From assembly GCA_009859145.1 (NCBI GenBank), contig VRVR01000040.1, forward strand, positions 184,871 through 248,870: 64,000 nt of DNA, written 5' to 3'. Source of the DNA: Andalucia godoyi And28. Its lineage: Eukaryota > Protista > Jakobida. Below the pieces are notes generated by a model. That model was given only the letters and a program-made list of their open reading frames with translations, was not told the origin of the DNA and searched no databases. This document shows, piece after piece, positions 1-64,000 of the stretch (positions are counted from its first letter, which is position 1; every line of letters begins with the position of its first letter). A program made the position numbers and the translations under genes.

Positions 1-486
1 GAGAGAGAGAGAAGAGGAGGAGGAGGAGGAGGAGGAGGAAGAACCATGTAATTCTTGTGGTCCAGAGGAGACCAATGGCGGCAAAGAACCTGGCGCTCTC
101 TTCTTGCGTCCCCGCTTCTTAGGCTCAATCTGAATGCAATCCAACTTTCTCTCAACACATCGTCGGCATGGCTTCTCCAATGAACAAGAAACGTGCGAAA
201 TTCTACAATGATAGCAGGCGCTTTTTTGCTTTCCACTCGCATCGCATGACTCGGAGGCATCTCCTCCACTTGTGGGTTGCACAAATGCAGCATCTGACGC
301 AGCAGTAACAGACGGCGAAGAAGTCGATGACGGAAAAGTTCGGGGATTGAGCAACTTCACACTCTCCACGGACTCCTCTTTCCGCGAACCATGCGGACTC
401 TTGCTGGGACTAGAAAGGTTGTGTGGATAAGAAGAAGAAGCGGGCACTGTAACATCAGGAATTCTACGATCTCCCATAAAAATCAT
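1..486 (-). CDS. Zn(II)2Cys6 binuclear-cluster transcription factor, 5' part (runs off window)
   Basis: Hand translation from ATG 486: open to position 1. Contains ACYHCRISHVSCSLEKPCRRCVERKLDC (C-x2-C-x6-C-x5-C-x2-C-x6-C; nt 216-136) followed by basic KKRGRKKR. Not in the ORF track. Confidence 0.85.
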   Translation of the reverse strand, partial: MIFMGDRRIPDVTVPASSSYPHNLSSPSKSPHGSRKEESVESVKLLNPRTFPSSTSSPSVTAASDAAFVQPTSGGDASESCDASGKQKSACYHCRISHVSCSLEKPCRRCVERKLDCIQIEPKKRGRKKRAPGSLPPLVSSGPQELHGSSSSSSSSSSSLSL

Positions 487-892
487 GCGTTGCTGTTCTT
501 GTTTCTTCTTTGGGGAATCACGAGTCTAAAAGTTGAAATAGGGGAACCCCACGAAAAAGAAATGAAATGATGCTGATAAAGATTGTGGAAAAGCAATAAA
601 CACAAAGATCAGAACAAAAATAATAATATATAAAAAAAATCAAAAAAATCCTGCTTTTGAATCCAACGCGCGCTCTTGTCGATACTGCAAAATTCCAAAA
701 GAGATTTGACGACAAACCGTCCCCAAAGCAGAAGAGGAACGGGGGAAAAGTTTATAGGGGAAAAAGCAGACGCAGGTAAAAGGGATTTAGCAATGGCAGA
801 CGCCGACGAACCGCCACATGCAAGGAAAGACCAAAAACAGAAAAGAAAAGAAGCACAAGAAAGAAAGAGTGCGATCCTTTTTCTTATAATTC

Positions 893-913
893 TTGTTGTT
901 GTTGTTGTTGTTG

Positions 914-948
<35 letters not shown>
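893..948. repeat. Compound (GTT)n(ATT)n microsatellite
   Basis: Read directly from sequence. Confidence 0.95.
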
Positions 949-2380
949 TGTAAAAAGTGCAAGTGACTGCGCTGAGCAAAACGGAGAAAGAAGAAGAAAG
1001 AGCTCGGGAACGAAGGGGGAAACGGAAAACCCAATGTTTCTGTTTTGTTTTCTTCCAGCTAAATAAAAAAAAAAAGACAAGAAAAAGAAAATGGGTACAA
1101 AAACGCAACAAGAAAGTCGGCATTCGTAGCAAGCAGCCAGGTGGGGGGAAACATGCACGGCAATTCAGCGGCCAATCGGAGGCTGGGTTCCAAATAAAGC
1201 TTTGGGACGACGGAGGCGAGCATCTGGTGATCCGACGTGTCTGCTACGATAAATGGACTGCTATAACCAAGATTGGAAAGGCTCGAAGTCGTTCGTCCGT
1301 CAGCCAGCCGCAACAGATTACACCGCAGATTGGGGATATGGTAGCAACGTCCCCCACAGGCCATCTTGCCATCGTCGGCTTGAGGTGGAACATTCATGTT
1401 CACGCTCGCGAACGTCGCATCAAAGCGGGATAAGCGAGTTTGTTGCCGAATACGAACAGAGATGCCTGCAGCCATCTTACACGGATGACTCTTTCGGCTC
1501 AGGGGCTGTGCGTGCCAGAGCTGGAATTTTGCTTCCACACCACATCCAGAGCTTCTTCTCTGCTAATGTGGAAACATTTTCCGGCGCTCCACCTGTTGCC
1601 GCAGGTTGAACTCGGTAGAAGGAGGCTCGGAGTCAACCTCCCGCCAACCCACACGGATCCACTGGAGAAAGAAGGCACACGTCTTCCAATGGACAATGCC
1701 TTAACATGGAGCGAAAACGCACGGCGTGCAGCACGGCGCGGGAGGCGCAGCACTGGATAATGGCGCGTATTCTCGGCAACGTCTGAAAATCTAGCATCGC
1801 GAAAAACAGTAGCGAACATGCGATGATGATGAAGAAGTAAAACGCCTCACGCACGCACAACGATTGCAGAATGTCATCACCACAAGTAATTTAAATCAAG
1901 ACAAACAAACAAGCAAAAAAAGAAGAAAAAAAGCACTGCCTCATGTTGTACAGTTATGCGGCATAGGGAATCATTCGATCGCAGCTGCTGCCGCAAATCC
2001 CGTGTTTGGACGCTTCGTGTTTGACGAGCGCAGAAAGGACACGGTCAACACTTTTATTCGCAACGGTGCTGTTCTTGCATCGCAAATCAAAGCTGGAAGT
2101 GGGGAACATGACATTCGCTCCATGGCCTTGTTGTATTCCAGACGAAGGCAGCTTTGTCCCTCCTCAGCACGGGGGCTCCATCGGTCGAGACAACAGCGTC
2201 TCCCGGAGCTTCCCAGATGTTGGCATTTACCACCCGAGTCAACCTCATGAATCATGACTGGAATGAACTGTTCCAGCATCCGAGTGTTCCGTAATCATAC
2301 TCGTTTTATTTCTATTCGTTACTCGAGAGAAAGAACGGAAAAACAACAAACGACAGCGACGATGGCTGCAGCGAACGTGT

Positions 2381-3325
2381 TTAGAGCGAAGCAAGTCCGG
2401 CCCAGGCATCAGCCTCGATACCGCACTCGTTGACACCACGAACGATCTTGAAGAAACCAGTCTCACCCCAAGCAGGGCCCCACGAGTTGGCAATCAACCA
2501 GTAGGCAACTCCGTTCTCAGTACCCCAACCGACAAGCTTGACTGCATGTCCTCCAAGGAGCTCACCAGTCTGGTGCTTGTAGACTCCCGAAGTGTACGAG
2601 ATGAAATCCTTGTAGACCTCAAAGGCAACCTGGACGGGTCCGTTGGTGGACAATTCAGTCTGCATCTTGGCAACAGTCTCCCAGAACAGCAAGCCACCAG
2701 AAATGTGCTTTGCGTTCTTGGCCTTGTAGAGCTTAAGAGGGGATCCGTCAGTGCAGGTCTTGGGGCAAGAGCCAGAGTCTCCGCCACCAGAAGTGTACGG
2801 AACGCAGGCATCAGAAGGAAGACCAGTCGACATGAGGAAAGACCAGGCGTTGGAGAGCTGTCCACCTTGGCAACCCATGTCACCGGTGTCGCAGGAAACC
2901 TGGTACTGCGGCGAGAGAACAACGTTCACAGAGCCCTTGGAGGCAATGCAGAAACGATCAGAGAGGGACTCAGAGGCAGAGAATGCCCAGCACGATCCAC
3001 ACTGCTGCTGGTCACGGATCGGATGGATGCAGTTGGGCCATTGGGTGCGCGCATCAAACGTTGCGGGGAGAGCAGCGAGTGCGGCGTCTGCAACAGATGA
3101 GGTTTCCCAGACAGTCGAGCGGCGGACAGGGAGAGGACCTCCGAGCATACGCTTGACCTCCTTCACAGTCTTTCCAGACATGGAGTTGTGGCCGGCCTTC
3201 CAGGTCGCGGCGGGGTTGTTGTTGATCTTGCTGATCAGCTCCTCCGTGATCACAATCTCAGTGTCCAGGAGAGCTGCAGAGACCGCGGCAAACGCCAGAA
3301 CGGCAACGAATACACCCTTCATCAT
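2381..3325 (-). CDS. Cathepsin B-like papain-family (C1A) cysteine protease, preproenzyme
   Basis: Signal peptide, propeptide, QQQCGSCWAF (catalytic Cys), GGHAVKLVGWG (His), YWLIANSWG (Asn). No His-His occluding loop. Confidence 0.95.
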   Translation of the reverse strand: MMKGVFVAVLAFAAVSAALLDTEIVITEELISKINNNPAATWKAGHNSMSGKTVKEVKRMLGGPLPVRRSTVWETSSVADAALAALPATFDARTQWPNCIHPIRDQQQCGSCWAFSASESLSDRFCIASKGSVNVVLSPQYQVSCDTGDMGCQGGQLSNAWSFLMSTGLPSDACVPYTSGGGDSGSCPKTCTDGSPLKLYKAKNAKHISGGLLFWETVAKMQTELSTNGPVQVAFEVYKDFISYTSGVYKHQTGELLGGHAVKLVGWGTENGVAYWLIANSWGPAWGETGFFKIVRGVNECGIEADAWAGLASL

Positions 3326-4107
3326 TTTGTTAAAATTTTTGCAGTGAGATTTTAAAAATAAAATAAAAGAAAGGAAAAAGCAAAAACAAAAACACGAAAA
3401 TAAATTTAAAAAAAACCGACGGGAAACGACTGAACAAAGAGGCCCGGTTGGGGCGAACGCCCGATTGTCAGCTGTCAGTGGTGTCCGCTGACCAGCTGCA
3501 AATCCAAGGGAATTCCGATTCAGTTGGTGTCATTCCCCTTTGGGCCGCAGTGGAAATGTCACTTGTCAGTGCGATCGTGTCATTGGTGCTACCGGTTTGC
3601 TCCGCTATGGGGTGCGAATCCTTCTACTGGGCTCTTCGGCGCGCACGTACGAGTGTCCCAGTAGTACGTCTTTGGAAGTCAAAGCATTGTGCATGCAGCC
3701 GCCATGTTGTTTCCAAGACTTCACTCTTTTTTTTTTTTGAAAACTTGGATTTTAATAAAAAGGTATTTTTTTTTTCTACAAGGACATTGATGCTTTATCT
3801 TTTGCGGAGTTGGTCAGAGCGGAGTTCATGAGATCTCCTGCAGAGAGCAGCCGTCTTCTGATGCGCGCAGCGGGCGCTGGACGAAGCGGGCGAAAAATGA
3901 CACTCGACAATCGTTTGCTGTCCACTTGACATCAAAGGAGAAAGGTGGTGAGACAGCAGCTGGCTGCAACTAGCTATAAAAAAATAAAATTAAAAAAGGT
4001 TCTTTTTCTGACGTATTTTATTATTTTGCTTTTGTGTTTTATTCTCATGATTGCATTCGGCTGAAGGACATTGCCATTTGCCATCGCGTTGCATACTAGA
4101 AGACGAT

Positions 4108-4740
4108 ATGCTGTTTGCACGACGGTTGCTGTCTGCGGGTTCTCGAAGGTTTTCTTCTCTTGTCCCGATTGTCATCTCTAATGCCAGTGGCCGCGGGGAG
4201 CGAGCCATGGACATTTACTCTCGGCTGCTGGAGGACCGTATTGTTTGCTTGAGCGGTGCAATCGACGAGCCGCTCTCTTCTGCGATTGTTGCCCAGCTTC
4301 TCTTTCTGGATGCAGAGGACGCCCACAAGCCAATTTCAATGTTTATCAACTCTCCAGGAGGGGAAGTGACTTCGGGGCTGGCAATTTATGACTGCATGAA
4401 GTTTATTCGAGCCCCGGTGTCCACAGTCTGTGTTGGTCAGGCGTGCAGCATGGCCGCAGTGCTGCTTGCGGGCGGATCGTCTGGCCAGCGCCGCATCCTT
4501 CCGAATGCTCGAGTCATGTTGCACCAGCCTCACGGAGGCTTCAACGGCCAGGCGTCCGATATCGAAATTGCTGCCAAAGAGATCCTTTACTTGAAAGAAA
4601 GACTCTTGGATCTGCTCTCCACGGATTGCAAGCAAGAGCGAGGCAAGCTCAAAGAAATTCTGGATCGAGACTACTACTTGCATGCCAAGGAAGCAAAGGA
4701 GTTTGGCATTGTAGATGAGATTATATTCCAAAGACGGTGA
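4108..4740 (+). CDS. CLPP: ATP-dependent Clp protease proteolytic subunit, mitochondrial
   Basis: DIYSRLLEDRIV, INSPGG, GQACSMAAVL (Ser), RVMLHQP (His), DRDYYL (Asp). Start placed at ATG 4108, giving the presequence-like MLFARRLLSAGSRRFSS. Confidence 0.95.
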   Translation: MLFARRLLSAGSRRFSSLVPIVISNASGRGERAMDIYSRLLEDRIVCLSGAIDEPLSSAIVAQLLFLDAEDAHKPISMFINSPGGEVTSGLAIYDCMKFIRAPVSTVCVGQACSMAAVLLAGGSSGQRRILPNARVMLHQPHGGFNGQASDIEIAAKEILYLKERLLDLLSTDCKQERGKLKEILDRDYYLHAKEAKEFGIVDEIIFQRR

Positions 4741-4841
4741 AATCAAACATTAAAATAAAATAATAATAATAATAATATGAAACATACGTGTGCAATTCTC
4801 GTGCATTCTTCAATAGAACCACCCACCATATGCCGCCTCCT

Positions 4842-5939
4842 TTAGCTTCCATGGCCTGCTTTTGGACCGCTCAGCGTCTTGCGTTCTTGTAGCTTGGCCC
4901 ATGCATACCAACCGGAGCCAACGAACCCTAGAATGATTGCGACAATGTTCGCTCGACTGTGCTTGGTGGAAAACACGGCGATTCCAACAAATGCCTGCAG
5001 GACGGACTTCGTTTGACCCGTAACCATCACCGTCAAGGCAGAATTCATGATGCTGCACAGCTGAGTCGAGAGAATAAGGAGCACTCCGAGCAACACGGAA
5101 GCCCAAAAACATAACATGAACTTTGGGTCATGCCAAAACCGGCCGGAAAAATCCAGTAGTTGGCGAGGCTCGTCAGTGAGGATGAACAGCAAGAGATGGT
5201 GAGGAAAACTGGCCCAGCAATGCAGCTGTGCAGACTGGAGGGCGTTCATGGACCGATCGACAAAATACCGGTTCGACAGCACAAGAAACAGGGATTGGAA
5301 GAACGCCGATCCAAGACCCAAGGCATATCCAATTACAGAGAAGGAAACATCCGACAATCCCATTGCAAATCCCGAAACCGTCATGACTAGAACGGAGCCG
5401 ACGACCTGCCAGGACGGAGCAGCGCCCTTTTTGCGAACATACAGATCCAGGAAAAGAGTAATCGGAATCGCCTGTCGCTTGAGCATTCCATACGTAGGAA
5501 CTGTAGTGTGCGACAGACACAAGAACGATGTGGCAACCGAAAGCACATTTGCAAATGAAATACCGAGCATTGAAGTAAACAGCTTCATGGATGGCGCATA
5601 CGGGATGTTGCTCGTCACATTAAGGAAGGAGAGCAGCGCAAAGACAAGCATGCCTGCAAGAGCCTGGAACATTGCAAGCGCAAATGGAAAAGACGACCGA
5701 TCGTCAAACGAGGACAGCACAGCCTTGTTAAACAGCACAATCAGCACGGAGACAGAACCGTACAAGAATGCAGACCCAATCGACAGGAACGTGCTCGGAG
5801 CATCGTCTATCGCTGCAGAGATCGCAGTCGACGAAGAAGCACTCAACATCGTTATCGAATTCGTCGCCTTGCACGAGGTCAAGGGACAACAACAGCAACA
5901 GCCACTACCACTACCACCACTCTCACGGTTTCTCACCAC
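4842..5939 (-). CDS. Nucleotide-sugar transporter (SLC35/TPT, DMT superfamily)
   Basis: About 10 TM segments, VLFNKAVL, TVMVTGQTKSV, cytosolic basic tail. Confidence 0.85.
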   Translation of the reverse strand: MVRNRESGGSGSGCCCCCPLTSCKATNSITMLSASSSTAISAAIDDAPSTFLSIGSAFLYGSVSVLIVLFNKAVLSSFDDRSSFPFALAMFQALAGMLVFALLSFLNVTSNIPYAPSMKLFTSMLGISFANVLSVATSFLCLSHTTVPTYGMLKRQAIPITLFLDLYVRKKGAAPSWQVVGSVLVMTVSGFAMGLSDVSFSVIGYALGLGSAFFQSLFLVLSNRYFVDRSMNALQSAQLHCWASFPHHLLLFILTDEPRQLLDFSGRFWHDPKFMLCFWASVLLGVLLILSTQLCSIMNSALTVMVTGQTKSVLQAFVGIAVFSTKHSRANIVAIILGFVGSGWYAWAKLQERKTLSGPKAGHGS

Positions 5940-6602
5940 ACACTCACGCGTGCCTCTCTTTCTCTATGTCTGCACGTCGAAGTGGCTGTTCGGACTTTTG
6001 GTTTGCTCAGACCTGTTTCCGTCCCCCCCATTCTTTTCGGTTGCTGACCGTAGTAGGCGGGGGCGGGACTGCAGAAGAGCATCAAGTGCTTGCATCACAA
6101 CCACCAATAATTTTTACGCCAGGCAAAAACTGTGGTTGCTGTTCCCAATGATGCACGACAATGAGGATAAGCATCCTTGTCTGGAGAGCGATCTCGGAGC
6201 ACGGGTCACGGTGAACAGGGTGGATATTGTAGCAGAAACGCCTTGTCGCAATGTGGACTTGCTGGCCTGCATACTTCACACTCTTTTTTCTCAGCTATCT
6301 CTGCGAGGGGGATCTGTGGGTGATTTCAAATCAACATCGAGCCTGACAGAGAGAAGCGCTGAAAAGCAATTTTCAAAAGGGGTTTTATATTTGACAGCAA
6401 CGAGTTCTGCCGAGAATTCATCCAGTGGGCAAAAATACAGAGGATGAATTGCGGATGTGGAATCCACATGGTCAGGGAGGGAGGTGCAATGCTCGCCAAA
6501 AGGAAGTGCATACCAGGCAAGAGATGCTGGGAAACATGGAGAAGCACGATTGGCCGATCGGGGATTGGCCACTTGCATGGACGGCAAAGCAATCCGTTTT
6601 GC

Positions 6603-7316
6603 TCATTGCGAGTGAGCTGCTGCATGCACCTTTTGGAATCGAGAATATGCCTTTTTCATCATGGCGACGCAGACCAGGGAGAGGGCGGTTGCTGAGAATG
6701 AAAGAGAGAAGCAAGCGATGGACACGTGGACAACGGTATCGCTCACCTGGATGATATCGGTCGTGCAACTTGATTCCGGGGCTATGGCCTCCAGGATGCC
6801 GCAAGCTGCTCTTGTGCGGAGCTGGCCGCTCATGACCCGGTAAAAGAGGATGGCTGAAAACGCCCCACTTACGAGAGCAAAGACGCTGCACAGCAAACAC
6901 AGCAGAAGCGAGACATAGGCCTGGTTTGCAGAAAGGGCTCTTGTTCTCACGGAGCGCGGAGCGAGAATCAGGAAACTGGTCAGAAAGAAAATGGCAATGG
7001 ATACCATAAATATGCTGCTCCCAATGGCAGAACTCATCAGCGTCCACCAATCAGCGACGCTACCCATGACTGATCCGCTGCTCTTCGCATTCTTCCATGT
7101 CCCAGTCTCGGACGACGATCCTTGTCGGAGCGAATAAGTCAGCAGCGAGCACGAGAACGAGGTATCAGATCCAGCAAGTTCAAACGCCACCCACGGTTCC
7201 ATCACATACAGACACACAAGCATTGCCAGCGCTCCCAACCACAGAATGGCATGTACAACAACGAGCGCATATGCCAGTTTGAACGATCGGTGTTGCTTCA
7301 CCAAACGCAACACCAT
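6603..7316 (-). CDS. Hypothetical four-TM membrane protein
   Basis: Likely start ATG 7316 (MVLRLVKQ...). Four hydrophobic segments. The upstream ORF extension is AT-rich spacer. Confidence 0.65.
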   Translation of the reverse strand: MVLRLVKQHRSFKLAYALVVVHAILWLGALAMLVCLYVMEPWVAFELAGSDTSFSCSLLTYSLRQGSSSETGTWKNAKSSGSVMGSVADWWTLMSSAIGSSIFMVSIAIFFLTSFLILAPRSVRTRALSANQAYVSLLLCLLCSVFALVSGAFSAILFYRVMSGQLRTRAACGILEAIAPESSCTTDIIQVSDTVVHVSIACFSLSFSATALSLVCVAMMKKAYSRFQKVHAAAHSQ

Positions 7317-7710
7317 CCGGAGACAATACAGCACATCAGAAGCAAAAACAAAAAAAAAACAAAAAACAAGCAAGCAAGCGTCAGAACCAAGATGCCAAAA
7401 GTCACACCAATGTTTTGTTCTTATGCTTACTGTTGAAGAGCTGTGTAAAATGCGCCGTTTTTCCACCTTCTTGTCTTTGTTATTTCTAGAAAAGACGATT
7501 CTGTAGCGCACGTTTGAGATGGAACTGTCCAGGTTTGTGCTGACGAGCGGCAAGAATGAAGAATGGAGAGGAACAAGCACTTTTGTTATTGTGGTTTTTA
7601 AAAAAATTATGTTTTTGATTATTAAAGTGGAAGCGCAAACAGAAAAATAATAATAAAATAACAAATAAATAATAGACTCCGCCGCAGATCTTCACACGCC
7701 TACACTATGC

Positions 7711-7750
7711 ACTGAACATGCATGTCTACGAATAGACATGCATGTTCAGT
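7711..7750. repeat. Perfect 18-bp inverted repeat with 4-nt loop
   Basis: ACTGAACATGCATGTCTA-CGAA-TAGACATGCATGTTCAGT. Confidence 0.95.
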
Positions 7751-8231
7751 CTTGCATCCCCGTTGCCGGGAAGGGGATAGGCCCCCCAACACGCCTCACG
7801 GCGTTCTTCAGATAAATGTTCTGCGCTCCGTTCCCAATCTCGATCAATCGGCGAGCTACACGCGGGGCATGCAAACCACTTCGCTTGCGCCGCTCGCGAT
7901 ACTCAGTCGCCTTATGGAACAAAACGTTGCAAAAAGTGAAACCAACGAATGATAGAATAGATGGCTACGGATGCTGCGCTAAAGAGTGTCGAAAATGCAG
8001 AGCCTGTGTCACCGGCTGAATTTTGGCCGAGCGCGCGTAAGCACGAATTCCCCTGTGAAACAAAACGTGCTGGTGTCGGCCAGTATTGACCGTGTCTGTT
8101 CATGTATACTTCCTTCCGTATGCATGACAATGACGTGTTATTATTATTCAGCGTCAGCAAGATTCCTGGTGAATGAATTTCTTCTTCTGTTGTTACTTTT
8201 TTTAAATTACAAGAACATCGGCAGGAAAACA

Positions 8232-11200
8232 TCAATTCTTTGAAACCAGTACAAAGCTGTCTCCTGAAGTAGTAGACACCGCTGGAGATGCAACCGCGTA
8301 GGTTTCCTGCGGTCGCAACGACGTCTCGAGAGCAGAATGAGTCAGGTACAGAGACAGGAAGACGCGCACCTCCTCGAGTCCATTTTCCAATTCTCTGTGG
8401 AACGGCAGCTGCATTTCCGAGACAATGTTACCGTCAAGAATGACGCCTTCTTGGCACAACTCAAAAAACGTCAAGAGATTGGTTCGCAAACGATCGTATT
8501 CTGCAGCCGGATACTCGTTCCAAGGCCCATTGCCGACATCCGCTGCATCTGATTTCAGAGGACGCAAAAACATCTTCACAATTTCGGGAATGCCTCCGTG
8601 GACAGTCAGGCGAACAGATCCTTGCAAAGCCAGCTGAAGCGCATTGATGTCCGGCTTCGTGGCTCGCACCACTCTCGTGAGGATCTCGTTCCGGTTCTCA
8701 ATCAACTCAATGGCATTCTGCAGCGGGTTCAGCTCCACTTCATTCTTCCGAATAACAGCCAGGCGAGTGCGGATTCCAGGGAAGAAAGCTTCGGTAGTCA
8801 ATATCGTCTTGCGCTTCCACTGCTCGGAAACGTTTTCTGCTTGTGATTTCCCACTGTTCTTCGTAAATGGAGACTCGAAGGCAAACTGCTTGAGATTGAC
8901 GTTTCTTTCGAAATACGTCACACGATCTTCAACGTGCGCCAACAAGTTCATGGCCGAGCCCGATCGCGAGCGCATCCCGTTCTGGCCACCGAAACTACGA
9001 GGCGACGGCAGAGGTATCGAGAGCGCGAGTCCTCCTCCTCCTCCTCCGCTGCCGCCGCCCCCGCCAGAGGTCTTCGGAGTGTTCTCAGAGTCTTGATCCA
9101 GTTGCTTGGGAAGAGGAGGCGGAATATACGGAGACAAGACCGTGATCTTCAATTCCTCTTTGAATTCAGGAGGAAGGACGCTCTCAAGATACTGCTTGAT
9201 CTCCGCCAGACGCGTGATCTTTGGCATCTTGTAGACGTACTCCTTGTTCGCAATAATGACGCGGTAATACGTTCCCAGGTACCGCTTGGACTGGACTTCT
9301 GCGATCGTATTGGCCAACTCCGCCATCTGCTCATACCAGTCCCCAAGCTGGGAGTAGTCGCGTGCAGACAGCGCGATCGGCAGCAAAATTTCATACATGC
9401 GGATTGCATGTTCAAACAAGTCGCCTTTGGTCAGCAAATCAATAGCACGAAGTGCCGTCTGCTGGAAGTACTCGGCAGTAAACATGTCGAAATGGCAATC
9501 CTGGATAACAGGAATATGCATCAAATCGGGTGCAACAACATGGAACAGACGCTCAGCGTTGGTGTCGCACACCGATCGAACGGAATGACGCGGAGGGTAC
9601 ACGTATGGGTAAACAAGATGACAAATGTGGATCAGGGACATTGCAGCTTCTGCAAAACAGAGATGTCGGAGATTCAGATCAGACAGATGCTGCAGCCACG
9701 TCGCACGCAGTTCCGGAGCATGTCCATACGACTTGGCAATGCTAGCGTAACAATCCGCAAGCTCCTCCATATTTTGTTCTCGCCCGCTGTCCTTCGCTGA
9801 CTGTTCAAGGACATGGATTTGCAAAGAGTCCTTCATCACATCTGCCAGCCGATCCATGATGTCGAACACTGCGTCTCGGAAATCTCGTGTAACCCGAGTA
9901 TCCGCTTTGCAAAGAGCAGAGACGTAGCGAATCGGCTCGGGGCAGTGGAACATAAGCGAGGAAAGCTGGACGGAAACATGCCTGGCAAGCGACGAAAAAT
10001 CCTTTCTCTGCGCACGAAGAAGCACATACAGGAGGGCTGCCGCGTGCGTTTGCGTTGGCTTTGATGGATGGTTCATTCTGTGCAAAAGCTGCCTCGACAC
10101 TTTGGGCAAAGGTGGCAGCACAGACATGCAAGCCAGCATCACGTGTACGTTCGCATCGTCGGACAGGTTTGAATCCAACAGATGGCACAGAATCCCGCAG
10201 AGGACGGGAAAATGCGAGTCTCTCGCGTGTCCACCAAGTCCTTCCGCGGACAGAGACACAGGGGTTGGTGGAAAGCGACTAAGCGGCGATGACGGCGACG
10301 GAGTCGTGATGACGGCGGGGGAAGCCAGCACATCGGATAAATATAAATAAACGACTACATAACAAACATAAGACGACATAACTTGCATCGCGGAAATCAA
10401 TCCATCGAGATTCTCAAGTGCTCCGTCTCCGCTGTCGCCAACGTCCAACGAAAAGACCGGTGAAACGCCCAACCGAATTGACTCTTTGCCCGTGGCTGCA
10501 GACCACGTTCCCGTTCCTCGGGCACCACCAGCTGTTGAAATCGAAAACGTTCGGGATGTGCTGGCACCCGATGCAGCGGAAATGGAGCCGGCCGTACTCA
10601 CGCCGTTCTTTCTGCCCAGCGTACCGCCAGCAGCGCGTTTGGCTTTGAAGGAGGCCAAATCCTGACGGGTGGACACCGCACGCAGTGGATCCTTGTATCT
10701 TGATTCCAGGGACTCTTTGGTCTTCCCCGACTTCCTTTCCGTCTTGATCAACTCTTCAGTGGCAGCTCGGCCAGCATAGTTGACGGAACTGATGGACTCG
10801 TGCATGATCGTGGTCATCAGAGGAAGCCTCGAGGAAATAACCTCTCTTCGTGCACTAACAGAAAGTTCTGAGAACATGTGCAGCACAACCAGATAGAATC
10901 TCCTCTGTTCTTGCAAATACTGCCATTCCTCTCGCCGCGCTTCCTCTTCCTCTTTGGACAGTGTCGATTGACTCGGACTGTCGGCATTCTCCACAAGCAC
11001 TGGTGAGCTCCCCGCTGGAGAGTCCGTCGCGGACGTCTTCACTTTTTCTTTGGCTGCAAGGTACGCAGAGCTGGCAGCGGACTTCCACGATGCGTGCTGA
11101 GACATCAACGGGACCAAAATCGACTCGACAAATAACCGCGCAACGTGGTTTCGCGATGCAATGGATGCAAGCCGTTGGTCAAACCGGATCTTTGTCAAGA

Positions 11201-14200
11201 AGTTGATGATCAACACCAGCGCATTGTTCCGGACAGTAAAATCGGCAGCATCCACACATTTCATTAGGGACGATCCCAAAATCTGCGAAGCCCCGTGGTG
11301 TTCACAGAGCGAGACGATCCAATCGGAATCTGCATACACGGCAAGCAAATCAAACAGCATTGAGTGGTCCGCGGGTTTCTTGATACGAGAAAGCAACTCG
11401 GACGTCACAAGAGAAACGTACATCACGCATCGATCTACCCATTCTGTATTTTCCGAGACGAGAGACACCAAGTCCACGGACAGGAATAGCTGTGTATGAA
11501 GCCAGAAGTACCGGGAGGACAACAGAGGCTGAGAATCCGTTGCAGTTGCCAGAAACTGGAATGACCTGGTCAAGTATTCATCCAAGTGCTGAAACAAGGC
11601 AGAAACCACCATTTGCCGATCCTCCGTGGTCCTGATTAACGGTGATTCGCCTGCGAACAAAAACACAAGGACACGTTTGATCAATTCAAAGGCGATCCAG
11701 GAAGCATTCACGAGATATGTGCGTCGCGAGCGTTCAAACCGATCGCTGGAAACATAGTTCGTGAGATTCTTCAACAACATGCCCAACGACTGCGCTGCCT
11801 CATGGGCAATGACTTTCGGTTCTGACAAGTTCTTCGAAAGGAAACTCGGAGATATTTCTTTCTGAATGATCCAGTCTACAAAATAGTTCCTTATCCGGTT
11901 TTCTTTCAGCTGCAGATGAGAATCCACCCGACGACACAGTTCAACAAGTGCATCCACCGCATCAATGGACTCCGTTTGCATAAGTGTTTCACCAACGATG
12001 CGTTGGAACGCACAGGGGAGAAATCGAAAACAGTCCACGCAGTCTCGTGGGAACCTGGAGACCGCTCGAAAATCGGGACCTGAGATCAAGTCATTCACTG
12101 ACGCGTCCCAAGGACGCAGGGAGGATACATACCGCGTCGTGAGAGTAAAGACAGGTTTTCCGTTATCGCAAGGTTTGTAGATCTTCTGTGAATCGGCAGA
12201 CATGTATTCCTTGAGATCGACAACTCCATGTGGCACACCAAATACCGGTAGCTCATGCTTTCTGATTGGAGACACACCATGCATCACACAGTCGAGAGGC
12301 AAGAACGAATATCCTACCAGAACAAACGTATCCCCAGCATCCTTCTCCTTCTCCTTTTCCTTGGCTGTTTTGCACGCAACATGGTAAAAGAGGAACAGGA
12401 AGTGGGCCTTGTCCACTTCCGTATCTAGAGGAAGCGGCACATGAAATTCATCGGAAAAATCAGGTTTCTTCTCGTGATACATCACACTCGAGAATCTCGA
12501 TGCGTGCATCGCTGATCCGACAGACGAGCATTTGTCCGAATTCATGAGCAAACAACGAACGGAAATGTTTCGCGCAGAACCGGAGGCCGAACGACCATTC
12601 AGATTGACATTTTCCGGTGACACGAAAACCTCATGTCGCGGAACCTTCACAAGAGGAAGAACAAAATCGGTTTTGAGCTTCGTACCATCCGGCCACGGGT
12701 AATCGCCAACAGAAAACACTGGTCCGCCAAACGCCCCCGACTCCACGTATTCTGCGGTTACCGTGAACGGCAGCTTTGCAGGAAACACCTTGATGTCCTT
12801 CTGCTTGCGTAGCTGTTGAATCCCCACAGGACAGGGGGCTGGTGCCTCTCGCGAGACCGCATTGGTGAAGACGAGAACCGAGGAATTCGCGACCTCGGCA
12901 ACATTTGTCGAGGACAGCGAGGCAGAGGACGAAGAGGTCGACAGCAGGGACCCAGATTGGTTCCCATCTGCAGGTGGAATAATCATCTGCAGCAAACCGT
13001 CATCTGCTAAAGGACCATCGGAGGGATATCTAAAAAAGTCCGAAACAAACCCTTGGACGGTCTCCTTCGTGGGCAAGTTATCCGTCGCAGTCATGGGTAC
13101 GCTATTTGGGCTGCTGCCCGTCGAAGCATCCTTGTCCGATGAATTGGGCTGGATACTCGAGTACGGAATCAGGTCTGCAAGGCGAAACACAGCGAAGCAC
13201 ATGGCCATGCGAAACGCACCAAGGCGTTCCGACGAGTCTTTCCATGCAGCCTTCAGTTTTGCGACGTCGACCTTTTCGATTTTCTCCAGTTTCGAATACG
13301 GCTCAAGCACCACACTCGCTTCATCACCTTGCAGCGACTTGTACACGCGCATCACGACAAGGATGTCATCATACCTCGTGGACTGCCTCACTGCAAACTG
13401 ATGCGCATCCCCGTTGTCCATGGGATAGTACGGAGACAGCCGGATGCGCTTAGAACCATCGAACAACGCGACTTCACCCATAAATTTTTCCACCTCTCCG
13501 TCCTTGACAAGATTCTGTGCTTTCAATGCTTCAATAAGCAACGGTTCAAAGCTTTTGATGTTCATCTGCAGGTGCACAAGAATGAAGTCATCCCGAGGCG
13601 CAGGAAGATTGGAATTGCCACGCCCACAAAGCGAATTCGCCGTCGAGCCCGCCCACGCAAATTTTTGTCCTCTCGAAGCGTGGTACAGATCCATGAGCGA
13701 GAGCTCCGAGTCTGCTGCCACCATTCCCGGAACTGTGCGTTCGAGATCCGAGATCGTCCGCGGCTCGATCAGCGAAGTGTCAGCATCTTGAGTTCGAGGT
13801 GCTTCTGCAGGGACAGGACCCGGGGAAGACTCTTCCTGAAATACACCTTGTAGCGATCTTGTGGAGTTGTTCGATGCCGGTGTTGCATCCCCAGTCGGAG
13901 AGCCAGCAGCACCAGCACCAGCACTCAGTGCGGGCATGCCACCGTATCGATGACTGTTTCTATAGAAAGTAGTCACTGTCTCGGAGCGGTCAACCTGGAA
14001 AGCCTCTCCAGCAATGGCCGGATTCAGCGAAGCTTCGCGTGCCGTATAGACAGAGTTGCTTGAAAAGTGCTTCACGTCCCTCCCCATCCACTCCAGCTGC
14101 CCTCGGATCGTCGGTGAAAGATTTCTATGTCTCGACAGCAGATGCCGCGCATACGTCGACCCTTGTTCTTCCGATGGAAAACGAACTTCTTGGACATCCG

Positions 14201-14267
14201 ATGACGGAGCCGCAACCGGCTGCACATGCAAGTTGTACAGCTTAGACACCGAAGGAATCGCCGACAT
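8232..14267 (-). CDS. DOCK-family (DOCK-C/D-like) Rho GEF with C2/DHR1 and DHR2 domains
   Basis: DHR1: VMYHEKKPDFSDEFHVPLP, HFLFLFYHVACK. DHR2: YLGTYYRV, FESPFTK, EQWKRKTILTT, LQGSVRLTVHGG. Likely start ATG 14267 (MSAIPS); intronless. Confidence 0.93.
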   Translation of the reverse strand: MSAIPSVSKLYNLHVQPVAAPSSDVQEVRFPSEEQGSTYARHLLSRHRNLSPTIRGQLEWMGRDVKHFSSNSVYTAREASLNPAIAGEAFQVDRSETVTTFYRNSHRYGGMPALSAGAGAAGSPTGDATPASNNSTRSLQGVFQEESSPGPVPAEAPRTQDADTSLIEPRTISDLERTVPGMVAADSELSLMDLYHASRGQKFAWAGSTANSLCGRGNSNLPAPRDDFILVHLQMNIKSFEPLLIEALKAQNLVKDGEVEKFMGEVALFDGSKRIRLSPYYPMDNGDAHQFAVRQSTRYDDILVVMRVYKSLQGDEASVVLEPYSKLEKIEKVDVAKLKAAWKDSSERLGAFRMAMCFAVFRLADLIPYSSIQPNSSDKDASTGSSPNSVPMTATDNLPTKETVQGFVSDFFRYPSDGPLADDGLLQMIIPPADGNQSGSLLSTSSSSASLSSTNVAEVANSSVLVFTNAVSREAPAPCPVGIQQLRKQKDIKVFPAKLPFTVTAEYVESGAFGGPVFSVGDYPWPDGTKLKTDFVLPLVKVPRHEVFVSPENVNLNGRSASGSARNISVRCLLMNSDKCSSVGSAMHASRFSSVMYHEKKPDFSDEFHVPLPLDTEVDKAHFLFLFYHVACKTAKEKEKEKDAGDTFVLVGYSFLPLDCVMHGVSPIRKHELPVFGVPHGVVDLKEYMSADSQKIYKPCDNGKPVFTLTTRYVSSLRPWDASVNDLISGPDFRAVSRFPRDCVDCFRFLPCAFQRIVGETLMQTESIDAVDALVELCRRVDSHLQLKENRIRNYFVDWIIQKEISPSFLSKNLSEPKVIAHEAAQSLGMLLKNLTNYVSSDRFERSRRTYLVNASWIAFELIKRVLVFLFAGESPLIRTTEDRQMVVSALFQHLDEYLTRSFQFLATATDSQPLLSSRYFWLHTQLFLSVDLVSLVSENTEWVDRCVMYVSLVTSELLSRIKKPADHSMLFDLLAVYADSDWIVSLCEHHGASQILGSSLMKCVDAADFTVRNNALVLIINFLTKIRFDQRLASIASRNHVARLFVESILVPLMSQHASWKSAASSAYLAAKEKVKTSATDSPAGSSPVLVENADSPSQSTLSKEEEEARREEWQYLQEQRRFYLVVLHMFSELSVSARREVISSRLPLMTTIMHESISSVNYAGRAATEELIKTERKSGKTKESLESRYKDPLRAVSTRQDLASFKAKRAAGGTLGRKNGVSTAGSISAASGASTSRTFSISTAGGARGTGTWSAATGKESIRLGVSPVFSLDVGDSGDGALENLDGLISAMQVMSSYVCYVVVYLYLSDVLASPAVITTPSPSSPLSRFPPTPVSLSAEGLGGHARDSHFPVLCGILCHLLDSNLSDDANVHVMLACMSVLPPLPKVSRQLLHRMNHPSKPTQTHAAALLYVLLRAQRKDFSSLARHVSVQLSSLMFHCPEPIRYVSALCKADTRVTRDFRDAVFDIMDRLADVMKDSLQIHVLEQSAKDSGREQNMEELADCYASIAKSYGHAPELRATWLQHLSDLNLRHLCFAEAAMSLIHICHLVYPYVYPPRHSVRSVCDTNAERLFHVVAPDLMHIPVIQDCHFDMFTAEYFQQTALRAIDLLTKGDLFEHAIRMYEILLPIALSARDYSQLGDWYEQMAELANTIAEVQSKRYLGTYYRVIIANKEYVYKMPKITRLAEIKQYLESVLPPEFKEELKITVLSPYIPPPLPKQLDQDSENTPKTSGGGGGSGGGGGGLALSIPLPSPRSFGGQNGMRSRSGSAMNLLAHVEDRVTYFERNVNLKQFAFESPFTKNSGKSQAENVSEQWKRKTILTTEAFFPGIRTRLAVIRKNEVELNPLQNAIELIENRNEILTRVVRATKPDINALQLALQGSVRLTVHGGIPEIVKMFLRPLKSDAADVGNGPWNEYPAAEYDRLRTNLLTFFELCQEGVILDGNIVSEMQLPFHRELENGLEEVRVFLSLYLTHSALETSLRPQETYAVASPAVSTTSGDSFVLVSKN

Positions 14268-15088
14268 TCTCACTCTTCCCACTGCGCGACTTTCAAAAAA
14301 CAATCCCAAATCAAAGCCCCCTCCCCCCAAAAAAAAAGAGGAAAAGAACAATGCAAATAGCAATAAAACGATATAAATATGATAAACGTAAAAATAAAAC
14401 AAAACAAATTAATCAATTAAACAATATAAAAACACACAGCAAAAAGAAAGCACAACGCAATGCCTTCTTTTCTTCTTCCTGTTTTCCCGGCTTCCTTTGG
14501 TCTTGTCGGGACTGTAGGAGTCCTCCACGCAAAGAGAAGCGAAGTATAAGGAAAACTTTAAAAAGATATTAAGTTAAGGAACAAAGGATACTCCTAACAA
14601 AGAGAAGGAAAAGAAGAGAAAAACAAAAAGAAAACAAAAAAGACTAGATTAATATTATATAAAAAAAAGTGATGTGCGGCACTGCCGAGACACGAGGGTA
14701 TCGAGAGTGAGTTCCAAAGTCATGAGTTTTGAGAGGAAGAAGGGGGGGGGATCGAATGGGGAAAATAATATGAAAGAGGCAGGGATCACAAAACAAAACC
14801 ACAAAAACGAAACACCCCAACAGGAAATTAATAATAGTGCTTCTATAATCAGGAAATGAGAAGAAAACATTGTATCACGTGATGCTGCATCGTTTTTTTT
14901 AACTCGTTCTCCATCCGCAAAACTGTCCGCAGAGTTCCGCCGCTCCGCGTTTGTCTGCTACCGTTCGCTACAGTGCACAAAACGGTCAACCGCGGTTTTT
15001 CGGGGTTCGCGCGTGGCTGCAACGAACGAGATACAGGACAGATTCTGAGAGTAATCAAGTGTTGACGTAGGAAAGTGGGGTTGGATCC

Positions 15089-16129
15089 ATGAGTGCGGCG
15101 GCGGGATATATAGGGACTGTGATTGCGGTTGGGTTTTTTGGGTCCAACTACATTGTGACGCGCAGTCTTAATTTGGGAAACGGGATAACGTTCCAGTGGT
15201 TGATGAGTATTGGCATTCTGAGTGTTGGGTACCTGAGTCTTCCGATCTCGGAGCCTTTTCGGTTTATCTCTTCGGGTATTCTTGGAGGGTCGTTGTGGGC
15301 ACTCGGGAACTTCCTGGTCACTCCAATCGTAAAGACAGTTGGACTGGGTCTGGGCTTCCTCATCTGGTCCGGAACCAACATGGTGGTCGGCTATGCGATG
15401 GGCAAGTTGCAGCTTTTTGGTATCAGCGATGATGTTCAGAATCAAGCTTTGAATGTCGTAGGCTTCTTGTTTACGTTTGCTGCCTTGATTTGCTACACGT
15501 TTATCAATCCCGATGCTGGGAAGCACGACGATGATCCGCGTTACAGCTCGATTAATGATGGTCACCATGAAGCAACCCCAATTTCCCAGGCAGGCTCAAT
15601 GGCACCCATGTCGGAGACGCAGAAGCCGACGAACACGCTGGAAAAGGCGTCGTTCAAGAAGCGAGCTGCGGGGTGTGCAATGGCTGCGTTTGCGGGCACG
15701 TGCTACGCCGCTTCGTTTGTGCCGTTCACTCTGTGGCACGCCGACAACAAGGATTCCGCGCCTGCTGCGTTTGCGTTCAGCCACTATTCCGGAATCTTTT
15801 TGTTCTCGTCGTTTGTGTACCTGGCGTACTGCATCTATACCAATTGGTACAAGAAGGAGGAGATATTTGTCAATGGGAAAATGGCGTTCCCGAGCTGGGT
15901 GTCCGGGTTCATGTGGGGCTTGGCGAACACGGGATTCTTTTACAGCCAGGCAAATCTTGGATACTCGGTCGGGTACCCAGTTGTCAGCATAGGACCGACG
16001 CTGGTGTCCAGTGCATGGGCCATCTATTTTGGTGAGATGAAGGGGCGGAAGAACCGGCTGTTGCTTGCTGCCAGTTTCTGCTGTGTCATTGCCGGGGTTA
16101 TTATGTTGCTGTTCAGCAAGCTTGGATGA
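15089..16129 (+). CDS. TMEM144-like DMT-superfamily transporter
   Basis: GFFGSNYIV, GNGITFQW, GGSLWALGN, VGLGLGFLIW, SGFMWGLAN; about 10 TM. Confidence 0.85.
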   Translation: MSAAAGYIGTVIAVGFFGSNYIVTRSLNLGNGITFQWLMSIGILSVGYLSLPISEPFRFISSGILGGSLWALGNFLVTPIVKTVGLGLGFLIWSGTNMVVGYAMGKLQLFGISDDVQNQALNVVGFLFTFAALICYTFINPDAGKHDDDPRYSSINDGHHEATPISQAGSMAPMSETQKPTNTLEKASFKKRAAGCAMAAFAGTCYAASFVPFTLWHADNKDSAPAAFAFSHYSGIFLFSSFVYLAYCIYTNWYKKEEIFVNGKMAFPSWVSGFMWGLANTGFFYSQANLGYSVGYPVVSIGPTLVSSAWAIYFGEMKGRKNRLLLAASFCCVIAGVIMLLFSKLG

Positions 16130-16381
16130 GCATCACAGCGACAAAACAAGCAAGCATGCAAACAAGCAAGCATGCAAAAATAAAAAATACATAAATGAAA
16201 AATAGAACCTAAATCTTTCATATTATTATGACTAAAGGATTGGGAGGAAATTCGAGGAGAGGAACAAAAAGAAGAAAGAAAAGAAAAAAACAGCAACAAA
16301 AACGAAAGAAAGACGAGAAAAAGAATGAAAAATATACAAAGACGCAATACTGCCAGAAAAACAAAACAACAACCGGGTGTG

Positions 16382-18328
16382 TCACCGCTTTCCTTCCACG
16401 GATAAATTCTTTGCACAACAGACGCGCATGGAGCGGCAGTAATCTGCAAGACGCGCGACTTCGATCTGAACCGCACGGCAGCTGCTCCCGAACTCTGCAT
16501 CCAGCGCAAACTCTGCAAACACGCCGCATTCGAGATGACGCAGGTACGTCGCAAGGACAACCGTCGTCAAGACCATTGCCCAGTGCTCACACAATTCCGC
16601 ATCCGCTACACTGCGATCGCCTGCCAGATCCTCGCGAACCTGGTTGAACGACGGAGAGGAATTGATCCGGTCCAGCACAAGCGGCAACATGTGCTGGAAT
16701 AATCGAGTCTGCTTGATTTCTCGAGAGAACTGTGCGCACCGTGACGCATTCTTTTCCACTCGAATAAGACCCAACACATCCGACGGTGCATAATCCACGA
16801 CCACGGCAGCCAGCATCGCCAGCGGGCTACTCTGTGACGCGACGCTTTGCGCCGCCGGTTCGTGGGACTGCGATTGAATTTGCTGGGATAGCTGCTGAGC
16901 TAGCTGAACTTGTTGAACTTGGGCATTCGCGCGTGCTCGCTGTACGGTTCTTATTTGCGCAGGCAGACCGCGATCCACAAAATCGACGACCTTTGCAACG
17001 CGCGAGTTGGCATTTTCGCAATAAATGTGCAGCGTCATATCTCTACTCTTGCATCCGTTTCCAAGTGCTAGTTTTTGCAGATCCATGTCCAAGGACGTAG
17101 CAGATCCAGAAGACGCGGTTCTCGACATGAGGAGTCCAAGTCCAGGTCCAGGTCCAGGTCCGGGTCCGGGTCCGGATGCGGGTGCCAGCCCGAGCAGTTG
17201 CTGGTTGTGTAGCAGTTGGTGTTCATGCTGGAGCTGTGCGGCCTCGAGATTTGGAGTGCTTGCGGACTGTCGAAACTCTGCAGCGCGTGCATGATCCATA
17301 ACCACCCCTTCGTACCCACCAAGAGAATCGACGGATTTTGAGCATAACGCATAGCCGCGAGGCATTTTCGACTTTGCATCGATAGGCTGCAGCGATTCGT
17401 AGAGCAAGTCAAGCGGAACCCAGTAAAACGGATATTTGAAGCTTGCGGATTCGAGCAAGAGCACGAGTTTCTTTTCCTTGTGGTATCCTGCGATTGGTGA
17501 AAAGTGTCCGTCGCCCGTCTGTCCCAGGCTTTTTCTGGAGACCGACACCACCATCATGACGTCTGGATTCGAAGTTGTAGTCATGATGTCTCTTTCGAAC
17601 TGTTCAATGGAGACCTCGTTTCCGATTCTCGTGGATATGTCGAGGCCAGTGCAGTGGCCAAGACATGCAAACTGCTGGAGCGTGACGCCCTCCTTGCGCA
17701 CGACATCGAGTGGCGAGCAGCAGTCGAGCATTTCTTCTGTGTACCACCTCCACGGATGCTTCCAGATGCGCATGGGGTCAATTGCAAACGCATTGAGCAC
17801 CATCACCAGCGACGACAGCCCGCAAAACGCGGGGTCCGACTGTGTGCGGAAGTTCTCTGCCAGCACAAAGTAGTTATTCATAAACTCCGACTGCAGCGCC
17901 TCTTTGAAAACAGCGCGGCCTGCCACCGATGCAAACGGCACGAGATTTGCCGGAAGTTGTCTCTTGTACAGGGACTGCGTCGGCGGAAGCGGCGGCGACA
18001 CGCCTGGCGGCGGAAACGCAGACTGCGATAGCACTCCGTTCGACAGCTCGTCAACAGCAGGCAGCGGCGCAGTCGTCGAACACGACGAGCATATCGAGTC
18101 CATTGACGAAAACCGAGTGTGCTTGCTCTGCGTAATCAAACAAGTCTTGGAACACGGATTGCTCTGCTTCCACTGCAACCCATCTCCATCTTCTCCATCT
18201 GCGGCTGTACTGCCCATCCACTCTCCTTCGTCCTCATGGTCACGCCCATGATCATGGTCAGAAACAACTCGATACGCACTTAACGACATCACACCTCCAT
18301 TACTACTATTGCTATTGTTAGTACTCAT
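16382..18328 (-). CDS. PCS: Phytochelatin synthase (gamma-glutamylcysteine dipeptidyl transpeptidase)-like, variant active site
   Basis: FRTQSDPAFCGLSSLVMVLNA (Cys), WKHPWRWYTEEMLDCC, QTGDGHFSPIAGY (His), LLESASFKYP (Glu at the Asp position). Confidence 0.92.
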   Translation of the reverse strand: MSTNNSNSSNGGVMSLSAYRVVSDHDHGRDHEDEGEWMGSTAADGEDGDGLQWKQSNPCSKTCLITQSKHTRFSSMDSICSSCSTTAPLPAVDELSNGVLSQSAFPPPGVSPPLPPTQSLYKRQLPANLVPFASVAGRAVFKEALQSEFMNNYFVLAENFRTQSDPAFCGLSSLVMVLNAFAIDPMRIWKHPWRWYTEEMLDCCSPLDVVRKEGVTLQQFACLGHCTGLDISTRIGNEVSIEQFERDIMTTTSNPDVMMVVSVSRKSLGQTGDGHFSPIAGYHKEKKLVLLLESASFKYPFYWVPLDLLYESLQPIDAKSKMPRGYALCSKSVDSLGGYEGVVMDHARAAEFRQSASTPNLEAAQLQHEHQLLHNQQLLGLAPASGPGPGPGPGPGLGLLMSRTASSGSATSLDMDLQKLALGNGCKSRDMTLHIYCENANSRVAKVVDFVDRGLPAQIRTVQRARANAQVQQVQLAQQLSQQIQSQSHEPAAQSVASQSSPLAMLAAVVVDYAPSDVLGLIRVEKNASRCAQFSREIKQTRLFQHMLPLVLDRINSSPSFNQVREDLAGDRSVADAELCEHWAMVLTTVVLATYLRHLECGVFAEFALDAEFGSSCRAVQIEVARLADYCRSMRVCCAKNLSVEGKR

Positions 18329-18520
18329 AAATGTCTGGTTTTGCGTCCCATCGGGAAGAGAGGAGAAACAGCAAAGACGAAACTTCCAAAAGGTAAAACG
18401 CCCCCAAAGACAATCTTAAGTAATAAAAAAAATCAAAAAAGTTTCGTAAAAATCCAGGAAAGAAAAAAGACTCAAAGGAATTATATCACTTTGGAAATCC
18501 AGTATAGAAACTATGAAAAA

Positions 18521-18585
18521 CGAACCGAACCGAACCGAACCGAACCGAACCGAAACGAAACGAAACGAAACGAAACGAAACGAAA
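18521..18585. repeat. (CGAAC)6(CGAAA)7 pentanucleotide repeat
   Basis: Read directly from sequence. Confidence 0.9.
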
Positions 18586-19202
18586 AACACGAGACACAAA
18601 AAAGAAAAGACACAGAGAACAAAGAAGAAGAAGAAGAAGAAGAAGAAGAAGAAGAAAGAAGTGTGAGGCAAGTGAAACTATGGACGGTGAAGGAGTCGGT
18701 ATTAAACTGTCGGGGATTTCCTTTAAGGGAGGGCTGTTCAGTCTTATTTTAACTCCACCATTATCACCATTGTTATTTTAATTTTTCTTTTTTGATCCTG
18801 TCACACGTCAGTTGGGTGACTGCTTGTGGAACGCTTCTGGAATCTGTTGACGAAGCGCAGACTTTACAACCGCGGAGGACTCCTCTTGGTTTTTTTGTAT
18901 TTTCTTTCAGTTTGTGTATTCATATTTATTCTTAGTGTTCTTATGATGATATCTGCTATTAGTGCTATTATTGTTTTCTGAATGGGTTTCCCCCCCTCCC
19001 GTTCTTCGATTGTCATTTGGGTTATTCTGTTCTTGCCGCGTCTCGGCTTGTCTCGGCTTGTCATTGGATAGTGCATAGTCCAGATTCCAGAGAAAAAGAA
19101 AAACAAAAAGAATTATTAAAGAAGAAGGAGAGCATTAAAGGGAAGGGGATAGAGCATGTTCGAGAAGAGCAAAAAGAACAAGAAGAAGAACAGGAGAAGG
19201 AA

Positions 19203-19454
19203 ATGAGCGAGTCGATTGTGCAGAGTCTGAAGCGGCTGTTTTCGATGAATCGCGCATTAAGGTCTGTGGAGCGCGTGAACTCTGAGCTGGATTCCAAAAT
19301 TGCCATGCAAAAGAGTCGCAGACAGGCACTTGATGCGCAGGCGCAGAGCGTGAAGGAAGCAGCAGTTGCAAAGACCGCCGATACAATCGAGAACGTCGCG
19401 GCCGAAGAGAAGCGCATCCATGACAAACTGCAAAAGACAGACTTCTTTCCATAG
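19203..19454 (+). CDS. Small coiled-coil hypothetical protein (83 aa)
   Basis: GC-rich ORF from ATG 19203 flanked by AT-rich spacers; heptad-like composition. Confidence 0.55.
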   Translation: MSESIVQSLKRLFSMNRALRSVERVNSELDSKIAMQKSRRQALDAQAQSVKEAAVAKTADTIENVAAEEKRIHDKLQKTDFFP

Positions 19455-19621
19455 ACCTCCCGCGGGGGGTTCATTCTTACTGATCTTTCCGATTGTTGCT
19501 GTAATAAATGAAAGTGAACAGTCTGTGTTTTTATACTCTGTGATGATGATGATGATTACATTCTGCGAGACGTCATAACGAAAACATTGGTGTCGTCCCG
19601 GTGGTCATTGCGGTATTGCTG

Positions 19622-20029
19622 CTAGTCATCGTCCGAGTCGATCGAGTCGGGCAAGTTGCGTACGTCTTCCGCATCCCTGCGTCGCACTTCTCTCTCATCG
19701 ACATCATCATCCTCGTCACCAGCACCACCAGCAGTCGGCATATGTGGTTTGGCGACTTTCGAGGAGGATGACGGCTGCTGTTTCACGGACTCCTTCTTGA
19801 TCTGCTGCGAGCCATTCGGCTTTGGACGCACAGAAGACGTCGCTCCCGCCGTTGATCGCGCTGACGACTGTGGCTGTGGCTGTGGCTGTGGGTGCTTGGT
19901 GTGGTTCGAGGAAGCGGGGCCGTTGTGAGCGAGTCGACGTTCGAAATCGTCAATGTCGGCAGACGTCGACACCGAGTCTACTGGAGAGTCGATCTGGTAG
20001 GTGTCCGATAAGCTTCTTTCCACACTCAT
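19622..20029 (-). CDS. Low-complexity hypothetical protein with acidic tail
   Basis: GC-rich ORF between spacers; no family recognised. Confidence 0.55.
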   Translation of the reverse strand: MSVERSLSDTYQIDSPVDSVSTSADIDDFERRLAHNGPASSNHTKHPQPQPQPQSSARSTAGATSSVRPKPNGSQQIKKESVKQQPSSSSKVAKPHMPTAGGAGDEDDDVDEREVRRRDAEDVRNLPDSIDSDDD

Positions 20030-20382
20030 GTTCACTTCTGATGATAATCCACAGAGGCGTAAGAACGGAGAAGCAGAAGAAAAATTATGAATAAAAACAA
20101 ATAAATTATTACAGTAATAAAAGAAAGGAATGAGACGTGAAACGAAAGAGAGAGAGAGAGAGAAAGACGATTCAAGAAATCTGGAAGTTGTTGGGGAAAA
20201 AGACTCGAAAAGTGATAACGAATCGAGAACAGTCGAGCCGACAGATGGCAGAACACTGTATATCTATGTGGTTGTTTTTTTACAGTTGGGGATTTTTAAA
20301 ATAAAAAAAAGTACTGGTGCTTAGATATAATACATCTTTTACTGTTTGTTTCTTGTTCTTTCCTCATGTTGTCATTCATTTT

Positions 20383-22035
20383 TCATAGAAGAAGAAGAGA
20401 GGGAATGGGGGCAGATCGGATGATTCTAAGTTCGGCGACGGCATCGATGAACGCAGGCCACCAATCGTCCTCATCGCCAACTCGGATCCACTTGCCTGGC
20501 GCGCACTTTTCGGCATATTCAACCTCGGCGGTCGAGTCCGCGGCTGCAATCCGGAACTTTGTCCGCAGCCCGCTCACAAGCTCCCGCACGCCGCTGTATC
20601 GATCGAGATTCACCTTGATACACTGCCCCGCATAGCTTGCTGTCACCACCTGCATCATCTCTCGGTTGCAGTTTTCATGATTCGCCCACAGACCGCCTGT
20701 CAGACCGAGACTGACGACCGAGACCGGCTCCTGATACAGCGTCGATGCAGGAGAGTGGATGGTTCCATCCGAGTCTTCTCCTCCTCCCACGCCATGTGCA
20801 TCCGAAACACCGTGTCCGTGCCCGTGCCCATGACGATGCACATGGCTGTTGCTAAGTGTCATTGGAATTGCAGATGTTGGAGAAGCGGACATGAGAGCAG
20901 GGTTACTAAAAGGAGATGGAAGCGAAGAAGAACAGCTGGTAGAAGTAGTAGTAGTAGTAGTAGAAGAAGAAGAAGAAGAAGAAGAAGAAGAAGAGGACGA
21001 GGTGGAAATAGACGGATGGGGAACCACGACCATGAAACGATCCATTTCACACTGCATGGATGCCGGAATCGCAGCGACATTCTGAGGCCGATTCACTTTT
21101 CGCAACTTCTTCACGGTCGCCTTGTCCACTGGCTCTCCGTTCTCACCCTTGTCATTCCCTCCGCCGATATCATCGATAGAACCCATGGCGGCAGCAGCAG
21201 CGCAATACGACGGCCTTACAAACCATCCTTTGACATCCTTGTCGAACACATCCTTCTTCTTCGAGATTAAGCACTGCCGTACGCTCTGCTCCGTCACACA
21301 TGCATAAATAAGTCCCGTGTGTGCCACGACACGCCCGCTGTACTCCTTCTCCACTGCCAGCGTCAATTCTCGGTACGAAAACCGCCGTTCACCCTTCTTT
21401 TCCTTGTCTGCGTTGTCCGCGCTGTCATGAGCCTGCGCGGAAGACATCATGATCGCCACAAGCGCCTCAAACAACAGCACCACAGGACCCGTCTCTGTCT
21501 TTTCACTCGGCATCCCAGAAGAAGTGAAAGCAGCGGTCGACAGAGGAAAAGTAGAAGTAGACGTAGACGAAGCAGCCGAAGTAACAGCAGCAGTCAGAGA
21601 TGTAGAATTCGTAGCAATACTTTGACCAGGAGCCACAGTCGTCGTTGGAGGAAGGTAGTTCCGGAAACCAACGTACTGGTGCATAACCATAGAAGGATAT
21701 CGAGAATTCGGATATCCACAGCTGAATGTCGCTCCACCCATCCGATTCCCATTCCCGCTCCCATTCGGGCTCGAAACAGTAGACGTCATCGACGAAACAC
21801 TCGGCGACAGAGCCGCGGGTTGTTGTTGAGAAAATGAATGTGAGAATGCGTGGCACGGCCGCTTAGGAGTCGGAGCAGCACAGTAGAATGATGATCCCGA
21901 GGAAGAGGAAGAGGAAGAGGAAGAGGAGGAGGAGGAGGAGGAGGAAGCAGAAGAAGCGAAGGAGTAGGTGGGAGAGGAAGCGGTTGGGGAAGGCCGCTTG
22001 AGAGTCGGTAGAGGTTGGACACACCGAAACGCCAT
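20383..22035 (-). CDS. Putative transcription regulator: forkhead-like winged helix plus C-terminal Aux/IAA-type PB1 domain
   Basis: wHTH-like segment at 21489-21205 (SYRELTLAVEKEY...EQSVRQCL...GWFVRP). PB1-like segment at 20655-20420 (IKVNLDRYSGVRELVSGLRTKF...Y...W-IRVGD...W..F...V.ELRII). Ser-rich linkers. Confidence 0.7.
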   Translation of the reverse strand: MAFRCVQPLPTLKRPSPTASSPTYSFASSASSSSSSSSSSSSSSSSGSSFYCAAPTPKRPCHAFSHSFSQQQPAALSPSVSSMTSTVSSPNGSGNGNRMGGATFSCGYPNSRYPSMVMHQYVGFRNYLPPTTTVAPGQSIATNSTSLTAAVTSAASSTSTSTFPLSTAAFTSSGMPSEKTETGPVVLLFEALVAIMMSSAQAHDSADNADKEKKGERRFSYRELTLAVEKEYSGRVVAHTGLIYACVTEQSVRQCLISKKKDVFDKDVKGWFVRPSYCAAAAAMGSIDDIGGGNDKGENGEPVDKATVKKLRKVNRPQNVAAIPASMQCEMDRFMVVVPHPSISTSSSSSSSSSSSSSTTTTTTSTSCSSSLPSPFSNPALMSASPTSAIPMTLSNSHVHRHGHGHGHGVSDAHGVGGGEDSDGTIHSPASTLYQEPVSVVSLGLTGGLWANHENCNREMMQVVTASYAGQCIKVNLDRYSGVRELVSGLRTKFRIAAADSTAEVEYAEKCAPGKWIRVGDEDDWWPAFIDAVAELRIIRSAPIPSLLLL

Positions 22036-22272
22036 TGTCGTCGTGGTGCGGTTAGACAGTTTGATACAGAGAGAGCGAGAGAGGAAGAGAGTTTTGGGGG
22101 GAGAAAGAAAGAAGGGAGGGGCGGAAAAAAGAAGCAGAAGAAGAAGAAAGAAAGAAGGAATAGAAAAGAAGAAGGAAAAGATTTGAACGGGAAATTAAAG
22201 GAAGGAAAACCGGTCACGTTTAATATGGAGTCATAGAGGGTTTTTAATGGAGGAGGTGATGGAAAAGATAGG

Positions 22273-22457
22273 TTGAATCTTTGGTTTGCTCGGTATGAAT
22301 CTGCTGTGAAATCTTCCGGCTGGATCCCTATTTGGAAACAATCTCTTTTGAATCTTTTCCTCCGTCCACCAAAAGATCGGTTTTCCCTGTTTTCCCTCCG
22401 CTTTTGGATCTTGGAGGGGCATTTTTGAATCTTTGTAAGGCACTTTTATTGGATCTT
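22273..22457. promoter_or_regulatory. Homotypic cluster of TTGRATCTT motifs upstream of the wHTH-PB1 gene
   Basis: Five exact TGRATCTT copies at 22274, 22349, 22405, 22426 and 22450, plus a near match at 22296, all in the same orientation. Confidence 0.5.
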
Positions 22458-23202
22458 TTTTTAAATGCATATTTTTTCATATTTAAAAGCACTGGCTGTA
22501 GAGCACAGACGCCTCGTTTCCGAAAGAAAGGAAAACCTTTTCTAAAAATTGTGCTCTCTGTTTGACCGTTTGACCGTTTGACCGTTTGATCCATATTCAT
22601 TTTTCCGCTCGCCAAAACATGAATCCTTATTGATCATCATCGGGTAAGCTGTCGCCGAAGACAGATCCGAGCCGCATGCTTTTTTTATTTCATATTTGAG
22701 GGGGGGGGGGCGAGCACCACTTCTTCAATGCAGATTGCTCTGCATCAAAAGGTCATCGCTTCTTTTTCGCTCTCCGCCTCCGATGAGAAAGGATCAACGG
22801 GTTTCTTGGGAGATGATTTGCTTTTTGATGAGATGCTTGCGGGTTCGATAATAAAAAAATCAAACAAACAGAAAGAAAAGAATGAAGAAATTCTAGACTT
22901 GACTACGGTAAGGAACATCGCGTCTCCAAAGGGTGAGATAAAACAGACTTACGATATGATCTCGTTTGTTTGATGTTCAAGGTTCATACACAAAAACGGT
23001 CAACCGTCCTTTTTCACTTCAGTTCCGCGGATTGGGTAGCGACGTGCAGCAAAGAAAGAAGCAGTGTTTCAATTGGCAGACATGTGCGCATGAGGCCATC
23101 GCGAGCAAGACCCTCATCACCGAGTTTTTTTTGTTTTTTTTGTGTAATTTAAAAAATTGATGTTTTAAAGTATTAATATGGTTTTATTAGACTGAAGTAA
23201 GG

Positions 23203-24402
23203 ATGCGATATTCCAAGGTGATTCTGCGGTTATTGCTGTCGACGTTTGCATCAAAGTTTGCGCTGTGTTCTGTTCTCTTTGTGTTTGTGATCCATGCATT
23301 CACGGCGTCGTCTCGAGATGCAGTCCTGTTTCTGTCGCCCTGGGTTGCGCTCTCTGCGACACGGCTGCCGTCTGTGTACTTGCCGTCACGAGGAGTCCTG
23401 GTCTCTGCTTCAGACTCGGAGAACGCAGTCGTGGCGATGTACCCGCCAGACTCTTTTTCTCCGTCGTTCACATCGGTGCTTGCCGAGCGTCTGAAATCCA
23501 ACATCCATGCAATGTGTGCCTCGGACGATGGTTCGCGCATTGCCGTCGTTTCGCTCCCGGAGTTCACAGTTTATGATGCTACCGACAGCCGATTTGCAGT
23601 CGTTCTCAGACATACAATGGTCAATCTGTCTGCTGCGATGATCCCGTCAAAGGCGACGTTTCGCAACAGGATCTGCGTCTGTTCGGTCGATGCAGCGTTG
23701 CAGAAGTTTAAAAACGAAGACCCAGGCGTCGTCGTCGTTGCGTGTCCGTCTACGCAGCTTTCGGTTGCCGTTGGGTTTTCCAACCGCATATGGTGGATGC
23801 ACTCCGAGCTGGTCGATCCTACGAATCCGGCGAGTGCGCATGTGCATTCGCGAAAGAAGGGCAGACAATTCCCGGTCCAGTACACACTTCCCTACCGCCC
23901 ACCGTGGACAGACAAGCTTTCCCTCACGTCCGATCTCGCAATCGAGCAAATTGACTTTTTTGCATACATTCGACACGTGTACTCGGGTGAACTGCTGGAC
24001 ATCAGGACGCTGCAACGAACTCCTGCCTCTGCACGCATGAACGAGTATTCGCAACGGCTGCGCAGCGACTTGGAAAACGGACTCGATCCATCGGGCGTCG
24101 CAAACATTGGGCCCGACAGCAAGATCAAGACGCGAGCCTGGTGGTCTCCGTTGCATTCGTACCGCGATGAAACCCAGGCTTCTCGATTGCTCCATGTGCC
24201 TGGATTTCCCCAGACATACGTGGCAGTCGGCGACCGGTTTCTCGTCGTCATCTCACAAGACTCGGCATTCCCAAGCGCGCTGCACATCACCGACGACATA
24301 CCGCTGCCCGCTTCCCCTATTGCACCACCGTACGTTCTGCACGGACGAATTATGATTCCCACCGCCCGAGGTCTATTTGGTCTCCATCCCGTCAAGCTGT
24401 GA
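23203..24402 (+). CDS. Hypothetical protein with N-terminal signal/anchor, beta-rich (propeller-like)
   Basis: 399-aa ORF with hydrophobic N-terminus; no family recognised. Confidence 0.7.
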   Translation: MRYSKVILRLLLSTFASKFALCSVLFVFVIHAFTASSRDAVLFLSPWVALSATRLPSVYLPSRGVLVSASDSENAVVAMYPPDSFSPSFTSVLAERLKSNIHAMCASDDGSRIAVVSLPEFTVYDATDSRFAVVLRHTMVNLSAAMIPSKATFRNRICVCSVDAALQKFKNEDPGVVVVACPSTQLSVAVGFSNRIWWMHSELVDPTNPASAHVHSRKKGRQFPVQYTLPYRPPWTDKLSLTSDLAIEQIDFFAYIRHVYSGELLDIRTLQRTPASARMNEYSQRLRSDLENGLDPSGVANIGPDSKIKTRAWWSPLHSYRDETQASRLLHVPGFPQTYVAVGDRFLVVISQDSAFPSALHITDDIPLPASPIAPPYVLHGRIMIPTARGLFGLHPVKL

Positions 24403-25576
24403 TCACATTCCCGCCTTTCCCCCCTTCCTTTTTAGACCGGCCGTTTTGTTCACCATGGTCTGTGTACCTTTGTGCTTTCTTCTTCTTCTTCTTCTTCTTC
24501 TTCTTCTTCTTCTTCTTCTTCTTCTTTGGTTGTACGTTATCATTGCAAGCAAACACAAATGTTGTTATTTTTTTGTCCGGAAGAAGAGTTGTTTCAACAA
24601 AAACAAGAGAAAACACGTTTCTCACGCTTGTCATTTGACCCGCCAACCCAAAAACGTCTGATGGACGGCTGTGATATCATCGGATAGTATGGCTGATGGT
24701 GTGCAGGTCGAGGCCCAGTGAGACACTGTCGACTATCAACAAGCGATTTCTTGTAATCGATGATGGGCGCTGATGCGGATTTATAAAGTCACTTTACTCC
24801 AAATAATCTGGTTTTTTGGGGGCGCAGCATATGCGAGCCAGATGTTTGGGAGAGGCTTCGGTTGGAGGGTAATACCTTCATGCCTTCTGTTTTTAGTTTT
24901 TTCGTCTGATAGTGTTCATTACTTTTTCTTCTCTTCTTTTTTGAGTTCCGCAAAAAGGATGAGATTTAAATAAGAGGCAGATATGCTTGCCGATATTTCT
25001 TCTGGTGAAATTGTTTTGGCGCGCTTTCTCCTTTCTTCCTTTCGTTTTTCACCGGCACACCAGTGGGAATGGTCAAAATGAATAAATTAAAAAACAATCC
25101 TCCATCGGAAAGCAACACCCAGCAAATTCGGATGCGCAGTTCGCGGATGGACATTCTCGCGCATGTCATTAGCGGTGGTCCAAATGGCGGACGAGACCGG
25201 CAAGAATACATGCTCTCTTATGGATAGGGAATTTCAGGGTAGCAAGGATTTAACGGCTGTTAAAACTGACCCCGTCCTGCGCGACCGCATCCAGAGTAGT
25301 AGAAATAGCGGGGAAAGGAGATAAATGAAGACAGACTAACTATCCGTTCGTGTATCAATTCACAAGTTGATTGTCATATGCTGCTTGTTCATGATTTGTT
25401 CGTACTATGCGGAGGTCGGCGCATTCGAAAACAAAGTGAACGCGCGCGAATAAGAAATAGTACCGTCCTAACTTTACATGCATATGGACAAACAACAACA
25501 ACGACAAGAAGAAGAAGAAGAGGAGGAGGAAGACGGAACGAATGAAGGAGTAAACCAAACACACTGGACACACAGT

Positions 25577-25954
25577 CTATCGAGAAAACGACGGAAAGAC
25601 TGCGAGGTTTTCGAGCTTTCCAAAAAACAATCGCAAAGTCTCGTCACCATCATCACCATCACCATCGCGATCACCATCGCGATCATCAGAGCCGCCATTC
25701 GAACGCCGGTTCACACTCCCGTACAAGGTCCTCTGGTCGACCGTCGAGCTGTCCGTTCGGCAGAGTCCTCGTTGGGTCGAGTAATCCGATCCAAACAACA
25801 ACGGGCGCACATTACCATGATTGTCGACGTTGATGTGGTTGATGGCGGCGGCGGAGGCGGCCACCTTTTTAGAGACCGCAGACGAAGCCGCAGCAGGAGA
25901 ACCCACTACAGCAGGAACACTGCTGGAAAGTCTATTCTGAATCTGAGGGACCAT
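25577..25954 (-). CDS. Hypothetical low-complexity protein
   Basis: GC-rich ORF from ATG 25954 between spacers. Confidence 0.5.
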   Translation of the reverse strand: MVPQIQNRLSSSVPAVVGSPAAASSAVSKKVAASAAAINHINVDNHGNVRPLLFGSDYSTQRGLCRTDSSTVDQRTLYGSVNRRSNGGSDDRDGDRDGDGDDGDETLRLFFGKLENLAVFPSFSR

Positions 25955-26506
25955 GGATGATGTCGGTGTGTTTGAGGTTCTCTGCTTGTCGCAAGGATGC
26001 ATTTCGGAAGAACAGAACGAAAAAGAGAACAAAAGGGAAGAAAGGATGGTTAAAAAGAATGGAGCGGAATTCCCCGATGTTGAAGCTCATGAGGGCTCAA
26101 GTGACTCATCTCGGCTCTGTGAATATGAAAGAATGTGAAGCATACAGAAAAGCCCCGGTCGCCCCAGGAAAAAAGAAAAAAGAACCCACTGTAGTGCATG
26201 CAGGCAAAGGCAGCCGTGGCCTTGACGCACGCAGACCTTTCCCTTTCTTCTTTCCTCTCTTCCTTTCCTCTCTTCCTTACCCCTTCTTTCCTTAACCCCC
26301 TTCTTCCCTCTCCTTCTTTCTTCTTTTTCCAAAGTTAGAACTACTAAATATATAGTGTGTGTCTTTTTCTTTCCCTCTACCTCTGTCTCTTACGTGTTCT
26401 GTGATCCGGATTGCACACCAGGGGAGAAGAAGTTGACCAACGATTACAGCTGCTGAGACTGCCAGGACTAAAACTGCGGCGAGTATCGTTCTTTTTTCCG
26501 AGAGCA

Positions 26507-27094
26507 ATGACGACGACGATGCCTGCAGAGGCACCGGTCAAGGTGTTTTCCGAGTGCTCGATTCAGGATGCATCGGAGAATACAGTGTCGGTGACCTCGC
26601 TGCTGACCGATTCTGGAAAGCCGACTGCCGTTGCGCTTGTTCGCCATTTAGGATGAAATATCTGCCTCGCATTTCTTGCAAAATGCAATGCCCGCCACCA
26701 AGAGTTCATTGATCGTGGACTCAATTTCTTTGCTGTTGCACCCTCCAAGGCATCCCACGTGAAGGGGTATCTCGAGGATGAGCCAGACACAAAAATCAAG
26801 TTGTATGCGGATCCAGACAAGTGCATGTTCAAAGCCCTGGATCTCAAACGCGGATTTTTCGCTACCATGTTTTCAAAAGCAGGCTTCAAGGCGTACGGAG
26901 ACGCCAAGAAGGACGGCTTCAAGGCAAAGGGCCTCTATGGAGACGCACTCCAACTCCCAGGATTCTTAATTTCGTCCAAAGGCGGATCAGAATTTGTCTT
27001 TTATCACCGCGGCGAAAGCTCGGGCGACCACGGCGACCTGGACGGCATCTTTGCTGCATACGACGAGTATGCAAAGAACCAAAGCTCCGCATAA
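26507..27094 (+). CDS. AhpC/TSA-2 (PRXL2/SelU-like) thioredoxin-fold selenoprotein, 195 aa with Sec50
   Basis: The ORFs at 26411 and 26759 share a frame. Reading through TGA 26654-26656 gives VALVRHLG-U-NIC (UxxC) ... LYADPDKCMFKALDLKRG ... QLPGFL ... YHRGESSGDH. Confidence 0.88.
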
Positions 27095-27109
27095 TCGTTG
27101 TCTGTTGTC

Positions 27110-27156
<47 letters not shown>

Positions 27157-27361
27157 CTTCTTTTCCTGACAAGCGGGAAATGCATCCAGTTGCCATACGT
27201 CGTTGTGTGTGCTTGTATGCATATCTTTTGGATCTGGGATTAAGGACTTCGGGTTATTTGGGATTTGGTTTGGAGTTGGTGAGGATGGATCCATGAGCGT
27301 AGTTTCGAATCACAGAGAAGACGCGGTCTGCTTTTGCTCGAGTTTCTTCTGTGTGTTCTGT

Positions 27362-27407
27362 ACGACGTCTGCAGCGAAAATCGTGATCGAGGGCTGCACT
27401 GACTGAA
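27362..27407 (+). promoter_or_regulatory. Candidate type II SECIS element with non-canonical ACGA core
   Basis: ACGA + 11 nt + AAAA + UCG-UGAU-CGA minihelix + GCUGCA...GAC + UGAA. UGCAGC/GCUGCA and GUC/GAC pair. Confidence 0.55.
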
Positions 27408-28106
27408 CCGACTGTGTTTTCTTCTGTTGTTGAAAAAGAGCCGATCCACGTGGATGCACAAGAGAAATGACATCTGTGGCGGGTGTCTTGTGCAACCAGT
27501 TGGATAATATTTTTTTCTTCTCTCCGGCATTCTTCAATGGAAAAGAAAACACCTTCGAAAACGCAATGGATCCTTCCACTAGCTCTGAAATCATTTCAAT
27601 TATGCCCGTCTTTCTTTCCCATCCTTTCTTCATTAATTAATTTTAATGATGAATAACTTAAATAAAATACACCACAAAAACCCATAACCAACAAAACAAC
27701 AAGCTAGTCCTTTTGTTTTTCTTGTTTTTCCTGTCGAAGGAAGTGCCCCCTGCATTACTAATATATATATGTGTGTGTATAATATTTTTTTGTGCGGGCC
27801 ACAAAAGCGAGATAAGAGCAGCACCCCAGAGAACTCCGCAGAGCTGGGAATCGTCCCAGTTTGGAAAAAGGCCGGAATCTCTATTCTCCAATGCAGAAAT
27901 ATCGCCGCTCTGGACTTTCTTGAGAATCCAGACTTCCACTTTATTCCAATTGTTGTTGTTCCGCTTTTACTTTCAGCTTTCCTTATTGTTTTAAACTTTT
28001 TTGCGGTTTGATTAACACTATAGTAGGAGAACGGTGAGCAAAAAAGAAAAAAAAGAAAAAGAAAAAAAAGAAAAAAGGATATTAATTAATTACAACAATT
28101 AAAACA

Positions 28107-28667
28107 ATGTCAGTGGGTATGTGGGTTGTGTGCGCCGTGCTTTTGGTTACGGCGGCTCTGGCGTCTGCGGCGGGGTCGCTGACGAAGCTGAATATCGAGG
28201 CAAACTCGGTGACGGTGTCTGGCATATCGGCCGGTGCGTTTTCTGCGGTACAGTTCCACGTTGCGTATTCGAAGCTTGTGAAGGGTGCTGGTGTGGTTGC
28301 CGGTGGTCCGTTCTATTGTGCACAGGGACAAGTCACGACGGCTCTTACCACCTGCATGGCGGCGCCGGCGATGATCAACGTCGCATCGCTCGAGTCTGCG
28401 GCAAAAGACATGGCAAAGCGTGGTGCGATTGACCCGATCGAGAACATCAAGGGCGCGCCCGTCTTTATCTTTTCGGGTTCTTCAGATACCGTTGTTCAGC
28501 CAGGAGTCGTCAAGGCTAATGCAAAGTGGTACACTGACATGGGCGCAGACGTCCAGACTGAATTTTCCGTATGCCTTCCTCTCTCGCTCTCTCGCTCTCT
28601 CTTTGTCTCTCCCATTCGTCGTTTACTTGGTTTCTCATTACTCATATCGTATCATGCATGTTTCTTG

Positions 28668-28759
<92 letters not shown>

Positions 28760-29317
28760 GTGTGTGTCTCTTTTCTGATTCCGGATTAGATCAATGCGCA
28801 ACATTCGCAAGTGACAAACGACTACGGATCAACTTGCCAGTACCTTGGAAAGCCGTTTGTGAACAACTGCAACTTCGACGCAGCAGGCGCAATCTTGAAT
28901 CATGTTTACGGAACTCTGGGCCGTGGATCGCTGGTGGAGGCCAATCTCAAGACGTTTGACCAGTCGACGTACTTCCCGACATACATCGGACTGAACGGTC
29001 TTGGAAGAACCGGATACATCTATATCCCAACTGCATGCTCCCAGGGCGAGTCATGCAAGCTGCACTTTGCGCTGCATGGATGCTCCATGCGGTACTCAGA
29101 CATTGGTGATGCATACGTCTTGCACGGAGGATACAACCAATGGGCAGAAGCTTCCAACATCGTGGTCGTCTATCCCCAGTTCGAAGCAAACATGCTCAAG
29201 TCAAACCCGAATGCCTGCTCAGACTGGTTCGGAACCACCGGGTCAAACTATGCAGAAAAGGGCGGCGTCCAGAACGAGTTCTTCCGAAACATCGTCACCG
29301 CCCTCGCCGGGTTCTAA
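28107..29317 (+). CDS. Secreted PHB-depolymerase-like alpha/beta hydrolase (join 28107-28568, 28790-29317)
   Basis: Signal peptide, VTVSGISAG (GxSxG), AGGPFYCA, SDTVV, AQHS, NNCNFDAAGAILNHVYG, LHFALHGC, NIVVVYPQ, NPNACSDW. A phase-0 GT-AG intron joins the two ORFs in frame. Confidence 0.88.
28569..28789 (+). other. Spliceosomal intron (221 nt) containing a long (CT)n tract
   Basis: GTATGC donor, CTGAT branch-like motif at 28775, TTAG acceptor; removal restores the reading frame. Confidence 0.85.
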
Positions 29318-29600
29318 CCTTTTTTTTTTTTTGTTGAATTATTTATTTATTTTAAATCCCCGTCTCGTATCCCGCCTCTTTCCCTTTTGTTTTATTCATA
29401 CTATTATCATTATGATGATGATTGCTTTTTATTTGTTATTCTTGTCACTGGTTTTATTTTGTTTCTTGTTTCTTGTTTTATTGTTTTGCGTTGTCGTATT
29501 CTGCTACTGCTTGTTGTTGTTCTTTCTTTCCTGCTGTAGTTAGTGGACTACGACTCACAGCTCTCCTTTCTCCTTTCTCTTCCTTTCTCTTTCCTTTCTC

Positions 29601-29660
29601 CTTTCTCTTCCTTTCTCTTCCTTTCTCTTCCTTTCTCTTCCTTTCTCTTCCTTTCTCTTC
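29601..29660. repeat. (CTTTCTCTTC)6 tandem repeat
   Basis: Read directly from sequence. Confidence 0.9.
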
Positions 29661-29753
29661 CTCTCTTCTCCTCTCTTCCTCTCTTCTCCTCTTTTTTCTT
29701 TTTGTTGTCGGATTTATATCTCCCGTTGTTCTGATTCTTGTTTGTGTGCGTGA

Positions 29754-32030
29754 ATGTTTCGATTATTGAGGGCGCATGGTATCCAGAGTCATGTGCGGAT
29801 AGCAAAGGAGTCGCTCTCTATGTTTTCTGCACCGACGAAACGTGTCGACTCTGTGTTGCTTGTTTCGCGCTCCTTTGCGTCTTTTCTTGGTGGACAAGAT
29901 GCACGATTGAAGAGCTCAGAGGCGCTTGCAAACATGTTTCCAGATAACAGTGCGCAGCAAGCTCGCTATTTGAAGCAACTGCGGTCGGTCGATCCAGAGT
30001 CGGTAGTCAAGCGGTATGAATCGCTCAAGTACGCATCTTCGGCGGATGCATATCAAGAGTATCTGCTGGCATGCGGTGCTTTGGGAATGCTGAATAGGGC
30101 GATTCCAGACTATGGGAGCAATACGTCGGTCTCGAAGCTCACAAGCAGCAGCCACATGAACTATCCGGGAAATGTCGCTACTGCGCAGAACCCAATGATG
30201 ATCGGCAGCAATCCTGCCGCGTTCTCATATCCGCCTCCACCTGCCCCTTCTTTCCAGCAGCAGCAGTATCCATATTCATCATCGCAACAGCCAGTTCAGC
30301 AAAATCAACATCCACAAATGCAAATGAATATGAATCCTGCTGCTGGATATCCGACGTTCACAGCGAACTTTGCGGGTAGCGGCGGAAACCCGCCGAATGT
30401 GCCGGAAGTCGATTTCAGCAAGCCAATCAATGTTGTGTTGGCGGAACCGTCGACGTCATCACAGTTCTGGAGGACAATCAAGATGGCGGTTACGGGAATC
30501 ATTCTTGTTTCTGCAATGGGCGTTTTTGTGGAAGATCGTGCGGGGCTGTCGCGGAACATGTCGTTCAATCCAGAAGCCAACGCACACAAGCCAGTGGATG
30601 TCCGTTTCGAGGATGTAAAGGGATGTGATGAGTGCAAGAGCGAGGTCATCGAGGTTGTGGACTTCCTCAGAGATCCTGCAAAGTTTACGAGGCTCGGCGG
30701 AAAGCTGCCCAAGGGGTTGTTGCTCGTGGGGCCGCCTGGCACGGGAAAGACGCTGTTGGCGAAGGCGATCGCAGGAGAGGCAGGAGTTCCTTTCTTGTAT
30801 GTCTCGGGTTCGGAGTTTGAGGAGATGTTTGTTGGAGTTGGTGCCAAACGGGTGCGCGAATTGTTCGCGGCTGCAAAGAAGTTTGCACCTTGCATTGTGT
30901 TTATTGATGAAATCGACGCAGTGGGAGCAACAAGAAACCCGCGCGATCAGCAGCACTTGCGAATGACGCTCAACCAGCTTTTGGCCGAAATGGACGGATT
31001 CAACTCGCAGGAAGGGATCATCGTCATTGGAGCGACCAACTTTGCGCAGGCGTTGGACAAGGCCTTGATTCGTCCGGGTCGATTTGACCGAACGGTTGTC
31101 GTTCCTGCACCCGATGTCAAAGGCAGAGAAGAAATTCTCAAAGTGCATTTCGAGAAGAACAAGGTCCCGCGCGATGCGACTGTCAACTTACAGATGCTTG
31201 CAAGAAATACCCCTGGTTTCTGCGGAGCGGATCTTGCGAATCTGGTCAACATTGCAGCATTGCGCGCTGCACTGAAGAACAAACAGGCGGTTTCCGTGGA
31301 GGAAATCGAGTTTGCCCGAGACCGGATCCTCATGGGCATTGAAAGAAGCTCTTTTAAGCAGTCTCCAGAAGCAAAGCGTCTGACTGCGTATCATGAAGGC
31401 GGACATGCGCTGGTCGCTCTCTTGACCGAGGGTGCTTCTCCGATTCACAAGGCAACCATTGTTCCTCGTGGCCAGGCCCTGGGAATGGTGCAGCAAGTTC
31501 CAAAAGAAGGAGAAGGAGAAGGATACACTCGCAAGCAGATGAGGGCAATGGTGGATGTCTGCATGGGTGGACGTGTTGCGGAGGAACTCATTTTTGGCCG
31601 CGATGAAATTACTACGGGTGCATCATCTGACATTGAGCAGGCGACCCGCATTGCCCGAGAAATGATTACTAGATACGGGATGAGTGACCTGCTAGGTCCT
31701 GTGGATTACGCCCAGAAGGAAGGTTCTGTAATCTCGGAGGAGACCAGGAAGCAGATCGAGGTTGAAGTGCGCGAGATGGTCGCGCAATCCTATGAACGAG
31801 TCCGGAGATTGCTCAAGTCGAATGAAAAGGACCTGCATTCAGTGGCGAAAACATTGCTAGACAGGGAAACTTTGACGGGCGTCGAGATCATGAACCTCGT
31901 CCAAAAGGGACCGCATTACATTGCTTCAAACACAGCAAAACTTGGCTCGGTCCGCGACGCACCGACTGCTCCCCCGGCTGCTCCTGCGAAGCCAGCGCAA
32001 AAGGCAAAATCCAAACTCTTAGAGGCCTAA
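29754..32030 (+). CDS. YME1: Mitochondrial i-AAA protease (FtsH/YME1)
   Basis: Presequence-like N-terminus, single [31 protein letters not shown] zinc motif. Confidence 0.92.
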
Positions 32031-32192
32031 TTGTAAAATGCAACAACTCGACGAACAATCAAGCCAAACAGGAAAAAAGCCTCCACCACGGGAAGAACAT
32101 CTTTGTGGCTATACGCGTGTTTCTTCTTCTTCTTCTTCTTCTTGTTGTTGTTGTTGTTGTTGTTGTTATTATTATTGTTGTTGTTGCTGCTG

Positions 32193-32903
32193 TTAAAGAC
32201 CGATACCTGTGTAGTGGTACCGTATCATGTCCGTCGGGTACCTCCAGAGACGGAGCTGCTCAGTGGAGCTCAAATCATCTCTGACCTTCACCCATTGATT
32301 CCAGTCCGCTCCCTCCGAAATCATTCGTCGAATCAACGCACCATCCACTGTCGGTCGCGATTCTCTTGACGCTTCAAATGCGCTTGCCTCTCTCTCCACT
32401 TCCTGCGACAGTTCCGGATCGTCCGACACGGAGACATCCGGAAACACAACCAATGCGCGCATTGCCCACCACGAGCCGAACGACGGATGCCATGACAGCC
32501 AAGCAGTTTCCACAAAATGCGCCAACCGTGCTTGGTGGGCAAGGCGCAGGAAGTCCAGTCTGGTGTCACTGTGCATGTCGTACACCCACCGGACAGCGGC
32601 AGTGGAGCTGTCTTGGAGACCGACTGCGTGTGCAGCAGCACGCACTTCGTCGAGCGCATCCTGGATGGAGCTACAGCAGTACTCGTCGACTGGGTTGCGG
32701 GACCTTTTCGCTCGCGCGTACTCTGCAAACGACGGCCATGCAGACTTTGTGTTTCCGATTAAGAAACACAGCGCATCGCTCTTGGACACGGACGGGAAGT
32801 TCGGCAACCGTACCCAGTTCGCTGGAAACGCATGGCACACATCCAGTTTGCAGTCCACTTGGAGCTTGCGTCGGAAAATCTGTAGCAAGGTTGACCCAGA
32901 CAT
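32193..32903 (-). CDS. MMACHC: MMACHC/CblC-like cobalamin-processing protein
   Basis: LIGNTKSAW, NPVDEY, LAHQARLAHF, HPSFGSWWAMRALVVF, IRYHYT. Confidence 0.8.
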   Translation of the reverse strand: MSGSTLLQIFRRKLQVDCKLDVCHAFPANWVRLPNFPSVSKSDALCFLIGNTKSAWPSFAEYARAKRSRNPVDEYCCSSIQDALDEVRAAAHAVGLQDSSTAAVRWVYDMHSDTRLDFLRLAHQARLAHFVETAWLSWHPSFGSWWAMRALVVFPDVSVSDDPELSQEVEREASAFEASRESRPTVDGALIRRMISEGADWNQWVKVRDDLSSTEQLRLWRYPTDMIRYHYTGIGL

Positions 32904-33056
32904 GTCGCCGACACTCGTTTCTTTTTATACTCGCGCGGCTGCACAGTGCACGTTGCGGTTGCAGTTGCCCCGAGGTTTCACCAAATTGCTCTCGTGCGAG
33001 CTTGGGCGGGGTAGCGGATGGGTCTCTCCAAAACAACTGCACTCTCTATACTCTGT

Positions 33057-33175
33057 AGGTACGGCCATACTAGAGTGAAAATACCGCATCCCGTCCGATT
33101 TGCGAAGTCAAGTGCTCTCAGGCTGGAGTAGTACTGAGGTGGGTGACCACTCGGGAATTCCCAGTGCTGTACTTT
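33057..33175 (+). rRNA. 5S: Cytosolic 5S rRNA, single dispersed copy
   Basis: GTACGGCCATAC...CCGTCCGAT...GAAGTCAAG...AGTAGTACTG...GACC...GGGAAT...GTGCTGTAC, followed by a T6 Pol III terminator. The 5' end is uncertain by 1-2 nt. Confidence 0.97.
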
Positions 33176-33178
33176 TTT
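33173..33178 (+). terminator. Pol III oligo-T terminator of the 5S gene
   Basis: TTTTTT directly after the 3' stem. Confidence 0.85.
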
Positions 33179-33357
33179 ACGACTTTTTGCTTCTGTTGCA
33201 GATTTCAAATGTGGTCGCTCCGCTTTTTGCTGCGTCTGTGGCTTTAGATTTTTTTAAAAATATAATATATATTTAATTTACATTTTAAAGAGTTAGCTTC
33301 AGGTCACTGCGTTCTTTTTCTTCCCAAGCCCTTCAGATATAACCCAAGGAAAAGAAG

Positions 33358-33990
33358 ATGCGTCGAGGTGGTTCTCTGCAGAAAGGGAAGCCGGGGTTCA
33401 AGTACGGTGCATACAAGCTGTTTGTGATATCGCTTGTATACGTCATTATTTCGTTTATTGTGACGATCGTTGCAATGTCCACTCGTGGGTGGCTCTATCA
33501 AAAGCTGGAGACTGGCGAGCTCGACAAGTACACCAACGTCGGTCTAGTGGACTACACGATCGAAACAATGGGTGCTGTGAAGTCTCATTCGTCGCATCTC
33601 ATCCGCGACTTGTCCGGAGAAAAGGCATCCGACATGATTTCAGCGTCGCAGCAGACAATGGTGTACCTTGTCTTTGCACTGTTCCCTGCATTGGCGTACA
33701 TGGTCTTTGCGGGACTGTACATCCGGTCTCTTGGAAACAAGCGGTGGGAAATCCCAATGCTTGTTGCTCTCGCAGTGCACTTTGCATTGATTGTTCTTGC
33801 AGTGATTGTCTATGGGTCGCTGCGACCGCGAGGCCCCACTGTTGTGTTTGCAGGATTCTCGTTCCTGTACTCATACATTATGATGGTTACGAATGCAGTG
33901 TTTCTTGTGCCCTGCATCATCTTCCATGGTTTAGAAATCAGATCGCGGTATTTCGTAGAAAAGAAGCTGGGTTGGCCGTTCCGCATTTAG
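33358..33990 (+). CDS. Four-TM claudin-superfamily-like membrane protein
   Basis: Four hydrophobic helices; STRGW...NVGL after TM1. Confidence 0.65.
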   Translation: MRRGGSLQKGKPGFKYGAYKLFVISLVYVIISFIVTIVAMSTRGWLYQKLETGELDKYTNVGLVDYTIETMGAVKSHSSHLIRDLSGEKASDMISASQQTMVYLVFALFPALAYMVFAGLYIRSLGNKRWEIPMLVALAVHFALIVLAVIVYGSLRPRGPTVVFAGFSFLYSYIMMVTNAVFLVPCIIFHGLEIRSRYFVEKKLGWPFRI

Positions 33991-33995
33991 CTTCG

Positions 33996-34925
33996 CTAGT
34001 GGTGCTCAAGATAGGAACAGGCTGTTCTCGATACCTGCGCAATCATCGCCGCCGTTTGGTCCAGAGACGAGAACGGAGACCCGGAGGGGGATAGAGCGCT
34101 TGGTTCGGATGATCGATAGTGGGCTACGAACTCCACGCTCCCGTCTCTTCCAACAATCTCTGGAAACACAATCTCACTCATGGCGAGTTTGGGACCAACG
34201 ATCGCAGAGCAAGTTTCTGTATGTCGGGTAAGTATGGCTTGGAAGAATGCTTCGTCCTGCTTGGGAACGATCCTTTTTCGTTTCCCGGTGTCCAACAGCT
34301 CCAGTTCATATTGCGGCTTCACGAGCATAATCAAATGCTGAAGCGGCACTGCTGCGAGCTGGCCGGACTTGGCAAATGCTCCAAGCAACTTTGAAACGGA
34401 AATAAAAGACACATCGATCGTCGCAATGGTAGTTTTCTCTAGATGATGTGCAGCATCGGCCATTCGCATGTTTCGGAAGTCCGTTCCTTCCTTCACGGTG
34501 ACGCGGGGATCGCAGCGGAGCGAAGAGTGCAGCTGTTCGGTCCCCACGTCACATGCAATGACGTGCGAAGCACCTCTGCGCAGCAACTCGTGGGTGAACC
34601 CTCCGGTGGAAGACCCGATATCGAGACACGTCTGTTCGTGCACATACACCTGGTGCTTGAACATGTCCAGCGATTTGCGGAGCTTGATTGCTGCCCTGGA
34701 GACCGCGCCAAAGCCATATGGCCCTTCGGACACGTCGATCGTCACCCTGGGCCGCAGCAGATTCCAGTCAGCGACCGTGGAGGGAACCAGCTTCGTAGGA
34801 ACGCACGCACTTGTTGCATTCGGCGCACATACGTCAAGCACCACCTTGCCGAGTCGAACAAGCTCTGCTGCATGGACTCGCGTGGATGCAAGTCCTAGAG
34901 TGACCAGAAGCTTGTCCAGGCGCAT
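33996..34925 (-). CDS. tlyA: TlyA-family rRNA 2'-O-methyltransferase (S4 + FtsJ domains)
   Basis: MRLDKLLV..GLA.TR, SRAAIKL, LDIGSSTGGFT, DVGTEQL, DVSFIS, LVKPQYE, GRDGSVEF; K-D-K-E tetrad intact. Confidence 0.92.
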   Translation of the reverse strand: MRLDKLLVTLGLASTRVHAAELVRLGKVVLDVCAPNATSACVPTKLVPSTVADWNLLRPRVTIDVSEGPYGFGAVSRAAIKLRKSLDMFKHQVYVHEQTCLDIGSSTGGFTHELLRRGASHVIACDVGTEQLHSSLRCDPRVTVKEGTDFRNMRMADAAHHLEKTTIATIDVSFISVSKLLGAFAKSGQLAAVPLQHLIMLVKPQYELELLDTGKRKRIVPKQDEAFFQAILTRHTETCSAIVGPKLAMSEIVFPEIVGRDGSVEFVAHYRSSEPSALSPSGSPFSSLDQTAAMIAQVSRTACSYLEHH

Positions 34926-35252
34926 GCAGTCCTGTTCGCACAATCAAAAAAAAAACCCCCCCTCCCTTCCCCTCTCCAACCTTTTTTAAAAGTTATTATT
35001 ATTTAATTGATATTAGTACATATAGACAAGATAACGAAAAAGATTGAGCGGGGAGGTTGTGTCACTGTGTGTCACCGCGCGTCAGTCCACAAAAAAGGAA
35101 TTGCTGTTGCACCTGTTCCGGTTTTATTTTCCGCCACGCTCTTGCCTCTTTCCTTTGGGTTTACTTCTCTCTTTTACTTACGATTCTTCCTATACACTTT
35201 CATCCCCCCTTCTTTTAAAATTGTCCGAGAGGGCCTCAGCGGGTTTATTGCC

Positions 35253-38200
35253 ATGACATCCTATGCCCCGCTTGACATCAAGTCTCCCAACCGCCGCAAG
35301 GTCGCTGTTGCAGGAGGTTTAATATTTCTGTTTGCTGCGATCGGAACATTGGTTACTGTGTCGATCCTCGGATCCGAGTCGGAGAGCTTTACCTCGCAGG
35401 ATGCAGCCAAGACGCAAGCCCTGCATTCACGCTTGCATGATGCCGTGCAGAAGTCGCCGAGTGCACTGCAACTGAACGACCAGCTTCTGAGCTCTGACGT
35501 TTCCACCGTGTTTTCCAAGGCACTCGGGTCGCCTTCGATGTCTGTGACCAAGCCGTCCGTGCAACTCATCCAGTCTGCAAAGTCGCAGCAGTCCGTTGTT
35601 GTTTCAGGGTCGTCAGTATTCCGAAACATCCATGTTGACTCGACGATTCAGCTGACGTTCGTGAACAGCAAGTTGGTAGTTGAAGCAGTCGGTGCGGTGG
35701 TAGCGCAGGCTGATAAAGACGCCATCGTGCATCCTGAGGTCCGCGCAGAGAATATCCAGCTGCGAATGTCTCGTGATGGAACATTGAGCAAGGCATGCAT
35801 GGTCTCCTTTGGCGGTTCCAAGGTAGAGGCTTCTGCGCCGTTCGAATCGTCCAACTTGCGTTTCCCTCTTCCGGATATCACAATCGGAAAGGTCAAGCTG
35901 ACCAAGATTGATGCGACGATCCAGAAGTCACCGCTTGAGTTTTCAATGACTGCTGTCGCGCTCGTTTTGTTCCCGGACGCTGAAGGTCGCGATCTGCAGT
36001 TTGATGTATCTGGAACTGTTGGAAAGGATATTCTTCAGTTCTCAGGTTCTCAAGACGGCCAGTGGAGTCTTTCCGAGGAGGTCACTCTTGAAAAGCTTGC
36101 AATCTCCTATGATTCTACAAAGGACGCTGGTCTGATCCAGGGCGGAGTAGGCTTTGGAAAATGGGCCCTCGTTCTGCAGTTTGATTTCAGCAAAAGCCAG
36201 GACACGACTGCGGATATTGCCTTTGTTTTGATGCCCGAAGTTGGATCTTCTGTTCAGCTTTCTGGTCTTCCGGGATCAGCAGCTGTTGCTGATCCTTCGG
36301 GATTTTCGGTGTCCAACGCAGCAGTTGTGATCGCAAACTATGCTGGTAGCCTTGCCGTGTTTTCAACAGGATCTCTTTCGTTCGTCGACGGCGTGACGAT
36401 CACGTGCGAAGCGTCGTTGGATGCTGCATCTTTGACCCTGACGGGCACGTATATTCCGAAGTCCAAGTCTTTCGAATTGGAAGGTGATTTCTCCAACTTT
36501 GTTTTGGGAAAGGATCTGACTCTCACGGGAACTAAGTTCGTCGTCCAGTCCCCGGCTCAGCCCGTGTTCTCCATCCAATCTGCACTTACTTGGGGCTCAT
36601 TGACTGTTAATCTGGTTGGAACATTCTCGAACTCGGATATTGTCTTTGCGGCCTCGACTATGGGAACGGTTTGGCACATTCCTGTTGGAAAGGATGGCAT
36701 CGATGTCCAGAATGTTCAGTTGAATGTCGACTACCACCGCCAGACCAAGACCACGTCTGCGGATGTTCAGGGATCTGTCGTGTTTGGCCAGGGCGTTACG
36801 TTGAACGTGGATATGAAGTATCCTGCGGATTCTTCTTCTGCACCTGGATGCTATGCTTTGACTGTGTCGACTTCCACACAGCTTTCGGTGTCAAACGTTC
36901 TTGGAAAGATGCTGTCGTCGAACGACATTGCATCTGCGTACGTTGAGGATGTCCAAGAGTTGTTCGCCGCTTCTCTGGAGTCCATGACCTTTACCATCTG
37001 GCCGAACTGCGACTTTGTCTCTCTGGACGGTGTTATTGCAACCAAGGTTTTTGGAAACTCGGAAGCCACCATTACTGTTCAAAAGTACGCTGGTGTCGGA
37101 CAAGTTGTGGACTCGATTGCCGCAAACCTGAAGACCAACCCTTCGGTCACGGTCTCTCCGGGAGTAACATCAACGGTGAAGGATGCGCTTGCCGCGCTTT
37201 CTGGAGCAATTTCGTCTTCACAGGTTTCGACAGTTTTTGCGATTTCCCAGCTCTCCGATGTTGCAATGTCGACTGTGGTGCCGGAGCTTGTCTCTTCGTT
37301 ACCGTCAACGTTGCTTGTTCCGTTCCCTGGTAATGCCGAAGTGTCTGCATCGCAAGTGCTCGACGCTATTGAAGCTTTCCTTCCCGTCGGAACTCGCGTC
37401 ACATGCGATGTTTCCGGTGACTGGCACTTTGAGTTCCACGTTAAGCCGGTTTCCCAGCAGTATCCGATCAACACACCGCCAGGCCTGCACCTGACGTCAC
37501 CTTCGTTTGCTCTGACGTCTGCGTCCATGGCACTGACTTTGGATATTACCTTCATTGCCAAGCAAGGACTGAACTTCAATGCCGAATTGGATGTCGCTCA
37601 CTCCACGCACGCTCGTTTGCAGAAGCTTGCAACATACATGGCCGCTGGGTGCCAATCGGTGTCGTACGAGATTCAAGGATCCATCACGAAGACTGCATGG
37701 TCTGTGGCTTTCGAAATCCCGAAAGGTTGCATTTCTCTGAATCACGACGAGTATGAACTTTCCGCGGTCACCGTCCAAATTCAGGATTCCGAGCCCCAGT
37801 TGACTGTTGATTCGACGCTGATGGTTGTGAAACAGAACTATGGATTTGCGGTTTCAGGAACGGTTGATGATAAGGGATTTACCTTGAATGGCCAATCCGA
37901 TGGTACGATTCAGCTGAACGTCGGTCACGATCCGCTGACTGTGGATTCCCTCTCCATCACGGTTTCTGACGAGTCTGGAACATTCGACACAGACATCAAG
38001 GGTTCCGTGACCATCAACGAACATGCTCATTTCTCAGTGGAGTCCAAAGTCGACTCCGCCTCTGGCTTCTACTTCTCCGGACAACTTTCGTACGACCAGG
38101 GATATGCACCGACGCTTGCTGACCTCGTTGATCGTTTGCTTGGATCTGCCTCTTTCCAGAGCGATATTCCGATGCCCAACGATTTCCGGTCTCGTGTCTC

Positions 38201-40331
38201 TGCTGTTCAATTCATTGGCGGTGATGTGACTATCCAGTCGCAGCCGCCGACGTTCAAGTTGGACGGAAAGGTTTCTGCCTTTGGTGAAGAGCTTGATTTC
38301 TCGCTCTCCTACACAAATGGTCAATTTGCTTTTGCAATCTCGTTCGCTCTGAAACCAAACTTCCAGTTCTCCGACATTTTCCCAGATATCAAGTCGCTGG
38401 ATGATCTCAAGACCATGTCTCCGGCCGTGATCATCGCAAACGCAGAGTCTGAGATGAATCTCCCGGGCGGTTCGATTAGCTACTCCGCATCTCAAGGTCT
38501 CAACTTCGTTGCAGGGCTGCAACTGGATCCGACCAAGCACGCGCAAGCTCAAATCGGGAAGTGGACTGGAAAAGACGAGTTCCTCATCGAAGGTGTGATT
38601 GTGACGGAAACGAACTTCAAGCTTGTTGCCGATGCGCAGGTTGACTTCACACTGTTCCACCGCGCCGACATGGCGGATGCAGGAGTTTTCTTTGCAATCG
38701 ATGGTACGGATGTCAAGGTTGGCATTGACGGAAAGCTGACGTTCTCCCTGTCTTCGCGCGCAGACGACGATCTCTCGTTCTTTGGAGACCTTTTTGTTGA
38801 CGAGGAAGGCGCTGGTTTCGACGCCGGAATGACGACACCGTGGTCCAATCCGTTCGGCATCCCGGGTGTCACTCTTGACCAGTGCGAGGTTTCTCTCACG
38901 TTGAGCCCTGTTTTTGTCCCGACACAGTTCGGCATTTCCGGAGGACTCAAGATCGGTTCTGTTGGTGGCGACGCATTGGTTTATGCAGACGTTGGTGAGC
39001 TGCAGAAATCTGTTCTTGCCGCTGCTGTGGAGAACATCCGACTCGGCGATATCACGGAGAGCATTTTCGGCCACTCCAATGTTCCCGAGACTCTTGCCAA
39101 GACGGTCTTTGACGTCTCCATGCAAGACGCAGATGTTTCTATCAACTTTTCCGGCGAAGATCTCGAATTTGATGGAAAGACCTATGACCAAGGATTCAAG
39201 CTCGATGTGGATATGCTGGATCTGTGGGAAATCATCAAGGGCTCAGCGCATGTCGACATTGATCCGTCGCACGGTGTTTCGGTTTCGGGTTCCATGGACC
39301 CCGTTCACTTTGGCGATGTCCTGGATGTCTCCGAGGTCCAATTAGACATTGTGCTGATGAATAACCAGCCTCCCCGCTTCGGCTTCGATGGCGCGGTTTC
39401 GATTCTCGGTGCTTCGATGGCTGCCGATATTCAGCTGTCTGATACTTCCGCGATGGTGTATGTGGAGTTCAAGCTTGGTTCTCTGCTCGATTTCTTGATG
39501 AACTGCTCTGCTGCTGGATCGGATTTTCATCACCCCACGGACTTCAGTGTTCTTGCGGAGCTCAATGACGGCCTCCTTGACTGGGTCTCCACCAAGATTC
39601 CCGAGTATGCTCAACAGGCAAAGGCAGATGCAGACAGTGCGTTCGACAAGGTGCTTGCAGATCTCCAGGACAAGAAGAATAGTCTGGATTCCATCTCTGC
39701 CGAGATTGATGCGATCAAGGCACAGGACCAGCGCGATCTTTCTGCCGCAGAACAGAAGTTCCTTGACGCCAAGGCAGATGTTGTTCGATTCCAGTCTCAT
39801 GTGGACGAGCTACAGAGCTCGATCAACGCCGACGAGGATGCCCGCTCGCACTGCAAGTGGTACCAGCTGACGTGCAAGGGTTGGTATGACGTGAAGATCG
39901 CCGCCTTGTGGGTTGCGAAGCATGTGGCAGACGGAGTGTTGGAGGTAGCCGTTGGCGTTTTGGATGTTGCCGAGGCAGCACTGGAGAAGATTCCGGAAGT
40001 CGATCCGCGTGTCCTGACTCTTGAAGCAGAGCGTGGAGTTGCTCTTGCCGCAATCTCCGTTGCAGAGGCTGCTGTGGAGGCTGCCGAGTCTGTGACCAAT
40101 ATGATCGACAACACCATTTCGTGGGTCGCCCGTGGCCTGGGAAAGGTCTTCAACATTGAACATGCTCTGTTGTCGGGATCCTTGTCGAAGATCAAGGCCG
40201 GTGATCTCGCCGACGTCCAACTGGAGGGCTACTTCCTTGGAAAACATGTTGATTTCAACGTGGACATCAACCTTCAACTTCTGGATAACTTTGCAGCCGA
40301 CATCTGGCATGCATTGATGAAGATGTTTTGA
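35253..40331 (+). CDS. Giant (~1690 aa) membrane-anchored beta-repeat protein with C-terminal coiled coil/amphipathic helices
   Basis: Intronless ORF; likely ATG 35253; N-terminal TM; imperfect internal repeats; C-terminal CKWYQLTCKGW plus Ala/Val-rich helices. Confidence 0.85.
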   Translation: MTSYAPLDIKSPNRRKVAVAGGLIFLFAAIGTLVTVSILGSESESFTSQDAAKTQALHSRLHDAVQKSPSALQLNDQLLSSDVSTVFSKALGSPSMSVTKPSVQLIQSAKSQQSVVVSGSSVFRNIHVDSTIQLTFVNSKLVVEAVGAVVAQADKDAIVHPEVRAENIQLRMSRDGTLSKACMVSFGGSKVEASAPFESSNLRFPLPDITIGKVKLTKIDATIQKSPLEFSMTAVALVLFPDAEGRDLQFDVSGTVGKDILQFSGSQDGQWSLSEEVTLEKLAISYDSTKDAGLIQGGVGFGKWALVLQFDFSKSQDTTADIAFVLMPEVGSSVQLSGLPGSAAVADPSGFSVSNAAVVIANYAGSLAVFSTGSLSFVDGVTITCEASLDAASLTLTGTYIPKSKSFELEGDFSNFVLGKDLTLTGTKFVVQSPAQPVFSIQSALTWGSLTVNLVGTFSNSDIVFAASTMGTVWHIPVGKDGIDVQNVQLNVDYHRQTKTTSADVQGSVVFGQGVTLNVDMKYPADSSSAPGCYALTVSTSTQLSVSNVLGKMLSSNDIASAYVEDVQELFAASLESMTFTIWPNCDFVSLDGVIATKVFGNSEATITVQKYAGVGQVVDSIAANLKTNPSVTVSPGVTSTVKDALAALSGAISSSQVSTVFAISQLSDVAMSTVVPELVSSLPSTLLVPFPGNAEVSASQVLDAIEAFLPVGTRVTCDVSGDWHFEFHVKPVSQQYPINTPPGLHLTSPSFALTSASMALTLDITFIAKQGLNFNAELDVAHSTHARLQKLATYMAAGCQSVSYEIQGSITKTAWSVAFEIPKGCISLNHDEYELSAVTVQIQDSEPQLTVDSTLMVVKQNYGFAVSGTVDDKGFTLNGQSDGTIQLNVGHDPLTVDSLSITVSDESGTFDTDIKGSVTINEHAHFSVESKVDSASGFYFSGQLSYDQGYAPTLADLVDRLLGSASFQSDIPMPNDFRSRVSAVQFIGGDVTIQSQPPTFKLDGKVSAFGEELDFSLSYTNGQFAFAISFALKPNFQFSDIFPDIKSLDDLKTMSPAVIIANAESEMNLPGGSISYSASQGLNFVAGLQLDPTKHAQAQIGKWTGKDEFLIEGVIVTETNFKLVADAQVDFTLFHRADMADAGVFFAIDGTDVKVGIDGKLTFSLSSRADDDLSFFGDLFVDEEGAGFDAGMTTPWSNPFGIPGVTLDQCEVSLTLSPVFVPTQFGISGGLKIGSVGGDALVYADVGELQKSVLAAAVENIRLGDITESIFGHSNVPETLAKTVFDVSMQDADVSINFSGEDLEFDGKTYDQGFKLDVDMLDLWEIIKGSAHVDIDPSHGVSVSGSMDPVHFGDVLDVSEVQLDIVLMNNQPPRFGFDGAVSILGASMAADIQLSDTSAMVYVEFKLGSLLDFLMNCSAAGSDFHHPTDFSVLAELNDGLLDWVSTKIPEYAQQAKADADSAFDKVLADLQDKKNSLDSISAEIDAIKAQDQRDLSAAEQKFLDAKADVVRFQSHVDELQSSINADEDARSHCKWYQLTCKGWYDVKIAALWVAKHVADGVLEVAVGVLDVAEAALEKIPEVDPRVLTLEAERGVALAAISVAEAAVEAAESVTNMIDNTISWVARGLGKVFNIEHALLSGSLSKIKAGDLADVQLEGYFLGKHVDFNVDINLQLLDNFAADIWHALMKMF

Positions 40332-40767
40332 TCCAGCAGCAAGGTGTTCTTCCCACCCCTTTCGTAAATAAAAAAGAGGACGTTTTAATTTTTTGTCCAC
40401 AGCTGTACATAACGTTATATGTATTTTTCCAGACGCCTAGCATCAATTTCAAGCGTTTTTTCAACATAGTCTCAAGTTCGGTCGCTGGAAAAAGGAAAAA
40501 GAGGGGGAGGGACCAGGTTCGTTCACTTCACACTTCACTGACCATAAAGACGATCCCCTTTTTATAGTATGTATTTGTGATCCCAAAGCCCGTTTTGATT
40601 TCTTCAACTTTATTAATATAATTAAATTTATTATTATTACTATCATTTATTTTATAATAATAATAATAATAATTTTTGTTGTTGGTGATTTTCTACACAA
40701 GTTTTTTTCACTCTTGTTATTGTTTTACTGTTTTGGTGCTGGATTCTTATTCTTCTCGAGATTGTCG

Positions 40768-42309
40768 ATGTTTGCGAATCGTGTGATACCGTCGACGGGG
40801 GAGCTGACATGGAACAGTCTTCCGGCGACTTTTCCATCGGACCAAACGAGCCGGATCCGCGTTGCTGCATTGACGTCGCAGCTGCATTCGCTGACAAAGT
40901 ATTCCATCGAGCTTTTGGCAGAACTGTCGTCGGAAGTTTCAATGACGACTTCGAACCTTAATAAGCTTTCGAGACGCACAGAAAATCTGTTTTCGCTTGT
41001 TTCTGGCGCGAATTCACCTTCTCAGACATCGCGAATCCCGGATCGAGTCGATGTTCTTGCCCCATCCTCGCATTATTCGAACCCGATGAACCTTGCAGGA
41101 CCACCATTTCTGGAAGATTCGATGCCGCTGGGGTTGAAGGAAGCGTATGAAAGCGCAGAGGGCCCTCCAGCGTTGCAGACGCTTGATGTTTACGAGCCGA
41201 GCGGCAAATCCAGTGTGAAAAAGTGGTCGAATCCGTTCCGACTGTTTGAGGAATGGGCGAACAGCGAGAATGAAAGACAGGAGAAGGAGCGCGAGTTGCG
41301 AAAGGACAGAAAGCGGAAGGAACGACAGACTCGGAAGCATCATGATAAGCGAACGCTTCCGTCGATCCAAGTGAAGAAGTTTGAGAATCCAGAGGGACTC
41401 GGTCCATCCAAACAACATCCTCCTCCATCATCCGCATCCTCTACTACTTCTTCCAATGCACAATCTTCTGGAGCCAATGGCAACATCTCGTATGCAGCAT
41501 ACACCGCAACCACGACCACGAATGCAAGTGCAAAGCCCAAGAGAGATGAGGAGCCAATGGTCGTTCAAAAGTCGTCTGCAGACCAGCCGGCCCACTCGCC
41601 GCCGCCCCCTCAGCTCAGTTCCAGCAACAACAATGCCCACAACCAAAGCAATGCACATCAAGCCACGAGTCGATCGACGCACAACAGCAACAACAACAAC
41701 AACAGCCACAACACCAATCATGCCGCTGTGGCTGCCAGTAGCGCAGCTGCCCCTCCACCTCCCCCTCCCCCTCCCCCACAAGCCGCGTCAGCATTATCGT
41801 CATCTTCGGCGGCATCTCCGCCACCTCCGCCACCGCCTCCGCCACCTCCTATTTTACAACAGCAATCGTCAGCGTCGTCTTCTGCGCCATCGTCCAAAGG
41901 TCCTCCACCACCACCTCCTCCACCACCACCACCTCCTCCACCACCAGCACCGGCACCGGCATCAGCAGCGGCATTGGCACCGGCTTTGGGAGCAAGCCCA
42001 AGTGGACTGAAGGTGGAGATCCCGACATCCGAGGGCCGTGGCGCGCTCTTGGACTCGATAAAGTCGCCTGTCCAACTCCGAAAAGTGGAAACGAACTCGG
42101 ATCGTGGGTCTGTGGGCGGAAAAGGCGACTTGTTGTCGCAGATTCGATCGGGTGCGTCGCTGAAGCGAGCGTCGGACCGTGTGCTGTCTGCTCCGAAGCC
42201 ATCGGCCACGACTCCCAACACAATGCAGTCGATGGCTGCGATTCTGCAGTCCAAGTTTGCGCTTGCCCGGGGCGACGACTCCGATGACGATTGGTCCGAC
42301 GATGATTAA
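40768..42309 (+). CDS. SCAR: SCAR/WAVE Arp2/3 activator
   Basis: WHD (LTKYSIELLAEL, PPALQTLD, WSNPFRLFEEW), basic region, poly-Pro tracts, two WH2 motifs, C helix, acidic DDDWSDDD. Confidence 0.9.
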   Translation: MFANRVIPSTGELTWNSLPATFPSDQTSRIRVAALTSQLHSLTKYSIELLAELSSEVSMTTSNLNKLSRRTENLFSLVSGANSPSQTSRIPDRVDVLAPSSHYSNPMNLAGPPFLEDSMPLGLKEAYESAEGPPALQTLDVYEPSGKSSVKKWSNPFRLFEEWANSENERQEKERELRKDRKRKERQTRKHHDKRTLPSIQVKKFENPEGLGPSKQHPPPSSASSTTSSNAQSSGANGNISYAAYTATTTTNASAKPKRDEEPMVVQKSSADQPAHSPPPPQLSSSNNNAHNQSNAHQATSRSTHNSNNNNNSHNTNHAAVAASSAAAPPPPPPPPPQAASALSSSSAASPPPPPPPPPPPILQQQSSASSSAPSSKGPPPPPPPPPPPPPPPAPAPASAAALAPALGASPSGLKVEIPTSEGRGALLDSIKSPVQLRKVETNSDRGSVGGKGDLLSQIRSGASLKRASDRVLSAPKPSATTPNTMQSMAAILQSKFALARGDDSDDDWSDDD

Positions 42310-42462
42310 CAGAGTCGACTGCATGTGGAAATGAGAGTGCAGAAAAAGCATATAAACCCAGATCTTTTTTTTTTTAAGAATATTATTAACTAGCTCATTT
42401 TCATCATTCTCCCTTTGTACGGCAACGACGACGACAACGGTGGTGATCAGAATTGCGTAGTG

Positions 42463-42833
42463 TCAGTAGAAGATGTGATGCGCGACACCGAGAAAGCCTC
42501 CGATGAGAAAGATAGCTTGCGGGAAGGAGGCGAGGATGAATCCGAATTCACGCTTCTTTGGATCGGCAATGTACCCGACGAAATACACTACGCGACCGAC
42601 GACCCATGCGAGCCCGAGCAAGGATCCGATTGGACCGTTCACTTCGAGACAGAACGCCCAAAGCCCACCGAGAAAAGCAGGAATGTTCTCCAAATGGTTC
42701 ATGTGGACTCGGAAGAACCGCTCCAAAACCGGGTTTCCAGTCGTTGCAGATACTGCTTGCGCTTGACGCCACAAATCGTGCCAAATGCAACAGGTTCCAT
42801 CCACGCAAACAGCGAAATCGCCGCCGGATGCAT
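42463..42833 (-). pseudogene. MAPEG-family (MGST2/LTC4S-like) gene with internal frameshift
   Basis: Frame A from ATG 42833: MHPAAISLFAWMEPVAFGTICGVKRKQY. Frame B from 42747: ATTGNPVLERFFRVHMNHLE...GRVVYFVGY. Only 2 nt (CT) separate Y and A. Confidence 0.7.
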
Positions 42834-43477
42834 TCCCCAATGACAACGAACACTACGATATTCCTTTTATTCAAATAAATTAAAATAAAATAAACAAACG
42901 AAGAGTAAAAAACAAACGCCGCAAAGACTCTGCTTTGTTGCAGTTCGTTGATAAGGAAAGAATTCCAAAAGACCGACGCGCTTACATTGTACACTAATCA
43001 CGGATAATCATCGCTGATCACCCATAATCAATGCTGCAACCCAAACAACATGCATAATGCGACGCGGCGGCGTGTGTATAGGGATTTCCTGATCAAAATG
43101 GGGGCGAAACGAATCGGGCATCGTGTGACGGAGTTGCTTAAGATAACCAATGCATGCGCATGGCGCGTGGCAGTGTGCTTGTTTACGTGTGCTGTTAGAC
43201 TGCTTTCATCATATCGCAATAAAAGTGGCAACGGCATTATGCGGCCATGGGAAAAAGGTCCGGTGCTCGTTTTTTATTTTTACGACAGATATCCAGTGTA
43301 TTGTCGAAAGAATCAAAAAAGAAATCCTCTTCCGCGAATTTCTTTCTCTTTGCAATAGCGCGTCATCACAGTTGTTATTGTGAATGTATTTCCAAAGTAA
43401 AGAAAGATAATACGTTGCTCGGAATAAGAAGAAAAGAGGGAAAGAAGAAAAGAAAGAGGCTAGGAAAGAGAGAGGAG

Positions 43478-45556
43478 ATGTTAAAGCGATTGTTCTCGTC
43501 TGCGGCGACAACTGCGACGCGACGGTCCACAGCTCAGAAGTCGACTTCTGGAAAACCGTCTTTGGACGCGGCGTCTCGGCGCATTCTTCTTTTGAAAACG
43601 GGGAAGATTGCACGAAAGCCCCGAGCAGGAGACGCGGATTCCTCAGTCCTCGCAAGGGAACTTATAGAAAAGCCGTTATCGCAGGAGCATGCGAGCCGGT
43701 CGAGCAGCCTACTAGTATCGACGGATAAGTCACGGTCGCTCAATGCACAGCTTCGAGGCGTGATGAGCGAAGGTCCGGATGCTGTTTCGCGTGTTCTGGG
43801 CAAGATTTCGCAAGATGAGTGGAGCCCTGCTGCGCGTGCGTTGTGGGTGGATTCATGTGGGAGCGATGTCCAGTTGGCGCTGGTCATCGCTGATAAGGCG
43901 TTGGAGGGCGTTGCGTTGTCGGACATTGCGGCGAGATGCGCAGTGTCGACGTCGGTGATCCAGGTTTGCATCCGTGCGGGCGATTTTGAAAAAGCAAAGA
44001 CTGTGTTTCGTGACTTGGAACGAACAGGACTTGCGATGGATCTTCCTCTGTACACTGCGTTCGTTGCAGGTGCGATCCAGACGGACCATTTCGACGATGC
44101 ATGGCAGGTGTTTGACGAGATGAGAAAGTTCACGAGGAACCAGCCCGACCAGGCGATGTTTTCTCTGTTGATCCATGCGTGTGCCAGAGAGTATCCCAAG
44201 GCCCTTGCGAGTTCTGGGCTCGTCGAACGGGCGTTTTCCTTGTTTTCAGAGATGAGATCGATGCACGGATACCTGCCAAACGAAATTACGCTGAATACGC
44301 TTATGCTTGCGGCCGCGAAGTCGGAAAAGTACTGCACAAAGGCATTCGAGCTCTTCTTTCAAAACTTTGATTTGGAGCATATGCGAACCATGGGGGTGTC
44401 AGAGCCGTCGGTATTACGCGCAAAGATCAATGTGTTCACCCTGCATGCTTTGCTGACCGCGTGTGCAACTGCAGGTGATCTGAAGGCGGCGCTTCTGGTT
44501 TGGAATGCTATGAAGACGTACGTACCAGAGAGAGATTTGGCGTCATTTCCAGCGACGCTGAGCACTCTTCTTCGATGCTGCTCCCGGTTTGCGCTCAAAA
44601 TTCGCGGTGTCGAAACAGGAGACATCCCGAGCACGTCATTCGCAAGAGCGTACTTGTCAGTGAATCTGAACAGCTACTATCCCAAGCTGGCGTCGATGTA
44701 TACAGAGTTCCGTTCTGGTGATCCTGCAACTGCAAAGGCCGGCTATCGCACCTTACCTCTGCATTTGCGAGAACTTAACGAACCGTCTGCACAGTCTGCT
44801 TCCGAGTTGGAAGAATTCCCTGCCGTGGACATTGACGAGAAGGGTGTCATCACGTACAAAGATGCGGAGCAAGTGCAAGAAGCACTTGTGGCGCCTGCAG
44901 GTCCGGCCGTCGCTGATCTGCTGCGGGAAGTAAAGACGTGCGCTCACCAGCTTGTGACTGATATGACCCTCCCACCGTTTTCCGTTGGCAAGTCGCTGTC
45001 TGTTGTCAACAGCTTGTTGGACGCCGAGCTGTCGTGCTCGATCCCGCAAGTGTCCCCAGTGTCCAACACGGAGTCGCTGCCTGTGGAAACGCCTTCCGTC
45101 TTATTCCGTCGTCTCTTTGCCGAGGCTCACATGTCGCCGACGCTTGTCTCCTACACAATCTTGTTGAAGCATCTCGCGCGTGCGGGAATGCCAGCCGAGA
45201 TTGAGAATGTGCTGGATGAAATGGATTCCATGCGCATTTCGCTTGATTTTGTTGCATGCCGCATCCTTTTTGAATTCAAGGCATTTCGAGAAGGCAACTT
45301 CCCAGCCGCCGTTTATTTCTTCAAACTGTTCCACCCCGACGCGAAACACGATGTGTCAAAGGTTCCGTTGTTCGAAGTCGTGAACTACTTGATGGAAACT
45401 CGTATGCGTGATGGTCGATTGTTTTCTCACTGGTCGAAGCAACTGCGTCAGTGCACGGCCGTGGAGCCAGAACAAAAGAAAGCGCTGGAAGCTCTCGTGA
45501 AGTCCACTTCGACGATTGCGGCTGCTGCACGTCGCCAATTAGGAAACTATCGATAA
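43478..45556 (+). CDS. Mitochondrial pentatricopeptide-repeat protein
   Basis: Presequence MLKRLFSS; PPR units such as LYTAFVAGAIQTDHFDDAWQVFDEM, PNEITLNTLMLAAAK, VSYTILLKHLARAG. Confidence 0.88.
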   Translation: MLKRLFSSAATTATRRSTAQKSTSGKPSLDAASRRILLLKTGKIARKPRAGDADSSVLARELIEKPLSQEHASRSSSLLVSTDKSRSLNAQLRGVMSEGPDAVSRVLGKISQDEWSPAARALWVDSCGSDVQLALVIADKALEGVALSDIAARCAVSTSVIQVCIRAGDFEKAKTVFRDLERTGLAMDLPLYTAFVAGAIQTDHFDDAWQVFDEMRKFTRNQPDQAMFSLLIHACAREYPKALASSGLVERAFSLFSEMRSMHGYLPNEITLNTLMLAAAKSEKYCTKAFELFFQNFDLEHMRTMGVSEPSVLRAKINVFTLHALLTACATAGDLKAALLVWNAMKTYVPERDLASFPATLSTLLRCCSRFALKIRGVETGDIPSTSFARAYLSVNLNSYYPKLASMYTEFRSGDPATAKAGYRTLPLHLRELNEPSAQSASELEEFPAVDIDEKGVITYKDAEQVQEALVAPAGPAVADLLREVKTCAHQLVTDMTLPPFSVGKSLSVVNSLLDAELSCSIPQVSPVSNTESLPVETPSVLFRRLFAEAHMSPTLVSYTILLKHLARAGMPAEIENVLDEMDSMRISLDFVACRILFEFKAFREGNFPAAVYFFKLFHPDAKHDVSKVPLFEVVNYLMETRMRDGRLFSHWSKQLRQCTAVEPEQKKALEALVKSTSTIAAAARRQLGNYR

Positions 45557-45810
45557 GATTTAAATTTTTTAAAATAAAAATCCAAAGCACCTTCCGATGA
45601 ATCATTCATCGACGCAATCGAACCGACGAACCAACGAACCAACGAACCAATCAAGAAAGAATGCGCGTGAAGCGTCGGTATACTAGTACTATACAAACAA
45701 CAATTTAAAAAAAATATAATGAATAATGAATGAGCGCGGGGCGCGGAAGAGGAAATGCTCACAGGAGCCTATAGAATAAATGACAGAAGTGGCCACCGTC
45801 AAACAACAAT

Positions 45811-47787
45811 CTATGCGCGAACGCGTTTTGCACCTTCATTCTTGAGACCCTCCACATATTCGGGAACTTTCGACGGTCGACTCATAATCAGTGACCAGCC
45901 ATACATCAGAGAGATGAAAAGGAACACGAGCCACACAAGACTGTATTGCACAGTGACCGAGAACCCGCCGCCAACAAAGAATGGACCCAGCGATCTCCAG
46001 AGAGACGAGAAGGACTGCGCTGCTCCTTGCGTCAGACCCTGACCATTTGCAGGCGCAGCATTGGTCAAGATCGTGTTGTTCACAGGAAGTGCAAGCATCA
46101 GTCCACACGACAACAACAGCGAATTGGTTCCAAACAAGAAGTAGAACAGAGCAAGACCGCCGGGGCTATCATTCATGTTGCGATACAGAAGCGAGAAAAT
46201 AGGGAAGATGCCGCATGAAAAGAAGAGCATCCACGAGCCGATGCGAAAGCACGCACGAAGTTGAAACTTCCGGAGCAACCACTTAAAGCACGTGATCTGA
46301 AACAGAAAGCCAGAGAGTCCAATGAAGAAAAACACAATTCCAATTTCAAGAGAAGTCATCCCAAGCCCTCCATTTTCCACAGCCAGCGCACAGAACAGCG
46401 TGACAGCCAACAGGATTGCGCCATTTCCCAGCGACACAATGCACTGCAGAAGAAAAACCCGCAGCAATACTGCATCCGCCCAAATAATCTTGACACCATG
46501 AATGATGGCGCCCAGCATTCCAGCAAAAAAGACGATGACGGCGAAACCTTTTGAATGTTTTGGCTTCCCGTCCATTGGAGAAGACGGACCATCATGAGAT
46601 GCATCCTTGACGAGAGGCTCGTGATCGTCACTTCTGGACTGCGAAGACGAAACAAGGTGTTCCAAATCACCGAGATCGTCAGTGCTCTGATGGGCACTCA
46701 CGGGCTCCGAAATCCCCAGCGAATGCGGAGTGGCAAACGAGCCGTCCAAGTCTCCAGCTGCACGCCTGCCGCGCGACGGCTTGGGCAACATGGATTTGCT
46801 CGTCTCGACTCCATACTGGAATTTCGTCTCCCACCATTTGACGAACCTTGATCTGTACTGGTTTTCAAGAACAATTACCTCGTGTCGATTTCTTTTTGTC
46901 TGCGTTTCTGGTAAAAACGCCAAGCTCAGCAGCAGGATGATGAGCAAGATCACGCCGCACACGAGGCACACCAGGGCGTACGGGTTTCCACCCAGCCACC
47001 ACGGGACGTCTTGGACGGAGCCCAGCATTCCACCCAACGCAGATGAAAACGATCGTCCAAATGCAAACGTGGCTCCGAGATAGGCGAACACAATTGCGCG
47101 GTTCCTGCCCGTGGTGATATCCGACATGGACGCCTTTGCTGCCGTCTGGTTGGCAGAAAGCAGGCCCTCGAGCCCACGCACCAGAATTGCTTGCCACACC
47201 GAGGTGCAAAATCCAAAAATAATCGTCGCAACCGCAGTCGAAAACATGCTTAGCCGGACGATTCCAACCCGACCCTTGGTGTCTGAAAGGTGGCCGAGAT
47301 AAATGGAAGAGAAAAAGCGTCCGATCAGGTACACCCCAACTATAATGCCCACATACAGGCCTATCTCTGCATCCGACGTCACGCCCATTTGGTGTCGCAT
47401 CATTTCAGGAAGCACTGGCTGAATCGCAGTTCCCGCCAACGCATCTCCAAACACCGTCAAGAACAAGATGAATATTGTAAATTTCGGTGTCTGCAGAAGA
47501 AACCGCTTCTTGTGCTCCGCATCGTCCTTTTCAAAAGGATCAGCATCATTGCTATTACCATCAGCAACTGCATCAGCTCGAGTTTCAGCATCCATGGCAG
47601 CAGACCCAATCGCCACCACCAATGCATCATGCTGATGAGCCGTCTCGGAGTCGTGGACTGCATGCCCATGCTTATCTGCGCCGATCGCCGCAGAATCCGC
47701 CTCTGGATCCGCGGTGCGGCGCACCTGCATTTCAGAACCATGTGGATTTGCCTGCTGTGTTTCAGACGAAAATCGCTGCGACTGCAT
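45811..47787 (-). CDS. Major facilitator superfamily transporter (DHA1/ZIFL-like)
   Basis: Motif A GHLSDTKGR, 12 TM in 6+6 arrangement with a large central loop. Confidence 0.9.
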   Translation of the reverse strand: MQSQRFSSETQQANPHGSEMQVRRTADPEADSAAIGADKHGHAVHDSETAHQHDALVVAIGSAAMDAETRADAVADGNSNDADPFEKDDAEHKKRFLLQTPKFTIFILFLTVFGDALAGTAIQPVLPEMMRHQMGVTSDAEIGLYVGIIVGVYLIGRFFSSIYLGHLSDTKGRVGIVRLSMFSTAVATIIFGFCTSVWQAILVRGLEGLLSANQTAAKASMSDITTGRNRAIVFAYLGATFAFGRSFSSALGGMLGSVQDVPWWLGGNPYALVCLVCGVILLIILLLSLAFLPETQTKRNRHEVIVLENQYRSRFVKWWETKFQYGVETSKSMLPKPSRGRRAAGDLDGSFATPHSLGISEPVSAHQSTDDLGDLEHLVSSSQSRSDDHEPLVKDASHDGPSSPMDGKPKHSKGFAVIVFFAGMLGAIIHGVKIIWADAVLLRVFLLQCIVSLGNGAILLAVTLFCALAVENGGLGMTSLEIGIVFFFIGLSGFLFQITCFKWLLRKFQLRACFRIGSWMLFFSCGIFPIFSLLYRNMNDSPGGLALFYFLFGTNSLLLSCGLMLALPVNNTILTNAAPANGQGLTQGAAQSFSSLWRSLGPFFVGGGFSVTVQYSLVWLVFLFISLMYGWSLIMSRPSKVPEYVEGLKNEGAKRVRA

Positions 47788-48640
47788 ATTTTTCTATGGA
47801 TTATGGCAGACAGACAGACAGACAGACAGACAGAAACTGAAAAGAGAAGGTAGTTCACAGCTCTCGTTTTTTCAAGTGTTGTCGGGTTGTATATGCTCCT
47901 GCGTGAGTATGAGTGTGAGTGTGAGTGTGAGTGTGAGTGTGAGTGTGAGCATGAGTGGGCCTGCACGTAAAGAAAAAAAACGAGAGCGAGAACGAGAATC
48001 GATTGACGAGAAACAGTACGCATCAGTGGTCTTTGAGCTTTCTTGTTTGATGCGAGCGGTGATGATGCACGGTGAAGTCGGACAGGTGGCAAAATGCGGG
48101 AATTAAGCAATACAGGAAAGATTGACAGGGTCGGAAATCGGAGAGAAAGTCCTGGAATGTCCGCCTTCTTCTTTTTGTTTATGTTTACGGTTGACGATGG
48201 AGATGGTGAGGAGGAAGGGCAGGAAGAAGAAGATCGTCAGACGGGAAACTTGCTGAGCAGGTTGAGGAAGAAATCACGGAGATGCGGTCGATTTGCGTTC
48301 GGACTGCGCTTTCAAGTCAGAGAACAAGAAGGAGCAGCGATGTGCAACGCCGCCGACCACATTCTGTTTCCTCCAACGTTCATTTTTGTATATTGAATGT
48401 TGAATCGATCTCCAAAAAATAAATATATAAATAAATAAATAAAGAAGAAAAAAAAACATGCGGCTGGGATCTGTCTTCAGTGACAGCTCAGCCGATGATC
48501 AATAAACGATTCATGTTTTGGCGAGAAAGTAGTTTACAAATGTGCGCAACGTAAATCGTGTTTTTCTTTTCTTCCTTCCCCGCTGCCTCCCTCGCAGCTT
48601 ACCGGCAAACCCGTTTCCAGTAGGAAACCGGGAGCTTTCC

Positions 48641-49978
48641 CTAACCAGTATACGTGAAGCCATCCTCAAAGTCGATCTGGAAGATCTGGTTGAAGATGGA
48701 GACGATCTGCGGGTTCGTGACCGCCAACGTAATGTCGCGATTGGCCTTTCTCCAGGTGTTCGGGTTGCTCGCAAATGTCGTGAACGTCATTGATCCGGAC
48801 GGATAGTCTGTCGGCGACCAGTTTCCGGACGACAAGAACACGGTGGTTCCGTCCACAATCCAGAACTTCTCATGGTTGAAGCGGAGACATTTGGGATCGG
48901 TTTTCTTGAATGAGATTCCGGCAGCATAGAGCTTCTTGTAACATTGCTGGGTCGTCTCGTAGTCATCCTGATCAAAGATGTGGTCCGAGACAATCATGTT
49001 GATGTGAATGCCACTCTGGTGCATGTCAATGAGCTTGCTGCACATATCATCGTCGTTGATCTGGTACATCGAGATTGTGATGGATCCCTTTGTGGAGTTC
49101 AGGCCGTACATCAGAGAGTCCAGCGCAGAGTCCGGGGATGCAAACGAAACAACATCAAAGGTGCCAGTGATGGGCTCCGAGAGCGACTTCCCAACATTAC
49201 AAGAGAATGTCTTCGTTGACGGGATATCCGGGTTGAGGTACGACTCGTCTGCAATCGTCTTCATGTCGTCAGCAGAGTACGTCTGTCCGGGCACGAGATC
49301 CGTCGCCTGGTCCCAGTCCAGCTCGACGATCGACATCAAGTAGTTCGTCCACTGCGGAGAGTCTTCGATGATCATTCCAGCTTCGCGGTTGGACATGAAC
49401 GACGTGTAGGAAAAGTTCACAGACGACACAGACACCCGCGCATCCGAGCCTCCGTTGTTGTCGGTCGCAATAAACTTGAGATGGATAAACGTAACCGTAG
49501 TGAAATAGCGCACCTTTGCTCCGGCAAGCTGCAAGAACGTCAGGGGATCAATCATTCCGGGGCACGCCGGCTGTTCATAGTTGTTCGTAAGGATCCGAAC
49601 GTTCACTCCTCGGTGAACTGCATTAAGCAATGCACGGAAGATGGGGAACTCTTCTCCGTTGCGCGCATAGGTGATGTTGCATCCTACGCACTTCTGAGTG
49701 GACCAGTCGGTGCATCCAGACCACGATGAGAATCCAGGCGTTGCAACCACGACCCATTTCTTTGCATTTTCAACCATGTTTGTCAGCGTACCGATCGTGT
49801 CCGTTGGCGAGAAAATCGGAGTCACAGTCGCAGAGACACCACTCGCGCGAAAAACCGGAATCGAGGCCGTATACGGCGATGTTTGGTGATCAAAGGACGG
49901 ATCCGAAGGCGGCGTCTGCGCACGGATGGCCAGAACAAGCACAAACAACAGTGCACACAAGTAGAATGCGCGGGGCAT
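48641..49978 (-). CDS. Secreted phospholipase D-superfamily protein with two HKD motifs
   Basis: Signal peptide MPRAFYLCALLFVLVLAIRA; HLKFIATD and HEKFWIVD (HxKxxxxD); SSGNWS. Confidence 0.88.
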   Translation of the reverse strand: MPRAFYLCALLFVLVLAIRAQTPPSDPSFDHQTSPYTASIPVFRASGVSATVTPIFSPTDTIGTLTNMVENAKKWVVVATPGFSSWSGCTDWSTQKCVGCNITYARNGEEFPIFRALLNAVHRGVNVRILTNNYEQPACPGMIDPLTFLQLAGAKVRYFTTVTFIHLKFIATDNNGGSDARVSVSSVNFSYTSFMSNREAGMIIEDSPQWTNYLMSIVELDWDQATDLVPGQTYSADDMKTIADESYLNPDIPSTKTFSCNVGKSLSEPITGTFDVVSFASPDSALDSLMYGLNSTKGSITISMYQINDDDMCSKLIDMHQSGIHINMIVSDHIFDQDDYETTQQCYKKLYAAGISFKKTDPKCLRFNHEKFWIVDGTTVFLSSGNWSPTDYPSGSMTFTTFASNPNTWRKANRDITLAVTNPQIVSIFNQIFQIDFEDGFTYTG

Positions 49979-50292
49979 TTTTTCCGTCTCCTTCCTGACT
50001 ACTTGCAATAATAATGTCTCATGGAATGAATGAGGAGAATTTATACACCAAAAAAATCAACAACGCATGTGAAAGCTCTAAAATAGGCGAAGGAAATCTC
50101 GTCGGATTTGGAAATCAATCGAACAACTGACAGTTGCCTCTTTTTCCTTCTACAGTCGCGGAGGACGGCATTAAAAAATAATAACAACAACAACCATAAA
50201 TGAAAGGAATCGTGAGAGAAGAGGCATTGAGGGGAGAGAGTCGCGGCGAAAGACGAGATTGGAGAAAGGAAAACTGGAAGAGAATAATTTAC

Positions 50293-50354
<62 letters not shown>

Positions 50355-50376
50355 GCAGTTGCATATACAAAACAGG

Positions 50377-50820
50377 TCATTGCCGTGGTTCAGAGGCTCC
50401 AAACAAGCGAGAGACAAGACTGGCAGCCTTCTTCGACAGTCTCTGTGCGTTTGTCCAAGTTTTGTAGTAGTTTTCTTTATCGACGAGCATTGAACAAGTT
50501 CGTTTCATCCCGCTGAGCTGCTTTTTTAAAGATGCATGAAACTTGGCTTTGAACGCCTCCAGCGATTCCTGTAGGGTGGGAGGCGGGGACGGAGAAGAAG
50601 CGGTGGGGACCGCAGGGTTTGGTGAAACTTCCTGAGAATTTGCTGCAGTGCTAGAGCGACCCGGGTGCTGCGCAGCAGCTGTCGGCGCGAGATTGAACTT
50701 TTCGACAAGAACCTTGAGTCCCCGGCAGTCAACCACCGTAGCCCCCTTTGGACCTTCCGAAACCTTTGTTACGCCAATGCAGTAGCTCGTTGATTGTGGC
50801 TGCGACTTTGGAACAGACAT
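50377..50820 (-). CDS. Hypothetical protein (147 aa)
   Basis: GC-rich ORF between spacers; no family recognised. Confidence 0.55.
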   Translation of the reverse strand: MSVPKSQPQSTSYCIGVTKVSEGPKGATVVDCRGLKVLVEKFNLAPTAAAQHPGRSSTAANSQEVSPNPAVPTASSPSPPPTLQESLEAFKAKFHASLKKQLSGMKRTCSMLVDKENYYKTWTNAQRLSKKAASLVSRLFGASEPRQ

Positions 50821-51132
50821 ACAGGGTATACACTTATGTGGATTTTTCTACTTCTTTTTTAGTATTCTCGTGTCATTGATTGGCTGATCATCCGAGAAAA
50901 AGAGAGAAAGATAAGGAGAAGGAGAAGGAGAAGAGAGAGAGAAGAAACAAAATGAAAAGTACAGTACTGCACTGTTTAAAACCTGGGATTTGAGAAGCAA
51001 ATCCAAGCATCAACTCGATGCTAAGCGGGGCGCTTTGTGCAAAAGATTCGACGCGTTTTCCAAGATGCAAAGGCGCACTCTTCTTCCTTTTCCCGGTTTT
51101 ATTGCACTTATTTTACGTTTGGCTTGTGAGTG

Positions 51133-52235
51133 ATGAAGGGTGTTGGTGTAATGCATGTTGGAGCGCTGCTGCTGGCGTTGTTTGTCGCGTGTTGTACGTG
51201 CTCAGACGTCCCGACATATGCGCTCATCATCTCCACTTCAAAGTACTGGAACAACTATCGGCACTCTGCAAATGCACTTCGATTTTACAGTATGCATTCT
51301 TCGCTGTTTCGACCCGCCCATCTTCTTTCGCTCTCTTCCAAACACTTATTGGTTTTCGCTCTTCTTCTTCCTCTTTTTTCTTTCTTTTTTCTTTGATAGA
51401 GCTGCTTAGAGAAAGAGGCATTCCAGATTCAAAGATCGTCTTGATGCTTTCGGATTGCCCAGCTTGCAATTCTCGCAATCCGTTTCCTGGACGCGTGTAT
51501 CCTTCCGAGCCCCTTGTTTCCAATTCCAAGGCGTCTCGAGAGGCTGCAGCGGATGTGCCTCCTTCTGGCGCGCAGTCGTTCTACACAAAAAACACAGAAA
51601 TTGACTATCAGGGATTTGAGGTGACTCGGTCTTCGATCCTCACGCACCTGTTTGGGACGTACGGTGCGAGCGTTCCTCCGAGCAAAACACTGGATTTCCA
51701 CTTGAAGAATGACTCGAGTTCTGCGTTCAATCTCGTTATATTCATGACTGGGCATTCCGGAGTGGGATTTGCAAAGCTGCAGGATCACGAGGAAGTCGTG
51801 GACGCCGACTGGGCAGCAGGCATCCACAGCGTTCTTTCGCGATTCCGCAATTCGTATGTGCTATTTATTGCAGATACGTGCCGTGCTGCATCGCTTTTTA
51901 CGAGCATTGAGCTGGAAAATGAGCTGTTTCGCGGGCGCGTCGGCGGTGTAGGGTCATCGGATCTTGTGGGGAACTCGTATGGGTTTCTGTCCAGTTCGAC
52001 CATTGGACAATCCACAATTGATGGATTCTCTGCGAACTTGCGCCTGGACTGGTCCTGGGCCCAGAATGTGAATCACATGAATCGAGTCGGCATCGGATCA
52101 GCTGTCACTTCTGTTGGAACGGTCAAGGAGTGGAGCCAGCTGCTGCCTCTTCACCCGCCGGGCGAAAAGCCATCCGTTGTGCTCGAGTCGGAGAGAGCCG
52201 CTGCATTGCTGAGATGGATCTCCTCACTCACATAA
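51133..52235 (+). CDS. GPI8: GPI-anchor transamidase catalytic subunit (join 51133-51289, 51400-52235)
   Basis: ISTSKYWNNYRHSANAL, RGIPDSKIVLML, ACNSRNPFPG, IDYQGFEVT, MTGHSG (His), ADTCRA (Cys). A 110-nt phase-1 intron restores the frame. Confidence 0.88.
51290..51399 (+). other. Spliceosomal intron (110 nt)
   Basis: GTATGC donor, pyrimidine tract, TAG acceptor; gives RFY-K-LLRERGIPD. Confidence 0.85.
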
Positions 52236-52493
52236 TGAGCAGGAGAGCAATTGCTGCTCCTCCTTCTTTTCCTCTCCTCCTTTCCATTTGTGCCCGTGGC
52301 TTCCATTGCTCCGCTTTCCGGCACGCCCGGCACAACGTTTCTTTTATTTTCTTTATTTTATTTTCTTCTTCTTCTTCTTCTTCTTGTTCTTCTTCTTCTT
52401 CAAAGTCTTGCGTCGACGACATGCTCGAAGCTGCGTTTGTTCCTGCTGATGCGGATGCAAATGCCCGTTAGGTATCGTTAGCTATTTTCAAAT

Positions 52494-52573
52494 GTATTGC
52501 ACAAAGTATTGCACAAAGTATTGCACAAAGTATTGCACAAAGTATTGCACAAAGTATTGCACAAAGTATTGCA
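52494..52573. repeat. (GTATTGCACAAA)6 plus partial copy
   Basis: Six perfect 12-mers plus GTATTGCA. Confidence 0.95.
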
Positions 52574-52950
52574 TCACACAACAGCCCATGGCTCATCATC
52601 GCCCTCCTGCTTATGTCACAAATAAATTCCCCCTCTCTCTTGTTTTCCTTTTGCGTATGCACAGCAGCTGTACGTTGCATTGACGTCCGTCTCCCTTCCA
52701 AAACATTTGCTCCGTCATTGCTGTTTTATTGCCGACGCTTGGACGAGTTCGAAGTTGGTCAAGGAAAAAAAAAATCCTTCAAGTTGCTCATCGAATTTCT
52801 TTTTGCCTCTTCTTTCTAATTCTATTACGATTTCCTTTCTTTATTTCTCTTTTCGTCTGTCGCCTTTCGACTTTTTCCCCCCTTTATTCCGCGTCCACCG
52901 CTTCTTTTTGGGATATATATTTCTTTGGTGCATAGCATACAGAACCGAGA

Positions 52951-53583
52951 ATGTCTGTAACTGAATACGTAGTGAACCAGGGTCTGCTCGACAAGCTTCT
53001 TGCCAATGGCGGCCTTGAAGGGATTTCGAAGGACATGCTTGAGCAGCACTTTGCGCTGTACAAGGGATATGTGACGAACCTGAATGCGCTTCGCAAGGAG
53101 CTTGCAGAGGCGCGTTCGACAGACCCTGCGACCAAGTCCGACCGCCGCCGCCGTCTTGGATTTGAGATGAATGGAGTCGTTCTGCACGAGCTCTACTTTG
53201 CAAACATGACGCCGAAAGGCGCCGCAAAGCCTGCATCAGACGCGGTCAAGAGCGCGATTGCCGCTGCATTTGGATCGTTTGAGGCGTGGGAGAAGGAGTT
53301 CCGCGCAACGGGTGCGACTCGCTCCATTGGATGGGCCGTGTTGTACTACGACCCGTCGACTGGGCAGTTCAACAACCACTTTGTGCAGCTGCACGAAGAC
53401 GGAAACGTTGCAGGATGCCAGCCGCTCGTCGTCATGGACGTCTGGGAGCATGCGTACATCCTCGACTATGGCGCGACTGGAAGACCCAAGTACATCGATT
53501 CGTTCTTCAAGAATGTCGACTGGGAGGTGGTGGAGCGCAGATTCCAGGCTGCAACGCGTGGCGAGATTATCAAGAGAAACTGA
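52951..53583 (+). CDS. sod: Fe/Mn superoxide dismutase, prokaryote (Aquifex)-like subtype
   Basis: Metal ligands EQH, VLHE, DVWEH; LEGIS, YKGYV, RPKYIDSFFKNVDW. Confidence 0.93.
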   Translation: MSVTEYVVNQGLLDKLLANGGLEGISKDMLEQHFALYKGYVTNLNALRKELAEARSTDPATKSDRRRRLGFEMNGVVLHELYFANMTPKGAAKPASDAVKSAIAAAFGSFEAWEKEFRATGATRSIGWAVLYYDPSTGQFNNHFVQLHEDGNVAGCQPLVVMDVWEHAYILDYGATGRPKYIDSFFKNVDWEVVERRFQAATRGEIIKRN

Positions 53584-53754
53584 GTGAGTGCATTCTTCCC
53601 TCACTGCTGCCGCCTCTGGACACGGACCTCGTGGATTCGTTAAAATTAAAAACAACATTCATAATGCATGTTAAAAAAATAAAAGATGGCAGCCTAATCA
53701 CGCATCGGCAGAAAATCATTACTCAAATTTACGTATGCAATAATTGGATGTTGA

Positions 53755-55644
53755 TTAATCGTCGGCTGCGATGTTTTCCGCGGCGAGCTGTGCCTGTGGA
53801 TCCGCTGGATTGTGCTGAATGGTTGCCATTGCAACCAGCTCGTGCGCCAAGACTCTGACACACTCTGAAAAGGTGATTTTGGAATGGCCCCATGGATCGG
53901 CAGCCACAACAACCGCCTCAATCTGCGCTGGGGAGCGGTCAAGAGATCCTGCAACGTCCCTGCAGTTCCTCACGAGTCTTCGAAGTTCGTCACGCGAAAC
54001 AACTCCGTCCTGGTCCTGATCGGCCTCTCGCCACAGCATCACGAACCGACGAAGGAACCGCTCGTGCCCGCGCATCTGGAATTCCAGAAGCACGCGCACA
54101 AGATCGGCATATCTCACCTTGTTCTTTCCGCTGGCTCCGGCACTTACATGGCCGTTGGAAGACGGCGAGATGAGGAACGGACGGACGGCCATCATGATGC
54201 CGACCACGTCATCCTGGTTGTACATGTACCGTACAACATCCACCCACTCGTCTTCGGCAAGCACGCCGCCCACACGTTTTTCCACAAGGTGCGAGATCTC
54301 ATCATCTCGCTTGAGCGGATGCTTGCCTTGCAAGTGCACTCGCACAAGTTCCTTGACTGTGGCTTTCAACTGCGTTTGCACATGGCGGAATTCGTCATCA
54401 ATCTCGCAACGAAGGATCTTGCGGAAGACTGCAACATCGGGATCGTCGGCAGAGAACCGTGCGACCGCGGCCGCAAGCGCCGATGCGTGCTCTGCAACGA
54501 TGGGGCGGAGCCCATATCGCGTTGACAGAAACGACGCAACATGCTGCTCCATCGTCTCGAGCGGTAAGTGCATGGAAATTGCCTTCTGGTCCGCCTTTGC
54601 TTTTGATGCATAGATTTCGTCCATCAGTTCGTGCAACTGGCGCAGCGAAAGTGCCTTTCCGCTTCCGCCGTATACAGGCGTCGTCGTCGTCGACCCGGGG
54701 TTGGAGCTGGCGTTTCCAGAATTGTGTGCACTCATGGGCCGTCGCAGCGGGCTTCCCATCGCATTTCCTCCAGAACCTGCAGCTGCTGTCGGGCCCGACC
54801 CCGCCCCCGCAGCCGAGGCGGACGAGGAATAAGAGTGGCCAGAGACGGGTGACGAAGATGCGAGTGTGACTTGCTTCAGTCGAGCAAGCAGTCTCTGGTT
54901 CTCCGCTCGAAGTGAGGCGTTTTCTTCCAGAGCTGCACGCTTCTCTGCTTCATGACGGGTCTCCATTTCCGCTCGTGAATTGGCAAACAGAGCAGTTTCT
55001 TTTTCCAACGTCTCTGCAGCCTCGAGAAGCTCTGCTGTTTCCTTTTCTGCGCGCAGCAATTCCGACTGCAACGCATGGATTCTCGATGCATATGCGCCTC
55101 GGACATCGCTCAGCAGTTGAAGGACCTCTGCATTCGCAACGCTCCCTCCAGACGCCCGAATGGAAGCTTCCTTCTGCTCCAAAAATGGATCTGCATTCAT
55201 CGACGCCGCCTTGCCCGCCGACGAGGACGAGGACGAGGACGAGGAACTTGCCTGCGCAAGCGGCTTTCCATTAATGGAGCGCAGGTTGGGACACAGTAGC
55301 AGCGCTTCTTGGATGTTCGCTTGGTTGTCAATCCACAGAGACTGCAGCCGCGGCAAGTGCGACAGGTTTGAGATATCCGATAGTGCGTCGTTCGACCGAA
55401 GATCTAGCGAATGCAAGAGAGGGTACACATTGTGGATCGCTGGCACAGAGCGCAAGTCACAGTGCTGCATCGACAGGATCTTGATTCCAGGAAGCTGAGA
55501 CAAGAGCGACGGGTGTCCATGGGAAACCGCGAACAGAGACGCCGGAATCGAACGGTGGTCAAGAGAAAGCGACAGCGCAGAAGAGTTCGTTGCCGCAAGA
55601 TGCGAAATGTGGCGACTTAGCGCATCCTGATTGCTGCTTGACAT
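53755..55644 (-). CDS. LRR + coiled-coil + C-terminal EF-hand protein
   Basis: LRRs (LHSLDLRSN, LQSLWID), coiled coil, block ETMEQHVASFLSTRYGL, EF loop DQDQDGVVSRDEL. Likely ATG 55644. Confidence 0.8.
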   Translation of the reverse strand: MSSSNQDALSRHISHLAATNSSALSLSLDHRSIPASLFAVSHGHPSLLSQLPGIKILSMQHCDLRSVPAIHNVYPLLHSLDLRSNDALSDISNLSHLPRLQSLWIDNQANIQEALLLCPNLRSINGKPLAQASSSSSSSSSSAGKAASMNADPFLEQKEASIRASGGSVANAEVLQLLSDVRGAYASRIHALQSELLRAEKETAELLEAAETLEKETALFANSRAEMETRHEAEKRAALEENASLRAENQRLLARLKQVTLASSSPVSGHSYSSSASAAGAGSGPTAAAGSGGNAMGSPLRRPMSAHNSGNASSNPGSTTTTPVYGGSGKALSLRQLHELMDEIYASKAKADQKAISMHLPLETMEQHVASFLSTRYGLRPIVAEHASALAAAVARFSADDPDVAVFRKILRCEIDDEFRHVQTQLKATVKELVRVHLQGKHPLKRDDEISHLVEKRVGGVLAEDEWVDVVRYMYNQDDVVGIMMAVRPFLISPSSNGHVSAGASGKNKVRYADLVRVLLEFQMRGHERFLRRFVMLWREADQDQDGVVSRDELRRLVRNCRDVAGSLDRSPAQIEAVVVAADPWGHSKITFSECVRVLAHELVAMATIQHNPADPQAQLAAENIAADD

Positions 55645-58600
55645 GTCGTGGGCGTTTTCTCGTTTTCTCGTTTTCTCGTTTCTCTTCTTCTTCTTCTTCT
55701 TCTGTTCCTCAAAATCCAAGCGTCTCTTTTCCTTTTTGTGTGTTATAAAATCCTTCTTTTTTCCCTTCTTTTTGGTGCGTATTTTCTCTTCATTGTGGTT
55801 ATTGGGTTTCGAGGCAAGGCGCAAAAAGCCCACAGAGCAGCCGTTGAGGGTTTGCTTGAGGCAGCACTTGACGCTAGGATTCAAAAGACAAAAAACTTTT
55901 ACAAGCGCTGTTGATGGGAAACGGGGGCTCCTTAGCGCGTCCATGCGAGCAAGGGCCGGGGGCTAGTCTACGCGGTCCGCGGTGGGAATACGGAGGTCAT
56001 GGGCTCTGGATTGCAGCTCATGACTCTGCAACGGCCGTCAAATTGACGCTGTTGTGTGGTGGCGGTGTCTGTTTTGTCCTTGTGTGGAGACATTTTGGTC
56101 ACCGGGAGAAACCGGTGGCATGACGCCGAGGACACCGACCGCCGGGATTGAGAGATGACGAGCACCCCCCTTTCGGCGAAGCGAAGGCTCTGCACTGGGT
56201 AGCGCGGTCGGCATGCAAACCCTACCCCGATGGGATCCACATACTCGGATGACACCCCCAACCCACCGCCGAAAGATGCATGCACTTGTTGTCGCAAAAC
56301 GATCCCATCGTCCGTCAACACACAGAAACCAACCTCGGCTTTGCTCCCCAGCGGGCGTCATGTCCATCGGTATAAGAGTGTCTATGACTCGGGAAAAAAC
56401 GCGGCTTCGAACACATGATGGCAGTGCATGCATGTATGCAGGCTCCAGCAGTACGCGTGCCCTCCTCCCCTCTCCTTCTGTGATGGTGGGTCGTAACTTC
56501 CTTCGATACTGTTGTGCTTTACTTTTGCGAATTCAACGCATCAAGGGGCGCTGAAGGCGGTACGTCCAAGCATCTTCCGTCCCCCGCAGGATCTAGTAGC
56601 CAAGTGTACAGAGACGAGTCGAAGCTTGCAATTCACGGTGGTGTAGGGGAGAGGTTGCTTTCGGAGTAACGGGAATCCTGGCGACTGGCGACTGCGCGGA
56701 CGTGACTCGCGCGCCTTTCCCCCAAATCCACCATCCGCTTGTCAATCGCTTTGGGCCATCTGCGTCAAACGCGTTCCACGCACAGCCCCTCGCCCTTTCG
56801 CAGAGTTCCGTAAAACATTGTGTGGTTGCATTCCGAATGCCTTGAGTAGCATACAAGCAAACATACACGGATCACACGCATCCCCATCCAACTGTTGAAT
56901 TAAAAAGGAATAGCGTGGGCACGTGTGCACGGATACAAAACTGTTTGCTAAGGAGACCGCCGTACGACGTGCTTCCACGGCAGATGGGGTGTCCCCTCCC
57001 CTCCCTCTCCCCGGTCTCCGCCTTTTGGTCAAGTGCCAGGCCTTCCATAGCAAACAGCAGCAGCGGGCAGCAAGCGAGCAACACTGTCGCACAGCACTGG
57101 CCACAAGCCCTCGTTCGAGGACATCTTGCTTGATGGCAAGAGCGCAGTGCTTTTTGCAGATGTGCCAATGAAGGAGCGCCCCAAGTGAATCACCCTCAGA
57201 GTGAAAAACATCATCACGACGCACAGCATAAACGAGTCGACATGATCAGTGCAGAGGGGGAAGAAAGACAGGGTGTGTGGCAGAACACCACGCAGTTCAA
57301 GAGTGTACAAAAGACGAAGAAGAAGAAGAAGAAGAAGAAATAAAAACGGCGAAACGGACCGCCTGGCCCCTCAGCCAACGGGCTGCTGCTGTTGATGCGC
57401 CATTTTTTTGTGTGAAGTTGGTAAAACAAAGAAGAACACACAGTGTCCAAACCACCACCGTCCATTATGCAGTCGTTTGACCCTTTGTCGTCTTCCCCTG
57501 CGCGCCGGTGAACTGTGCCTTGGTTGATTCCTGGAAGGTGATAAAACGTTTTCATGCGACGACTGCTACCATTGCTACGGCGGTCACCGACGCAGCAGGG
57601 GAAAGGCGACAAAAGGGGGCTTGCTATAAGGGTTGACGGAAACGCATGACGCCTCGTCGCTTCCCCCACCTCCGGCGCATAATCGTAGGCATTCCACCAC
57701 AAACATTACCTCGTCTGTCCAGACATTTTTGTTTTGGGCTTCTTGCTCCCATCGCTCATCGTCCGCACGCCTTGCCCGGCAGCCGTGATGTCGTCAACAA
57801 AAGCATTCTGCAATAGGAAATTTAAATCACGGCCTGTCATGTCCACGCCTTCCCCCCCCACCGCTCCGGGGAGTCCCTCGCGTTTCCGAAGACTTGGGGG
57901 AAGTCGCCAACTTTAGAAATAGTGTTGTTCTCGCGTCATATTTGGCCATTCAACCAATATTGGATAATGCTGCTCTCCGGAGTTCGACAGCGCTTTTCTG
58001 CCCTTCCGTAGACAATTTGATGTGCGAAGACGGTATCGTCTGCCGGCACAGTGCAAACATCGCTGCGCCATGCAAGTAGAAGCGGGAGCTTCGTCACAGC
58101 GGAAGCACATCCGAGTCTCCCGGATTGAAAAGCGAGCATTCGACTTCTGGTTTGAGCTGTCCGATACGGGCGTGATGACTTGTATGAGATCGGTGATACG
58201 ATGCAAAACAGGTGCTGAAACATGACGGACATTTCCGGTGGTGCTCGCGCATGGAGAGTTCCAGTAGCTTCCCTCGGCGGGGGCGATCTTGTGTCCTTCC
58301 CCGCACAAACAAGCATGTCCTCGCACACGAGGTTTCCGTTCTCCGCTGCGGAGCTGGGTGCAAATGCTTCCGCGGGTGTGAAAAACGAGTCCACGTTGAG
58401 CCCTTTCCCATGTCTGCCTGCACCAGTCGGTTTTCGCTATTCTGTAGTCTGCTCGCATGAAGCACACTCAACTTGGATGTGCTGCTCGACCTTCGGTGTA
58501 TGACGGTTCCTTGTAACAGACGGAGATACAACATCCGGGCTAGCGTCTCGTCGCACCCCCCGCCTACTGCCTCTCAAATATTCCGAGTCCGTGTGTCTCT

Positions 58601-59018
58601 ATCCTCAATCGCTTGTGATTGTTGCCATATTTGCTTCTCGTACAGTTCCTAGGAACCCGTATGCATCTCTTCAACCGGTTCCTGCCTCCCATTCTTGACC
58701 ACTTTTCCCAAAATTCCAATTTCCATCCGTCCCGCTCTCCTCTGATCCATTCAACTTTTGCTGCGTTGACCAAAAAGCTCCCTCCTTTTTTCGCACAACG
58801 TTCGACTTCTTTCTTTTTTCGAACATTTTTATACATTTTTTTCTCCCCTCTCGACCCACCTTCTTCTCCGTCATCTGCTTTCCCAGAATCGCAGCGGTTT
58901 TGTCAACCCCCACCCCCCCTCTCCCCCCCCTCTTTACACAGACCTGTTTCCATTTGTGTGAAACACCATCTAGATATTTATACTGTTCGCCGTGTGCCTG
59001 TCGACTCTTGGTATCTGA

Positions 59019-61379
59019 ATGTCCGAAGGTTTTCGAGCTTCTGATCAGCAACCGATGCCACCGCACCTCGTTCAGACGACCGCACATCAAGCATATGCAA
59101 ACACCAGTGGCTCTCCAAATAATATCCCTAGTTTCCAGCCCCAATCATCATCACTGAGCCCTTTAGCAGGCAGCATGATCCAAAGCAATACAAATTCGAG
59201 ATCGTACCATCCGCACATGCATGGGTTCCCGCCGACAACCTCCGCTGCAAATCCCCAGTCCTCTGCAATGCCGCAAGCAGGCTATGCTCAGCAATATGCT
59301 AACCCAGCTGGCTCGCAGTACCCGTCTTCTGGAAACTCGTCCAACGCTGCTGGTGTGTCGGGCAACGCCGGGCAGAGTCTTGTGGAGACAGCCCAGATAC
59401 AACTGGGTGGAAGCCATGGCGCACATGATCATGGCACCTCATCACAGTACTACGCCCGACAACCGGGCGGCTCCCAGAATGGCGCGCAGCATCCGCAATT
59501 GTTCCAGCAGCAGCTATTCCAGCAGCAATCTGCAATGCAGAACATGCAAGGAAAACAAGGATCAATGGGAACCGTGTATTTGCAGAATCCACATTCTTTG
59601 AATCCAGTGCAGTTGGACCAACATCCCACCAACGGCGCTGCAGGAAACGCAAATTCTGGGGTGTCCGGACTGGTGAATCTGTCGAGCGCTGCTGCGAATG
59701 GATTTACCGTTGGAAGTGGTGTTGCAACAAATGGAGCACTGCTGCCGAGCATTCCGGATTCTCTTTCTCTGGTTCACATGCAGCAGCACCAGCAGCAGCA
59801 ACAACAGCAGCACCAGCAACAACAACAGCAACAACAATTACATCAACAGCTGCACCAGCAACATCAACAGCAACATCAACAGCAGCAGCAGCTGTTGTCT
59901 TCCGGAGGCCAGCCTGGGATGGCGCAACCCATTGGTCTCATGGGACAGCAAATGCAGCAGCACAATCCAATATATGGTTCGCAAGGAAGTGCGCCGTCCG
60001 GGACGATGCAGCCGACTTCCAACTTTGCGTACGGAATGCAGTTTCCGCCTGGTGTGTATGCTCCCCAAGGAATGCACAATACTCCTGCTCAGAACTTTGG
60101 ACAATATCCGATGCCTGCTCAGTATCCGGGGTTGTCTTACCAGGGCGGTCCGAATGCCGTGGATTCTGGATTTCAAGGGGCAGTCTCTGCGCAGGCGATG
60201 GACCAGTGGGCGGCACTGCATCATGGAAATGCAAATGCAGGGTATCCGATGACTGGTCCGGGCGAGTTGCAATCAATCAGCCCATTCTCGTCTCCCTTGT
60301 CGACCATTAAGCTTTCTCCCGAAGAAGAAGAGCTTCTGGCTCGAGTCACTCCAGAGCCGAGAAGGCCCGTGTCCTCGTTTTTCTTGTACTGTGTTGCCAA
60401 TCGATCGGAAATGAGAAACGAGTATCCGGACCTTAAGTCGTCAGAGGTGACCGAGGTACTCGCAAGAAAATGGGCTTCGATGTCGCCGGACGAAAAACAT
60501 CAATATGAACAGAAGGCAGACCAGGATCGCCGGGAGTATCACCGATTGAAAGACCAACATAAGCGCGATGTCGATCATCTTCCTGCGACTCTTCGATCGG
60601 TTTATCTGGCCCGACAAGGCAAGTTGGATCCGCAGACGCAGAGCCAGCCATACAACAGCTATGATGCGGGTTTGCCGAGGCCGATGAGCGCGGACTCTCA
60701 TCTTCCTTACCATTCCAGTGCCCCGGCTGGCAGCGTGTCGCTTGGTGGAAATGTGCCTCCTGCAATGACAGGCTCCCATTCATACCCTGCTCTTGGCCAG
60801 TACACGCAAGCCGGGTTGATGCACTATGGTGGTCCTCCAGAATACGGAATGACCCTGTCGTCGCGAAGCGGTCCGTCGTCCGAGGACGTGTCTCGATGGA
60901 GGGCATCAGGCATCGCTAATCGCGCGCGGGGTGGCCTTCATGAGCTTCGCGGGACGGACGGAGCTTATCAATTTGGAGAGGGTTCCTTTAGCTACACGCG
61001 CGAAGATGCGGACGCAGATTTGAACGCTCCGTCTTCAAAGCGACGAAAAGAAAAAGATCCGAACGCACCGAAAAAGCCGACGCCGATCTTCATCTATTTC
61101 TGCATGGAGAATCGCAATGCTGTTCGTCAGCAGTTTCCGCACCTCAAGCCTTCTGAATTCCAGGCAAAGATGGGAGAGCTGTTTCGTTCCCTTACGTCAG
61201 AGCAGTTGGTTCCGTTTAAGAAAATGGCTGAGGACGACATGAGGCGCTACATGACTGAGATGTCCAGCTACCGATCGAGTGGCAAGAGGAATGAAGAGCC
61301 CACTTCGGATGATTCCACAGAGGAAGCAGACAGTAACAGAGACGGAAAACCAAGTGACAGGAGAAAGAAGAACCAGTAG
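59019..61379 (+). CDS. Gln-rich protein with two HMG boxes
   Basis: PRRPVSSFFLY...KW..MSPDEK..Y and KDPNAPKKPTPIFIYF...FRSLT..Q..F; polyQ N-terminal half. Confidence 0.9.
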   Translation: MSEGFRASDQQPMPPHLVQTTAHQAYANTSGSPNNIPSFQPQSSSLSPLAGSMIQSNTNSRSYHPHMHGFPPTTSAANPQSSAMPQAGYAQQYANPAGSQYPSSGNSSNAAGVSGNAGQSLVETAQIQLGGSHGAHDHGTSSQYYARQPGGSQNGAQHPQLFQQQLFQQQSAMQNMQGKQGSMGTVYLQNPHSLNPVQLDQHPTNGAAGNANSGVSGLVNLSSAAANGFTVGSGVATNGALLPSIPDSLSLVHMQQHQQQQQQQHQQQQQQQQLHQQLHQQHQQQHQQQQQLLSSGGQPGMAQPIGLMGQQMQQHNPIYGSQGSAPSGTMQPTSNFAYGMQFPPGVYAPQGMHNTPAQNFGQYPMPAQYPGLSYQGGPNAVDSGFQGAVSAQAMDQWAALHHGNANAGYPMTGPGELQSISPFSSPLSTIKLSPEEEELLARVTPEPRRPVSSFFLYCVANRSEMRNEYPDLKSSEVTEVLARKWASMSPDEKHQYEQKADQDRREYHRLKDQHKRDVDHLPATLRSVYLARQGKLDPQTQSQPYNSYDAGLPRPMSADSHLPYHSSAPAGSVSLGGNVPPAMTGSHSYPALGQYTQAGLMHYGGPPEYGMTLSSRSGPSSEDVSRWRASGIANRARGGLHELRGTDGAYQFGEGSFSYTREDADADLNAPSSKRRKEKDPNAPKKPTPIFIYFCMENRNAVRQQFPHLKPSEFQAKMGELFRSLTSEQLVPFKKMAEDDMRRYMTEMSSYRSSGKRNEEPTSDDSTEEADSNRDGKPSDRRKKNQ

Positions 61380-62920
61380 GAGAACATCAGCCTCTTTTCT
61401 CGTTTCTTTCTTCTTGGATCGCTTTTGATTTTTAGGTTGGTTTTTCGCTGACCTCGGGGCAAGACTGACATGGCAAGAAAACATGCGACACTGAGGGAAG
61501 TCGCTTTTTTTTCTTCTTTTTGCCAGGTCTTTGGAGGCCCATCAGGCCATCACAATATTTGGGCACTGCCTGGTGCGTGCATTGCTTGCACCGGGAGGTT
61601 GAGCGGAATCACCAGATCAGCCATCGCCCATCGGCAGCTCAGACGTTATACACTCTTGTTCATTTGTGGTCGTACCTTGTTTGGAATTGGTGCCGACCTG
61701 GCGAGGAAGCTTCTGGAAGGATATGACTGTCCAATTTTGAGAACTTTGACCATTGTTGATAGCCTTTTGTTTCCAGTCTTTCCACACCTTCGCTTCTGCC
61801 ACCGTCCTCGCGAGTTGCGACTGGTTCGTGCGATGACGTCGCTCTTGGTCCTTCCCATTTCCCATTTCCTATTTTTTGCTCTTCCCTCTTCCCTCTTCCC
61901 ATTTTCCATTTTCCTCTCTCGCCTGATCGCCCCTTTCCCCCCCATTTCAAATTTCTAGAGTTTGCTTAGATGTCTTTTACCCGTTGCGACCCATAAATTG
62001 TTGATTATATTTTTCTGCGCTTTGTGGGGAATCGGTGTGGTGCTGGTGATACGAGAGAGTGCGGGCGTGGTGCGAGTGTTTTGGCGTCTTAAATTCGCTG
62101 CTGAGCCGTGGTGATCCGCACAGCTAATCAGAATGCATGAATTCCGCAAATCCCCCCCCGTCTTTGATATGCAGAAGAGGCCCAGTGTCAACCACGCAGT
62201 TCAAATGCAACTGTTTGCAAGAACCGGTTGTCGCGAAGCACCAGCACGCACTCGACATTTTTCTTTTCCGCACCTTGTTGTTGCTGTTGCTGTTGTGCGA
62301 ACGGCTCCCGTTGTCTGTAAATCGCCATTTCTCCATTTCTCCAATCCTCCATTCCTCCACCGCATCTTTCGAGCCAATGATGGTGCCTCCGCCTTTTCAG
62401 CAGTGCCGTCAGACACACGGTCTTGTGTGCATGAACCTGCAAGCATGAGAGTGAGCGGGAGTGGGTCACTGCAGATGTCGTTCAGCAAGCAAAATGATTA
62501 CTGTGCAGTTGATTACATGCAGTGCGGACCCCGAGCAGCAACCGCCCTCGTTGATTAATTGCGCCTTGGAGACAAACAGTCAGTATCTTCAAAATCGTTT
62601 GAGGTTTGTGTCTTCTGTAGTCCGTTCGTCTGTCGAAGGGGGGGAAAGGATTTTTGGGGTCGGTCGGGCGCTGTCATGTCATTCACAAATCTCGCCGGAT
62701 GTCAGTAGGCTTCAGGCATTTTCTTTCCTCTCAACCTTGCATTTTATTATGATTCCTGCATTCAAACGGTGCAGCACTTCTTTTTTCTTGTGGTCTTCCT
62801 GCTCATATTCTCCCTCACTCGCAGTTTCTTTCCAAACCTCCTTTGCTCTCATATCCGTTCCCATTGTGTTGTCGTTTGGTTTGCTCTTTTTTTGTTTTTG
62901 TTTTTGTGAGGAATTTGTAG

Positions 62921-64000
62921 ATGTCTGCCGAGTTTGAATATGAAGAGTTTTCTGCGGAAGCTGGGGACGCTCCAAACCTAGTGGATCTGGTGATTGACGA
63001 TTCTCTTTCGCCGCTTGCTCGATTGGAGCAGTACATCACATCTCAGTACGGGTTCCAGCGAATAGTACTTACCAAGGATTTGCCATCAACTGTTGGATCT
63101 TGTTCTGCATCTGAAGTTTCCACTCGCATTTTCCCGCTGATGGGAACGTTGGTTTCAGACACGGAAGCTGCCGTGCGACAGGCATTCGCAGAAGTCATTC
63201 CACCAATTCTTGCTGCTTGCATGGCTCTCACCGAATCCGAGTTTGAGACGGCTCCGCCAAAGAAAAAGGATCAAAATCTGGCTGTCGAGGCAGCTGGCTT
63301 GCTTGTGCCGTTTTCCCTTCAGCTTTGCCTGGACACCACGCCTCAGGTCGCAGAATCTGCTATGGAAGCAGTAATGATCATCGCAAAGGTTATCTCTCAG
63401 CACATTGACGTGTTCTCTATTGGAAGCTGTAATCCTTCGAAAACGGAGGAGGAAGTGGCAGAGCTTCTTCTTGAATCGTTGATGGAAATGAGCGAGCCCA
63501 ACGCCACAGATGATTCCCGGCTACGGTCAGCCGAATTGTTGTGCAGGCTGTCAAAAGAATGGGGCGTGGAGCTGCTGCGAGATCGCATCGTTCCGAGAGT
63601 CTTGGAGCTTGCGGATGATTCGCAGTTTACTGTGAGAAAAATGATCGCCATGCATCTTTGTGTTCCAGCAAAAGTTATTTACGAATCCATGGATCTCGCA
63701 GATGAAGATGATGAACAAAATGCTGATAGTAGCAAGGTGAAACCTTCGCGAAGCTTGAATGACCTGTTTGGTAATGATGAGATGGCCGTTGCAATCTGGG
63801 ACACGTTTATCCAGCTTTCCGAAGATGATATTTGGGGCGTTCGAAATTCTTGTGCACAGTCTCTACCGCAAATGGTGCGCTCCCTCCCTTCTCAAGTTCG
63901 AGCGTCTCTTGCACTTCCACGGCTGAACAAGTTTCTGACGGACTCGTCACGCTGGGTACGACATGCAGTTTTCAGAAGCCTTGGACAGACGCTGTCCATG
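62921..64000 (+). CDS. PPP4R1: Protein phosphatase 4 regulatory subunit 1-like HEAT-repeat protein, 5' part
   Basis: Hand translation is open to the window end: DDSLSPLARLEQY, DTEAAVRQ, DDSQFTVRK, EDDIWGVRNSCA, DSSRWVRHAVF. Not in the ORF track. Confidence 0.82.
   Translation, partial: MSAEFEYEEFSAEAGDAPNLVDLVIDDSLSPLARLEQYITSQYGFQRIVLTKDLPSTVGSCSASEVSTRIFPLMGTLVSDTEAAVRQAFAEVIPPILAACMALTESEFETAPPKKKDQNLAVEAAGLLVPFSLQLCLDTTPQVAESAMEAVMIIAKVISQHIDVFSIGSCNPSKTEEEVAELLLESLMEMSEPNATDDSRLRSAELLCRLSKEWGVELLRDRIVPRVLELADDSQFTVRKMIAMHLCVPAKVIYESMDLADEDDEQNADSSKVKPSRSLNDLFGNDEMAVAIWDTFIQLSEDDIWGVRNSCAQSLPQMVRSLPSQVRASLALPRLNKFLTDSSRWVRHAVFRSLGQTLSM

Follow-up and report, generated by a model that had tools for sequence, protein, structure and literature searches.

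The PB1 clade that includes the ARF, Aux/IAA and RAV proteins is thought to have originated in the streptophyte ancestor, with the Phox-like PB1 domains of chlorophytes as the nearest outgroup (PMC11685440, PMC5873896). Because this subtype is considered to have been born inside the plant lineage, an Aux/IAA-ARF-type PB1 domain in the jakobid Andalucia godoyi, a free-living protist, is unexpected. Such a domain, fused to a forkhead-like winged helix in what was described as an ARF-like architecture, had been predicted from the letters of a 64,000-nucleotide stretch of the A. godoyi genome (assembly GCA_009859145.1; this whole stretch is hereafter the window). The locus thus raises three questions, namely whether the gene is real, whether its two domains are what they had been taken for, and how a protein of this composition compares with the plant regulators.

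The gene and its relatives

The open reading frame in question (20383..22035, minus strand, as are all the features described below) runs from an ATG to a stop codon in a single exon and encodes 550 amino acids. The NCBI record VRVR01000040.1 lists the same interval as a called gene of 550 residues, and every peptide quoted in the original prediction is found in the translation. The gene is located on a 274.8-kb contig, in a normal chromosomal context of ordinary eukaryotic genes, and its composition is host-like. No second PB1-like or winged-helix-like open reading frame was detected in the 64-kb window.

An exhaustive phmmer scan of 1.84e9 representative proteins identified only two relatives, P0005 (E = 1.7e-22) and P0007 (E = 3.3e-5), along with one repeat artefact, P0006, which was discarded as a tandem-repeat translation. 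A profile search recovered the same two proteins only, neither the full protein nor its C-terminus had a match in word-indexed searches, and two scans of metagenome contigs and one of viral contigs yielded no further members. P0005, which is encoded on the metagenome contig Ga0456364_0007634 from JGI metagenome 3300042934, is the sole protein with the same layout among the 1.84 billion scanned: it contains both conserved domains in the same order, with a low-complexity middle between them, and aligns with the A. godoyi protein at 41% identity (E = 7e-29) in the central domain and with pairwise E-values of 8e-8 to 1e-8 in the C-terminal PB1 domain, which occupies aa 313-415 of P0005. The P0005 contig also has the same neighbouring gene adjacency as the A. 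godoyi locus. P0007 (Logan SRR5185872 and SRR5185879) contains two tandem copies of the central domain, preceded by a Cys-rich N-terminus that is zinc-finger-like in appearance. Because the family includes only two or three known members, statistics of conservation within it are thin.

Given that Ser accounts for 18% of the residues and the sequence includes long homopolymer runs, that the opposite strand carries long overlapping open reading frames, and that the exact A. godoyi sequence is absent from a large protein collection, one could suppose that the frame is open by chance in a low-complexity region and does not represent a functional gene. This possibility can be effectively rejected: both domains and a linker motif are retained in P0005 at 30-49% identity, the insertions and deletions between the two proteins are restricted to the low-complexity spacers, and NCBI annotates the locus as a gene. 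We conclude that it is a genuine, conserved gene.

Outside the two domains, the protein consists of low-complexity segments and short conserved motifs. The N-terminal region (aa 1-182; 21490..22035) is rich in Ser, Thr, Pro and Ala (18% Ser, with a poly-Ser run) and is probably disordered. Its best alignment with the N-terminus of P0005 reaches E = 0.98, which is not significant, and neither is a motif that the two proteins appear to share there (YLPPT and FLPPT). Downstream of the central domain (aa 183-285; 21181..21489), a linker motif, PQNVAAIPASMQCEMD (aa 317-332; 21040..21087), aligns with PQNVACIPEAMQLNMD in P0005 (consensus PQNVAxIPxxMQxxMD), and the linker alone yields a pairwise E-value of 3.9e-7. 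It is followed by a low-complexity spacer (aa 341-440; 20716..21015), read directly from the sequence, that comprises poly-Ser/Thr tracts and an HGHGHGHG run and shows no conservation in P0005. These tracts swamp full-length scans: the complete protein had no match in Pfam, and its top match in PDB, a subunit of Euglena complex I, is an artefact of the HG repeat. Because low complexity dominates such scans, the protein had to be split into segments for the Pfam and PDB searches described below.

The C-terminal PB1 domain

The C-terminal domain (aa 460-542; 20410..20658) appears to be a degenerate PB1 domain of the Aux/IAA-ARF subtype, as had been proposed from an alignment by eye. When the C-terminal 104 amino acids alone were compared with 177,635 PDB sequences using phmmer, the top four matches were all Aux/IAA or ARF PB1 domains, namely PsIAA4 (E = 0.0078), IAA17 (E = 0.22 and 0.31) and ARF7 (E = 0.37). 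With a two-sequence profile that combines A. godoyi and P0005, the E-values for these four became 1.3e-8, 1.1e-7, 9.1e-7 and 6.7e-5, and no animal, fungal or other non-plant PB1 was retrieved at E<=10; the PB1 domain of P0005 alone reached 4.8e-5. In Pfam, the C-terminus of P0005 matched AUX_IAA (PF02309; profile positions 98-212) with 43.5 bits (E = 4.1e-11), well over the gathering threshold of 22.7 bits, and had no match to PF00564. The A. godoyi C-terminus scored 12.1 bits (E = 0.16) on AUX_IAA, below this cut-off. Among the controls, the PB1 domains of p62, aPKC, Par6 and NBR1 matched PF00564 only (49-64 bits), and an ARF7 PB1 fragment and PsIAA4 scored 39.9 and 135.6 bits, respectively, on AUX_IAA.

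The similarity to the plant domains of known structure (2M1M, PsIAA4; 2MUK and 6L5K, IAA17; 4NJ6, ARF7; 6L5K, ARF5) spans the whole domain. The protist and plant sequences share an RK(V/I)(D/N)(L/V) strand, a long, variable loop that follows helix 1, and the signature G-x-W-(M/I)-x-V-G-D...W..F...(L/M)RI, and in both groups the domain forms the C-terminal end of the protein, behind a middle region of low complexity; the host, in contrast, is a jakobid protist rather than a streptophyte. The A. godoyi domain is 30% identical to PsIAA4 over 76 aligned residues and 30% identical to the PB1 domain of P0005; the protist domains together show 30-33% identity to PsIAA4, and the identity between PsIAA4 and ARF7 is 35%. 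These results support homology of the C-terminus to the Aux/IAA-ARF PB1 subtype rather than to generic PB1 domains. An AlphaFold2 model of the A. godoyi domain, built on the two-sequence alignment, is unreliable (pLDDT 39.8) due to the lack of alignment depth, and its Foldseek matches are meaningless; the basis for assigning a β-grasp fold is therefore sequence homology, together with the ββαββαβ order of this poor model.

A different explanation of the same similarity is that the jakobid domain does not descend from the same subtype as the plant domains, being instead a rapidly evolving generic PB1 or some other β-grasp domain that converged on the W...VGD..W..F...RI pattern, with the AUX_IAA profile picking it up through this motif. 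In favour of this view are the small size of the domain, the marginal values of the A. godoyi copy taken alone (E = 0.0078 in PDB and a Pfam score under the cut-off) and the unreliable placement of protist PB1 domains in published PB1 trees (PMC7051960). Convergence nevertheless appears improbable to us, considering that P0005 scores like a true ARF PB1 fragment without matching PF00564 and that the four generic PB1 domains never match AUX_IAA, that the alignment extends from β1 to β5, beyond the C-terminal motif, that the 30-33% identity to PsIAA4 is close to the 35% between ARF7 and PsIAA4, and that no PB1 structure from outside plants was found at E<=10.

Homology with the plant subtype does not extend to its interaction faces in equal measure in the two protists. 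On the Type II face, the β1 Lys of the VKV motif in PsIAA4 and IAA17 is missing from the A. godoyi domain as had been noted, but the position is occupied by Thr465 when the alignment is anchored on the conserved Gly, rather than by Gln462 as originally proposed; P0005 retains the Lys (AVKVFVEG). On the Type I face, C511, P513 and K515 are found at the positions of the OPCA D-x-D-G-D motif, in agreement with the reported alteration of the OPCA acids, and the corresponding residues of P0005 are D, D and R, with two of the three acids kept. The A. godoyi domain retains K474, W516, VGD (519-521), W526, F529 and LRI (536-538) and contains an acidic cluster, DEDD (521-524), after the OPCA positions. 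In contrast to the plant domains, the third Asp is replaced by K or R, a basic residue, in both protist copies, and an extra acidic cluster precedes the second Trp (DEDD in A. godoyi, DDDE in P0005). Front-to-back pairing is plausible for the PB1 domain of P0005, where the β1 Lys and two of the OPCA acids persist. In A. godoyi, with both faces altered, a canonical electrostatic polymer probably does not form, and the notion of a PB1-oligomerising protein is weakened accordingly for this copy, which may use the shifted acidic cluster DEDD (521-524) or engage in a non-canonical or heterotypic contact. The GWPPV degron is also absent, as predicted: no GWPP is present in the sequence, so that the protein, unlike Aux/IAA proteins, lacks domain II. 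A. godoyi is not expected to possess components of auxin signalling.

The central winged-helix-like domain

The core of the central domain is modelled by AlphaFold2 with pLDDT of 83-90 as H1 (188-205), H2 (221-232), a small hairpin (236-244), H3 (249-258) and two strands (264-267 and 270-273), and the helices marked in the original prediction coincide with these elements. The region of ~100 residues is accordingly predicted to have the H-H-H-β-β order of a winged helix. The known winged helices, such as forkhead (PF00250), HARE-HTH (PF05066), H1/H5 and MarR/PadR/IclR, have the same succession of H1, short strand, H2, H3 and a β-hairpin wing. Further points of likeness are the hydrophobic H1 (LLFEALVAIM), the W/F-T/S-x-x-E-L pattern at the start of H2, and a polar or basic H3 with an F.K...GW pattern after it, in the wing; the invariant residues include K259, K260, F264, K266, G270 and W271. 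In contrast to the known winged helices, the domain contains a conserved hairpin of 12-15 residues (Y.GRVV.HTG.IY) between H2 and H3 and has no tie to them at the sequence level, with no family match in Pfam and an empty PDB profile search.

Thus, a folded domain with winged-helix order does lie upstream of PB1 according to the model, but its identification as a forkhead does not hold. No match to PF00250 or PF05066 was obtained at E<=10 (for PF05066, the four domain copies of the family were checked), and weak, sub-threshold matches to the Pfam families Recombinase and RPN13_C are due to a short W..EL...N.P.Y.G motif. Comparison with hhalign returned probabilities of 1.6% for forkhead (P = 0.032), 0.6% for HARE-HTH and 0.4% for H1/H5; the reference alignments were small and compiled by hand (five forkhead domains), and since forkhead against H5 itself reached only 11.5% with the same alignments, this test is low in power. 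The domain had no match in PDB by sequence or by profile, and no sequence profile ties it to any DNA-binding family. In a Foldseek search, the best match had E = 0.19 and TM of ~0.3; the top matches are mostly winged-helix proteins, none of them significant, and no forkhead is found among the 50 matches listed. The central domain is a previously undescribed winged-helix-like family, represented by four domain copies in three proteins.

After the wing, a basic patch, KATVKKLRKV (aa 305-314; 21094..21123), is a candidate nuclear localisation signal. It aligns with the clusters KKRKRG and SKRRKK that follow the two domain copies of P0007, with K309 invariant. A basic cluster is located after every copy of the central domain in all three proteins.

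Based on these features, we propose that the gene encodes a probably nuclear, modular regulator that consists of a disordered N-terminus, a winged-helix-like domain, a basic patch, a linker motif, a spacer and a PB1 domain homologous to those of Aux/IAA and ARF proteins, a reading to which we assign a probability of about 0.6. In such a regulator, the basic patch would direct the protein to the nucleus, the winged helix would use H3 and the wing, the site of the invariant residues K259, K260 and K266, to bind DNA or chromatin, and PB1 would gather copies of the protein or bring in a partner, as in ARF, RAV and NLP.

For many winged helices the ligand is a protein, not DNA, and the A. godoyi protein could alternatively be an adaptor or scaffold. 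Its winged helix would then mediate contacts between proteins, like those of cullins, ESCRT-II, Pol III C34 and Dcc1, and PB1 would connect it with a complex for signalling or trafficking, in the manner of p62, NBR1 and the algal Sec16-linked AUX_IAA proteins. Several of the best Foldseek matches are indeed protein-binding winged helices (Pol III C34, the Ctf18-Dcc1-Ctf8 module, ESCRT-II and UFL1/DDRGK1), the sequence searches detect no DNA-binding family, and Sec16 is the only reported partner of Pfam AUX_IAA outside streptophytes (PMC13069868). Against this background, the location of the invariant basic residues in H3 and the wing, the cluster resembling a nuclear localisation signal after every domain copy, and the combination of two domain copies with a Cys-rich, zinc-finger-like N-terminus in P0007 all speak for a regulator, as does the prevalence among the listed Foldseek matches of bacterial and eukaryotic DNA-binding winged helices (MarR, PadR, IclR, PrfA, CggR, LysR), non-significant as these matches are. 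The scaffold function therefore seems to us unlikely, albeit well short of negligible, and the nuclear regulator is the interpretation that we favour.

Origin of the PB1 subtype and comparison with plant regulators

Shortly before the PB1 domain, a motif scan detects VSLGLTG (aa 441-447; 20695..20715), a weak EAR-like (LxLxL) motif. It is the sole [LIVMF]xLxL motif in the A. godoyi protein, and the sole such motif of P0005, IHLGLGS, is likewise located in the linker; VSLGL (441-445) conforms to ΦxLxL rather than LxLxL, the P0005 counterpart being IHLGL. In Aux/IAA proteins, the EAR motif makes up part of domain I and serves to recruit TOPLESS. In shuffled proteins, [LIVMF]xLGL turns up with a frequency of 1.7-2.0%. 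A tentative scenario, which we regard as possible rather than likely, is that the PB1 subtype of Aux/IAA, ARF and RAV predates plants and that in a lineage of Discoba it is joined to a DNA-binding winged helix and an EAR-like ΦxLGL linker motif, so that the design would be ancient and patchily kept instead of a streptophyte invention.

The very patchy spread of the family, with two PB1-bearing members in 1.84e9 representatives and two metagenome scans, and the prevailing view of the subtype as streptophyte-born (PMC11685440, PMC5873896) are also compatible with horizontal transfer of the PB1 module, or of the gene in its entirety, from the green lineage to jakobids, as opposed to vertical descent from an ancient subtype. 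The protist PB1 domains are only 30% identical to each other and to the plant domains, and any transfer would therefore be old. Moreover, the gene has a normal chromosomal context and a host-like composition, the neighbouring gene adjacency is common to the A. godoyi and P0005 contigs, and the exhaustive search yielded no plant homologue of the partner winged-helix domain, all of which makes us consider transfer quite improbable, somewhat more so than convergence.

If the subtype does predate plants, a module consisting of a transcription factor, PB1 and a repression motif would have existed before plants wired it to auxin. The jakobid family provides a non-plant point of comparison, its PB1 domain (that of P0005) being ARF-like by the Pfam models, unlike animal PB1 domains, and its members can be used to root or re-test the ARF/Aux-IAA/RAV clade. 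The family also opens the question of whether nucleic-acid-binding domains have been paired with this PB1 subtype more than once. Furthermore, the contrast between P0005, with its β1 Lys and two of three acids, and A. godoyi, where both faces are lost, represents a natural experiment on PB1 without electrostatic faces.

Of the ARF-like architecture that had been claimed for the A. godoyi protein, the layout stands and is also present in P0005, that is, a putative binding domain, a low-complexity middle and a C-terminal PB1; membership in the ARF family does not, given that neither B3 nor Auxin_resp was matched in Pfam at E<=10 by the full protein or the central segment. ARF consists of B3, DD/AD, MR and PB1, the algal and bryophyte RAV proteins of AP2, B3 and PB1, and NLP of RWP-RK and PB1. 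The design that these proteins have in common with the jakobid one comprises a nucleic-acid-binding domain (putative in the jakobid case), a disordered middle and a C-terminal PB1, and in the plant versions PB1 sets the oligomeric state or the choice of partner. Unlike in ARF, RAV and NLP, the jakobid winged-helix-like domain is unrelated to B3, AP2 and RWP-RK, and DD/AD (Auxin_resp) is lacking, so that the architectures appear analogous, not orthologous, and "ARF-like" is to be understood as an analogy of design. Many PB1 proteins of protozoa have been described as having "a large unknown flanking sequence", being confined to single species and behaving unreliably in trees (Mutte and Weijers 2020; PMC7051960). 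The A. godoyi gene fits this unclassified set and goes beyond it in two respects: the flank is resolved here as a conserved domain family, and the PB1 domain belongs, by Pfam via P0005, to the AUX_IAA subtype.

Gene, genomic neighborhood and homologs

The gene at window positions 20383..22035 (minus strand) is an uninterrupted open reading frame (ORF), from ATG to stop, that encodes a 550-aa protein containing all the peptides quoted in the original prediction. The same 550-residue gene is called, without Pfam annotation, in the VRVR01000040.1 record (274,769 bp; assembly GCA_009859145.1), which is part of the published draft of the Andalucia godoyi (Jakobida) nuclear genome (PMC7050145). The possibility that the ORF is spurious was considered and rejected. 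The neighboring genes encode a cathepsin B-like protease, a DOCK-family guanine-nucleotide exchange factor (GEF), a phytochelatin synthase and FtsH, and are ordinary eukaryotic, apparently intronless genes. The Pfam domain of the phytochelatin synthase homolog (16382-18328, minus strand; 648 aa) spans only residues 121-326, with long N- and C-terminal extensions outside it. The DOCK-family GEF (8232-14402, minus strand; 2056 aa) contains DOCK-C2 and DHR-2 lobes A, B and C; because its listed ORF opens with TTG, translation probably begins at an internal ATG. Over positions 1-22000, most long ORFs lie on the minus strand and the plus strand shows a positive AT skew; over 22001-40000, most lie on the plus strand, whose skew is mostly negative. 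The flip falls at the divergent gap (22036-23202) between the gene analyzed here and the ORF at 23203..24402, which implies that coding strands are richer in T than in A over positions 1-40000.

Because the protein is serine-rich (18% Ser) and contains long low-complexity runs, a Pfam scan and a word-indexed homology search with the full-length sequence returned nothing. Residues 343-410 (window 20800-21010) comprise a poly-Ser/Thr run, built largely from TCT codons, and then an HGHGHGHG repeat, with poly-Glu/Arg ORFs on the opposite strand; this region caused a PDB match to a Euglena complex I subunit that we dismissed as spurious.

When 1.84 billion representative proteins were scanned exhaustively with HMMER, there were three matches, namely P0005 (415 aa, encoded on a JGI metagenome contig), P0007 (360 aa, from two Logan assemblies, SRR5185872 and SRR5185879) and P0006, which was discarded as a tandem-repeat artefact. 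No further family members were detected in a profile search of 5.8 billion proteins, two metagenome-contig scans and one viral-contig scan. P0005 and the A. godoyi protein share both domains in the same order, with 41% identity in the central region (E=7e-29) and E=8e-8 in the C-terminal region (1e-8 with the domains compared alone); no relationship is detectable between their N-terminal regions. Their linkers share the motif PQNVA(A/C)IPxxMQxxMD (aa 317-332 in A. godoyi; pairwise E=3.9e-7 for the linker only). The sole [LIVMF]xLxL motif of each protein, VSLGLTG in A. godoyi, which the original prediction had noted, and IHLGLGS in P0005, is also located in the linker; given that [LIVMF]xLGL is present in only about 2% of shuffled proteins, this coincidence is suggestive, if far from proof, of a conserved EAR-like motif. 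In P0007, a Cys-rich N-terminus (CxxC...CxxC) precedes two winged-helix-like domains in tandem, each with a KRK-rich patch after it, and PB1 is absent; its AT-rich source sequences (L003, L004) probably represent a transcript.

The contig encoding P0005 (L002; 9,149 bp, 50% GC) carries compact genes. The 405-aa ORF adjoining the P0005 gene (L002 2132-3349, minus strand) is homologous (E=3e-7) to P0004, the 399-aa product of the ORF next to the A. godoyi gene (window 23203-24402, plus strand), which belongs to no Pfam family. The adjacency is retained in the two loci with a different relative orientation, and the shared neighbor suggests that L002 belongs to an organism related to A. godoyi and that this adjacency is old.

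The central winged-helix-like domain

Conservation within the family is highest over residues 183-285. Comparison of four domain copies (one each from A. godoyi and P0005, two from P0007) revealed invariant positions including L188, M196, L224, Y232, G234, G241, Y244, V247, S251, C255, K259, K260, F264, K266, G270 and W271 (alignment numbering shifted by 175). The AlphaFold2 model built from this four-sequence alignment (core pLDDT 83-90) consists of helices 188-205 and 221-232, a small hairpin (236-244), a third helix (249-258) and two strands (264-267 and 270-273); in the model, this is the winged-helix order, and its elements coincide with those placed in the original prediction.

The forkhead label found no support. 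A Foldseek search against the PDB produced nothing significant (best E=0.19, TM ~0.3), and the top 50 of these non-significant matches, mostly winged-helix proteins (Pol III C34, the Dcc1 module, PrfA, the MarR/PadR/IclR/LysR families, CggR, ESCRT-II), include no forkhead. Sequence and profile searches of the PDB were empty, and Pfam gave nothing at E<=10 except sub-threshold motif matches, with no sequence link to forkhead (PF00250), HARE-HTH (PF05066) or any other family. In a low-powered test, hhalign gave forkhead, HARE-HTH and H1/H5 probabilities of 1.6%, 0.6% and 0.4%, respectively. Only the generic topology is shared with forkhead, and a new winged-helix-like family is the most fitting description of the domain. 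In three of the four copies, sub-threshold matches (E 0.003 to 0.09) to PF07508, the Recombinase domain of large serine recombinases, cover the start of helix 2 and the following loop (W/F-T/S-x-x-E-L....N.P.Y.G; window 21340-21375, aa 221-232, and the equivalents in P0005 and P0007); this likeness probably reflects a local motif in common.

Every copy has a basic patch after the wing (KKLRK in A. godoyi, KKRKRG and SKRRKK in P0007), which is a plausible nuclear localization signal. DNA binding is common among winged helices whose H3 and wing carry basic residues. The alternative, under which the domain is a protein-binding scaffold, appears unlikely to us.

The C-terminal PB1 domain

The resemblance to the Aux/IAA-ARF PB1 pattern noted by eye holds up in database searches. 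When the last 104 residues alone were compared to all 177,635 distinct PDB sequences, the top four matches were all plant auxin-pathway PB1 domains, PsIAA4 (E=0.0078, query 24-96), IAA17 (twice) and ARF7. Against Pfam AUX_IAA (PF02309; cut-off 22.7 bits), the A. godoyi segment falls below the threshold (12.1 bits, E=0.16), whereas the P0005 C-terminus passes with 43.5 bits (E=4.1e-11) over profile positions 98-212, the PB1 part, and has no match to PF00564 at E<=10. A profile of the two protist domains retrieved PsIAA4 (1.3e-8), IAA17 (1.1e-7 and 9.1e-7), ARF7 (6.7e-5) and ARF5 (0.27) from the PDB, and no animal, fungal or NBR1-type PB1 structure at E<=10; P0005 PB1 alone behaved in the same way.

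As a control, the PB1 sequences of p62, aPKC, Par6 and NBR1 hit PF00564 only (49-64 bits), whereas PsIAA4 and an ARF7 PB1 fragment scored 135.6 and 39.9 bits against AUX_IAA and reached PF00564 only at E ~0.15. Thus, on AUX_IAA, P0005 scores like a genuine ARF PB1. In the joint alignment, identity to PsIAA4 is 30-33% for the protist domains, against 35% for ARF7. These sequence comparisons lead us to regard the C-terminal domain as a homolog of the Aux/IAA-ARF subtype of PB1, and of the two copies, that of A. godoyi is the more divergent; that a generic PB1 converged on this signature seems distinctly improbable.

PB1 domains use a Lys face and an OPCA face to form homo- or hetero-oligomers. 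The alignments show that P0005 (AVKVFVEG) retains the β1 Lys of the basic face, found within VKV in PsIAA4 and IAA17, and that Thr465 takes its place in A. godoyi; the original prediction correctly reported the absence of this Lys but named as its replacement a Gln (Gln462) that lies three residues upstream. The OPCA acids are altered, as had been claimed: the Asp positions of the D-x-D-G-D core are D, D, R in P0005 and C511, P513, K515 in A. godoyi, so that both proteins carry a basic residue at the third. Both also have an extra acidic cluster ahead of the second conserved Trp (DDDE in P0005, DEDD in A. godoyi). The P0005 domain thus resembles type I/II PB1 and may be capable of front-to-back pairing; in the alignments, neither canonical face is present in the A. 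godoyi domain. AlphaFold2, run on the PB1 domain with two sequences only, gave an untrustworthy model (pLDDT 39.8) with the order ββαββαβ, as in the β-grasp, and its Foldseek matches are noise.

Predicted function and comparison with known PB1 systems

Taken together, these findings show a conserved two-domain protein that combines a winged-helix-like fold with an Aux/IAA-type PB1. By analogy with the established behavior of these families, we infer DNA binding and PB1 oligomerization; the protein is probably a nuclear regulator in which the PB1 coupled to the binding domain would set the oligomeric state or the partner. P0005 probably represents the less derived state of the family. Because both canonical faces are lost, the A. 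godoyi PB1 probably makes a non-canonical or heterotypic contact, or does not act at all. The 64-kb window contains no second PB1-like ORF.

PB1 domains are found across eukaryotes, and protist PB1 proteins with large unknown flanks have been noted and left unclassified (PMC7051960). The PB1 clade of ARF, Aux/IAA and RAV has been traced to a streptophyte ancestor, with chlorophyte Phox-like PB1s as the outgroup (PMC11685440; PMC5873896), and pre-streptophyte Pfam AUX_IAA has been reported solely in combination with Sec16 (PMC13069868). Ancient horizontal transfer as the source of the PB1 is, in our estimate, quite improbable. The combination of an AUX_IAA-type PB1 with a winged helix, here in Discoba, is a new architecture in an unexpected taxon. 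The A. godoyi copy itself scores under the Pfam cut-off and has neither of the charged faces that define the domain. The observation behind the original 'ARF-like' reading is confirmed and its interpretation partly supported: the PB1 subtype and, in the model, the winged-helix order stand, the forkhead label is unsupported, and ARF membership fails. Unlike ARFs, the A. godoyi protein lacks B3 and DD/AD, and unlike Aux/IAA proteins, it lacks the degron, so that it belongs to neither family; its design, a putative binding domain coupled to PB1, is that of the plant ARF, RAV and NLP proteins.

Follow-up and report, generated by a model that had tools for sequence, protein, structure and literature searches.

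A probable selenocysteine codon in a PRX-like2 oxidoreductase gene of the jakobid Andalucia godoyi

Introduction

Does an in-frame TGA in the jakobid Andalucia godoyi end one protein, or is it read as an amino acid in the middle of a longer one? Because UGA is taken as a stop, the annotation of selenoprotein genes routinely goes wrong, and the locus considered here, which lies in a 64,000-nucleotide stretch of Andalucia DNA (hereafter the window; nuclear contig VRVR01000040.1, assembly GCA_009859145.1), appears in databases only as a fragment. The nuclear genome of Andalucia godoyi is compact (about 20 Mb), with 88% of 864 genes examined being free of introns (PMC7050145); this fits the long uninterrupted open reading frames seen on both strands of the window. 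Neither the genome paper nor its supplements mention selenocysteine (Sec), selenoproteins or SECIS elements (PMC7050145), and a search for literature on selenoproteins in Andalucia, jakobids or Discoba returned nothing relevant.

Working from sequence, we consider it likely, and hold with some confidence, that the locus is a single intron-less gene for a 195-residue PRX-like2 oxidoreductase, in which TGA 26654-26656 is decoded as Sec.

Results

A single reading frame broken by one TGA

A preliminary description of this DNA held that two predicted open reading frames were one frame interrupted only by TGA 26654-26656. Translation and the exact local sequence bear this out: the codons GTT CGC CAT TTA GGA TGA AAT ATC TGC read VRHLG-TGA-NIC, and the frame (26507-27094, forward strand) runs for 195 codons – 49 before the TGA, the TGA itself and 145 after it – to a TAA at 27092-27094. 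The homologues of the gene are of equal length and share the same start region in the full-length alignment. The features of the gene are as follows.

26507..27094, forward strand: predicted selenoprotein coding sequence, 195 codons including one Sec codon, plus TAA (translation; Pfam matches across the TGA; full-length homologue alignment)
26507..26653, forward strand: N-terminal 49 codons, up to the strand preceding the active site (homologue alignment; P0005 model; coding potential 0.14 bits/codon)
26654..26656, forward strand: in-frame TGA, predicted Sec codon, residue 50, position 1 of UxxC (TGA in this column in homologues, Cys in bacteria and PRXL2B)
26657..27091, forward strand: C-terminal 145 codons, remainder of the thioredoxin fold (PF13911 over residues 64-170; the public call keeps part only)
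26663..26665, forward strand: TGC, Cys53, position 2 of UxxC, predicted resolving residue (invariant in all five clade members and the bacterial relatives)

Pairs of open reading frames joined by a TGA, each member 40 codons or longer, are not rare in themselves: the window contains 215. This pair heads the list when the 215 are ordered by the codon-usage coding potential of both halves, with values (0.14 and 0.13 bits/codon) that fall within the range of most genuine long genes in the window (0.11-0.26 bits/codon). The stop codons of 17 long open reading frames in the window comprise seven TGA, six TAA and four TAG. TGA is thus the commonest ordinary stop and not a reassigned sense codon here; its presence in frame within a conserved gene therefore needs a specific explanation.

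The sole call of this gene in the public protein collection (representative library) is P0002, a protein of 89 amino acids that is 100% identical to the translation. That only this fragment is on record indicates that the gene has been split or truncated by gene callers, as the preliminary description had anticipated: the public call keeps 89 of the 195 residues and loses the active site. Judging from the structural model described below, such a C-terminal piece, which has neither an active site nor the opening strands of the fold, would be unable to function as an enzyme by itself.

A thioredoxin fold that runs across the TGA

With Cys placed at the TGA, the protein matches two Pfam families: AhpC-TSA_2 (PF13911; residues 64-170, 1.1e-8, 35.9 bits against a cut-off of 27) and AhpC-TSA (PF00578; residues 16-114, 2e-6, 28.2 bits against a cut-off of 26). 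These ranges place a thioredoxin-fold domain across the TGA. The best sequence match in the PDB is human prostamide/prostaglandin F synthase PRXL2B (SelU2; 9us9, E 3.7e-6), whose active site, RRFG-C44-VVC47, aligns with VRHLG-U-NIC such that the catalytic Cys44 occupies the TGA column. The motif R(H/R)xG-C/U-xx-C that had been proposed for this position is accordingly found both in PRXL2B (RRFG-C-VVC) and in bacterial relatives (RHFG-C-IFC, or with TGA in place of the first Cys codon).

For structure we modelled not the window protein itself but a member of its clade, P0005, which is 32% identical to it. The model (pLDDT 92.9, pTM 0.88) finds its best structural matches among PRXL2B entries (TM 0.82-0.83 on target length, E 4e-13). 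The residue encoded by the TGA of P0005, residue 53, is predicted to lie between a strand (43-48) and a helix (55-66), the standard position of the active site in a thioredoxin fold; the equivalent of the N-terminal segment forms a beta-hairpin and a strand before the active site.

Placement within the superfamily is less simple. The best NCBIfam profile is NF040769, 'SelL-related redox protein' (E 3.7e-22, 78.8 bits, residues 33-184 on positions 18-172 of 173); the window protein falls below its curated cut-off of 120 bits, and the bacterial proteins P0010 and P0041 score 112.7 and 118. A profile built from the five clade members returned no named eukaryotic relative among 5.8 billion clusters. 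Since the nearest curated profile is SelL-related and not the SelU orthologue group, the name 'SelU' holds only at the level of the superfamily. Of the earlier assignment to PRXL2/SelU, then, the superfamily stands (PF13911 is above its cut-off), and the SelU group would be one possible home beside the SelL-related group; on sequence grounds the gene can safely be placed in the PRX-like2 / AhpC-TSA_2 superfamily as a SelU/SelL-related member.

Comparison with known systems makes the position of the gene clearer. It shares with the SelU/PRXL2 proteins (PRXL2A, PRXL2B, PRXL2C) the PF13911 domain, the thioredoxin fold and the motif R-(R/H)-x-G-(C/U)-x-x-C, whose first position is Sec in some lineages of that family and Cys in others; but identity to PRXL2B is only about 25%, and the nearest curated profile is bacterial and SelL-related. 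Bacterial members of the SelL-related group (NF040769) carry RHFG-C-IFC or RHFG-TGA-xFC, so that Sec and Cys forms both exist. Selenoprotein L proper has a UxxU motif, whereas all five clade members have UxxC (in the window gene through the TGC at 26663-26665); moreover, SECIS elements in the eukaryote-type clade are in the 3′ UTR, while the bacterial Sec forms would require one adjoining the UGA. The next-best structural matches to the P0005 model (TM about 0.7-0.8 on target length) are Bcp/PrxQ peroxiredoxins and ResA-type oxidoreductases. In these the nucleophile sits at the same fold position as the TGA residue and PF00578 is shared, but identity is 10-18%, and the motif, (U/C)xxC, differs from the PxxxTxxC of peroxiredoxins.

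Homologues carry the same TGA

A HMMER search with the 145 residues that follow the TGA, against 1.84 billion representatives, gave 77 matches at E <= 1e-3 and four at E <= 1e-10. The top match is the Andalucia gene itself, as fragment P0002. DNA was recovered for four closest homologues, from four different samples, and in all four a TGA occupies the same alignment column.

L001, JGI metagenome contig: TGA 4677-4679, LVRHLG TGA NICLA
L003, Logan SRR26825228: TGA 385-387, LLRHYG TGA NLCKR
L004, Logan SRR13727538: TGA 339-341, LVRHLG TGA NICLA
L005, Logan SRR15116022, 22-kb contig: TGA 342-344, MARHLG TGA NICSE

Each of these four proteins is full length (191-201 residues) only when the TGA is read through. 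The eukaryote-type UxxC clade is very small, with five members found among billions of predicted proteins.

The block that flanks the TGA is the most conserved part of the protein. The residues PTAVALVRHLG are identical in the window, L001 and L004. The window and L001 differ in the block PTAVALVRHLG-TGA-NICLA by 12 synonymous changes over 16 sense codons and by no amino-acid change; over the whole protein identity is 50%, with the amino acid kept at 18 of 47 aligned codons upstream of the TGA and at 76 of 143 downstream. Conservation of the TGA, the synonymous nature of the changes around it and identity on both sides together form, in sequence comparison, the pattern of a translated codon under purifying selection, and not that of a stop, a pseudogene or a sequencing error.

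Several observations on these homologues deserve mention. The stored protein of L003 (P0005) has Trp at the TGA, and the L003 DNA does not translate to the stored protein; the Trp indicates gene calling with a genetic code that treats TGA as sense. The L003 contig begins with Illumina adapter sequence and resembles a transcript, in which case the TGA would be part of the mature mRNA. Stable hairpins lie just 3′ of the Sec UGA in L004 (339-395) and L005 (342-398), with z of -2.7 and -2.8, while the equivalent stretch of the window has none (z 0.19); the hairpins could serve to stimulate recoding, or could be no more than an effect of base composition. Scans of metagenomes with a peptide pattern and with a DNA pattern across the motif gave no matches.

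SECIS elements in the homologues

Evidence that the TGA of this clade specifies Sec comes from the 3′ UTRs of the homologues. In L004, positions 982-1047, 209 nt past the stop codon, give a full-length match to Rfam SECIS_1 (RF00031) of 24.1 bits; in L005, positions 867-933, 100 nt past the stop, give a full-length match of 18.1 bits, the sole match in that stretch. Both lie under the SECIS_1 gathering score of 35. The two matches coincide with AUGA-helix-AAA...UGAU elements drawn by eye, and our own SECIS descriptor scores them at 9.5 (L004) and 8.5 (L005), values that occur as background in the window at about 0.02 per kb. The unconstrained minimum free energy (MFE) fold of the L003 3′ UTR has the shape of a SECIS – AUGA at 945, then a helix II of 10 bp followed by AAAA, and a small helix III before UGAC (z -2.46) – and was not reported by Rfam. 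The L001 contig stops 62 nt past the stop codon, just at an ATGA. MAFFT gave no structural alignment of the homologue SECIS elements, and hence no covariance model.

The earlier proposal of a 195-amino-acid selenoprotein thus gains strong support from two sides: the TGA present in four of the four closest homologues, and eukaryotic SECIS elements in their 3′ UTRs.

The 3′ UTR of the Andalucia gene

Rfam at permissive thresholds, applied to three nested ranges of the 3′ region in the window, found no SECIS, and our own strict and relaxed descriptors found no compact convincing element in the 1 kb downstream of the stop codon. A relaxed scan, which accepted any N-GA core of compact geometry, reached a best score of 4.5, a level that background sequence attains more than once per kb. 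One SECIS-like candidate emerged.

27293..27387, forward strand: sole SECIS-like candidate, unconfirmed; AUGA 27293-27296, AA 27308-27309, UGAU 27384-27387; 199 nt past the stop codon

In this candidate helix II is formed by CGUAGUUUCG (27298-27307) pairing with CGAAAAUCG (27375-27383), the latter adjoining the UGAU, and there is an apical insertion of 66 nt. Within the 1 kb downstream, no A-UGA-N11-AA site other than the ATGA at 27293-27296 occurs. The candidate's score does not rise above background, where sites of this kind number about 0.4 per kb; forcing the fold costs about 11 kcal/mol relative to the MFE, and Rfam SECIS_1 does not match it. Being at background level and energetically disfavoured, it is listed only as an unconfirmed candidate. 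A larger pairing, of AUGA 27293 with GA 27438, was rejected: the GA is not placed opposite the UGA.

Strong SECIS-like sites occur by chance elsewhere in the window too, and one on the reverse strand (48300-48390, near 48383) is instructive. It has AUGA-N11-AA, a long apical helix and UGA on the 3′ side, and lies 258 nt past an open reading frame for a PLD-like secreted protein (48641-50008, reverse strand). The adjoining gene ends in TAG and contains no in-frame TGA, and the site was set aside as a chance match. So strong a SECIS-like site beside a gene that is not a selenoprotein urges caution in calling SECIS elements by pattern.

Two further features lie close to the gene: a (GTT)14 microsatellite at 27107-27150, beginning 13 nt past its stop codon, and a polypyrimidine tract of about 95 nt upstream (26240-26335). 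The notion that the latter marks a kinetoplastid trans-splice site was dropped, the source being Andalucia godoyi.

Cys and TGA forms among bacterial relatives

Full-length relatives of bacterial type (about 180-200 amino acids) have Cys at the TGA column, in the context VRHFG-C-IFCRQQ. At least ten shorter relatives (about 125-140 amino acids) start with M-F-C-R-E-Q, exactly one residue past that column; they include P0021, P0023, P0040, P0042, P0053, P0058, P0061, P0068, P0199 and P0200. At the locus of P0040 (L006, an NCBI MAG) the DNA reads VFLRHFG-TGA-LFCREQ, with TGA at 1498-1500 followed by CTG TTC TGC: given this in-frame TGA, the gene caller restarted P0040 at the CTG just after it. 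At a further locus, L007 (TGA column at 159-161), the called gene abuts an upstream open reading frame in the same frame. The Cys of the full-length relatives, together with the TGA of L006 and L007, indicates that the wider family has both Cys and Sec forms at this position, bacteria included, and the short MFCREQ proteins seem to be bacterial selenoproteins that were called too short. A 6-bp GC-rich hairpin lies 13 nt downstream of the TGA in L006.

Genomic neighbourhood and Sec machinery

Other genes recognised in the window are listed here.

15089-16129, forward strand: TMEM144-family transporter
16382-18328, reverse strand: phytochelatin synthase (PF05023, 4.9e-80)
29754-32030: FtsH-like protein gene, a neighbour
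33057-33175, forward strand: 5S ribosomal RNA gene (Rfam RF00001, 100.8 bits); no other RNA family in the window passes its curated threshold
33996-34925, reverse strand: FtsJ-like methyltransferase

The phytochelatin synthase, TMEM144-family and FtsJ-like neighbours are unrelated to selenium metabolism. Upstream of the gene, about 2.1 kb (24402-26507) holds no convincing open reading frame. Downstream, at 28107-29317 (forward strand), adjacent open reading frames of 223 and 168 amino acids, neither of which matches a Pfam family, are probably one gene with an intron near 28590-28810, a stretch rich in (CT)n repeats.

The 64-kb window contains no tRNA genes, and none for tRNA-Sec by Rfam. With a SepSecS probe, the best 120 matches listed were all from vertebrates. 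A look-up of transcript assemblies through the exact fragment proteins found none on record for Andalucia.

Discussion

The central issue is what the cell does on meeting the UGA. The frame, the fold, the match of the TGA to the catalytic Cys, the retention of the TGA and the SECIS elements of the homologues are direct results; Sec insertion in Andalucia itself we infer, and likewise where its SECIS lies, the substrate and the chemistry. If it works as other CxxC and UxxC enzymes of the thioredoxin fold do, Sec50, at the N-terminal end of the first active-site helix and within the motif U-N-I-C, would be the nucleophile that attacks an oxidised substrate (a peroxide, an endoperoxide or a disulfide). 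Cys53 may then resolve the intermediate as a selenenylsulfide with Sec50, and thioredoxin or glutathione, by the same analogy, would reduce the selenenylsulfide and regenerate the enzyme. Recoding of the UGA would rely on a 3′ UTR SECIS together with the eukaryotic Sec machinery.

The failure to find a SECIS in the 3′ UTR of the window gene leaves room for other explanations: a relic, read-through independent of selenium, an error in base calling, or separate or spliced products. The one that survives best, improbable as we judge it, is that the gene is a relic – a pseudogene in a lineage that has lost Sec decoding, or in which the gene has lost its SECIS, so that the TGA now ends translation after 49 residues and the remainder is decaying. 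The lack of a clear SECIS in the 3′ UTR is what such a history would leave, and no selenoproteins have been reported for the Andalucia godoyi genome. But decay is not what the sequence looks like. Both halves are intact, with neither a frameshift nor a second stop over 195 codons; codon usage is gene-like in each; and the most conserved block is precisely that which flanks the TGA. A dead gene is not expected to keep such features.

It is also conceivable, if very unlikely, that selenium plays no part, and that a near-cognate or suppressor tRNA places Cys, Trp or Arg at the UGA to yield a full-length protein. This would account for a full-length frame that is conserved even though no SECIS is seen in the window. 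Against it stand the eukaryotic SECIS elements of the homologues with the same TGA, which point to Sec, and the efficiency of TGA as an ordinary stop in this genome; in addition, to judge from the aligned sequences, only Cys or Sec would be expected to function at the active-site position.

The two remaining explanations have less still to recommend them. An error of sequencing or assembly, with a true codon of TGT or TGC and an ordinary CxxC enzyme, requires a single base change, and Cys forms do dominate the bacterial relatives; a TGA at exactly this codon in four independent homologues, from different samples and assemblies, makes it highly improbable. Just as hard to credit are two separate products, a C-terminal protein initiated downstream, or an intron that removes the TGA: gene callers did produce an 89-amino-acid fragment and about 12% of examined Andalucia genes have introns (PMC7050145), but a C-terminal piece would start too late to include the active site or the opening strands of the fold, and the TGA falls within the best-conserved motif, in exact register with the catalytic Cys of homologues, so that splicing would destroy the motif. 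The claim that no splice signal need be invoked is in this respect upheld.

We return, then, to a UGA read as Sec, and to the signal that would direct it. The Andalucia gene's own SECIS would be either non-canonical or one not yet found. A fuller proposal – that Andalucia, and so jakobids, decode Sec, that the gene belongs to a very rare eukaryotic UxxC PRX-like2 clade, and that the recoding signal in Andalucia may be non-canonical – we advance tentatively, as possible but, taken whole, rather doubtful. The signal may in that case be a SECIS with a long apical insertion, a SECIS completed by removal of a short segment of the 3′ UTR, or some other element; were it non-canonical, standard SECIS finders would miss the organism's selenoproteome.

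As a selenoprotein the enzyme is of an ordinary kind. What is new, and modestly so, is the sign of Sec use in a jakobid, and membership of a very small clade of eukaryote type for which the closest profile comes from bacteria. The family alignment carries a further message for annotation, in that a number of public bacterial relatives seem to be truncated at the same Sec codon. For Andalucia godoyi, a reference protist in work on how early eukaryotes and mitochondria evolved, the corrected call adds a redox enzyme, and provides the first indication we have found, at the level of sequence, of Sec use in a jakobid. Within Discoba the Sec trait is present in kinetoplastids, Naegleria and euglenids; its use by a jakobid would widen the known spread of the trait within that group.
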